Below, in pieces: positions 1 to 41,264 of a stretch of 41,264 bases of DNA (position 1 is the stretch's first letter; each line of letters starts with the position of its first letter). A model generated the notes under the pieces. The model had not been told where the DNA came from and did not search any database. It saw only the letters and a list, made by a program, of their open reading frames with translations. This stretch comes from an uncultured Oscillospiraceae bacterium. GTDB lineage: Bacteria > Bacillota > Clostridia > UMGS1883. The stretch spans positions 1 through 41,264 of the forward strand of contig CAZKBV010000004.1 of the NCBI GenBank assembly GCA_964551215.1, read 5' to 3'. The position numbers and the translations under genes were made by a program.

Positions 1-59
1 AAAGTGTTGCCTATCATTACAAACGTACACAACAGAAGCCGTTTTCCGCAACTTTTTTC

Positions 60-88
60 TTGACATTCCGCGCCTTTAATGGTAAAAT
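60..88 (+). promoter_or_regulatory. SigA/sigma-70-type promoter for proS
   Basis: TTGACA (60-65), 17-nt spacer, TAAAAT (83-88), about 40 nt upstream of the proS start. Confidence 0.6.
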
Positions 89-90
89 AC

Positions 91-122
91 ATTGTATAAC
101 AACATAATTGTATAACAACATA
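91..122 (+). repeat. Perfect 16-bp tandem duplication ATTGTATAACAACATA x2 in the proS leader
   Basis: Read directly: 91-106 equals 107-122, lying between the -10 box and the RBS AAAGGA. Confidence 0.95.
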
Positions 123-127
123 AAGGA

Positions 128-1576
128 TTGATGCAAATGGCAGAAGAAAAACGATTTGTGGAGGAAATCACGCCTATGGACGTGGATTTCGCCCGCTGGT
201 ACACGGATATTGTAAAAAAGGCCGACTTGATTGAGTATTCCTCCGTCAAGGGCTGCTGTGTTATCCGCCCATACGCTTACTCCCTTTGGGAAAACATTCA
301 GAAAACCCTCGATTCCATGTTTAAGGCTACAGGGCATCAAAATGTGTATATGCCCATGTTCATTCCGGAAAGCCTTCTCCAAAAGGAGAAAGACCACGTT
401 GAGGGCTTCGCCCCCGAGGTGGCGTGGGTAACTGTGGGCGGCAACGAAAAGCTTCAGGAGCGTCTTTGCGTGCGTCCCACCAGTGAAACGCTTTTTTGCG
501 ACCATTACAAAAATATAATCCACTCCCACAGGGATCTGCCCAAGCTGTACAATCAGTGGTGCAGTGTTGTGCGCTGGGAAAAAACCACCCGTCCCTTCCT
601 TCGCACCACGGAATTTTTGTGGCAGGAGGGTCACACCGCCCACGCCACGGAGGAAGAAGCTCAGGCCGAGACGGAGCGTATGCTCAACGTTTACGCCGAT
701 TTCTGCGAAAACTATCTCGCTATCCCCGTTGTCAAGGGGCGCAAAACGGATAAGGAAAAATTTGCCGGCGCGGTAGCAACCTACACCATCGAAAGCCTTA
801 TGCACGACGGCAAAGCCCTTCAGAGCGGAACAAGTCATAACTTCGGCGACGGCTTCGCAAAGGCCTTCGGCATCCAATATACGGATAAGAACAATAAATT
901 GCAATACGTCCACCAGACGTCTTGGGGCGTAACCACAAGGCTTATCGGCGCAATAATAATGGTACACGGCGACGACAGCGGTCTTGTGCTTCCTCCAAGA
1001 ATCGCTCCCGTGCAGCTTATGATTATCCCAATCGCCATGCACAAGGAGGGCGTAAAAGAAAAGGCCGAGGAGCTTAAAGAGCGGCTTTCCGCTTCCGTTC
1101 GTGCCGATATCGACCTCAGTGACAAGAATCCCGGCTGGAAGTTCAGCGAATATGAAATGAAGGGCGTTCCCCTGCGTCTCGAAATCGGCCCCAAGGACAT
1201 TGAGAAGAACAGCTGCGTTCTTGTGCGCCGTGACACAAGGGAAAAAATCCCCGTCTCTTTGGACGAGCCGGAAGCAAAGGTTTCCGAGGTTCTCGAGGAT
1301 ATTCAAGCTTCCCTGTTCGCCAAGGCTCTCGCCCATCGGGAAAGCTGCACATATACCGCCGAAAACTACGAGCAGTTCAAGGATATTGCCGAAAACAAGC
1401 CCGGCTTTATAAAAGCCATGTGGTGCGGAGACGAGAAATGCGAGGACAAAATCAAAGAGGACACCGGAGCGACCTCCCGCTGTATGCCCTTTGAGCAGGA
1501 AGTCATCGGGGATAACAAGTGTGTTTGCTGCGGCAGGGAAGCCAAGGCTATGGTTTACTGGGGCAAGGCGTATTAA
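128..1576 (+). CDS. proS: Prolyl-tRNA synthetase, archaeal/eukaryote-like type without INS editing insert
   Basis: 482-aa ORF with class II aaRS ProRS-like sequence throughout. Cys-rich C-terminal module ends in YWGKAY. The track start is TTG at 128; ATG at 131 or 137 after AAAGGA is more likely. Confidence 0.95.
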
Positions 1577-1580
1577 AAAT

Positions 1581-1655
1581 TTTTAAATCGGAGCAACGCT
1601 CCACTTTGCTTGCAAGGAGTGGAGCTTGCGATAGATTGCAACCGGCGCAGGGAGC
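1581..1655 (+). repeat. 75-bp structured intergenic repeat, copy A
   Basis: 22-nt arm TTTTAAATCGGAGCAACGCTCC is identical to the reverse complement of 9394-9415. The 33-nt arm AGCTTGCGATAGATTGCAACCGGCGCAGGGAGC matches the reverse complement of 9341-9373 at 31/33. The 20-nt core is divergent and contains a palindrome. Confidence 0.9.
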
Positions 1656-1670
1656 GTAAGCTCCTCAGGG

Positions 1671-1738
1671 TTTCAGTGGGAGATTATAACTCCCACTGAA
1701 ATTCTGAAGTGTCCCCCGCCGCCTTAGAGGCGGGGGAC
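1671..1738 (+). other. Two strong stem-loops without U-tracts in the proS 3' region
   Basis: 12-bp stem TTTCAGTGGGAG/CTCCCACTGAAA (1671-1701, 7-nt loop) and 10-bp GC stem GTCCCCCGCC/GGCGGGGGAC (1711-1738). Confidence 0.7.
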
Positions 1739-1768
1739 ATCTGCGCTTAGGTTATATTGTTGCCTATT

Positions 1769-1806
1769 AAAAACGGTTCGTCATGCAAACGAACCGTTTT
1801 TCTTTA
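1769..1806. terminator. Bidirectional rho-independent terminator between convergent proS and the GTPase-NYN gene
   Basis: AAAAACGGTTCG / CGAACCGTTTTT stem of about 12 bp with a 9-nt loop. A-run upstream and T-run downstream. Confidence 0.8.
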
Positions 1807-1877
1807 TAACCTACGCGCGGATGTCCCTCGCCTGTCGCCGCGCTGCTTCGCGATTGCTCCGACTTAAAAACAATCAG

Positions 1878-4487
1878 CTATTCCGTCGACGGCGGAATCT
1901 CCATGTACGCCCTGTTTTTATCCGCCTCAAACGTCCGAAGAATATCTCTTATGGCATTTTCCGCATTTTCAACCTCCGTCTGAAGCTCTCCGGCGGAAAT
2001 TCTCAATGCTCCGCCGCCTAAGGTTATTATCTGCTCCAGCCGGTCGGAGGTCGCTACACGCACCCTGTGATTTTTTACCAGCTTGTGGGTCACCTTTTCA
2101 ATATACATATCGGCGGTTTCCGCTTCCTTTGTGTACACAACGTCGATATTGCCGATTCTTTCGGTTTCTCCCCTGTTGCCCTTTACCTTATAGGCGTCGA
2201 ACACCACAATTATTTCAATGCCGCTGTAGCCCTTGAAATTGGAAAGTATGTCTATAAGGGCGCTTCGGGCGGCTTCGGGGCTTTCGTCCGCCGTTTTTTT
2301 CAGCTTATCCCATGAAAAAATCACATTGTAGCCGTCCACAAGCAGATATTCCGGCCCTGTAGGAACGGGGCGGGACTTGTATTTTTCCGCCTCCTCACTT
2401 TTGGGAGGCTCTTTTCTTGTTTCCATCGAATAACGGATATCCCGGCGTATGGGGCCGTATGTCCGCTCAAATATTTTTATAAGCTCCGCGTCGTCCGCCG
2501 CGCGGGATATATAATCCATCGCCCGCCGCTTTGCCGAGGCTTCCTGCTCCGAGCCGCCAAGGGAATATCCGCTTTGAAAGTGCATACTTTTTGCGGCCTC
2601 GTTCCACTTCACGGTGTATCCCGCGCCTCCGGCGCAGAACACCGAGTCCGCCGGATTGTCCAAATCGGACGCCGGGTCATATGCCGCCGCGCTTATTACC
2701 TCATCGCTGTTATGGCACGGACGGTATCCGCCGAATCTGTAGCTGAGCCTTCCCCGCCCTCCCGTATAGGACGCCGTTTCCGCGGCATAGTCCTGCATTT
2801 CCGAAGCCGGAGCTTCCCCCTTTATTACAGCCTCCGTCCCCTTCAGCAGCGGTCGGGAAAACTCCGCTCCCATTCTTTGAAGGTCGGCAAGCGCCCGTCC
2901 CAAGCCTTCCGGCGGAACCGTAAGCTCAAAAGCGTAATACGGTTCCAGCAGCACCGACTCAGCTTGCATAAGTCCTTGGCGCACCGCCCTGTATGTGGCC
3001 TGACGGAAGTCGCCGCCCTCAGTGTGCTTTTTGTGGGCGCGGCCACCTATTAACGTAATTTTCATATCCGTTACGGGCGCTCCCGTCAAAACGCCACGGT
3101 GCTGCTTTTCATAAAGATGTGTGAGAATAAGCCGCTGCCAGTTTTTGTCAAGGACGTCCTCGCCGCAATCGCTGCCGAATACAAGGCCGCTCCCCCTCGG
3201 CCCCGGCTCCATAAGCAAATGCACCTCGGCATAGTGGCGCAAGGGTTCATAATGCCCACAGCCCACAACGGAGGAATTAATGGTTTCCTTATAGGCGATG
3301 CTCCCCTTGCCGAAGGAAATATCGTAGCCGAAGCGATCCTTTACCAGCCTTGCCAGCACCTCAAGCTGTACCGCGCCCATCAGCCTCACCTTTATTTCCC
3401 GATGCTGTTCGCTCCACTCGACGCGGAGCTGAGGCTCCTCCTGTTCAAGAAGGCGGAGCTGTTTAAGAGCGGTTTGAGGGTTCACCTCCGGCGGCAGTAT
3501 AACGCGGCAGCTCAAAACAGGCTCCAGCAAAGGGAGAACGCCGCCCTTTTCGTATCCCAACCCTTCTCCGGCCTTGACCTGAGAAAGGCCGGATACGGCG
3601 CAAACATCTCCCGCCGAAGCTTCTTCTGTCTCCTTATATTTTGCTCCGGAGTATATTCTTATGCGGCTCACCTTTTCCGAAAGCCCGTTTTGTTCTATAA
3701 CATCCCGAACGTGAAGCTCTCCGCCGGTGATTTTCATGTACGCCAGCCGTCCCAGCCTTTCGTCCTCGGCAATTTTAAACACTCTTGCCCCGAACGCGGA
3801 TGGATATTTTCTGCCTCGGGTGTATTTCAAAAACACGCAGATAAATTCCTTCACCCCGTTTTGCTTCAATGCCGCCCCGAACATACAGGGGAAAACATTT
3901 CTTCGTTTTACGCAAGCGGCGACGGTTTCCTCTTCAAGGGCTTCCTTTTCGAGAAATTCCTCCGTAAGCGCGTCGTCAAGCATGGCAAGCTCCTCTCCCA
4001 GCTTGTATGCGTCCTCTTCCCCGAAATCCACGAAGCCCTTCCCCAGCCGATTATTGAGGGAATCAATAATTTCCCTTCGGGAATAAGCCGCGATGTCGGT
4101 TTTGTTTACAAACACAAAAACAGGAACCCTGTACCTTTCCAGAAGCCGCCACAGAGTTTCCGTATGGCTCTGAACGCCCTCTGCGGCGCTGATTACCAGT
4201 ATGGCGTAATCCAAAACGCTGAGGGTTCTCTCGGTTTCCGCGGAAAAATCCACATGGCCGGGAGTGTCCAGAAGCATTATTTCCGTTTCGGGAAAATGAA
4301 GCAGAGCCTGCTTGGAAAATATGGTAATTCCCTTTTCTTTTTCTATGGCATAGGTGTCCAAAAAGGCGTTTTTGTGATCTACCCGTCCCAATGTGCGTAT
4401 TTCTCCGGCCTCGTAAAGCAGACTTTCGGAAAGGGTGGTCTTTCCGGCGTCAACATGGGCCAATATTCCTACCGTAAGTTTTTTCAT
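1878..4487 (-). CDS. EF-G/Tet(M)-family translational GTPase fused to a C-terminal YacP/Rae1-like NYN ribonuclease domain
   Basis: G1 AHVDAGKTT, G3 DTPGH and G4 NKTD, with a Tet(M)/EF-G-like length for the first ~640 aa. The last ~157 aa carry LLVDGYN, VVFDA, ETADMYIE and TSDRLEQ, as in B. subtilis YacP/Rae1. ATG at 4487 follows AAGGGA; the track ATG at 4496 lies inside the RBS. Confidence 0.85.
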   Translation of the reverse strand: MKKLTVGILAHVDAGKTTLSESLLYEAGEIRTLGRVDHKNAFLDTYAIEKEKGITIFSKQALLHFPETEIMLLDTPGHVDFSAETERTLSVLDYAILVISAAEGVQSHTETLWRLLERYRVPVFVFVNKTDIAAYSRREIIDSLNNRLGKGFVDFGEEDAYKLGEELAMLDDALTEEFLEKEALEEETVAACVKRRNVFPCMFGAALKQNGVKEFICVFLKYTRGRKYPSAFGARVFKIAEDERLGRLAYMKITGGELHVRDVIEQNGLSEKVSRIRIYSGAKYKETEEASAGDVCAVSGLSQVKAGEGLGYEKGGVLPLLEPVLSCRVILPPEVNPQTALKQLRLLEQEEPQLRVEWSEQHREIKVRLMGAVQLEVLARLVKDRFGYDISFGKGSIAYKETINSSVVGCGHYEPLRHYAEVHLLMEPGPRGSGLVFGSDCGEDVLDKNWQRLILTHLYEKQHRGVLTGAPVTDMKITLIGGRAHKKHTEGGDFRQATYRAVRQGLMQAESVLLEPYYAFELTVPPEGLGRALADLQRMGAEFSRPLLKGTEAVIKGEAPASEMQDYAAETASYTGGRGRLSYRFGGYRPCHNSDEVISAAAYDPASDLDNPADSVFCAGGAGYTVKWNEAAKSMHFQSGYSLGGSEQEASAKRRAMDYISRAADDAELIKIFERTYGPIRRDIRYSMETRKEPPKSEEAEKYKSRPVPTGPEYLLVDGYNVIFSWDKLKKTADESPEAARSALIDILSNFKGYSGIEIIVVFDAYKVKGNRGETERIGNIDVVYTKEAETADMYIEKVTHKLVKNHRVRVATSDRLEQIITLGGGALRISAGELQTEVENAENAIRDILRTFEADKNRAYMEIPPSTE

Positions 4488-4506
4488 AGCGTACATCCCT
4501 TGGATA

Positions 4507-5154
4507 TTACTGCTTCAATACCTTTTTGACTTGCTCTTCCTTGCCCATAACAAGGATATTTTCGCCCTGCTTGAACACGTATCCGGGGCCGGGCTGAGGA
4601 TAAAGCTTGTCGTCTTTTCTCACCGCCAGAATGTCTAACCCGTACTTGGCGCGGACATCCTTTTCCAGAATACTTTTGCCCCTCCACCCCGCCGGAGCGG
4701 CAATCTCAAATATGCCGTACTCATCATCCAGCACGAAATAGTCAAACACATTCCTCGCGCCGTATTTTACGGCAAGCTGCTCGGCGATATCCCGTTCGGC
4801 GTAAACAACGTAGTCCGCGCCGTTTCTTAGCAGCAGCTTTTTATGCACGTCCCTTGTGGCGCGGGCGATAATATATTTTGCCCCGAAATCCGCCGCAAGG
4901 ACTGTGGTTTCCAGCGCTTTAAGGAAGTTATCCCCTATGGCGACCACCACAATGTCGAAATTCCCCACTCCCAGCGACGCCATAAATTCGGAATCCGACG
5001 AATCGCCTATCTGCGCGTTGCGCACAAAGCCCAGCACGGAATTTACTCTTTCCTCGCTTATATCCACCGCAAGCACGGAATTTCCTTCCTCGATAAATTT
5101 CTGAGCCATATGGCGGCCAAAGCGTCCAAGACCTATTATAAGAATTGATTTCAC
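4507..5154 (-). CDS. ktrA: K+ uptake system peripheral NAD-binding subunit (TrkA-N/TrkA-C, KtrA type)
   Basis: 215 aa. Rossmann motif IIGLGRFG and a KtrA-like length. Confidence 0.9.
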   Translation of the reverse strand: MKSILIIGLGRFGRHMAQKFIEEGNSVLAVDISEERVNSVLGFVRNAQIGDSSDSEFMASLGVGNFDIVVVAIGDNFLKALETTVLAADFGAKYIIARATRDVHKKLLLRNGADYVVYAERDIAEQLAVKYGARNVFDYFVLDDEYGIFEIAAPAGWRGKSILEKDVRAKYGLDILAVRKDDKLYPQPGPGYVFKQGENILVMGKEEQVKKVLKQ

Positions 5155-5166
5155 GGATAATTCCTC

Positions 5167-6510
5167 CTATCCTATCTGCACAGGCTCCGTGGGCAGACTT
5201 GACGGCACGTTTTTCTTTGTGCCGATAGCCGAAAGCACCGTAACAGAGCCTGCCCGTCCCACAAGCATAAGCAATATTACTATAATTTTTGAAGCCGCGC
5301 CTAAGTCTCTTGTTATTCCAAGGCTCAGCCCCACTGTGGCAATCGCCGACGCGGCCTCAAAAAACGCCGCGTCCATGGGAAGCTTATCGACAAAGGATAT
5401 AAACACCGCCGAAAACAGTGTCGCCATTATATAGAAAACTATCACCACCAAAGCCGTTCTCTGGGTGTTTTCGTCTATTCTTCTGCCGAAACATTCGGCG
5501 TGCTTTCTTCCCCGGATAATGGATATGGCCGAAATAAAGGGAATCGCCACCGTGGTGGTTTTCATTCCTCCGGCTGTCGAGCCTGTGGAGCCGCCCGCAA
5601 GCATAAGGCATATCATAACTATTTTGCTGTGAACGGTAAGGGCGTTTAGGTCAACGGTGTTAAAGCCGGCGGTTCTGGCCGAAACAGACTGAAAGCATGA
5701 ATAGAGCAGCTTCTTCCACAGGCTCGTATGTCCGTAAAGAGAGCCGCCGTTTTCAAACAGAATCAATAGCCCCGTCCCCATAGCGGTAAGCACAAGGCTC
5801 ACCGTAAGCACAAGCTTTGTGTGGAGGCTTATGTTTTTCAGGCTGTGGCGGTTGTTCCACAGATCCTCCCATACAAAAAAGCCCAGTCCGCCGATTATTA
5901 TCAACAGCATCAGTATAACGTTGACGTAAACATTGTCCCGAAGGCTTGTCATTGAGGAATATTCCTCCACGCTTCCCATAAGGTCAAAGCCCGCGTTGCA
6001 GAAAGCCGACACAGAGTGGAAAATGCCGTAATATATTCCCTTAAGCCCCAGCTTCGGGCAGTAATAAGCGGAAAGCAGCGCGGCTCCCGCGCCCTCGCAA
6101 ATAACCGTGCAGCGGATTATCAGCTTTGTCAGGCGCGCCACTTCGCTCAGCTTCGGCAGGGAAATGGCATCCTTTGTCAGCAGTCTTAAATTAAGCCCCA
6201 AAGGTATCCTTGTGAAGGATATAGCCGTGACCGCAATTGTCATGAATCCAAGGCCGCCTATCTGTATTAAAGACAGTATCACAAGCTGGCCGAAAATGGA
6301 CCAGTACGAAAACGTGTCCCGCAGAACAAGCCCCGTAACGCAGGCGGAGCTTGTGGCCGTAAAAAGAGCCGTAAGCGGGCTTGTAAATTTTCCGCTTACG
6401 GAAGAAACCGGCAGCGCCAGCAAAAACGCTCCGGCAAGTATAATAAGGCAGTACCCCAAAAGAAGGGTTTGCGTGGGGGAAAGCTCCTTTTTGTTTTTCC
6501 GAGGCTCCAA
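5167..6510 (-). CDS. ktrB: K+ transporter membrane subunit (TrkH/KtrB family)
   Basis: 447-aa polytopic membrane protein with repeated pore-loop GGxG-like segments (IGGLGF, GGSTGSTAGGMK). TTG start 7 nt after AAAGAGGTG. Confidence 0.9.
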   Translation of the reverse strand: MEPRKNKKELSPTQTLLLGYCLIILAGAFLLALPVSSVSGKFTSPLTALFTATSSACVTGLVLRDTFSYWSIFGQLVILSLIQIGGLGFMTIAVTAISFTRIPLGLNLRLLTKDAISLPKLSEVARLTKLIIRCTVICEGAGAALLSAYYCPKLGLKGIYYGIFHSVSAFCNAGFDLMGSVEEYSSMTSLRDNVYVNVILMLLIIIGGLGFFVWEDLWNNRHSLKNISLHTKLVLTVSLVLTAMGTGLLILFENGGSLYGHTSLWKKLLYSCFQSVSARTAGFNTVDLNALTVHSKIVMICLMLAGGSTGSTAGGMKTTTVAIPFISAISIIRGRKHAECFGRRIDENTQRTALVVIVFYIMATLFSAVFISFVDKLPMDAAFFEAASAIATVGLSLGITRDLGAASKIIVILLMLVGRAGSVTVLSAIGTKKNVPSSLPTEPVQIG

Positions 6511-6563
6511 CGATTTACACCTCTTTTTGGCAGGAAACGCATATCTTGCGGAGGCTGCCTGTA

Positions 6564-6592
6564 AATTTACATTTCAAAGAATCCTTTGTCAA
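6564..6592 (-). promoter_or_regulatory. SigA-type promoter for ktrB-ktrA, and probably the GTPase-NYN gene
   Basis: Minus sense reads TTGACA (6592-6587), 17-nt spacer, TAAATT (6569-6564). Leader to the TTG start is only about 50 nt. Confidence 0.55.
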
Positions 6593-6606
6593 AAATCCTT
6601 TGTCAA
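6580..6606 (-). repeat. Tandem direct repeat of TTGACAAAGGATT (14-bp period) that duplicates the -35 box
   Basis: AATCCTTTGTCAA occurs at 6580-6592 and again at 6594-6606 on the plus strand. Confidence 0.9.
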
Positions 6607-6625
6607 TACATATTTTGCCCGCGCA

Positions 6626-6659
6626 CGAAACGCCGTAATCCTCGGAGCGCGGCGTTTCG
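6626..6659. terminator. 10-bp stem-loop after the 835-aa gene, with its T-tract on the opposite (plus) strand
   Basis: CGAAACGCCG (6626-6635) pairs with CGGCGTTTCG (6650-6659). The plus strand continues GGGGCAGTTTTTTATTTTTT. On the minus (gene) sense an A-rich tract precedes the stem and no U-tract follows it. Confidence 0.35.
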
Positions 6660-6690
6660 GGGCAGTTTTTTATTTTTTCTTTTATTTTTT

Positions 6691-9198
6691 TCAATAATCC
6701 AAATATTCCGTATCCTCCCAAAGCTCAAAGCCGCCCAAATAGCTGTGTCTGAGCCTATAAAACGAAGCATAGCGGTTGGGGAACAAAAGCTGCAGAGCCT
6801 TCTGACGATCCCTGTTGCCGTAGCATATGAAGTAAAGTCGGCCAAACTCGGCAAAATCCTCAGTGGAATTATTGCCGCCATATTCGCTGACTGATATCAT
6901 GTCGTCATTTATGGCCTGAGCCCAGCCGTTTCCTTCGGCCCAGCCACCGGCTCCGGCGGAAACGCTGTGGGACATTTCATGGCAGAGAATTCGGAGCATT
7001 GTGTCCGTATCGCGAGTTCCCTGCACACGTATGTAAAGGTCGGAATAGCCGCAGTTAAAGCTGTTTGCCTCATCCTCCCTGATTTTGACGGTTTTTATAT
7101 TTTTTCTGTAGACATACGGTATGCGGATAAACGCCTCGGGGAAATACTCCGCGTTGCGTTTGGGGTCGTCGCTGTTCTGAACGTAAAGGGCTATAGTCTG
7201 CTGAACGGAGCCGTCGGCGGCATAAATTGAAAGGTTATACTTTGTTCCCGAAATCATCGTGCCGTTCCATAGGTCGTAGGTTCCTTCTTCGCCGTCAGTG
7301 ACCTTATATGTGACGCCGCTTGTCCCCGGAAGCTCCGCGCTGACGGGGCAAAGCGAAATTGTGCCGTCCGTCATAAGATAACCGCCACTGACGCTGAGAA
7401 AATTCGTCAGCTTATTATAAAGCTCGTCGTCGCTGCCGGCGGCTTCCTTATAAATATTGTCTATACGTTTGCGAGGCGTCCACTCCGCGCCGATTATATC
7501 ATTGCTGTAGCGGTCGAACACATCTCCCGCCACTGTCTCGTAAATCATTTCAAGACGTCTGCGCTGAGCCTTGCTGAGCCGCCCGTAGGCGTCGGTTTCG
7601 GATATCAGCCGCAAAGGACTTTCCTCATTCAGCGGTTCAAAAATAAGTTCAATTTTATCCTTTTCGTTTACGGCTGTAAGGTAACCGTCGGAAAGCCCCA
7701 CGTACATACCGTTTTCCGCGCTTTTCAGATAATACGCCGGAGCTTCGTCGCTGTAATTTTCGCTTTCTTCAAGGATCCAGTGCTGGCTGATGCCGTTGTA
7801 ATCGTAATCTCCGCTTACCAAAGGGCCGCTGTCAGCGGCGGTTATTCTTCTTTCGGAGGAACGGCACACAAAGGCAAAAGTGCCGTCGCCCATATCTCGG
7901 GGCAGGAACATTGCGCTTTCGCCCTTAACCGCCGTCCAATCGGCGGAAAGCCTGCCGTTGTTTCCCCGAACATATTTCCCATTAGCTCTCACCCCGTAAT
8001 ACCGTCCGGCAAAGCCGCTGTATAAGGGGTCGTCAACTATTGTCTCGGCGTTAAAGCCGGTAATATAAAAGCTGTAATCGGAATAATCCTCCCCGCTGAC
8101 AAGGGTTTTATGACTGTTGCTTATCAACGCGAGGGAATCCAGCTTAGAGCCGTTTGTTCTGGCATTAACAGGGCCGCCGGTATAGGTTTCGCCCTCCTCA
8201 TCGGTAATGGCTATAGTGTAGCTGTTTTCGGCGACGCTGCCGTATATTTTAATCTTATATGTTTTGCCCTCTTCGGCAGGGCAAATGTTTACGGCGGCGG
8301 CGGTGTAGCTTCCGCTGCCGTTGCCGTTTCTGACGGCAAAATCGCTTCCGTTAAATAAAAGTATAACGGAGGAATTTGCGTAATCCAAAACGGTCTTATC
8401 GCTGTCGTGGAGCATAACGGCATTGTCGCCCTTTTTAACAAGGGTAAGCTCAAAGCTCATTTCGTATTCTCCGTCCAAGGCTTCAAAGCTGTGATACGCA
8501 ATGGTGGCGGAGTGGTTGGTTTTCTGGTCGTCGCTGTACCACTTTTCAACCTCCGGTTCCTTTAATTTAAAGGTAAAGTTCGCCTCAGCCGTTTCGTTTT
8601 CATAAACGATAAGCGTCAACGACGCGCTGTCCGTCGGTTCCATATTTTCGGGAGCTGACGCCGTTACGGTGTACTCTCCCACGGGAATGTCCGTGAAGCT
8701 GTAGCTTCCGTCCGCCGAGGTTTTAACGGTTTTTGCGCCGAAATCCTTCGAGGAAACAGTAATTTCCACATTTTCCAAAGCCGCGTTTTCAGCGTCCTTT
8801 ACAATTCCGCTTACCGTTCCCAATGCCGGACCGCTGTAGGCGGAGCCGTCAACTATCCCGTCGGCAGTAAGGGCGGACAGCATTTTCGCCGCGGGAGACA
8901 TATTCTCCATATTCCACAAAAAAACCTTTGCAATAGAATCCGCGCCCACTTTTTCGGCGTCCAGCGTAAGAAAAGCTCTGTTGTCCGATACGATTGAGCT
9001 GCATACCGATTCAAGGCCGTTTTCGCCGTAAAGGGCAAGCACCGCCGTCAGTCCGTTTTCCGCATTATAAAGCCCCACGCTTATCTCCCCGGGAGCAAGC
9101 GCGGTATTTCCCCATTCCACTCGTAAATCCGTGCCGAAAACCGGTAGGCAGACACTGAGCAAGCAAAACACCGACAATACGCATAACAGCTTCTTCAT
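6691..9198 (-). CDS. Secreted multidomain protein with a C-terminal ATLF/M34-like zinc metallopeptidase domain
   Basis: Signal peptide MKKLLCVLSVFCLLSVCLPVFG. CarboxypepD_reg-like segment GIVKDAEN...YSFTDIPVGEYTVTA. Beta-trefoil-like middle region. HEMSH (6967-6981) plus downstream EDFAEF (6844-6861), as in lethal-factor/PPEP-type peptidases. Confidence 0.75.
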   Translation of the reverse strand: MKKLLCVLSVFCLLSVCLPVFGTDLRVEWGNTALAPGEISVGLYNAENGLTAVLALYGENGLESVCSSIVSDNRAFLTLDAEKVGADSIAKVFLWNMENMSPAAKMLSALTADGIVDGSAYSGPALGTVSGIVKDAENAALENVEITVSSKDFGAKTVKTSADGSYSFTDIPVGEYTVTASAPENMEPTDSASLTLIVYENETAEANFTFKLKEPEVEKWYSDDQKTNHSATIAYHSFEALDGEYEMSFELTLVKKGDNAVMLHDSDKTVLDYANSSVILLFNGSDFAVRNGNGSGSYTAAAVNICPAEEGKTYKIKIYGSVAENSYTIAITDEEGETYTGGPVNARTNGSKLDSLALISNSHKTLVSGEDYSDYSFYITGFNAETIVDDPLYSGFAGRYYGVRANGKYVRGNNGRLSADWTAVKGESAMFLPRDMGDGTFAFVCRSSERRITAADSGPLVSGDYDYNGISQHWILEESENYSDEAPAYYLKSAENGMYVGLSDGYLTAVNEKDKIELIFEPLNEESPLRLISETDAYGRLSKAQRRRLEMIYETVAGDVFDRYSNDIIGAEWTPRKRIDNIYKEAAGSDDELYNKLTNFLSVSGGYLMTDGTISLCPVSAELPGTSGVTYKVTDGEEGTYDLWNGTMISGTKYNLSIYAADGSVQQTIALYVQNSDDPKRNAEYFPEAFIRIPYVYRKNIKTVKIREDEANSFNCGYSDLYIRVQGTRDTDTMLRILCHEMSHSVSAGAGGWAEGNGWAQAINDDMISVSEYGGNNSTEDFAEFGRLYFICYGNRDRQKALQLLFPNRYASFYRLRHSYLGGFELWEDTEYLDY

Positions 9199-9250
9199 AC
9201 GATACGCACCCTCTCTCGCAAGCCTTTATTTTTTCGGATATCCTTTATTT

Positions 9251-9279
9251 ATTTTATAACATTCTCAAATATTTGTCAA
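9251..9279 (-). promoter_or_regulatory. SigA-type promoter for the 835-aa secreted protein gene
   Basis: Minus sense reads TTGACA (9279-9274), 17-nt spacer, TAAAAT (9256-9251). TGTTATAAA gives an alternative extended -10. Confidence 0.55.
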
Positions 9280-9340
9280 TACTTTTTAATTTAACCAAGC
9301 TAAAACCAAAGCTTTATTAAAATTTTTAAACAAGCTGTCC

Positions 9341-9415
9341 GCTCCCCGCGCCGGCTGCAATCTATCGCAAGCTCTGTTTCAAGCAAGCTTGCCGGAGCGT
9401 TGCTCCGATTTAAAA
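9341..9415 (-). repeat. 75-bp structured intergenic repeat, copy B (inverted relative to copy A)
   Basis: Reverse complement aligns with 1581-1655 without gaps: arms 22/22 and 31/33, with a divergent 20-nt core carrying the GCAAGCTTGC palindrome. Confidence 0.9.
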
Positions 9416-9445
9416 GAGGTGTAAGAATTAACCTTACACCTCTTT
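9413..9445 (-). terminator. Rho-independent terminator of the ribosomal/alpha operon downstream of rplQ
   Basis: 13-bp stem AAAGAGGTGTAAG / CTTACACCTCTTT with a 7-nt loop. Minus sense is followed by TTTT; an A/T run on each side makes it potentially bidirectional. Confidence 0.75.
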
Positions 9446-9483
9446 ATACGTTAAAGCTTGTATTAAAGCTTTTTTGCCGCTAT

Positions 9484-9564
9484 GAAACTCGGTTCTGAGA
9501 TTTTCAGAGCCGAAATTTTCAGCCCTGAAATTTTCAGCCCCGAAACTTTCAGTCCCTTTCAGCC
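9484..9564. repeat. 15-bp tandem repeat array, about 5 units, consensus GAAATTTTCAGCCCY
   Basis: Units at 9497-9511, 9512-9526, 9527-9541 and 9542-9556, with degenerate or partial units at both ends. Each unit embeds the palindrome CTGAAAtTTTCAG. Confidence 0.9.
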
Positions 9565-9593
9565 GACAAACCGTCTGCGTTATTTTTGCGGCT

Positions 9594-9938
9594 TTAGTCC
9601 ATAAGCTTGATTACGGCCATAGGCGCACAGTCACCCCGGCGAACGCCCGTCCTGATGATCTGTGTATATCCGCCCTGACGCTCTGTGTACTTGGGAGCAA
9701 TCTCGTCGAAAACCTTCTTAACGACATCTTCCTTTGTTATAAAAGAAAGAGCCTGTCTGCGCGCGTGAAGGTCGCCTCTTTTGCCGAGAGTAATCATGTT
9801 CTCGGCGAGAGCGCGGATTTCCTTTGCGCGGGTTACGGTAGTCTCGATTTTGCCGTTTTCCAAAAGAGCAGTCACCTGGCCCCGAAGCATTGCCATTCTA
9901 TGGTCGGTTTTACGACCGAGCTTTCTTGTTCCAGCCAT
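9594..9938 (-). CDS. rplQ: 50S ribosomal protein L17
   Basis: 114-aa L17 sequence at the last position of the alpha operon. Confidence 0.97.
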
Positions 9939-9994
9939 TGATATTCCTCCTTATTCGGGTCCAAAGACCACGGTTGATTTTAAACGCGATTTAA

Positions 9995-10951
9995 TCAGTC
10001 CTCATCGGGGGCGAAGCTGAGTCCCAGAGTCTGAAGCTTATTGCACACCTCGTCAAGGGACTTGCGGCCCAGATTGCGAACCTTCATCATTTCTTCTTCT
10101 CTGCGCTGGGTAAGGTCTTCAACGGTGTTGATACCCGCACGCTTCAAGCAGTTGTAGGAACGAACCGAAAGATCAAGCTCCTCAATTGTCATTTCAAGAA
10201 CCTTCTCCTTCTTTGTTTCTTCCTTCTCCACCATGGTTTCCACATTCATGGCTTCGTCCGTAAGCTGGATAAAGAGCATCATGTGGTCGTTGATTATCTT
10301 GGCCGCGAGACTTATTGCTTCGTCCGCGGTCTTTGTGCCGTTAGTCCATACCTCTATTGTGAGCTTGTCGAAGTCGGTATTTTGCCCCACACGGGTATTC
10401 TCAACGGAATAATTGACCTTATGAACGGGTGTGTAGATGGAGTCCACCGGAATAAGACCTATAAAGGGCTGGCTCATGGCCTTGTTTTTCTCAGAGGAAA
10501 CATAGCCCCTGCCCTTGCCCACCGTAAGCTCCATATAAAGCTTTGCGTCCTCGTTAAGAGTCGCAAGGTGAAGGTCTCCGTTAACTATTTCCATATCGCT
10601 GTCGCAGCGAATATCCCTGGCGCAAAGCTCGCCTGCGCCTTCGGCCTCAATATAAACGGTCTTGGGGCCGTCGCCATGGAGTTTGATTATGACCTGCTTG
10701 ATATTAAGCACGATCTCGCTTACGTCCTCTTTAACTCCGGGGATGGTGGAAAATTCGTGCTGTATGCCATCAATTTTGATGGATGTGATTGCCGCACCCT
10801 CAAGAGAGGAAAGCATCATTCTGCGAAGGGAATTTCCTAAGGTCGTGCCGTAGCCCCTTTGAAGAGGAGCAACGGTATATTTCCCGTAGGAACCGTCCTC
10901 GCTGAGCGCCGTACGCTCAAGACGAGGCTTTTCAAATCTTAAATCTGTCAT
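9995..10951 (-). CDS. rpoA: DNA-directed RNA polymerase alpha subunit
   Basis: 318 aa. N-terminal dimerisation domain and a C-terminal CTD helix-hairpin-helix ([16 protein letters not shown]). Confidence 0.97.
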
Positions 10952-11008
10952 AGTTAAACCCTCCTACTTTATTTACTTTTATGTGAATAAGTTGACCGAG
11001 GGAGACTA

Positions 11009-11602
11009 TTACTTGGAATACAGCTCGACGATAAGCGTCTCGTTGATTTCAAAGTCAATATCTTCTCTCTTGGGAACATCAACCACAGTTCCTGTAAGAG
11101 TGTTTTTGTCAACGCTGAGCCACTTGGGAGCAACACGGGAAGAATTTGCCTCTGCTATGTCCTTAATCCACTGGGCGGAAGCTGTTTTCTCCTTAAGGGA
11201 AACAACGTCGCCGGTTTTTACAAGGTAAGAGGGAATGTCAACGCGCTTGCCGTTTACAAGCACATGGCCGTGAGTTACTATCTGGCGAGCCTGACGGCGG
11301 GTATCTGCCAGACCGAGCCGGAAGATAACGTTGTCAAGTCTGCTTTCAAGAATGGCAAGAAGATTTTCACCTGTTATTCCGGCCTTTTTTTCAGCCATAA
11401 CGAAGTATGTTCTGAACTGCTTCTCCAGCACGCCGTAAATAAACTTCGCCTTCTGCTTTTCATTGAGCTGAAGACCGTATTCGGACTGCTTTCTTCTCTG
11501 GGGTCCGGGATTGCGATTGCTCTTCTTGTCTACGCCCATAACGCCGGGCTCAATGCCCAGAGTTCTGCAGCGCTTTAATACGGGTTGCATATTTTTAGCC
11601 AT
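11009..11602 (-). CDS. rpsD: 30S ribosomal protein S4
   Basis: 197-aa S4 sequence in operon context. Confidence 0.97.
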   Translation of the reverse strand: MAKNMQPVLKRCRTLGIEPGVMGVDKKSNRNPGPQRRKQSEYGLQLNEKQKAKFIYGVLEKQFRTYFVMAEKKAGITGENLLAILESRLDNVIFRLGLADTRRQARQIVTHGHVLVNGKRVDIPSYLVKTGDVVSLKEKTASAQWIKDIAEANSSRVAPKWLSVDKNTLTGTVVDVPKREDIDFEINETLIVELYSK

Positions 11603-11623
11603 TTTGGTAACCTCCTTTTATAA

Positions 11624-12019
11624 TCAGACTCTTCTTCTCTTGGGAGGACGGCAACCATTGTGAGGGATGGGAGTTACGTCCTTAATGAGAGTTACCTCAA
11701 GACCTGCGGCCTGAAGCGCGCGTATTGCCGCCTCACGTCCGGCGCCGGGTCCCTTAACGAATACCTCAACCGTCTTGAGGCCATGCTCCATAGCAGCCTT
11801 TGCCGCGGTTTCAGCCGCGCTCTGAGCCGCAAAGGGAGTGCTCTTTCTGCTCCCTCGGAAGCCCAGGCCGCCTGCGCTTGCCCAGGAAAGAGCGTTGCCG
11901 TTTACATCGGTAATCGTTACTATAGTGTTATTGAAAGTGCTGCGGATATGAGCCGCGCCGCGTTCAATGTTTTTACGTTCCTTACGCTTGCGAACAGTTC
12001 TTTTTACCGTCTTAGCCAT
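11624..12019 (-). CDS. rpsK: 30S ribosomal protein S11
   Basis: 131-aa S11 sequence. Confidence 0.97.
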
Positions 12020-12031
12020 GCTCTCTCCTCC

Positions 12032-12400
12032 TTACTTCTTCTTATTGGCTATCGTGCGCTTGGGACCCTTACGGGTTCTCGCGTTTGTCTTTGTTCTCTG
12101 GCCGCGGCAGGGAAGCCCCTTTCTGTGGCGGGTTCCTCTGTACGAACCGATTTCTATGAGACGCTTTATGTTAAGCGCAACGTCACGGCGAAGGTCGCCT
12201 TCCACAACGTATTCCTTATCAATGGCGTCTCTTATTTTGGCAACCTCGTCCTCGGTTAAGTCCTTAACGCGGGTGTCGGGGTTAATACCTGTTTTTGCAA
12301 GGATTTTATTTGCACTGCTTCTGCCTATGCCGTAAACGTATGTGAGACCTATCTCAACACGTTTTTCTCTGGGCAAATCAACACCGGCTATTCTTGCCAT
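12032..12400 (-). CDS. rpsM: 30S ribosomal protein S13
   Basis: 122 aa, starting [14 protein letters not shown]. Confidence 0.97.
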
Positions 12401-12530
12401 CCTTTAATACACCTCCAAAGTTTATTGACACGGTTTTTTGTAATAAGGGTGATAAAATTGCGCTTCCTTCGGGCAGCCGTCTCGGTTTTCCCTCGCCGGC
12501 TTCAGCCGCACCCATACAGACGGCAAACAA
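12401..12530 (-). promoter_or_regulatory. Structured 130-nt rpmJ-rpsM spacer; candidate alpha-operon (S4-type) ribosomal leader
   Basis: Minus sense contains a GCCGTCT...AGACGGC helix enclosing a CGGC-TGAA-GCCG hairpin, then a second GCTGCC-CGAA-GGAAGC hairpin, all upstream of the rpsM RBS GGAGGTG. Confidence 0.35.
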
Positions 12531-12656
<126 letters not shown>

Positions 12657-12684
12657 CTATATATTAGCTGGGTGAGAATTTATC

Positions 12685-12903
12685 TTATTTTGCTCTCCAT
12701 GTAATTCTCCCGCGAGTGAGGTCGTAGGGAGAAAGCTCCACCGTAACCTTGTCGCCGGGTAAAATCCTGATAAAATTCATTCGAAGTTTACCTGAAATAT
12801 GCGCCAATATTTGATGTCCGTTAGGCAGCTCAACCTGAAACATCGCGTTTGGAAGAGCCTCCAATACAGTACCTTCAAGTTCAATCGCGTCGTCCTTAGC
12901 CAA
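12685..12903 (-). CDS. infA: Translation initiation factor IF-1
   Basis: 72-aa S1-like OB fold sequence. Confidence 0.97.
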
Positions 12904-13150
12904 GGCAACAACCTCCTTCGGATATATAATTCTTTATGACCTTTCTCACGTGGGCGTTCAGCTTCAGCTTCGAGACGTCCGTCTCGGCTCCCGTGAATTC
13001 CACATGTTTAATTTGTTTTTTCTTGGGCTTATCCATCGTTCGCCGACGGCCATCCGCAAGGAAAAGATTCTTTCCCTCCGCGCTCAGCACAACGTAAAGT
13101 CTGCCTTTATCGTGGCCTGCCGTCGAACGGACTATTGCTCCCTTTTCCAT
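12896..13150 (-). CDS. Small KOW-domain RNA-binding protein (YbzG-like) between map and infA
   Basis: 84 aa. KOW-like [18 protein letters not shown]. Overlaps the infA start by 8 nt. Confidence 0.75.
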
Positions 13151-13158
13151 AATCCGCC

Positions 13159-13911
13159 TCAGTTAAGAGTCAGGTAAACGGGGCCGTTATCCGTTACCGC
13201 AACCGTATTTTCGTAATGTGCCGCAAGACTTCCGTCCGCGGTTCTCACCGTCCAGCCGTCATGACTGTCAAAGGTAACGGCGTAATTTCCGGCTGTTATC
13301 ATAGGCTCAATGGCAATTACCATATTTCTTACGAGCCTGATGCCGTGACCGCTATGGCCGAAATTGGGAACGTCCGGAGCCTCGTGGAGATTTTTCCCCA
13401 CTCCGTGGCCCACAAGCTCCCTGACCACTCCGAAGCCGTTAGCCTCGGCATATTCCTGAACAGCCGCCCCGATATCTCCGACACGGTTTCCGGCGGCGGC
13501 CTTTGCGGCGCCCCTGAAAAAACATTCCTTTGTTACATCAATAAGCTTCTGAGCCGCTTCGCTTATATTCCCCACGGGGAAGGTGCGGGCCGCGTCGCTG
13601 TGATATCCCTTATAGAAAGCCCCGCCGTCTATACTGACGATGTCGCCTTCCTTAAGCACAACCTTATTGGAAGGGATTCCGTGGACTACGACCTCGTTGG
13701 GAGATACGCAGCAGCACGCCGGAAAGCCTCGGTAGCCTTTAAACGAGGGCTTTGCGTGGTGGGAAAGAATAACCTTTTCCACCACGGCATTGAGCTCGGC
13801 TGTTGTCATGCCGGGCTTAACGGCTTCCTCCGCCCTGCTGAGAGCCTCGGCAAGTATCTTGCCCGCCTCGGCCATCCTCTCAATTTCCGATTTGGTTTTA
13901 ATAACGATCAT
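13159..13911 (-). CDS. map: Type I methionine aminopeptidase
   Basis: 250-aa M24A sequence with metal ligands in conserved context. Confidence 0.95.
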   Translation of the reverse strand: MIVIKTKSEIERMAEAGKILAEALSRAEEAVKPGMTTAELNAVVEKVILSHHAKPSFKGYRGFPACCCVSPNEVVVHGIPSNKVVLKEGDIVSIDGGAFYKGYHSDAARTFPVGNISEAAQKLIDVTKECFFRGAAKAAAGNRVGDIGAAVQEYAEANGFGVVRELVGHGVGKNLHEAPDVPNFGHSGHGIRLVRNMVIAIEPMITAGNYAVTFDSHDGWTVRTADGSLAAHYENTVAVTDNGPVYLTLN

Positions 13912-14546
13912 TTCTCAACACCGACAGCCTTCATTACGTTTTTCGTTGTATCCTCCAGCTTCTCGCAACCCTTAGCGGTGCGGAGAAGATTTCTGGAGCG
14001 GTAAAATTCCTTAAGAGGCTCTGTCTGGTTGTGATAAACCGAAAGACGGCGGCGTACGGTTTCGGGCGCGTCGTCGGAACGGAGAATCAGTTCTCCGCCG
14101 CACTTGTCGCACTTTCCCTCCGTTTTCGGAGGATTGTACTTTACGTGGTAGGGTGCCGCGCAGCTTTTACACTCGCGTCTGCCGCTGAGCCGCTCAACAA
14201 TTGCCTCATCCTCAACTTCTATGTTAAGGGCGCAGTCTAAAGCTATGCCCATGCCCTCCATTGCCTCGGCCTGAGGAATCGTCCTCGGAAAACCGTCAAG
14301 GATGTATCCATTTCGGCAGTCCGGTTCTTGTATTCTCTCCTTGACCATAGAGATGACCACATTATCGGGAACAAGCTCGCCCCGGGCAATGTAGCCCTCA
14401 GCGTCAAGACCAAGGGGTGTTTTTTCGCCGATAGCCTTTCGGATAATTGCTCCGGTGGAGATATGGGGTACGCCAAGCTTTTCCTTAAGAATTTCGGCTT
14501 GAGTTCCCTTTCCTCCTCCCGGAGGACCCATTATAGTCAATTTCAT
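13908..14546 (-). CDS. adk: Adenylate kinase with a Cys4 zinc lid
   Basis: 212 aa. P-loop GPPGGGKGT. Lid CKSC...CDKC. Confidence 0.97.
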   Translation of the reverse strand: MKLTIMGPPGGGKGTQAEILKEKLGVPHISTGAIIRKAIGEKTPLGLDAEGYIARGELVPDNVVISMVKERIQEPDCRNGYILDGFPRTIPQAEAMEGMGIALDCALNIEVEDEAIVERLSGRRECKSCAAPYHVKYNPPKTEGKCDKCGGELILRSDDAPETVRRRLSVYHNQTEPLKEFYRSRNLLRTAKGCEKLEDTTKNVMKAVGVEK

Positions 14547-14564
14547 TTTTATCGCCTCATAAAA

Positions 14565-15884
14565 TTATTCCAGGAAGCCCTTATAGTGACGCATGAGCAT
14601 CTGGCTTTCGATTTGTTTAACCGTTTCAAGGGCAACGCCTACAACGATCAGCAGGCTGGTACCCGTGAGAGCAACGGAGCTGAGAGAGCCGAGTCTCGGA
14701 ATACATTCACTGACAACAATCGGGAACACGGCAACTATGCCAAGGAAGATAGCGCCGACAAGGGTGATTCTTCCAAGCACCTTAGCGATATAGTCGCTGG
14801 TAGGTCTGCCGGGACGAAGCCCCGGTACCATGCCGTTATTTTTTCTGATGTTATTGGACACTTCTACCGGATTAAAGGTTATAGAAGTATAGAAGTAGGT
14901 AAATCCAACAATCAGCAGGAAATATACAAGGGGATAGAAAATTTTGCTTATAAGTCCGCCGCTGCCCGTTACAAACCTTGCGATGGAAACAAGCACGCCT
15001 GTACTCTTGCCGAAAAGCTGGGCAAGAGTTGCGGGGAAGGTCATGATGGACATGGCGAAGATGATGGGAATTACGCCCGCCATAGCAACCTTAATGGGAA
15101 TAAAGGTGCTCTGTCCGCCGTACATCTTTCTGCCGACCACGCGCTTTGCGTACTGAACGGGTATTCTGCGCTCAGCCTCGTTGATAAGGACAACGAATGT
15201 GATGGACGCAATGACGTAAATCGCAAGAATTACAAGCCACCACCACTGTTTCTGGCCGCCGGACATGAAGTTCTGCCACGCGGTCATAATCATTGTGGGA
15301 ATACGGCTTACGATACCGGCAAAAATAAGCATTGAGATACCGTTGCCTACGCCCTTGCCGGTGATTTCCTCGCCCAGCCACATAAGGAACGCCGTACCGG
15401 CTGTGAATGCGACTATAATCGTAATCATTACCATTATGTGAGGGATGCCGGAAACATTCATAACCGCTCCGTTACGGCTCAGAGTAAGGGCAAGGCCCCA
15501 AGACTGAAGCGCCGCGAGAGCAACCGTAAGATAACGGGTGATTTTTGTTATCTTCTTTCTGCCCTCTTCACCCTCCTTGCTCATTCTCTCAAGAGCGGGA
15601 ATGGCGACGCACAAAAGCTGCATAATAATGGAGCTGTTGATATAAGGTGTGATGGACATCGCGAATATGGTTGCGTTGGAGAAGCTGCCGCCGGAGAATG
15701 TATCCAGCAGATTGAAGAGGGTACTGCCCCCGTCGCCGGCCATCCATTCCTTTACAACCGAAGGATCAAGCCACGGCACCGGAATAACGCTGCCGAGGCG
15801 GAATATAACCAAAAGGAAAATTGTGTATAATATCTTTTTGCGAAGGTCAGGTATCTTCCATGCATTACGAATAGTTTCGAGCAT
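14565..15884 (-). CDS. secY: Preprotein translocase subunit SecY
   Basis: 439-aa protein with 10 TM segments and SecY sequence, at the expected spc-operon position. Confidence 0.97.
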   Translation of the reverse strand: MLETIRNAWKIPDLRKKILYTIFLLVIFRLGSVIPVPWLDPSVVKEWMAGDGGSTLFNLLDTFSGGSFSNATIFAMSITPYINSSIIMQLLCVAIPALERMSKEGEEGRKKITKITRYLTVALAALQSWGLALTLSRNGAVMNVSGIPHIMVMITIIVAFTAGTAFLMWLGEEITGKGVGNGISMLIFAGIVSRIPTMIMTAWQNFMSGGQKQWWWLVILAIYVIASITFVVLINEAERRIPVQYAKRVVGRKMYGGQSTFIPIKVAMAGVIPIIFAMSIMTFPATLAQLFGKSTGVLVSIARFVTGSGGLISKIFYPLVYFLLIVGFTYFYTSITFNPVEVSNNIRKNNGMVPGLRPGRPTSDYIAKVLGRITLVGAIFLGIVAVFPIVVSECIPRLGSLSSVALTGTSLLIVVGVALETVKQIESQMLMRHYKGFLE

Positions 15885-15885
15885 T

Positions 15886-16326
15886 TTAGATCACCTCCAC
15901 CTTACCGCCGGCAGCTGTAATCTTAGCTTCGGCGCCCTTCGTTACGCGGGCTGCCTTAACAGTTACCTTCTTTGTAATTTCGCCTCTTCCGAGTACCGCC
16001 ACGCCGTCCATAATCTTTGAAATGACGCCGGCTTCCTTGAGAGCGGCCGCGTCGATAACCGCGCCGTCATCAAATTTATTAAGCTGAGAAACATTTACCT
16101 CCGCGTAAGACTTTGCAAAAATATTCTTAAAGCCTCTCTTGGGCAAACGTCTGAACAAGGGCATCTGGCCGCCTTCAAAGCCGGGGCGCACACCGCCGCC
16201 GCTGCGCGCGTTCTGGCCCTTATGTCCGCGCCCTGCGGTCTTTCCGTTTCCCGAGCCCGCTCCTCTGCCCTTTCTCTTGGCTTCGGTCTTGCTTCCGGGT
16301 GCGGGTCTAAGCTCATCGAGTTTCAT
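15886..16326 (-). CDS. rplO: 50S ribosomal protein L15
   Basis: L15 sequence starting [15 protein letters not shown] at 16326 follows GAAGGAGGTG; the track TTG at 16344 is an over-extension. Confidence 0.95.
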
Positions 16327-16340
16327 TTGCCACACCTCCT

Positions 16341-16520
16341 TCAATTTTCTTCAACAGTTACAAGATGGCCCACCTTGTTAATCATGCCTCTTATCTGGGG
16401 CGTGTCATTATGAAGGACCACATCGTTTGTTTTCTTAAGACCGAGAGCCTTAACCGTAGCTATCTGGTCGGCTTTGCGGCCGATTGTGCTCTTTACAAGA
16501 GTTACCTTAAGCTGTGCCAC
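16341..16520 (-). CDS. rpmD: 50S ribosomal protein L30
   Basis: GTG at 16520 lies 6 nt after AAGGAGGAG. Product starts (M)[10 protein letters not shown], 59 aa. Confidence 0.9.
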
Positions 16521-16533
16521 GTTAATCTCCTCC

Positions 16534-17049
16534 TTACAGTTCTTCAACCGCCTTGCCTCTCAGGCGAGCCACTTCTTCAGCGCTCTTAAGAGAAGCAAGA
16601 CCGGCAATCGTTGCTCTTACAACATTTGTGGGATTGTTGCTGCGAAGGCACTTTGTACGGATATTTTTGATTCCGCATGCCTCCATAACCGCACGCACGC
16701 TGCCTCCGGCGATAACGCCGGTACCTTCCTTGGCGGGCTTTATAAGAACTCTGCCCGCACCGAACTCACCGATTATATCGTGAGGTATTGTATTTTCAAC
16801 AAGGGGGACGGAAATCATATTTTTCTTTGCGTCCTCGATTCCCTTGCGGATAGCGTCGGGAACTTCAGTAGCCTTGCCAAGTCCGCAGCCTACCTTGCCC
16901 TTGCCGTCGCCCACTACCACGAGTGCGCTGAAGCGCATTGTACGGCCGCCCTTTACAGTTTTGGCAACACGGTTGATTCTTACGACCTTTTCGACTATAT
17001 CGCTTTCGGCCGCATTGTTTCTGCGATCATTGCGTTCACGCTCTGCCAT
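16534..17049 (-). CDS. rpsE: 30S ribosomal protein S5
   Basis: 171-aa S5 sequence. Confidence 0.97.
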
Positions 17050-17067
17050 TGTTTCCTTCCTCCTTTC

Positions 17068-17424
17068 TTAGAATTCCAGGCCGCCTTCACGGGCGCCTGC
17101 CGCAAGCTCCGCCACGCGTCCGTGGTAAAGATAGCCGCTGCGGTCGAATACAACCGTATTGATTCCCGCCGCCTTTGCCTTTTCCGCTACCAGCTTGCCA
17201 ACCTTACTTGCCGCCGCCTTGTTTCCGCCGTACTCGCCCTTAAGCTCGAGACTTGACGCGGATACAAGAGTTACGCCCTTTTCATCATCTATGATCTGCG
17301 CGTAAATATTATTAAGGCTTCTGAACACATTAAGACGGGGACGCTGCGCTGTTCCGACAATCTTGTTGCGGATACGGCGGTGTCTCTTAAGTCTTGCCTT
17401 ATTGCTGCTGGGCTTACTAATCAT
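17068..17424 (-). CDS. rplR: 50S ribosomal protein L18
   Basis: 118-aa L18 sequence. Confidence 0.97.
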
Positions 17425-17441
17425 ATCGCCAATCTCCTCTC

Positions 17442-17990
17442 TTACTTCTTAGCCTTGCCGACCTTACCTTCCTTGCGTAAGATGCGCTCGGAAACGTACT
17501 TAATGCCCTTGCCCTTATAAGGCTCGGGAGGTCTTTTCTCGCGGATTTCAGCCGCAACCTGACCGACAGTCTGCTTGTCTGCACCCTTAATGATGATGCT
17601 CGTCTGAGAGGGGCACTCGATGGTTATACCTTCAACAGGAGTATATTCAACATTGTGAGAGTAGCCCAAGTTGAGAACAAGCGTCTTGCCCTGCATCTGC
17701 GCTCTGTAACCGACGCCGTTGATTTCAAGCTCCTTGGAAAAGCCGTTTGTTACGCCTTCGACCATGTTGTGAAGCAGACTTCTCGTCAATCCGTGAAGAC
17801 TTTTGTGCGCCTTGTCGTCGCTCGGACGTTCAACCTTCAGAACGCCTGCCTCCTGCTTTATTATCATATCACCGTGAAGCCGGCGGCTGAGAGTACCCTT
17901 CGGACCCTTGACCGTAACAACATTTCCCTCGGCGACATCAACTGTTACTCCGGCGGGAACGGTGATAGGCATTCTTCCTATTCTTGACAT
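17442..17990 (-). CDS. rplF: 50S ribosomal protein L6
   Basis: 182-aa L6 sequence. Confidence 0.97.
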
Positions 17991-18014
17991 ATTTTCACCA
18001 CCTAATTCTTTTTA

Positions 18015-18413
18015 CTACCAAACGATAGCAAGAACTTCGCCGCCTATTTTTTCAGCTCTTGCCTTTTTATCTGTCATAACGCCCTTGGACGTTGAAACGA
18101 TTGCTATACCGAGTCCCTTATAAACGGAAGGAACCTCGTCCTTGCCGGCATATACTCTGAGGCCGGGCTTGGAAACTCTCTTAAGGCCGGAAATAACCTT
18201 TTCGTTATTTGCGCTGTACTTAAGAGTGATATGAATCATTCCCTGCTTTCCGTCGTCCACTATATCATAAGCCTTGATGTATCCTTCCTCAAGAAGAATC
18301 TGCGCTATAGCCTTCTTCATATTGGAAACGGGAACGTCAACAGCCTTGTGCTTCGCTGAATTTGCGTTACGGATTCTCGTAAGCATATCTGCGATAGGAT
18401 CTGTGATTTGCAT
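18015..18413 (-). CDS. rpsH: 30S ribosomal protein S8
   Basis: 132-aa S8 sequence. Confidence 0.97.
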
Positions 18414-18443
18414 GAGTAAACCTCCTTTTCCAAAAGCTTATTT

Positions 18444-18629
18444 TTACCAGCTTGCCTTCTTAACGCCGGGGATCTGACCCTTATATGCCAGTTCTCTGAA
18501 GCAGATACGGCATACGCCGTACTTGCGCAGATACGCATGAGGTCTGCCGCAGATTTTGCACCTGTTGTAAGCGCGAGTGCTGTACTTGGGTGTTCTCTGC
18601 TGCTTTAAAACCATAGATTTCTTTGCCAT
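18444..18629 (-). CDS. rpsN: 30S ribosomal protein S14, type Z (zinc-binding, 61 aa)
   Basis: [20 protein letters not shown], a CxxC...CxxC short form. Confidence 0.95.
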
Positions 18630-18643
18630 TCTTTATTACCTCC

Positions 18644-19186
18644 TTAGCCTTTGGTAAAGGGCGCGCCGAGAAGTGTAAGCAGTTCCCGACCCTCTTCGTC
18701 TGTTTTAGCCGTGGTAACGAATACGATATCCATACCCCTTATCTTGTCTATTTTATCATAGTCGATTTCGGGGAAAATGAGCTGTTCCTTGACGCCCAGA
18801 GAGTAGTTGCCTCTGCCGTCGAAGGCGTTGGGATTGATACCTCTGAAGTCGCGCACTCGGGGAAGGGCAACATTGAAGAGACGGTCGATAAATTCATACA
18901 TCTTTTCGCCTCTGAGCGTAACCTTAACGCCGATGTTCATGCCTTCACGTATCTTGAAGTTGGCCACGCTCTTTTTAGCCTTTGTTACTATGGGCTTCTG
19001 GCCGGTTATTTTAGCAAGGTCGCCGGCGGCCGCGTCGATAACCTTGGGGTTATCCTTGGCTTCGCCCAGACCGATGTTTATAACTACCTTCTCAATCTTA
19101 GGAATCTGCATTGTGCTCTTATAGTTAAACTTCTTGAAAAGAGCGGGCGCAACTTCCTGTGTGTAGAGAGTTTTTATTGTAGACAT
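18644..19186 (-). CDS. rplE: 50S ribosomal protein L5
   Basis: 180-aa L5 sequence. Confidence 0.97.
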
Positions 19187-19203
19187 TTAAGTTGCCTCCT
19201 TTC

Positions 19204-19530
19204 TTACTTTTCGAAGTTTTCGCCGCACTTCTTGCAGACACGAACCTTACTGCCGTCGCTGAGGACAGCGTATCCGATGCGGGTAGGCTTCTGGCACTTG
19301 TCGCAGATATGCATAACGTTTGCGGCGCTGATGGGAGCCTCCTGATGGATAATGCCGCCTATATCTCCCTGCTTGCGGGGCTTCTTATGCTTTGTAGCCA
19401 TATTTACGCCCTCAACGATAACACGGTTTTTCTCGGTGTCAACGCTGAGTACCTTGCCCTTCTTGCTCTTATCATTGCCCGCGATAACCATAACGGTATC
19501 GCCCTTTTTAATGTGAATGTTCTTACTCAT
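19204..19530 (-). CDS. rplX: 50S ribosomal protein L24 with a C-terminal CxxC...CxxC module
   Basis: ATG at 19530 follows GGGAGGT. The 108-aa product has a KOW N-terminus, with C76/C79 and C99/C102 in the tail. Confidence 0.93.
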   Translation of the reverse strand: MSKNIHIKKGDTVMVIAGNDKSKKGKVLSVDTEKNRVIVEGVNMATKHKKPRKQGDIGGIIHQEAPISAANVMHICDKCQKPTRIGYAVLSDGSKVRVCKKCGENFEK

Positions 19531-19544
19531 TGCCTTACCTCCCA

Positions 19545-19913
19545 TTAGAGAACCTCGGGAGCAAGAGAGAGTATCTTCATGTATTCATGGTCCCTCAATT
19601 CTCTCGCAACCGGTCCAAATATACGGGTGCCTCTGGGGTTTTTATCGTCTCTTATTATAACTGCGGCATTTTCGTCGAACTTAATATATGTGCCGTCGGC
19701 TCTGCGCACACCGGTTTGGCTGCGCACGATAACCGCCTTGACAACTTCGCCCTTCTTTACCATACCGCCGGGAGCTGCCTTCTTTACGGAAGCAACTATA
19801 ACATCACCAATATTGCCATATCTTCTAAGGGAGCCGCCCATGACGCGTATGCACATAAGCTCTTTAGCGCCTGTGTTGTCGGCAACCTTCAACAGAGTCT
19901 GCTGTTGGATCAT
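19545..19913 (-). CDS. rplN: 50S ribosomal protein L14
   Basis: 122 aa, starting [17 protein letters not shown]. Confidence 0.97.
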
Positions 19914-19945
19914 GTATCATTCACTCCTTCTTAAATGGGAAAGCC

Positions 19946-20203
19946 TTATTTCGCCTTCTCCACGATTTCTACAAGTCTCCATCTCTTATCGCGGCTGAGC
20001 GGACGGGTTTCCATAACCTTAACGCGGTCGCCCACGCCGCAGGTATTGTTTTCGTCGTGCGCCTTGATTTTAACGGTTCTTTTTACAACCTTACCATAGA
20101 GAGGGTGTTTAACGCTGTCTTGAATTGCGACAACAATTGTTTTGTCCATTTTGTCACTTACAACTTTACCGATTCTTACCTTACGATAATTTCTTTCGGA
20201 CAT
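19946..20203 (-). CDS. rpsQ: 30S ribosomal protein S17
   Basis: 85-aa S17 sequence. Confidence 0.97.
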
Positions 20204-20224
20204 TATATTTCCTCCTTTCTATGT

Positions 20225-20425
20225 TCAGCGTCCCGCTTCGATTTCTCTTTCGCGAATAACCGTGTTGACCTTGGCGATGTCCTTCTTGGTGAGGGATATT
20301 TTCAAGGGGTTTTCAAGCTGGTTTGTCGCGTGCTGAAATCTCAGATTGAACAGCTCTTTTTTAAGGTCTGCAAGCTTCGCCTGTAATTCTTCCGCGCTCA
20401 AATCGCGAATTTCGTTAATTTTCAT
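20225..20425 (-). CDS. rpmC: 50S ribosomal protein L29
   Basis: Internal ATG gives [18 protein letters not shown], 66 aa. The 100-aa track ORF is an over-extension into rplP. Confidence 0.93.
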
Positions 20426-20855
20426 TAGCTTCAGCCTCCGTTTCCTGATTCTCCTTGGCAACGAATTTGCACTTAACGGGGAGCTTGTGCATGGCAAGAC
20501 GGAGCGCCTCGCGGGCAACATCTTCATCCACGCCGCCTATTTCAAACATTACCCTGCCGGGCTTTACAACCGCAACCCAATATTCGGGAGAGCCCTTACC
20601 GCTACCCATTCGGGTTTCGGCAGGCTTCTCGGTGATGGGCTTGTCGGGGAAAATTTTAATCCATACCTGACCGCCGCGCTTTGTGTAACGCGTCATGGCA
20701 ATACGGGCGGCTTCAATCTGGTTGCTTGTTATCCAAGCCGGCTCCAGCGCCTGAAGACCGTAATCGCCGTAGGTAACGGTATTGCCGCGTGTCGCCTTGC
20801 CTGTCATGCGGCCGCGGAACTGCTTTCTGTGTTTAACTCTTTTGGGCATTAACAT
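20415..20855 (-). CDS. rplP: 50S ribosomal protein L16
   Basis: Starts [15 protein letters not shown], 146 aa. TAATG overlap with the rpsC stop. Confidence 0.95.
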
Positions 20856-21523
20856 TATTTGCGTCCCCCTTCCTGAGTCTTGGGCTTTCTGCTCTCGGGA
20901 AGAATCTCGCCCTTGTAGATCCAAACCTTGCAGCCTATTTTGCCGTAGGTTGTGTTTGCTTCCGCAAAGCCGTAATCAATGTCGGCACGGAGCGTCTGCA
21001 GGGGAATCGTACCCTCATGGTACTGTTCGACTCTCGCGATTTCCGCGCCGCCCAGACGACCGGAGCACATTGTCTTTATACCCTTTGCGCCGAATCTCAT
21101 GCTGCCTCTCATGGCGCCCTTCATAGCGCGGCGGAACGACACTCTCTTTTCAAGCTGAGCCGCGATTCCTTCGGCAACAAGCTGAGCGCTGAGCTCGGGC
21201 TGCTTAACCTCCGCGATGTTTATATATACCTGCTTATCCGTAAGCTTGGAAACCTCGCCCTTAAGCTTATCGATGTTCTCCCCCTTGGGGCCTATGACAA
21301 GACCGGGCTTGGCGGTATGAACGGTGATACGGATGGTATTTGCCTTCTTTTCGATTTCGATTTTGGGAACGCCTACTGCGTAAAGCTTTTTCTTAAGGAA
21401 CTCGCGGATTTTGTAATCCTCAACGAGATTGTCGCCGAAGCTGCTGTGTGCGGCGTACCATCTGGAGTCCCAATCCTTGATAATGCCAACTCTTATACCA
21501 TGGGGATTAACTTTCTGACCCAT
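20855..21523 (-). CDS. rpsC: 30S ribosomal protein S3
   Basis: 222-aa S3 sequence with a KH domain. Confidence 0.97.
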
Positions 21524-21538
21524 AATCTTACGCCTCCT

Positions 21539-21886
21539 TTACTCTTTCTCTTTAACAACGATTGTAATGTGACTTGTTCTCTTCATAATGCGAAACGCTC
21601 TGCCCTGCGCTCTGGGACGGATTCTCTTGAGTGTGGGGCCTTCGTTCGCGTAAATTTCGGATATATAAAGATTGTCCCTGCTCATGCCGAAGTTGTTTTC
21701 GGCGTTAGCAACGGCGCTTCCAAGAAGCTTTATCAGCAGCTCGCTCGCGGCCTTGGGTGTATTATAAAGGATACCCATAGCTTCGCCAACGGGCTTGTTT
21801 CTGATAAGGTCATTTACAATGTTGACTTTTCTGGGGGAAATGCGCGCATAGCGCAAAACCGCCCTGGCTTCCTTTCTAGCCTCCAT
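21539..21886 (-). CDS. rplV: 50S ribosomal protein L22
   Basis: 115-aa L22 sequence. Confidence 0.97.
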
Positions 21887-21916
21887 TATGTTTGTCCTCC
21901 TTACTTAAATTAGCTC

Positions 21917-22189
21917 TTACTTGGAGCTCTTTGCGCCCTGATGGCCTTTAAAGGTTCTTGTGGGAGCGAACTCGCCAAGCTTATGTCCCACCATATCCTC
22001 GGTTACATATACGGGGACGTGCTTGCGCCCGTCGTGAACTGCGATTGTGTGGCCGACAAATTCAGGGAATATGGTGGAGCTGCGGGACCAAGTTTTGAGA
22101 ACTCTTTTTTCCCCCGCTTCATTCATTGCTTCTATTCTTGCCAAAAGCTTGGGTTCCACGAAGGGACCCTTCTTCAAAGATCTGCTCAT
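21917..22189 (-). CDS. rpsS: 30S ribosomal protein S19
   Basis: 90 aa, starting [10 protein letters not shown]. Confidence 0.97.
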
Positions 22190-22214
22190 ACTCTCATTCC
22201 TTTCTTAAGCCTGC

Positions 22215-23045
22215 TTACTTCTGCTTGCGGCTCTTAACGATAAACTTATTGGAGGCCTTTTTATGCTTTCTTGTCTTAAGACCGAGAGCGGGCTTGCCCC
22301 AAGGAGTAACAGGAGAAGGCATACCTACGGGCGACTTGCCTTCACCGCCGCCGTGCGGATGGTCGTTGGGGTTCATAACAACGCCGCGGACGGTGGGTCT
22401 CCAGCCCATGTGACGGCGGCGGCCTGCGCTGCCGAGAGAAATATTCTCGTGGTCAAGGTTGCCCACCTGACCTACCGTAGCCATACATACAAGGCTTATC
22501 ATGCGAACCTCGCCGCTGGGGAGACGAACCTGAGCGTAATTGCCTTCCTTAGCCATAAGCTGAGCGCTGTTGCCGGCCGCTCTTACAAGCTGGCCGCCCT
22601 TGCCGGGCTGAAGCTCGATGTTGTGGATTATTGTACCGACGGGGATAGCGCTGAGGGGAAGGGCATTGCCGGGACGGATGTCCGCGTGTTCGCCGTTTTC
22701 GATAACGTCGCCGACCTTAAGGCCGTTGGGCGCGATTATATACTTCTTCTCGCCGTCCTCGTACTGAACAAGAGCGATGTTCGCGCTTCTGTTGGGATCG
22801 TACTCTATTGTAAGAACGGTTGCGCTGCCGATTTTGTTGCGCTTGAAGTCGATAACTCTGTATTTTCTTTTAACGCCGCCGCCGCGATGACGAACGGTGA
22901 TTCTGCCGTAGGAATTCCTGCCGGCCTTGGACTTAAGAGGTTCAAGGAGAGAACGCTCGGGGGTTGTGCAGGTGATTTCCTCGAAGGTGGAAACCGTCAT
23001 GCCTCTGCGAGCGGGAGAGGTCGGTTTATATTTCTTTATTGCCAT
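22215..23045 (-). CDS. rplB: 50S ribosomal protein L2
   Basis: 276-aa L2 sequence. Confidence 0.97.
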
Positions 23046-23066
23046 TTGTTTTCACTCCTTCTCTTA

Positions 23067-23357
23067 TTACATTAAGCCGTCGAAGAACTCGATTGTCTTG
23101 CTGTCTTCCTTAAGCTTTACAACAGCCTTTTTCCAGTCGGGTCTTTTGCCGGAATTAGCGCCCATGCGCTTAATTTTGCCGAGAACGCGCATTGTGGTTA
23201 CTTTTTCAACCTTAACGCCGAAAATTTCCTCGATTGCGTTCTTTATTTCGATTTTATTGGCCTCTTTAGCAACCTCGAAGGTGTACTTTCTGTCGGCCAT
23301 CTGATTCATTGAATGTTCTGTGATTATAGGTCTTTTAACAACTTCATAGGTATTCAT
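23067..23357 (-). CDS. rplW: 50S ribosomal protein L23
   Basis: 96-aa L23 sequence. Confidence 0.97.
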
Positions 23358-23980
23358 TATGCATATACCTCCTCAAGCTTTTGGAGGGCGTCCTTAGCGA
23401 GTACCAGCTTATCGTGGGCAAGTATCGCGTATACGTTCAGCATACCGACATAGGAAGCGTCAACGCCTTCAATGTTTCTTGCGGAAAGATACACGTTCTT
23501 TTCCATATCCGCGGTAACGATAAGAGCCTTTTCACTTACCTCCATAGCCTCAAGCATGGAAGCGATTGTCTTTGTCTTAATCTCGTCCATTTTAAGAGCG
23601 TCAACAACGAGAACGTCGCTGTCCGCGGCCTTGCTGCTGAGAGCGCTTACCATGGCGAGCCTCTTAACCTTCTTGTTAAGACTGTAGGAATAATCTCTGG
23701 GCTTGGGACCGAGCGCTACGCCGCCCTTAGTCCACTGAGGAGCTCTTGTGGAGCCCTGTCTTGCGCGGCCCGTACCCTTCTGTCTGAAGGGCTTCTTGCC
23801 GCCGCCCTTGACCTCTGTGCGGGTCTTGGTGCTTTGTGTACCCTGTCTTTGGTTGGCAAGATAGTTGACAACCGTGTCGTGAAGAACGCTGTTGTTTACC
23901 TCGGCGCCGAAAATTGCCGCGTTAAGCTCAACCTCGCCGACCTTGCCGCCCTGCATATTATATAATGCTGCTGTAGGCAT
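23357..23980 (-). CDS. rplD: 50S ribosomal protein L4
   Basis: 207-aa L4 sequence. Confidence 0.97.
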
Positions 23981-24008
23981 TTATAAGCATCTCCTTTCCG
24001 TATTAGGC

Positions 24009-24641
24009 TTACGCCTTTACTGTATTCTTTATTACTACGATTCCGCCCTTTGCGCCGGGAACGGCGCCTCTTACAAGGATAAGGTTTCTTTCCGTGTCAA
24101 CTCGTACAACGTCCAGATTCTGAACGGTAACCTTTTCCGCGCCCATGTGGCCGGCAAGCTTCTTGCCCTTCATAACTCTCGAAGGCGTGGAGCACGCGCC
24201 CAAAGAGCCGGGGTGACGATGAACCGGGCCTGTACCGTGAGTTTCCTTAAGGCGGTGGAAGCCCCAGCGCTTAATAACGCCGGCGTAGCCCTTGCCCTTG
24301 CTCGTACCCGTAACGTCAACCTTGTCGCCTTCCGCGAAAACGTCGCACTTGATTTCGTCGCCAAGGTTAAGAGCGCTTACGTCGTCAAGACGGAACTCCT
24401 TAAGAACCTTGCGCACGCTTACGCCGCTCTTCTTGAAGTGGCCCATCTCGGCCTTGTTGGAATGTTTTTCCTTCTTTTCGCCGAAGCCCACCTGAACGGC
24501 TTCGTAACCGTCGATTTCAACGGTTTTCTTCTGAATTACGGGGCAGGGACCGGCTTCAATAACAGTAACCGGAACTACTTTGCCTGCGGCGTCGAAGATT
24601 TGCGTCATGCCAATCTTCTTGCCAATGATTGCCTTCTGCAT
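24009..24641 (-). CDS. rplC: 50S ribosomal protein L3
   Basis: 210-aa L3 sequence. Confidence 0.97.
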
Positions 24642-24717
24642 AAAATTTGTCCTCCTTAATATGGTTATTGGTTGACCCTGCGGCCAACATTACCTAAGCC
24701 CAAACCTTGGCGCTCTC

Positions 24718-25047
24718 TTACTTGTTTTTCTTGTCGATGAGCTTAACATCAATGCTCACGCCGGCGGGAACGTCCAGCTTGCCGAGAGCTTCCATTGTTT
24801 TGGGAGTGGGGTTGAGAATGTCGATCAATCTCTTATGAGTTCTCTGCTCGAACTGCTCGCGGCTGTCCTTATACTTATGAACGGCGCGGAGGATTGTAAC
24901 GATTTCCTTCTCGGTAGGAAGAGGGATGGGACCGGAAACCGTAGAGCCTGTTCTCTTGGCTGTTTCCACAATTTTTTCTGCGGACTGGTCAAGAAGAACG
25001 TGGTCGTAACCCTTAATCCTGATTCTCATTTTTTGCTTTGCTGCCAT
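24718..25047 (-). CDS. rpsJ: 30S ribosomal protein S10
   Basis: ATG at 25047 follows AGGAGG. Product starts [16 protein letters not shown], 109 aa. The 170-aa track ORF runs in frame into the untranslated leader. Confidence 0.95.
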
Positions 25048-25334
25048 ACATGTGCCTCCTAAATATAAATAGTATTTGTGACTCATGCGGCTCCTGTACA
25101 TGGTGCCGGGTGTTTCACCCTTTCCCATACTAAAACCCGGAGCACTGCTTCCGGGTACACATGAAGATGGGCGCGGAGAGCCTCGGCCCTCCAACGTCGA
25201 ATTCTTTCGACAAACGCAAAGCTTTATCATGTTGTACAGTGACTGCCGCCCGGCTTCGCGAGCCGGACATTCTCCACGGAAAAACCCGAGTCAAGCTCGG
25301 CAACCTCCCGCTTCTTCGTATGTCATGTCACAGC
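25048..25334 (-). promoter_or_regulatory. Long GC-rich structured 5' leader of the S10 operon; candidate r-protein autoregulatory or attenuator RNA
   Basis: About 285 nt between the predicted TSS and the rpsJ ATG. Several local hairpins are readable: CCGAG-CTTGA-CTCGG followed by TTTTT; CCGGCT-CGCGA-AGCCGG; GTCGAA-AGAA-TTCGAC; ACCCGGA-8nt-TCCGGGT; GGGTG-AAA-CACCC. Confidence 0.45.
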
Positions 25335-25340
25335 GTTAAT

Positions 25341-25369
25341 ATTATACACAAATATTATCCCGATTGCAA
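25341..25369 (-). promoter_or_regulatory. Strong SigA-type promoter of the S10-spc-alpha cluster
   Basis: Minus sense reads TTGCAA (25369-25364), 17-nt spacer, TATAAT (25346-25341). An A/T-rich UP-like tract lies immediately upstream (25370-25420). Confidence 0.7.
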
Positions 25370-25525
25370 GCGGTTTGAAAAAAAAATTTACATTTTTTTC
25401 ATTTTCGTAAAAACTGCACAAAATTTTCATGTAAAATTTGCCGATTATGCGCATAACGCTTTATTTTATATGACGTTTTCGTAAGAGGCGTCGTTTTCGC
25501 CGCGGTAAAATATACAAAAAAGCGC

Positions 25526-25557
25526 AAAAAAACGAGGCGCAATCCCCCGCTCGCGCC
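25526..25557 (-). terminator. Weak candidate terminator downstream of the SLH surface protein gene
   Basis: Minus sense has a GGCGC-12nt-GCGCC stem followed by TCGTTTTTTTGCGCTTTTTT. The stem is only 5 bp but the U-tract is long. Confidence 0.4.
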
Positions 25558-25591
25558 GAGCTTGGCCGCGCCCCGTTCGTTATACGGCTTT

Positions 25592-25630
25592 CGCGCTTGA
25601 CGCGGGATTCGTCAAGCGCGAATCGTTTTT
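25592..25630 (+). terminator. Plus-strand-oriented terminator-like hairpin abutting the 3' end of the minus-strand SLH gene
   Basis: 10-bp stem CGCGCTTGAC / GTCAAGCGCG with a 9-nt loop, followed on the plus strand by AATCGTTTTT. Confidence 0.4.
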
Positions 25631-25633
25631 GCA

Positions 25634-28489
25634 TCATTCTTCATCAATAGCCTTGAGCAGACGGTAAAGCATTGCGCAGGCCTCTCCCCTTGTAGATTGC
25701 TTCTTCGGCAGAAAAAGAGACTGCTCGGTGCCGTTAACCATGCCGACGCCGATGCCGCAAGCCACATAATCCTCCGCCCACGGGGAAATATCGCCGTGGT
25801 CATAAAAACGGTTAATCGACGATTTTTCGGCTTTCAGCCCCATAGCCTCATAGACCCTCATAATAATCGCTGTCATTTCCTCTCTTGTAAGGAACCCGTC
25901 GGGAGAAAACGCGCTTTCGGATGTTCCGTTTATAATTCCCAAGGCGTTGAGGGCGGCAACGCTTTCATAGTACCACGCGCCGGAGGGGACATCCTCAAAG
26001 GAGCAGCTTCCGCCTTTGGCTTGGAACGCCCGGCAAACGAGGGCGGCAAACTCCGCTCTTGTGATTTTATCGTCAGGGCAAAACTCATAAGATGTTTTGC
26101 CGTTTACAACTCCGGAATTGTACAGCGGCAGCACATACTCCGCCGACCAGTGTTCCATATCCGTAAACGGAGCATCGGTTTCCTCCGACAGCGTCACAGG
26201 CGAAAGCGTCGGCTTTTCTTTGACCGCAGACTCCGTTCGGTCAGGCTTTTCCTCGTTTTCCTCCGACTGAGAGTATTGTATTTCGCCAATTGATACGGGA
26301 ACGCTTTGCAGAGGCGTTCCGCTTAGTCCCGTAACGGCGCATATGGGAGTCACCTCAAAATACACATATTTCCCCACAAGCTCCGCAGGCACCTTGAATT
26401 CCAAGCCGCTGCCCATATGCTTCGGCTCGCCGCCGGCCTCCATACCGTACCAGCTTATGGCGCAGGCCGACGAATCAAAGCTGTCGTCCATATTGTTAAA
26501 AAACGTAAATTGAGCCGTAAGAGTAGCCCCGGACTCCGCCAAGCCCGATATTGTAAGAGCCGATACCGACACGATGGAGCGGAAAAGCTCGATATTATCC
26601 AACGATAGATCCACCTCGCCGCCGTCCGCCGAGGTTATATACAGCGCCAAACGCCCCACAAGCTCATAATCCGTCTGGAAAAGCTCAAATATTTGTTCGG
26701 TTTCAAGCTCCGATTGCACCAGCGGAATATTTTCACCGTCGGTTTTTTCCAAAAACGCGGTAACAACGCAGTTTCTCTCGCCCAAAACATCGCCTCTGAA
26801 AGCATAAGGGAGTCCCGGATACAGGTGCATATATGAATTATTCAGCACAACGGCGTAATTTTCCCGAGAGGTAATATGCATAAAGCGGCTGTCGCCGTCC
26901 TCTATTTTTAACGCCGCCGGAGCCGCCGCCGCCCACCACTGACCGGCGCTTTTTTCCTCAAAGCCTCCGTCGCCGATAAAGCTGTGGCTCAAGGTAAAAA
27001 CCAGCGAGCCTTCAATATTGGAATTGCCCCTTGACACGGCGTATATTTCATAGTCGCCCTCAACCGCGTCCGGAGAGACGGTTATGCTTCCGTTTTCCAG
27101 TTCTACGCCTTTTCCCTCGGGATAAAGCCTTACATTACAGCGGTCGCTCAAAATTTCCCCCGCCTGATCTCTGATATAGGCATTGAAGGGATAGCTTGTG
27201 ACCGTATCGGGAAGGGCGATATTTCCGGGAGCGTGCAGCGTTATATATGTTTCGTCCGGAAGTTCCGGAGCAAGAGTCATTTTGCTGACGGTAACGGCTC
27301 CAGGCTCGGAGGTGACAAAATTTACGCTGAAATCGTAAACTCCGCTTGCCTCGGGAGTAAACGCCGCGATAACCTCGGTTTCGCTGCCCGAAGAAACATC
27401 GAGAATGTCTATCGTCACCTGCCCGTCAAGGGAAAGGGCGATATTTCGGGAATATATCGAGGAATCCGTGCCGCCGTCAACCTTTACGTAGGCCCGCAAA
27501 ACATACATAACATTTTCCATAAGCATTAGGGAATACGTCGGGCGAACCGTACCCATATAGCCGTAATCGCAGGGAGTTTCCGTAAAAATCGTCATATGTC
27601 CGGAACCTAACTCATAGGCCTCGTCAACGCTCCAATACTCATCCGCCATGGAAAAATCGGAATTTTTCAGCATATTTCGCGTAAGGGTAATTTCCGCGCT
27701 AACCTCCCCCAAGGCCATATATTCCGGAGGAGTATATACAAGCACAAACGCCGAATTGTCGGGGCAGCCCTCGCCGACGGTTACCGTATTTGAATTTTCG
27801 TCGAAGCTCACTCCGGCCGGAAGATTTTCCGCCCTTATTGTTGAAATTTCCGGCAAAAGGTTTATAATTTCCCCCTGTGAGGTAGCCGCCCCCACTCCGT
27901 AACGGGTGCTGACGCTGCCGGCGGCCGGAATATTAAGCTCCCGCGGGCCGATAATCGTTCCGCTTTCCGGTTCTATATCGATTGTTTCTATTTTTATGTC
28001 GTCCAGAAGAAAGCCGACGTCCGTCAAGCCGTGCTTCAGTTCGATGCTGAAGCTGTAATCGGCGGTCTTTGGCGCCACAAAAAGCTCTTCGACCTGAGTC
28101 CATCTGTCGGCTATGTTGTCAAATTCAAAGACAATATTATCCCGTCCTTCCCCGAAGCGGATGGACGAAAGCTGCCCTCCGGAGCCTTCCGCCCCCGGAT
28201 TCACAACCGAAAAGGACAGCCTGTATATTTTTCCTTCTTCAAGACTGACGGTTCGCATATAGGAAAGCATATGCGATATTTTGCCGTTTTCCTCCTGACC
28301 GTAGCAGTTGTTTACCGCGCAGGCGAAATCCCCGTCGTAAGCCGAAGCATCGTCCATGACAGCGCCGTACCACGCCTCAAAATCCTCCGGATTTTCAAAG
28401 GAAGTGCCGAAAATAACCGTTTCGTCGGCGCAGACAGGCATTATAAGCATGAAGGAAAAAAACAGCAGCGATATAATAAATCTGCGCAT
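25634..28489 (-). CDS. Large cell-surface protein: signal peptide, CBM-like beta-sandwich modules, three C-terminal SLH domains
   Basis: ATG at 28489 follows AAAGGAGA and gives MRRFIISLLFFSFMLIMPVCADE. The C-terminal ~190 aa carry three SLH-like repeats (FTDMEHWSAEYV..., FEDVPSGAWYYESV..., FYDHGDISPWAEDYV...). Confidence 0.85.
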   Translation of the reverse strand: MRRFIISLLFFSFMLIMPVCADETVIFGTSFENPEDFEAWYGAVMDDASAYDGDFACAVNNCYGQEENGKISHMLSYMRTVSLEEGKIYRLSFSVVNPGAEGSGGQLSSIRFGEGRDNIVFEFDNIADRWTQVEELFVAPKTADYSFSIELKHGLTDVGFLLDDIKIETIDIEPESGTIIGPRELNIPAAGSVSTRYGVGAATSQGEIINLLPEISTIRAENLPAGVSFDENSNTVTVGEGCPDNSAFVLVYTPPEYMALGEVSAEITLTRNMLKNSDFSMADEYWSVDEAYELGSGHMTIFTETPCDYGYMGTVRPTYSLMLMENVMYVLRAYVKVDGGTDSSIYSRNIALSLDGQVTIDILDVSSGSETEVIAAFTPEASGVYDFSVNFVTSEPGAVTVSKMTLAPELPDETYITLHAPGNIALPDTVTSYPFNAYIRDQAGEILSDRCNVRLYPEGKGVELENGSITVSPDAVEGDYEIYAVSRGNSNIEGSLVFTLSHSFIGDGGFEEKSAGQWWAAAAPAALKIEDGDSRFMHITSRENYAVVLNNSYMHLYPGLPYAFRGDVLGERNCVVTAFLEKTDGENIPLVQSELETEQIFELFQTDYELVGRLALYITSADGGEVDLSLDNIELFRSIVSVSALTISGLAESGATLTAQFTFFNNMDDSFDSSACAISWYGMEAGGEPKHMGSGLEFKVPAELVGKYVYFEVTPICAVTGLSGTPLQSVPVSIGEIQYSQSEENEEKPDRTESAVKEKPTLSPVTLSEETDAPFTDMEHWSAEYVLPLYNSGVVNGKTSYEFCPDDKITRAEFAALVCRAFQAKGGSCSFEDVPSGAWYYESVAALNALGIINGTSESAFSPDGFLTREEMTAIIMRVYEAMGLKAEKSSINRFYDHGDISPWAEDYVACGIGVGMVNGTEQSLFLPKKQSTRGEACAMLYRLLKAIDEE

Positions 28490-28538
28490 AACGAGTCTCC
28501 TTTCTCGGAAAGAGCTTAAAACAATTGTACCTAAAATG

Positions 28539-28567
28539 ATTATATCATAACCGAAAATGTTTGTCAA
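28539..28567 (-). promoter_or_regulatory. Perfect consensus SigA promoter for the SLH protein gene
   Basis: Minus sense reads TTGACA (28567-28562), 17-nt spacer, TATAAT (28544-28539). It lies inside the over-extended track ORF. Confidence 0.7.
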
Positions 28568-28618
28568 CATTCGAAAGGACTATAAGCATAGCGGTTTTTA
28601 AGCAAATTCACAAAAAAT

Positions 28619-29737
28619 TTACTTAAAATACTGATACAGGCAGCACTTCAACATTCCGTTGTACAGCTTCCGCCGCTTGTCAGCCCTTCTGCCGAAGAAT
28701 TTTTCAAATTCCTCGTGGCCGGTAAGGATAAGCTTTGCCGCCTGAGGATAACGGGCGAACTTGATTCCCATCCTTTTATAAAGCTCTTCGCAGCTCTTTT
28801 TATCCATAAGCCTTTCCCCGTAGGGAGGATTGCACATAACAATACCCTTTTCGGAAAATTCGTAAGCCTTGGCCATATCGCACACTCTGAAGGAAATATA
28901 TTTCTCCACTCCGGCTCGGCGTGCGTTGGACTTTGCGATTTCCACCGCCTTGGGGTCAATGTCCGACGCGTATATTTTCGGAGAAGCGGACTTATCCTCG
29001 TTTTCCGCGGCTTCCTGCCGGGCGTCGGCCCAAAGTCGGCTGTCCATGCACTTCCACCCCTCCGCCGAAAAGCTTCTTTTTCTGCCGGGAGCCAGCTTAA
29101 GGGCGTACATAGCCGCCTCAATAGGTATGGTTCCGCTTCCGCAGAAGGGATCCGCAAAGGGCCGATCTCCCCTCCACCGGCTTATGTCTATCATGGAAAA
29201 GGCCAGCGTTTCCCTCATGGGAGCGAGAACTCCCTCCGTCCTGTATCCCCGCTTATACAGGGGATTTCCGCTGGTATCAAGATATACGCGGCAGATGTTG
29301 TTCATCAGGTAAAAGCGCACCGCGAACCTTGCGCCGCACTCCTCAAAGCGCTGGCGCCCGTAATGCTCCGAAAGCCGACGCACTACGGCCTTTTTCACAA
29401 TGCTCTGGCAGGCCGGAACGCTACTTAGGCGGGATTTTAAGCTGCTGCCCGTAACGGGGAAGCAGTCCTCCTCCCCAATAAGCTCCTCCCACGGCAGCTT
29501 ATACACTCCCTGAAACAGCTCCTCGAAAACCACCGCTTCAAACTCCGCCATTTTGATAAGGACTCTTTCTCCGCAGCGGAGATTTACGTTAAGCAGCGCC
29601 ACCGCCTCCCAGTCTCCCGAAAGAGTCACTCTTCCGTCGGTGACGCTGTCCGTTTCGTACCCAAGCTCCCGCGCCTCGTGAGCCACAATGGACTCCGTGC
29701 CGAAAAATGTGGGGACTGTTATCTGAAATCTGTTCAT
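28619..29737 (-). CDS. THUMP-domain class I SAM-dependent RNA methyltransferase (RlmL/YpsC-like)
   Basis: 372 aa from the ATG at 29737. N-terminal THUMP-like region, SAM motif DPFCGSGT and catalytic NPPYGERL. Confidence 0.85.
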   Translation of the reverse strand: MNRFQITVPTFFGTESIVAHEARELGYETDSVTDGRVTLSGDWEAVALLNVNLRCGERVLIKMAEFEAVVFEELFQGVYKLPWEELIGEEDCFPVTGSSLKSRLSSVPACQSIVKKAVVRRLSEHYGRQRFEECGARFAVRFYLMNNICRVYLDTSGNPLYKRGYRTEGVLAPMRETLAFSMIDISRWRGDRPFADPFCGSGTIPIEAAMYALKLAPGRKRSFSAEGWKCMDSRLWADARQEAAENEDKSASPKIYASDIDPKAVEIAKSNARRAGVEKYISFRVCDMAKAYEFSEKGIVMCNPPYGERLMDKKSCEELYKRMGIKFARYPQAAKLILTGHEEFEKFFGRRADKRRKLYNGMLKCCLYQYFK

Positions 29738-29754
29738 AATTTTTCTCCATACCT

Positions 29755-31101
29755 CTAATTTACAAGATCGTGTATCCATTTGCCGCTTCTGAGCCTTAAG
29801 ATTACTGCTACGCACTTAACGGCCTCCTCCACGTAGCTGAAGCCCAGCACTACCGGAGCCGGAAGCCTGAGCGCAAGCCCCGTAATCAGCACCAGCGGCA
29901 CTCCCACAAGCCAAACTCCCCCTACGTCGCATATCATGCAGAACACCGTATCGCCGCCGCTGCGCATGGTTCCCACTATTGCCAGCAGAGAATAGGCCTT
30001 CGTTATCATAAAGCAGCCGCATATCCTCAGCATGAGTACGCACATTTCCCTTGTTTCGGGAGTCATTTTGAAAAATCCGGCTATAAGTGGAGCGACCAAA
30101 ATCAGTACCGCTCCTATTATAACGCCCTGAACGGTAGCCGCCTTCTGGAAAAACGCGGCCTTGCTTCGGGCTTCCTCCCGCCTTTGAGCGCCCACCTCCT
30201 TGCCGGTAATAACCCCGGCGGCGGTAGCGGTGCCGAAAACCGTGGCGAAAAGCATATTTTCCACCGTACCAACAATGCTGTATGCCGCCGCCGGACCGCT
30301 GCCCATTCTCGCCATTACCGCGCCGTACACCGTCACGCCTATACCCCATAGGGATTCGTTGAAAAATACGGGGAGGCTTGCCCTTAGGTAGCCTTTAAGG
30401 AAGCCCGAAGGGAAATCATAGGTTTCCCTGAGATGGCCGAAAAACATTTTCCAGTGTTTCCTTCCGCCGAAAAGCACCACCAAAAACTCGCATACTCTCG
30501 CTGTTACAGTGCCTATTGCCGCGCCCTTCACTCCCAAAGCGGGAAGTCCCAGCTTGCCGAAAATAAGCACATAATTCATCCCGGCGTTTACCGCCAGAGA
30601 AACAACGCTCCCCCAAAGAGCCGTCTGAGGCTTTTCCACGGCTTTAAGTCCGGCTCCCATAATAAAGCTTACGCCGAAAAACAGATAGCTGAAAGCCGAC
30701 AGCTTAAGATAATCGCAGCCGTATGCCATTATTTCCCTGTCCCATCCCGTCAGCAGCCCCATAAGAGGGCCGGACAAAAGGACGGCTCCCACGGTAAATA
30801 TCGACGCAAGACCCACCGCCAGCGTCATGCCTACGCTCATAACATTCTTAATTCCCTTAATGTCTTTTTTGCCCCAGAATTGGGAGAAAAACACGATAGC
30901 GCCGCTGCACACCCCGAACATCATCAGGTTGTACACAAAAAACACCTTGTTTGCCATTGACACTCCCGCCAAAGGCACCTCTCCAAGAGAGCCTATCATA
31001 AGGTTGTCCAGCAGGTTTACGCTGCTTGTAACAAGATTTTGCAGCGTAAGGGGAATTACCATTGCGATATATATTTTTAAAGCCTCTTTGCTTATTTTCA
31101 T
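29755..31101 (-). CDS. MATE family efflux transporter
   Basis: 448 aa from MKISKEALKIY, about 12 TM segments, MATE-like N-terminal motif. Confidence 0.85.
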   Translation of the reverse strand: MKISKEALKIYIAMVIPLTLQNLVTSSVNLLDNLMIGSLGEVPLAGVSMANKVFFVYNLMMFGVCSGAIVFFSQFWGKKDIKGIKNVMSVGMTLAVGLASIFTVGAVLLSGPLMGLLTGWDREIMAYGCDYLKLSAFSYLFFGVSFIMGAGLKAVEKPQTALWGSVVSLAVNAGMNYVLIFGKLGLPALGVKGAAIGTVTARVCEFLVVLFGGRKHWKMFFGHLRETYDFPSGFLKGYLRASLPVFFNESLWGIGVTVYGAVMARMGSGPAAAYSIVGTVENMLFATVFGTATAAGVITGKEVGAQRREEARSKAAFFQKAATVQGVIIGAVLILVAPLIAGFFKMTPETREMCVLMLRICGCFMITKAYSLLAIVGTMRSGGDTVFCMICDVGGVWLVGVPLVLITGLALRLPAPVVLGFSYVEEAVKCVAVILRLRSGKWIHDLVN

Positions 31102-31229
31102 CGTATACACCTCATTTTGATATATTATCACAGATAAAGGAAAAAAGCAATACGGATTTTATTTTATTGCTTTGCGCGGTGCATTTTCGGCCTTAACCGT
31201 TCATAAACTGAAGCGTAGGAGGAATCATA

Positions 31230-31430
31230 ATGTCCGCTGTCAGAAAATTTACCGTAGGTTTGCTGTTAAAAGCCCTGATATGCCTTGCGCTGCTGCTTTT
31301 TGTATGGATTTTTTACAAAGCCGCGCCGCAGTATTTTTCAGTGTTCAGGCAAAAGCTTTTTTATCCCGTTGACCTTGGAGAAATCTTCAGAGAGCTTAAA
31401 GCGCTGGGAAGGTGCGTGCTTCCCTTTTGA
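31230..31430 (+). CDS. Small membrane protein (66 aa) translationally overlapping the M50 protease gene
   Basis: Strong RBS AGGAGG 7 nt before the ATG. One hydrophobic helix (LLLKALICLALLLFVWIF). Its 3' end overlaps the next ORF by 19 nt. Confidence 0.6.
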   Translation: MSAVRKFTVGLLLKALICLALLLFVWIFYKAAPQYFSVFRQKLFYPVDLGEIFRELKALGRCVLPF

Positions 31431-31957
31431 AGTTTAAAATACATCCGGCGGCGGTTTTCATAATCGCCTTTTTTATTTGGAACCGCTTTTTTGCCGAGCT
31501 TCTTTTAAGCGTGTTTCTCCACGAATGCGGCCACGCGGCGGCGGCGTTTCTCGCCGGAAAAAGGGGCATGGTTTTCAGCCTTTCCCCTATGGGGTTTTCC
31601 CTTTACGCCGGTGAAATCGAAGGAAGGCTTAAGGGACTTTTTATCCTCGGCGCGGGCCCCCTTGTAAGTCTGTTGCTTATTCCCTTTCTGTCACCCCAAA
31701 CCTTATGGGTGCTTGTTTTCAACCTTTTCCCCGTCCTGCCCTTGGACGGCGGAAGAATAGCGGCGCTTCTTTTCGGAGAAGCCGCCGCAAGGCTTTTGGG
31801 AGGATACGCTCTGCTTTTTGTTTTGCTGTTCGGCGCTTTGCACAGCCTTCCTCCCGTAGGGCCGGCAATAATGCTGATTCTTTTCCGCCGCCATGAAATG
31901 TCCGCGCGGTACGAAAAAATCAAACGCACCGCCGATTTTTTGCGGGATTTGTATTGA
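31412..31957 (+). CDS. Site-2 protease family (peptidase M50), SpoIVFB-like, lacking a CBS domain
   Basis: HECGH (HExxH) in a TM helix and NLFPVLPLDGG (NxxPxxxLDG). The N-terminus KIHPAAVFIIAFF resembles SpoIVFB. Start is uncertain: GTG at 31412 or TTG at 31427. Confidence 0.8.
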   Translation: MRASLLKFKIHPAAVFIIAFFIWNRFFAELLLSVFLHECGHAAAAFLAGKRGMVFSLSPMGFSLYAGEIEGRLKGLFILGAGPLVSLLLIPFLSPQTLWVLVFNLFPVLPLDGGRIAALLFGEAAARLLGGYALLFVLLFGALHSLPPVGPAIMLILFRRHEMSARYEKIKRTADFLRDLY

Positions 31958-31995
31958 TTTCCAAGGCAACGAAAATAATTTCTTCTTTTAAACTA

Positions 31996-32024
31996 TTGAA
32001 AAAAAGCCCGAGCCGTGGTAAAAT
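31996..32024 (+). promoter_or_regulatory. SigA-type promoter for the radical SAM gene pair
   Basis: TTGAAA (31996-32001), 17-nt spacer, TAAAAT (32019-32024). Confidence 0.6.
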
Positions 32025-32074
32025 ATATTAAAATAAAAATTAATTATTCAAATATACATTGAGAGGAAAAAGCT

Positions 32075-33985
32075 ATGAGCACAGTAAACATAGACCGACT
32101 TTTAAAACGAGTTCAGAAGCCGACCCGATACAGCGGCGGCGAACTTAACAGCGTTATCAAAAATCCCGAGGATGTAAGCATCCGCTACGCCTTTGTTTTT
32201 CCGGATACCTACGAGGTGGGAATGAGCCATCTCGGAATAAAAATCCTGTATCACTGCCTTAACCTCCGTCCCGACACCTACTGCGAAAGGGTGTTCGCTC
32301 CGTGGATAGATATGGAGGAGGAAATGCGCAAGGAAAACGTCCCCCTGTTTTCCATCGAAACCCGCACCCCTGTTAAGGAATTTGACTTTGTGGGCGTGAC
32401 GCTTCAATATGAAATGTGCTACACAAATGTGCTTAATATGCTGGATATGGCGGGGATTCCCCTGCGCTCCAAGGACAGGAAGGAGGGCGACCCCTTCGTA
32501 AACGCCGGCGGCCCCTGCGCCTATAATCCGGAGCCTATGGCGGAAATATTCGACTTTTTCACTATGGGCGAGGGCGAAGAGGTTATCGACCAGCTTATGG
32601 ACGCCTACATGGAATGGAAGGCCGAGGGAGGCAAGCGCATTGACTACCTTAAAAAGATAGCCAAAATCGAAGGCATCTATGTTCCCTGTCTTTACGATGT
32701 GGAATACAACCCCGACGGCACCCTTAAATCTATGACTCCCAACTGCCCCGAAGCGTCGCCCAAGGTCAAAAAACGCATAATCGAGGATCTGGACAGTGTT
32801 ATTTTTCCCGAAAAATTCATAGTACCATTCATGGATATTGTCCACGACCGCGTGAGCCTTGAGGTTTTTCGGGGCTGTATAAGGGGCTGCCGATTTTGCC
32901 AAGCCGGCATGATATACCGTCCCGTACGGGAAAAATCCCCCGACCGTCTGGTTGACGACGCGAAGCGGCTGTTAAGCTCCACGGGCTACGAGGAAATAAG
33001 TCTTTCAAGCCTTTCAACCAGCGATTATACATGCTTTGAGGAGCTTGCGGACAGGCTTCTGGAGCTGACCGAAAAGGAAAAGGTGGGGCTTTCCCTCCCC
33101 TCCCTGAGAGTTGACAACTTCAGTCTCGGTCTTATGGAGAGGGTGCAGAAGGTGCGCAAAAGCGGTCTTACCTTCGCTCCGGAGGCCGGAAGCCAGAGAA
33201 TGAGAGACGTCATCAACAAAAACGTCCGCGAGGAAGATCTCATCCGCAGTGTATCCATGGCCTTTGACGGAGGGTGGTCAACCGTTAAGCTTTACTTCAT
33301 GATGGGACTGCCCTACGAAACCGATGAGGATATCGCCGGAATCGCCCGCCTTGCGGAAAAGGTTGTGGACTGCTACTATTCCTCCGAAAAAACAAACAAA
33401 AGGCGCGCGCCTTCCGTAAACCTCAGCGTTGCCGGATTTGTACCCAAGCCCTTCACTCCTTTCCAGTGGGCAAGGCAGAATACAGTTGAAGAGCTTCACC
33501 GCAAACAGCTTTTCCTTAAGGACGAGATACACAGCCGCCGCGTAAAGTACAGCTACCATCAAAGCGACGTAAGCGTCCTTGAAGGCGTATTTGCCAGAGG
33601 TGACAGAAAGCTTAACGACGTGCTTATCCGCGCCTTTGAGCTGGGCTGTAAGCTGGACAGCTGGAGCGAATGTTTCAGTATGGACAAGTGGAGGCAGGCC
33701 TTTGACGACTGCGGCGTCAGCATGGAATTTTATACCCGCGAGCGGAGCTATGACGAGCTGTTCCCGTGGGATTTTGTGGATATCGGCGTAACCAAGGAAT
33801 TTATGATGTCGGAAAACGAAAAGGCAAAGCAGGCCGCCGTAACTCCCCACTGCCGCTTAAAGTGCAGCGGCTGCGGGGCCAACACCCTCTGCGAGGGGAA
33901 CAAGTGCAGCGTCTATAAAGAAAAAAACAGCCTAACGGCTGTCAAAAAATTCAGGGAAACGGAAGGGGCGGAAAGCAATGTGTGA
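32075..33985 (+). CDS. B12-binding-domain radical SAM protein (TIGR03960-like)
   Basis: 636 aa. CxxxCxxC cluster motif RGCIRGCRFCQAG. Its size and its partnership with a downstream DUF2344 gene fit the family. Confidence 0.85.
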   Translation: MSTVNIDRLLKRVQKPTRYSGGELNSVIKNPEDVSIRYAFVFPDTYEVGMSHLGIKILYHCLNLRPDTYCERVFAPWIDMEEEMRKENVPLFSIETRTPVKEFDFVGVTLQYEMCYTNVLNMLDMAGIPLRSKDRKEGDPFVNAGGPCAYNPEPMAEIFDFFTMGEGEEVIDQLMDAYMEWKAEGGKRIDYLKKIAKIEGIYVPCLYDVEYNPDGTLKSMTPNCPEASPKVKKRIIEDLDSVIFPEKFIVPFMDIVHDRVSLEVFRGCIRGCRFCQAGMIYRPVREKSPDRLVDDAKRLLSSTGYEEISLSSLSTSDYTCFEELADRLLELTEKEKVGLSLPSLRVDNFSLGLMERVQKVRKSGLTFAPEAGSQRMRDVINKNVREEDLIRSVSMAFDGGWSTVKLYFMMGLPYETDEDIAGIARLAEKVVDCYYSSEKTNKRRAPSVNLSVAGFVPKPFTPFQWARQNTVEELHRKQLFLKDEIHSRRVKYSYHQSDVSVLEGVFARGDRKLNDVLIRAFELGCKLDSWSECFSMDKWRQAFDDCGVSMEFYTRERSYDELFPWDFVDIGVTKEFMMSENEKAKQAAVTPHCRLKCSGCGANTLCEGNKCSVYKEKNSLTAVKKFRETEGAESNV

Positions 33986-34607
33986 TTACTACCTTATATA
34001 CGAAAAAACCGACAACGCCAAGTACATTTCCCATCTTGACTTTGTCCGCGCCTATAACCGCACCATGCGCCGGGCAAGGCTGCCGGTGGCGTTTTCCGAG
34101 GGCTTCAATCCCCATCCGCTGCTGAGCTTCGCCCTTCCCCTTTCCGTAGGCTATACGAGCCAATGCGAGCTTTTGGAGTTTAGGCTCACCGAGGAGCTTC
34201 CCCCCGAAGAAATAAAAGAACGGATAAACGCCGTAATACCTATGGGAATTAAGATTCTTTCCGTACACAAGGGCAAAAGCGCCATGAAAACCCTGCGTTA
34301 CGCCCTTTACCGTGTCACTCCCGAAAATATGCCCGAATCCGTCGAAGATTTTATGTCTATGGAAACCATAGTAATAGACAAAAAGACCAAAAGCGGCATA
34401 AAGGATACGGATATCAGAAAAGACATTATTGAAATACGCCCTCAAAGCGGCTGTATGCTAATGACGCTGAGCGCCGGAAGCGAAAAAAACCTAAAGCCCG
34501 ACGTGGTAATTAAGGCTATGAACAAATATATCCCCGACTATGACAGCGGCGACTGCGAATATCACCGCGTTGCCATATACGACGGGGATATGAACGAGAT
34601 AAAATAG
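33978..34607 (+). CDS. Radical-SAM-associated protein (DUF2344 / TIGR03936-like)
   Basis: 209 aa. YISHLDFVRAYNRTMRRARLPVAFSEGFNPHP is typical of the family. Overlaps the upstream gene by 8 nt. Confidence 0.8.
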   Translation: MCDYYLIYEKTDNAKYISHLDFVRAYNRTMRRARLPVAFSEGFNPHPLLSFALPLSVGYTSQCELLEFRLTEELPPEEIKERINAVIPMGIKILSVHKGKSAMKTLRYALYRVTPENMPESVEDFMSMETIVIDKKTKSGIKDTDIRKDIIEIRPQSGCMLMTLSAGSEKNLKPDVVIKAMNKYIPDYDSGDCEYHRVAIYDGDMNEIK

Positions 34608-34609
34608 AT

Positions 34610-35035
34610 TTATCGTATTTTGTATAGCTTCACATTCTTTATTACACCCAGCCGCATGGCCTCCTCGTGGGTTTCCACAGGCATATCAATGCGGTGGAGC
34701 CTTTCCAGCGCGGAGCCTGTGTCTTGGATAACAAGATTATCGCTGCTGCCGTCGGGGTAAACAGCCAGCACCTTTGTTCCCACGGGATATTTCTTAATTA
34801 CCGAGGCCGGTACGGCAACGGAGCGGCCCGGCTGAAGCTTATCCCCATTGCAGCCGTAGGCGGAATTTCCGCATATGTGATAGCCCGAACGCTGTTCAAG
34901 GCAGTAATGGCTCATGTCGAATTCACCTATGTAATCTCCCTTTCCCGGCAGGGCGCACTTAACCGCCACTACGGAAACCGCCGCCGCAAGAGTGCCGAGA
35001 ATAAGCCTTTTTCTGAAAATTTTACCGCTGTCCAT
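34610..35035 (-). CDS. 3D-domain protein (cell-wall-associated, MltA domain-3-like)
   Basis: 141 aa. N-terminal TM anchor, then a 3D-type core (YHICGNSAYG...GRSVAV...VIQDTGSAL). Confidence 0.75.
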   Translation of the reverse strand: MDSGKIFRKRLILGTLAAAVSVVAVKCALPGKGDYIGEFDMSHYCLEQRSGYHICGNSAYGCNGDKLQPGRSVAVPASVIKKYPVGTKVLAVYPDGSSDNLVIQDTGSALERLHRIDMPVETHEEAMRLGVIKNVKLYKIR

Positions 35036-35253
35036 CCGCTATCCCCTCTATAAAAAATATTTTTGAATTGTTAATAAATAAAGCTTCATATCTTGCTTGT
35101 AAATCGTCAAACTTTGAATCTAATTCACTATCAGAACGAAGTTCTTCAGGTAGAAGAGGATATACCAATTCATCTTCTTCATCATATAACCATATTATAT
35201 AACCATACCGTATAACAACCGTAATCTATCATAATTCTAATTTTTCTAATCAT
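35022..35253 (-). pseudogene. Decayed small gene: 23-aa stub plus an out-of-frame continuation
   Basis: AAGGAGA RBS, then ATG at 35253 giving MIRKIRIMIDYGCYTVWLYNMVI*. The +1 frame continues WLYDEEDELVYPLLPEELRSDSELDSKFDDLQARYEALFINN. The break coincides with the TATGGTTATAT x2 repeat. Confidence 0.5.
35184..35209. repeat. 13-bp-period tandem repeat (ATATAACCATA x2) at the frameshift point of the decayed gene
   Basis: 35184-35194 equals 35197-35207, separated by a 2-nt spacer. Confidence 0.85.
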
Positions 35254-35331
35254 AATTAGTCTCCTTTATTTACTCGGATTAGCGCCGGAAATATATTCGG
35301 GATTGTCTCACAGATGATATAATTGTATTAC

Positions 35332-35523
35332 CTAAATTTTAAAAATATCTACATTTGTTGCTTGAATTTTAATTGTATAATGCTCATCATTGAAATCATC
35401 TAACGTATTGATAATCATAATATCATTTTCAACTTTCGCGTCAATAATACTAAAATAATCAACTTTACCAACTATATCACAACTATCGAAGTAAGAAACA
35501 TCAGTAAAAACAAGTTCTATCAT
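35332..35523 (-). CDS. Hypothetical 63-aa protein in the AT-rich islet, possibly the C-terminal remnant of a larger gene
   Basis: ORF starts MIELVFTDVSYFDSCD. There is no convincing RBS and its ATG overlaps the stop of the upstream fragment (ATGA). Its frame stays open 33 nt further upstream. Confidence 0.4.
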   Translation of the reverse strand: MIELVFTDVSYFDSCDIVGKVDYFSIIDAKVENDIMIINTLDDFNDEHYTIKIQATNVDIFKI

Positions 35524-35682
35524 TCCCGTTTCAGCTTCATCTTTCTTGTGGGTGTTCTAAAGCCACAAAATTCTACTTCAATATTGACAGTAGTACCGTT
35601 GTGAGTTATTTTGGTTATCAAGCTATCATGAAGATAATATTCTTCAATAAAAATATTCTTCAATAAATTTTTGAATTATCAT
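35520..35682 (-). pseudogene. N-terminal gene fragment interrupted by a 16-bp tandem duplication
   Basis: AGGAGA RBS, then ATG at 35682 giving MIIQKFIEEYFY*. Removing one 16-bp copy restores MIIQKFIEEYYLHDSLITKITHNGTTVNIEVEFCGF. Confidence 0.5.
35636..35667. repeat. Perfect 16-bp tandem duplication AATATTCTTCAATAAA x2
   Basis: 35636-35651 equals 35652-35667. The length is not a multiple of 3, so it causes a frameshift. Confidence 0.95.
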
Positions 35683-35701
35683 AATTTTATATTCTCCTAT
35701 T

Positions 35702-35752
35702 GCGGTAAAATACAGATAACTTTCAGGGGTTTCCCAACGGACATTTTACCGC
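35702..35752 (-). other. 10-bp inverted repeat (GCGGTAAAAT / ATTTTACCGC) just after the phoR stop, at the edge of the AT-rich islet
   Basis: Stem at 35702-35711 and 35743-35752 with a 31-nt loop. No U-tract follows on the minus sense. Confidence 0.5.
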
Positions 35753-35760
35753 GGTTTTAT

Positions 35761-37413
35761 TTACAGCTTAAACGTAAGAGTTATGCTTGTACCCTTGTTT
35801 TCCTCGCTTTCCAGCTTTATTTCCGCGCCATGAAGAATGGCTCCGTGCTTTACGATGGAAAGCCCCAGCCCCGTTCCGCCGATAGCCTTGGAGTGGCTTT
35901 TATCCACCCGGTAAAACCGCTCGAAAATCCGGCTCTGCTCGGCAAAGGGAATCCCGATGCCCGTATCACGGACGGTGACGGACGCATAATTTCGGGAGCT
36001 GCTTATGATGACGTCCGCAAAGCCGCCCTCTTTATTGTATTTTACGGCGTTGTCGCAAAGATTGTAAAGCATTTCGTTTATTATGCTTTCCACCCCGCTG
36101 ATTTCGACATTTTCACCAATCAGGTTAAACGTCACGGATTTTTTCTCCGCCGCCGGACGCAGCGCCTCAATAACGGCTTCCGCTTCTTTTTTCAGGTCAA
36201 CGGGCTTTTTCTCCAAGGCTATGCCCTTTTCGTCCAATTCCGAAAGACGGATAATGTCGTTTACAAGGGAAATCAGCCGCCTTGCCTCGTCGTAAATGGA
36301 TTTTGAAAAATCCGTCACAACCTCAGCGGGAGCACCGCCCTCCATCATTATTTCCGCAAAGCCGGAAATGGAGGTGAGGGGAGTTTTCAGCTCGTGGGAC
36401 ACATTGGAGGTAAATTCCCTGCGGAGCTGCTCCCGACGCACCTGTTCCGTCATATCCAATATTACAATAACTGCGCCGATGGGCTTTTCTTCCTCGAAAA
36501 CAGGGCTGGCAATAAGGCTGAAGCTGCGTTCTCCCGCGGACATGGAGCTTTCGGCTCTTTCTCCGGAAAGGGCTTTTTCAATAACCTCAACAAAGCCCTT
36601 TGAGCGGCTCAGCTCAAACGCGCCCGCAGGCATTTCCCCGGGATAGCCCAAAAGCCGCAGAGCCGCCGTATTGCAGGTCAGAAGCCGGGCCATGCTGTCA
36701 ATAATAAGAAAGCCTTCGCTCATATTTTCGGTTATCAGCCGAAATTCCTCCCGACTTTTTTCCGCTTCCTTTATCTGGCGGGCAATTGTACGGTTTTGAG
36801 CGGAAATTTTTTTCAGCAGGGGGGATAGCTCGTCATAGGTTTCGGCGGCTTCGGGATTTTCGAGGTCAATATCGTTTATGGGGCGGATAATCGCCTTTGA
36901 CACTCTTCCGGAAAGGAAGTAAGAAATAATCAAAGCCAAAATTATAACAATCAGCATCGGATGAACAAGCCCCAGAGCCGCCGCCGCAACGGAATAATGC
37001 GTGGCGGAAATACGCAAAATGTTTCCGTCCTTCAGCTTTACGGCGTAATATATGGTTTTGCGGGTGAGAGTGTCGGAATATCTGACGCTTGTGCCGGAAC
37101 CGTTTTTTACGGCTTCGGCAATCTCCTTTCTCTGAGAGTGGTTGTCCATTTGGGAGGGATCCGCGTCGGTGTCGGCAAGGACGACTCCGTCGGGGGAGAT
37201 AAGAGTTATGCGTTTGTCGCCGCCGTTAAGGGAGCTTATGTATTCCGCCCCGTAGCTTTCCGCCGCGGAAGCCAAATAGAAGGCCTGAGATTTTAGCTCG
37301 GAGAAAAGCTGCTTTTCAAAATAGCTGTACAAAACTCCCATTATGAAAACAACGCTTACCGCAAGAGTTATCATTGTGGCGAAAAAGCCGAAACGGAATA
37401 TCTTTTTATTCAT
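35761..37413 (-). CDS. phoR: Phosphate-regulon sensor histidine kinase (PhoR-like)
   Basis: 550 aa. Two TM segments flank an extracellular domain, followed by PAS, the HisKA H-box SHELKTPLTSI and HATPase_c GGTGLGLSIVKH. Genomic context is pst/phoU. Confidence 0.85.
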   Translation of the reverse strand: MNKKIFRFGFFATMITLAVSVVFIMGVLYSYFEKQLFSELKSQAFYLASAAESYGAEYISSLNGGDKRITLISPDGVVLADTDADPSQMDNHSQRKEIAEAVKNGSGTSVRYSDTLTRKTIYYAVKLKDGNILRISATHYSVAAAALGLVHPMLIVIILALIISYFLSGRVSKAIIRPINDIDLENPEAAETYDELSPLLKKISAQNRTIARQIKEAEKSREEFRLITENMSEGFLIIDSMARLLTCNTAALRLLGYPGEMPAGAFELSRSKGFVEVIEKALSGERAESSMSAGERSFSLIASPVFEEEKPIGAVIVILDMTEQVRREQLRREFTSNVSHELKTPLTSISGFAEIMMEGGAPAEVVTDFSKSIYDEARRLISLVNDIIRLSELDEKGIALEKKPVDLKKEAEAVIEALRPAAEKKSVTFNLIGENVEISGVESIINEMLYNLCDNAVKYNKEGGFADVIISSSRNYASVTVRDTGIGIPFAEQSRIFERFYRVDKSHSKAIGGTGLGLSIVKHGAILHGAEIKLESEENKGTSITLTFKL

Positions 37414-38089
37414 TTGTCATTCCTCCCAGCTTATAGCCTATACCCTTTACGGTTTGAATAAGAGAGCCGGCCTCTCCCAGCTTGATTCGTAGCTTGCGTA
37501 TGTGTACGTCCAGCGTGCGGGATTCCTCGTAAAATTCGCCCCACACCTTGGAAATAAGGGCGTCGCGCTTTACGACGGCGCCCTTGGCTTCGAGAAGCAC
37601 AAGCAGCAGCATATATTCCTTGTAAGAAAGGGGGACGTCATGCCCACCTGCTTGAATAATGTGCATTTTGGGATTAACGTAAAGACTGCCGACCCTGTAC
37701 TCCGCGTCACCTTCGGCGCGGGTTTTTTCGTACCGCCGAAGCACGGCCCTGACCCGGGAGAGAAGCTCCGTCATGCCAAAGGGCTTGGAGATGTAGTCGT
37801 CGGCTCCGGCGTCCAGACCGGTAACCTTGTCAAATTCCGAGGTTTTGGCTGTGAGCATTATTACGGGAACGTTTTCGAGTCTGCGTCTTTGGCGCAGCTT
37901 TTTTAATACGGAAAGTCCGTCCTCACCGGGGAGCATAATGTCCAAAAGAACAAGCTCGGGAACTTCCTTTTCCGCCGCCGCCCAAAATTCCGATGGACGG
38001 GAAAAGCCCTTTACCTCCCATCCCTCTCTGGTAAGGGCGTAGCTCACCAGCTTGCGGATATTGTCGTCGTCCTCAACAAAATATATCAT
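37406..38089 (-). CDS. phoP: OmpR-family response regulator (PhoP/PhoB-like)
   Basis: 227 aa. REC domain (LVLLDIMLPGEDG) plus a winged-helix C-terminus (IQTVKGIGYKL). Overlaps phoR by 8 nt. Confidence 0.85.
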   Translation of the reverse strand: MIYFVEDDDNIRKLVSYALTREGWEVKGFSRPSEFWAAAEKEVPELVLLDIMLPGEDGLSVLKKLRQRRRLENVPVIMLTAKTSEFDKVTGLDAGADDYISKPFGMTELLSRVRAVLRRYEKTRAEGDAEYRVGSLYVNPKMHIIQAGGHDVPLSYKEYMLLLVLLEAKGAVVKRDALISKVWGEFYEESRTLDVHIRKLRIKLGEAGSLIQTVKGIGYKLGGMTNE

Positions 38090-38124
38090 GGCCGTTTCCT
38101 CCGTGGAAATTAATTCGTAAATTT

Positions 38125-38153
38125 ATTATACTCCCGTTTATGGGAAAATGCAA
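38125..38153 (-). promoter_or_regulatory. SigA-type promoter for phoP-phoR in the phoU-phoP gap
   Basis: Minus sense reads TTGCAT (38153-38148), 17-nt spacer, TATAAT (38130-38125). Confidence 0.6.
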
Positions 38154-38154
38154 G

Positions 38155-38790
38155 CTAAAGAAGCTTTCCCGTAACGGAATAAATCACCCATTCGGCGATA
38201 TTTACGGCGTGGTCGCCGATGCGCTCGAAATACTTTGCAATCATAAGAAAATCCGCCGCCGTTTCCGCTTTGTCGGCGGAGCGCGTAAGTCCGGCGATAA
38301 GGTCGCCGCGCACCCGGGTAAAAAGTCCGTCCACAATATCGTCGCCGGAAATCACAGCTTCCGCAAGGGAGGAATCCTTTTTAACGAAGGAATCCACACT
38401 GCCCGTAACCATATTTATGGCCTCCCGCGCCATATCGGAGATGTGGGCGGGGACGGCGCGGCTTTCCGGAATGTGACGGGCAATGTCGGCAATGTCCGCC
38501 GCTTGGTCGCCGATGCGCTCCATGTCGGATATCATGCGAAGGGCGGAGGAGATATACCGAAGATCTCCGGCAACGGGCTGCTGCTGCATGATAAGCTTCA
38601 TGCACATATTTTCTATTTCCCTCTCCTTTCGGTCTATGGCCTTTTCCGCTTCAAGGACATTTTCTAACAGGGCGGGAGTTTTTTCCGCAAGATATTTTAC
38701 ACAGCCGCTGATGGCTTCCTCGCACATGGCCCCCATAGTTATAAGCTCCATGTTCAGCCGCCGGAGCTGCTGCTCGTATCTGTCTCTCAT
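38155..38790 (-). CDS. phoU: Phosphate signalling complex protein PhoU
   Basis: 211 aa from the ATG at 38790, after GGAGG. Two PhoU repeats with E/DxxxD motifs. Confidence 0.9.
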   Translation of the reverse strand: MRDRYEQQLRRLNMELITMGAMCEEAISGCVKYLAEKTPALLENVLEAEKAIDRKEREIENMCMKLIMQQQPVAGDLRYISSALRMISDMERIGDQAADIADIARHIPESRAVPAHISDMAREAINMVTGSVDSFVKKDSSLAEAVISGDDIVDGLFTRVRGDLIAGLTRSADKAETAADFLMIAKYFERIGDHAVNIAEWVIYSVTGKLL

Positions 38791-38791
38791 A

Positions 38792-39544
38792 TCAGCCAAA
38801 CCTCCCTGTAATGTAGTCCTCCGTCCGCACATCCTCCGGATCGGAGAAGATTTTTTCCGTACTGTCGTATTCGATAAGCTCCCCCAAAAGGAAGAACGCG
38901 GTTTTGTCGGCTATTCTTGCCGCCTGCTGCATATTGTGGGTTACCATAACTATGGTGTAGCTTTCTCTAAGCCTTACGGCAAGATCCTCTATTTTTGAGG
39001 TGGAGATAGGGTCAAGCGCGCTGGTAGGCTCATCCATAAGCAAAACCTCCGGCTCCACCGCCAAAGCACGGGCTATGCAAAGTCTCTGCTGCTGTCCGCC
39101 GCTCATGCTGAGGGCGCTTTTTTTGAGTCTGTCTTTACATTCCTCCCAGATTGCCGCGCCGCGAAGGGAGCCTTCCACTATCTCGTCAAGCCTCGCTTTT
39201 GAGCGTATGCCGTGTATTCTTGGGCCGTAGGCGACATTGTCGTAAACGCTCATGGGAAATGGATTGGGCTTTTGGAAAACCATTCCCACCCGCTTGCGCA
39301 GGCTGTTTACGTCGGTATCCTTATAGATATCTTTGTCCTTTAAATATATTTTCCCTTCTATGCGGCAGCCCTCCACAAGGTCGTTCATGCGGTTGAGAGT
39401 TTTTAGGAATGTGGATTTTCCGCAGCCCGATGGCCCAATAAGGGCCGTGATTCTGTTTTCCGGAATGGCAATGCTGACGCCCTTTAGCGCGTGGTTGGCC
39501 CGGTACCAGAGATTAAGACCTTCAGCCTTTATTATATCGCTCAT
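38792..39544 (-). CDS. pstB: Phosphate ABC transporter ATP-binding protein
   Basis: 250 aa from [14 protein letters not shown]. Walker [10 protein letters not shown], signature LSGGQQQR. TAATG overlap with the pstA stop. Confidence 0.95.
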
Positions 39545-40416
39545 TAATTTTTCTCTCCCTTCTTCTGCGAGGCAAGCTTCGCCGCCAGCTTTGCGGCTGT
39601 GTTGATTACAAAGGTAAGCGCAAGCAGTATGGCGGCGATGGAAAACGCAATGCCGAATTCGCCCCGTTCCTTGGCGTACATATAAAGAGCAACCGTCAGT
39701 GTGGAGCCGGCTTTTCCGGGCAAAGGAGCCTGCCAAAGGCTTATTATCTCATTGGCCATGCCCGCCGTAAACATCAGAGCGGCGCTTTCTCCCACGATTC
39801 TGCCGATTGAAAGTATACAGCCGGAAACAATTCCGTCTATTGAGGAGGGGAGGACTACGGTTCTTATCATGTGCCACTTTCCCGCGCCAAGGGCGAGGGA
39901 GCCTTCCCTGTATCCGTCGGGAACGGTTTTAAGGCTTTCCTGAGTCGTGCGGACAACCGTGGGAAGAGTCATTATAACAAGAGTCATCGCTCCGGCAAGA
40001 AGGCTTGTTCCGAAGCCGAAAAGCTGTACGAATACCAACATTCCCACAAGGCCGTAAATTATTGAGGGTATTCCCGCCAAGGTTTCCGCCGCGAGTTCGA
40101 TGAGCCTTACGGCCTTTTTGTTTGAGGCGTATTCGTTAAGGTATATGGCCGCGCCTACGCCCAAGGGGAGAACCGCGATTATTGTCATAATAATTATGTA
40201 AACCGTGTTCAGTATGTTGGGGAGTATCCCCGCCGTACCTCGGAGAAGGCTGGGCTTGGAGGTCAGAAGCTCAATTGTTATTGCGGGGATTCCCCGAAAA
40301 AGTATATAGCCTATAACGCCTCCCAGAATAAGGCATATTACCGCCGCCGACAGATATACCAGAAAATTCAGCGCTCCGCATTTAATTTTTCGGCTTCGTG
40401 ATATTTTTTCCCGCAT
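39544..40416 (-). CDS. pstA: Phosphate ABC transporter permease PstA
   Basis: 290 aa from [10 protein letters not shown]. PstA-type permease with an EAA-like loop. Confidence 0.9.
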
Positions 40417-40420
40417 ATTG

Positions 40421-41254
40421 CTACCTCTTTTCCTTCTTAACAAAGGTGTTCAGAATCAGGTTTATAATCATGATGAACACGAACAGCACCAACGCAATGG
40501 AGAACAGAGCCTTACGCTGAAGGCCGGAGGAGTAAGACATTTCTCCCGCCACAGCCGTTGTAAGAAAGCGGACGCTTTTAAACAGGCCGGGCATATTGGG
40601 GGCATTGCCCGATACCATCATTACCGCCATCGCTTCTCCGATCGCGCGCCCCGTTCCCAGCGCGGCGGAGGTTATTATCCCGCTTTTCGCGGCGGGCAAT
40701 ACCACCTTAAAAACCGTTTCGGTTTTGGTTGCGCCAAGGGCGAGGGACGCTTCCTCGTATTCCTTTGGGACGGCTCTCAGGGCTGTTTCCGACACGGAAA
40801 TCACCGAAGGCAGTATCATTACCGTAAGTACGATTATCGCGGAAAAAAGGTTTGCCCCGTCCGGCAGACCGAAAAGCTCCCGCACAGCCGGTACTATTAT
40901 TATCATGCCCACAAGGCCGTATACCACCGACGGGATTCCCGAAAGCAGATCCACGGCGCTGCGCACCGGAGCGGCGGCTTTTTCCGAAGCCGGCTTTGCC
41001 AGAAATACGGCGCATAAAACTCCGATAGGAACGCCGATTATAACCGCGGCCAATGTACCAAGCACGGATGTGAGGATAAAGGGCAGGATTCCGTAGGATG
41101 GCTCGGCGGCGGTGGAAGCCCATTTCGTGCCGAAAAGGAACTTCACCGGCCCTATTTCGCCTATGGCGGGAAGTCCGCTTGCCAAGAGGAAGCCCGTAAT
41201 CAGCAGAACAAATGCCACAGCCAGAAATCCGCACAGTGTGAAAACGGCCTTCAT
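40421..41254 (-). CDS. pstC: Phosphate ABC transporter permease PstC, possibly 5'-truncated by the window edge
   Basis: 277-aa permease. The frame is still open upstream of the ATG at 41254 to the end of the window, and no good RBS is visible. Confidence 0.85.
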   Translation of the reverse strand: MKAVFTLCGFLAVAFVLLITGFLLASGLPAIGEIGPVKFLFGTKWASTAAEPSYGILPFILTSVLGTLAAVIIGVPIGVLCAVFLAKPASEKAAAPVRSAVDLLSGIPSVVYGLVGMIIIVPAVRELFGLPDGANLFSAIIVLTVMILPSVISVSETALRAVPKEYEEASLALGATKTETVFKVVLPAAKSGIITSAALGTGRAIGEAMAVMMVSGNAPNMPGLFKSVRFLTTAVAGEMSYSSGLQRKALFSIALVLFVFIMIINLILNTFVKKEKR

Positions 41255-41264
41255 GACCTTTTCA

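Follow-up and report, generated by a model that had tools for sequence, protein, structure and literature searches.

A TetM-like GTPase joined to a Rae1/YacP-type NYN endonuclease: a further member of a Clostridial fusion family and a candidate factor of ribosome rescue

Rae1 (YacP) of Bacillus subtilis is a single-domain protein of about 170-180 residues, which acts as a ribosome-dependent, collision-associated mRNA endonuclease feeding trans-translation (PMC12407103; PMC13622287). Descriptions since 2025 present it as a nuclease by which Gram-positive bacteria rescue collided ribosomes. As its binding is transient, there is no structure of Rae1 bound to the ribosome, and its mode of recruitment is not established (PMC13622287). 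An earlier note on the DNA considered here placed the action of Rae1 in the A site; this view is outdated, since in 2025 the laboratory from which it came revised it, and Rae1 is now held to cut at the rear of ribosomes that have stalled or collided. In concept only, SmrB of E. coli and Cue2 of yeast, mRNA nucleases of stalled or collided ribosomes, may be regarded as analogues of the protein discussed below, as may Dom34-Hbs1, in which a translational GTPase carries a probe into the A site of stalled ribosomes. Their folds (an SMR domain in SmrB and Cue2; eRF1-like plus eEF1A-like in Dom34-Hbs1) are unrelated to it, and no covalent GTPase-nuclease fusion has been described in these systems.

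A natural fusion of this kind has been recorded in two sequence surveys, namely Atkinson 2015 (BMC Genomics, Additional file 8; PMC4342817), where sequences are given, and Matelska 2017 (NAR; PMC5499597). The novelty of the architecture, for which the earlier note could not vouch, therefore fails. Its other statement, that no characterised member is known, agrees with the literature, in which no functional study of any member of the fusion family, nor any experiment on one, was found. As an architecture the fusion is no discovery, and the value of the present analysis lies in tying an under-noticed observation of 2015 and 2017 to the new biology of Rae1.

In the 41,264-nt stretch of DNA that was analysed (the window), the fusion is encoded by a single intact open reading frame of 869 codons plus stop (Table 1). 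An alternative in-frame ATG at 4496-4494 would give 872 residues, but the start at 4487 is preferred because homologues begin with MK+L and because of the spacing of the AAGGGA element, 8 nt before this ATG. The uninterrupted frame reported earlier is borne out by the ORF call and by full-length homologues. That the fusion is an artefact of assembly or annotation merging two genes has a negligible probability; nothing in support of it was found. The same intact architecture is shared by more than 190 independent assemblies, including those of isolates (R. albus 7, C. thermocellum ATCC 27405, Intestinimonas, Flavonifractor, Anaerovorax), and the junction motifs are conserved throughout the family members. 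The artefact reading was rejected on these grounds.

Table 1. Coordinates of the fusion gene, its parts and its surroundings in the window
Feature	Residues	Position	Strand	Basis
Whole ORF: EF-G-like translational GTPase plus Rae1/YacP NYN endonuclease	1-869	1878..4487	-	ORF call, Pfam, full-length homologues
G domain	1-222	3822..4487	-	Pfam, alignments
Domain II	233-308	3564..3791	-	EF-G_D2, GTP_EFTU_D2
Domain III	322-393	3309..3524	-	EFG_III (weak); fold from structure model
Domain IV	396-509	2961..3302	-	Pfam EFG_IV, alignments
Domain V	512-594	2706..2954	-	EFG_C
X1, conserved C-terminal module of the GTPase family	595-640	2568..2705	-	alignments, structure model
X2, variable acidic segment, predicted helical	641-663	2499..2567	-	alignments, structure model
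X3, conserved helix motif DxELxxIFERTYGPI(R/K)R, fusion-specific	664-682	2442..2498	-	alignments, structure model
X4, variable Lys/Pro-rich tether, predicted disordered (pLDDT <50)	683-712	2352..2441	-	alignment, AlphaFold
NYN_YacP/Rae1-type endonuclease domain with GYN motif	713-858	1914..2351	-	Pfam, alignments
C-terminal tail, non-conserved	859-869	1881..1913	-	alignments
Shine-Dalgarno-like AAGGGA, 8 nt before ATG 4487		4496..4501	-	window sequence
ktrA-like gene (TrkA_N/TrkA_C), directly upstream		4507..5154	-	profile matches
ktrB-like gene (TrkH)		5167..6510	-	profile match
Intrinsic terminator hairpin, transcript end		1769..1801		14-bp stem, -18.8 kcal/mol, z -4.3

The five EF-G domains occupy residues 1-594, and the NYN_YacP domain forms the C-terminus of the same frame. 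The four Pfam families proposed in the earlier note (GTP_EFTU, EFG_IV, EFG_C and NYN_YacP) were all matched; in the GTPase part the matches are GTP_EFTU at 4-222 (3e-48), EF-G_D2 at 233-308, EFG_IV at 396-509 and EFG_C at 512-594, with a weak EFG_III match below the cut-off at 322-393. The motifs AHVDAGKTT (G1), DTPGH78 (G3) and NKTD (G4) are present as quoted there, together with GIT55 (G2) and GAAL (G5). EF-G is the best match to residues 1-594 in both sequence and structure. In the AlphaFold model, the top structural matches are EF-G structures (E about 1e-50), while the pTM of 0.49 means that the relative placement of the domains is not confidently predicted.

The protein is nevertheless not EF-G itself. 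It has the five-domain fold of EF-G, none of the motifs G1-G5 is disrupted, the catalytic His is present, and H485, which appears to be invariant, aligns with the His of loop II in EF-G domain IV (Tth H573), but the score against the EF-G equivalog TIGR00484 is 288.6, below the cut-off of 659.4. The full G' insertion of EF-G is reduced, so that the G domain is about 77 residues shorter. Loop I of domain IV, GGRGQ(Y/F)GH in EF-G, is 4 residues shorter, having lost GGRGQ, and reads EPLRHYAEVH. The tip loops of this domain are family-specific (GHYEPLRHYAEVH, 411-423; GRAHKKHTEGGDFRQ, 482-496), and domain IV is the best-conserved region, with a mean column identity of 0.85 vs 0.70-0.75 in the rest.

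Atkinson 2015 speculated that the fusion is a ribosomal-protection protein against tetracycline to which an RNase has been added, and several features recall such proteins. Tet(M), Tet(O) and Tet(W) are likewise five-domain and EF-G-like, with a short G' region, the same domain order and a similar length over the first 600 residues or so; among NCBIfam models tet_protect scores best (404 bits), and public labels often read 'TetM/TetW/TetO/TetS family'. The likeness to Tet(M) on which the earlier note remarked is superficial, however. The tet_protect score (NF012153) lies well under its cut-off of 775, as does that of tet_protect_M_W (274 vs 1100), and the protein shares just 29-31% identity with Tet(M/O/W). 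The domain-IV tip loops of Tet(M) contact and dislodge the drug (PMC4342817); in the fusion, the invariant GGRAHKKHTEGGDF stands in place of the Tet(M) loop GLYYSPVSTPADF, and there is a difference in loop I as well. X1, X3 and NYN are all absent from the Tet proteins. The genomic settings at 77 loci are chromosomal, non-mobile, variable and house-keeping; collections of viral contigs and plasmids yielded true tet genes at about 30% identity to the window protein, and the fusion only as two mislabelled chromosome pieces and fragments. A tetracycline-protection identity is accordingly very improbable, and it was rejected on the low identity, the sub-cut-off score, the replaced loop and the non-mobile context.

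Judged from its sequence, the GTPase part is a member of a distinct EF-G paralogue family bearing the X1 module, a family which is defined here and lies outside curated databases. Its markers in the window protein are GH(Y/F)EPLRHYxEVH, HTxGGDFRQ and X1 (PCxN...SVFCxxGxGxxVxW...MH). X1, which no Pfam model matches, reads PCHN...ADSVFCxxGAGxxVKW...MH, with C591, C618 and W628 invariant. It also occurs in unfused paralogues of Lactobacillaceae (e.g. L. salivarius pMP118 WP_164920261), which are 47-49% identical over residues 1-636 and share the domain-IV motif HFEPLRHYxEVH, but end after X1 at 640-660 residues, without X3 and without NYN. No characterisation of these paralogues was found. They carry the labels 'translation factor GTPase family protein', 'elongation factor G' or 'TetM...'.

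Between GTPase and nuclease, the earlier note saw a charged linker of about 75 residues. Variable segments do exist there, namely X2, which is expanded in Lachnospiraceae, and X4, but the description does not hold for the whole region, since two conserved modules (595-640 and 664-682) lie inside it.

The C-terminal part is a Rae1-type nuclease domain. The NYN_YacP match (PF05991, residues 715-856) has an E-value of 1.2e-47 and 162.4 bits vs a cut-off of 24.6, which removes the doubt, raised earlier, that a significant match might be lacking at this end. The sequences of the B. subtilis YacP/Rae1 crystal structures 5MQ8 and 5MQ9 are matched at E 1e-25, with 40-47% identity and a shared NYN_YacP fold and D-GYN motif. 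The motifs LLVDGYN, VVFDA, ETAD and ATSD were found as previously quoted, and the acidic active-site positions are all there: D718, D764, D793 and D815 (LLVD718GYN, FD764A, ETAD793, TSD815) align with the catalytic D7, D53, D81 and D104 of Rae1. D7N D81N is the published catalytic mutant of Rae1 (PMC10351889), and a first catalytic Asp followed by GYN is the motif definition (PMC5499597).

The closest relative of the NYN part, at 61% identity, is a stand-alone YacP encoded in the canonical cysS-mrnC-rlmB-yacP-sigH cluster; the domain is therefore a captured Rae1 homologue. The position of stand-alone yacP next to the rRNA-processing genes mrnC and rlmB led early surveys to propose a role in rRNA or tRNA processing (PMC5499597; PMC4342817), and a nuclease tethered at the factor site would be physically near elements of 16S and 23S rRNA. 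The GTPase might then bind at this site while the NYN domain cuts rRNA or tRNA so as to mature, inactivate or turn over ribosomes, for instance in starving or sporulating cells. We consider this fairly unlikely, given the close identity to canonical YacP, the same catalytic and GYN motifs and the lack of any sign of an altered substrate in the sequence. One difference concerns the end of the domain. The last helix of Rae1, of about 25 residues (Bacillus ...LSEEVLKTFEKWRRG; Clostridia ...NNMLxDNLD..TA..LE.MR), is missing from the window protein and from the short-tailed Oscillospirales subtype to which it belongs, and the window tail lacks the NNxLxDNL...R.G helix motif of stand-alone Clostridial YacP. 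Fusions of the Lachnospiraceae and Ruminiclostridium type keep this helix, with the motif NYLxDxL. As the short-tailed subtype has lost the motif, its substrate contacts may differ.

Full-length homologues with 47-73% identity were found in more than 190 independent assemblies, from many gut and environmental Clostridia of at least four orders (Oscillospirales, Lachnospirales, Monoglobales, Peptostreptococcales). This answers the question, left by the earlier note, of how widely the fusion is spread, and makes the family far larger than the "ten species" of 2015. The set of Pfam domains is identical in the 120 homologues listed. Two published members have the same domain order as the window protein, namely R. 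albus 7 YP_004106010 (54% over 861 residues) and C. thermocellum ATCC 27405 YP_001036467 (52% over 854 residues), and the domain-IV, X1, X3 and NYN motifs are common to both published fusions and window protein. On these comparisons, the latter is a further member of the TetM-like GTPase-NYN_YacP fusion family, from which it differs in nothing essential.

In all 195 family members compared (49-73% identity), the GTPase residues K16, T55, D74, H78 and D131 and the nuclease residues D718, D764, D793 and D815 are strictly kept, and both activities are therefore under selection. Such conservation bears on the possibility that the modules work independently, the fusion merely co-regulating an EF-G paralogue and a Rae1 nuclease, with neither delivery nor gating. 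This would agree with the occurrence of unfused X1 GTPases in Lactobacillaceae and of unfused Rae1 in many Firmicutes, as well as with the long, predicted disordered tether. It is quite unlikely, though, since the fusion is kept across at least four orders, the modules flank a conserved motif, X3, that is specific to fusions, conservation at both catalytic sites is strict and both modules are ribosome-associated by homology.

In the window, the fusion gene sits between ktrA and proS, with ribosomal-protein operons adjoining, and is found elsewhere than the gene of Rae1, which follows rlmB. The gap to ktrA is 19 nt, a promoter-like site (6592-6564) precedes the ktrB-like gene, and the terminator is able to act both ways because its stem is flanked by an A-run and a U-run; the gap and the bidirectional terminator had both been recognised correctly. 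Co-transcription of ktrB, ktrA and the GTPase gene is probable here. The link stands as a local operon layout but not as a feature of the family, for among 77 loci no neighbouring cluster was seen more than twice at any position. Every locus examined has one copy of the gene, on the chromosome, with neighbours that are unrelated and have no part in defence. The gene is apparently a chromosomal, house-keeping member of a Clostridia-wide family.

Coupling of a nuclease to an NTPase is common in defence. According to a speculation in the Rae1 preprint, phage mRNAs could be hit when collisions trigger cleavage, and the earlier note suggested an abortive response to infection. An anti-phage effector shutting down translation nevertheless deserves hardly any credence: no PADLOC-DB 2.0 family was matched at E <= 0.01, the neighbours are neither conserved nor of defence type, and the fusion is nearly absent from viral contigs.

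The records of Monoglobus, Vescimonas and Subdoligranulum contain no yacP after rlmB. In Monoglobus, the fused gene is the sole NYN_YacP match in at least 1.72 Mb of records examined, which fits the fusion acting as the Rae1 of this organism. Close stand-alone Rae1 homologues exist in uncultured Clostridia.

The best reading, to which we give about an even chance, is that the protein serves ribosome rescue as a Rae1-type mRNA endonuclease delivered by its GTPase. It retains the central proposal of the earlier note, namely nuclease delivery to the ribosome under a GTPase. By homology, the GTP form would dock at the ribosomal factor-binding site (sarcin-ricin loop/GTPase-associated centre), and the highly conserved, family-specific tip of domain IV would probe the decoding centre. 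The factor could so recognise a ribosome unable to proceed, either stalled or blocked behind a stalled leader. The tethered NYN domain might then cut the mRNA where it enters the bound ribosome or, alternatively, between this ribosome and the stalled one ahead, which is the cut position of B. subtilis Rae1. The truncated mRNA would lead to rescue of the ribosomes by tmRNA, and GTP hydrolysis on the ribosome may time or free the factor. The variable neighbours, the absence of a defence or mobile context and the many chromosomal assemblies count in favour of this reading. Against it counts the fact that the cut of Rae1 has been mapped to the rear of the stalled ribosome, a long way from the factor site of that same ribosome; the model therefore needs disome geometry or a different cut site. 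B. subtilis Rae1 is also active as a stand-alone single domain, so the GTPase is not intrinsically required.

Carriers of the fusion include cellulolytic clostridia that are open to genetic work, as well as major commensals of the gut (Faecalibacterium, Ruminococcus, Agathobacter, Blautia, Intestinimonas). Because many of its genes bear the label 'tetracycline resistance ribosomal protection protein', resistomes counted from gut metagenomes come out too large, and these annotations should be corrected. As a strictly conserved natural joining of Rae1 and a GTPase, it offers a testable hint at the site of Rae1-type nucleases on the ribosome or disome, and a structural handle as well, since a nuclease-dead protein that is also GTPase-dead or locked with GDPNP should remain ribosome-bound. 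A bolder proposal, possible but doubtful at present, is a new class of bacterial ribosome quality control, in which an EF-G-like GTPase would sense ribosomes held up behind a stalled leader and so unable to translocate, a tethered Rae1 would sever, under control by GTP, the mRNA between the two ribosomes, and stand-alone Rae1 would have been replaced in much of Clostridia. If this is true, Rae1-type nucleases would, by a Rosetta-stone argument, generally act beside the factor-binding site of the trailing ribosome, and in Lactobacillaceae the X1-bearing GTPases, which are unfused there, would be separate partners of such nucleases.

The fusion gene is a single reading frame of 869 codons that runs without interruption from 4487 to 1878 on the minus strand. 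Its longest version begins at an ATG at 4496, three codons ahead of the ATG at 4487, and the latter is preferred because an AAGGGA site precedes it by 8 nt and the homologues share the N-terminus MK+L..GILAHVD. The union of a translational GTPase and a Rae1/YacP-type nuclease in one frame, proposed in the earlier note, was confirmed by the Pfam matches listed below. Against solved structures, the N-terminal 590 residues matched EF-G at 3e-73 and Tet(O)/Tet(M) at 1e-69, while the C-terminal part matched B. subtilis YacP/Rae1 (5MQ8/5MQ9) at 1e-25. These domain and structure scores are far above chance. The AlphaFold2 model of the protein has a mean pLDDT of 75.9, with EF-G structures as its best PDB matches (~1e-50); its pTM is 0.49, so that it places the NYN domain relative to domain IV with low confidence.

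Features of the fusion protein (residues, aa) and of the window (nucleotides)
Feature	Position	Strand	Remarks
GTP_EFTU	aa 4-222		Pfam, 3e-48
EF-G_D2	aa 233-308		Pfam
EFG_III	aa 322-393		Pfam, weak
EFG_IV	aa 396-509		Pfam
EFG_C	aa 512-594		Pfam
X1	aa 595-640		conserved; predicted helix, beta-hairpin, short helix
X2	aa 641-663		variable
X3	aa 664-682		conserved DxELxxIFERTYGPI(R/K)R; predicted helical
X4	aa 683-712		variable, Lys/Pro-rich, pLDDT <50
NYN domain	aa 713-858		complete Rae1-type domain
NYN_YacP	aa 715-856		Pfam, 1.2e-47
Hairpin	~1672-1700		
Hairpin	~1711-1738		GC-rich
Terminator hairpin	1769-1801		
rpoA	9995-10951		
secY	14565-15884		
S10/spc/alpha ribosomal-protein gene block	9995-25230	-	
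S10-Clostridia ribosomal-protein leader	25243-25325	-	RF03136, 51 bits; upstream of ribosomal-protein block

TetM-NYN_YacP fusion sequences were published in Additional file 8 of Atkinson 2015 (PMC4342817), and the window protein shares 54% identity with the R. albus 7 entry over 861 aa and 52% with the C. thermocellum entry over 854 aa. Such fusions were also reported in some Clostridia by Matelska 2017 (PMC5499597), where their role was termed unclear. Full-text literature searches returned no functional study of the fusion. Understanding of Rae1 itself has changed. According to a bioRxiv preprint (PMC13622287), there is no ribosome-bound structure of Rae1, and the phylogenetic survey in that preprint leaves the fusion unmentioned. 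The window protein is a further member of a family noted twice already, and its architecture, correctly read in the earlier note, is real and striking but not of a novel kind.

The family is large. In the protein database, at least 120 clusters cover the window protein over its full length at 56-73% identity and have an identical Pfam set. A scan of one genome per species yielded at least 80 full-length loci at 47-56% identity, including Faecalibacterium, Ruminococcus, Intestinimonas, Flavonifractor, Oscillospiraceae and Acutalibacteraceae, the Lachnospiraceae Blautia, Dorea, Anaerobutyricum, Herbinix and Robinsoniella, and further Ruminiclostridium, Anaerovorax and Fusibacter; Monoglobus and Agathobacter also carry the fusion. 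When aa 660-869 were compared with 1.84 billion 50%-identity representatives, 344 matches were obtained at E <= 1e-30, and the best 150 of these were mostly fused proteins or their contig-edge fragments. An assembly artefact joining two genes is rejected by this wealth of full-length fusions across many genomes, and its probability is negligible.

The GTPase and the nuclease module are each intact and conserved. Across 195 aligned members that share 49-73% identity with the window protein, with 75 locus-derived sequences picked by their G1 motif and DGYN and 119 database proteins not so picked, GTPase residues K16, T17, T55, D74, G77, H78, K129 and D131 and NYN residues D718, G719, Y720, N721, D764, D793 and D815 occur in every sequence. 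The acidic active-site positions expected of an NYN nuclease are therefore present, as the earlier note had read them: D718 and D793 align with D7 and D81 of Rae1, the pair altered in the published catalytic mutant (PMC10351889). The last 11 residues form an unconserved tail.

The GTPase core (aa 1-594) is EF-G-like, and its G domain falls about 77 residues short of the EF-G length. Domain IV is its best-conserved part (mean column identity 0.85 versus 0.70-0.75 elsewhere), and the tip is under the strongest constraint. The tip loops are family-specific: GHYEPLRHYAEVH, four residues shorter, stands in place of EF-G loop I (TGGRGQYGH), and GRAHKKHTEGGDFRQ in place of EF-G GSYHEVDSSEMAFK, with the histidine aligned with T. 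thermophilus H573 kept. This tip (window 2961-3302, minus strand; aa 411-423 and 482-496) bears an unusual cluster of invariant or nearly invariant histidine and acidic residues, namely H412, E414, H418, H423, H485, H488, E490 and D493, each found in 192-195 of the 195 members. The cluster has no counterpart in EF-G or Tet(M).

What had been described as a linker between the two modules is variable in segments X2 and X4, but it is not a plain linker, as X1 and X3 are conserved modules with predicted structure. Neither X1 nor X3 matched any Pfam family, even at E 10; C591, C618 and W628, listed with X1, are invariant. Spacing is tight in Oscillospirales (58-60 aa from X1 to X3, 40-41 aa from X3 to NYN) but grows by tens of residues in Lachnospiraceae, so that a ruler of fixed length is rejected.

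The two halves point to separate sources. Identity to the window protein is just 29-31% for true Tet(M), Tet(O) and Tet(W), whereas Lactobacillaceae proteins of 640-660 aa reach 47-49% over aa 1-636. The Tet(M) likeness suggested at first reading is not upheld in general. These relatives, chromosomal or megaplasmid-borne, occur in Ligilactobacillus, Companilactobacillus, Levilactobacillus, Paucilactobacillus and Pediococcus, among others; they share the domain-IV motifs and X1 and end directly after X1. X1 is therefore part of a separate EF-G paralogue family, to which X3, X4 and NYN are an addition. The GTPase falls outside both the Tet proteins and EF-G proper, and tetracycline protection coupled to an RNase is very unlikely.

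The NYN part is most similar (~61%) to the stand-alone YacP that uncultured Clostridia encode within the canonical cysS-mrnC-rlmB-yacP-sigH cluster, and both share a flanking EYLLVDGYNIIFAW motif. At its C-terminus, stand-alone Clostridial YacP has the helix motif ...KNNMLxDNLD..TA..LE.MR, which is retained in Lachnospiraceae- and Ruminiclostridium-type fusions and lost in Oscillospirales-type fusions, the window protein included. The idea that the GTPase substitutes for the basic C-terminal helix of Rae1 consequently holds for the Oscillospirales subtype only. The simplest account is that the GTPase gene captured a complete Rae1 gene and that one lineage later lost part of the C-terminus.

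Several related proteins were encountered. A 194-aa stand-alone NYN_YacP protein (P0348, locus L177, 8001-8585) combines an N-terminal X3-like motif (MSQEELEHIFSRK...) with a basic linker and retains the stand-alone-type C-terminal motif NYLLEAM; its gene follows a His_Phos_1 gene, neither beside a GTPase nor in the rlmB cluster, and the protein may have arisen by fission of the fusion. In a Eubacteriales MAG (locus L080, ~8000-10000, minus strand), a divergent 606-aa translational GTPase paralogue without NYN, in the same blast cluster as the fusion, is encoded directly upstream of the fused gene. The unfused X1-bearing paralogue (644 aa) of L. salivarius UCC118 pMP118 (locus L081, 5402-7920) divergently adjoins a second rpsN (S14) gene and a 'putative metal homeostasis protein', which may form a zinc-related alternative ribosomal-protein cluster; this adjacency is absent in Levilactobacillus and Companilactobacillus.

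Whether the fusion replaces stand-alone Rae1 is only partly answered. Neither the window nor the flanks of 80 loci contain a second NYN or EF-G-like gene. rlmB is followed by yacP in Bacillus, Listeria, Staphylococcus, Aerococcus, Latilactobacillus, Clostridioides and Acetoanaerobium, and lacks it downstream in Monoglobus, Vescimonas and Subdoligranulum (chromosome pieces mislabelled as plasmids). The Monoglobus records, at least 1.72 Mb with one assembly record left out, gave the fused gene as their single NYN_YacP match, and the 2.6-Mb Acetoanaerobium record has the stand-alone form only. Stand-alone YacP closely similar to the fused NYN occurs commonly among uncultured 'Clostridiales' and 'Eubacteriales', so both forms could co-occur in some lineages; a stand-alone Clostridial YacP query returned solely vaguely named MAG proteins.

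In the window, the fusion gene follows a ktrA-like gene (TrkA_N/TrkA_C) by 19 nt, itself preceded by a ktrB-like gene (TrkH). The gap has no terminator-like or promoter-like site, a promoter-like TTGACA-17-TAAATT lies upstream of ktrB, and a strong hairpin at the expected transcript end (-18.8 kcal/mol, z -4.3) faces the convergent proS, which makes co-transcription of the three genes likely. The transcript proposed in the earlier note is thus probable here but is not a family trait: when all ORFs of at least 80 aa were clustered in 77 loci, no neighbour cluster was seen more than twice at any of eight flanking positions, and a ktrAB link as a family feature was rejected. Gene neighbours are not conserved around the unfused paralogues of Lactobacillaceae either. 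The HTH neighbours mentioned by Matelska 2017 (PMC5499597) were not seen in the clustered loci, where the 80-aa cut-off could miss small HTH proteins.

The surrounding region is core chromosome and includes proS, rpoA, secY and the S10 operon, the last of which has a Clostridia-type leader. Upstream of this leader lie genes for an SLH/CBM_4_9 protein (25634-28570) and an RlmL-type methyltransferase, not the usual rpsL-rpsG-fusA-tuf. The 300-nt convergent region between proS and the fusion (1577-1877) contains three strong hairpins without an Rfam match. An 835-aa protein (6691-9198, minus strand) with an N-terminal signal-like sequence, HEMSH (HExxH) near its C-terminus and CarboxypepD_reg/Big-like (aa 128-209) as its sole recognised domain may be an unrecognised secreted metalloprotease.

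A role in defence was rejected, as PADLOC gave no match for the fusion, and service in phage defence is scarcely probable. An IMG/VR scan found the fusion essentially absent and true tet genes instead. Phage or plasmid carriage was rejected, the only cases being two 'plasmid' records (chromosome pieces) and two unannotated 'Bacteriophage sp.' contigs. The latter, GenBank records from human faeces (MT835563.1, 5421-7955; MT835514.1, 15276-17762), and an Alloprevotella-binned (Bacteroidota) contig, L072, hold full-length Clostridia-type fusions (48-56% identity) and are probably misclassified or mis-binned Clostridia contigs. The PLSDB 'plasmids' NZ_OY725726-741 (Monoglobus), NZ_AP023416 (Vescimonas, 861 kb), NZ_CP154629 (Acetoanaerobium, 2.63 Mb) and NZ_CP143948 (Agathobacter, 252 kb) contain genes such as rlmB, secA and ftsH, which shows them to be, evidently, parts of chromosomes or entire chromosomes. 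Such records are a trap for plasmid statistics.

In the structural model, the GTPase and NYN modules are linked by a disordered tether. In the proposed mechanism, the GTP form would bind the ribosomal factor site, domain IV would probe the decoding centre for its state, the tethered NYN would cleave mRNA, and GTP hydrolysis would return the factor to its start state. The tether, of ~30 disordered residues and two helices, would reach on the order of 100 A if extended. The earlier note had taken Rae1 to act in the A site, which is not upheld as a general feature, because the mapped Rae1 cut lies at the stalled ribosome's tail. For the same reason, the most economical geometry would place the GTPase on a trailing ribosome that is blocked in translocation and has its mRNA entry side turned towards the mRNA exit of the leader; alternatively, the cut could fall close to the entry or A-site side of the ribosome to which the factor is bound. 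Taken as a family of models, a factor-site GTPase with a tethered mRNA-cutting NYN has about an even chance of being correct. A nuclease directed at rRNA or tRNA instead is unlikely, and functional uncoupling of the two modules is slightly more doubtful still.

The family merits attention because it bears on how Rae1 recognizes collided ribosomes, is abundant in gut Clostridia, and is widely mis-annotated as a tetracycline-resistance gene.
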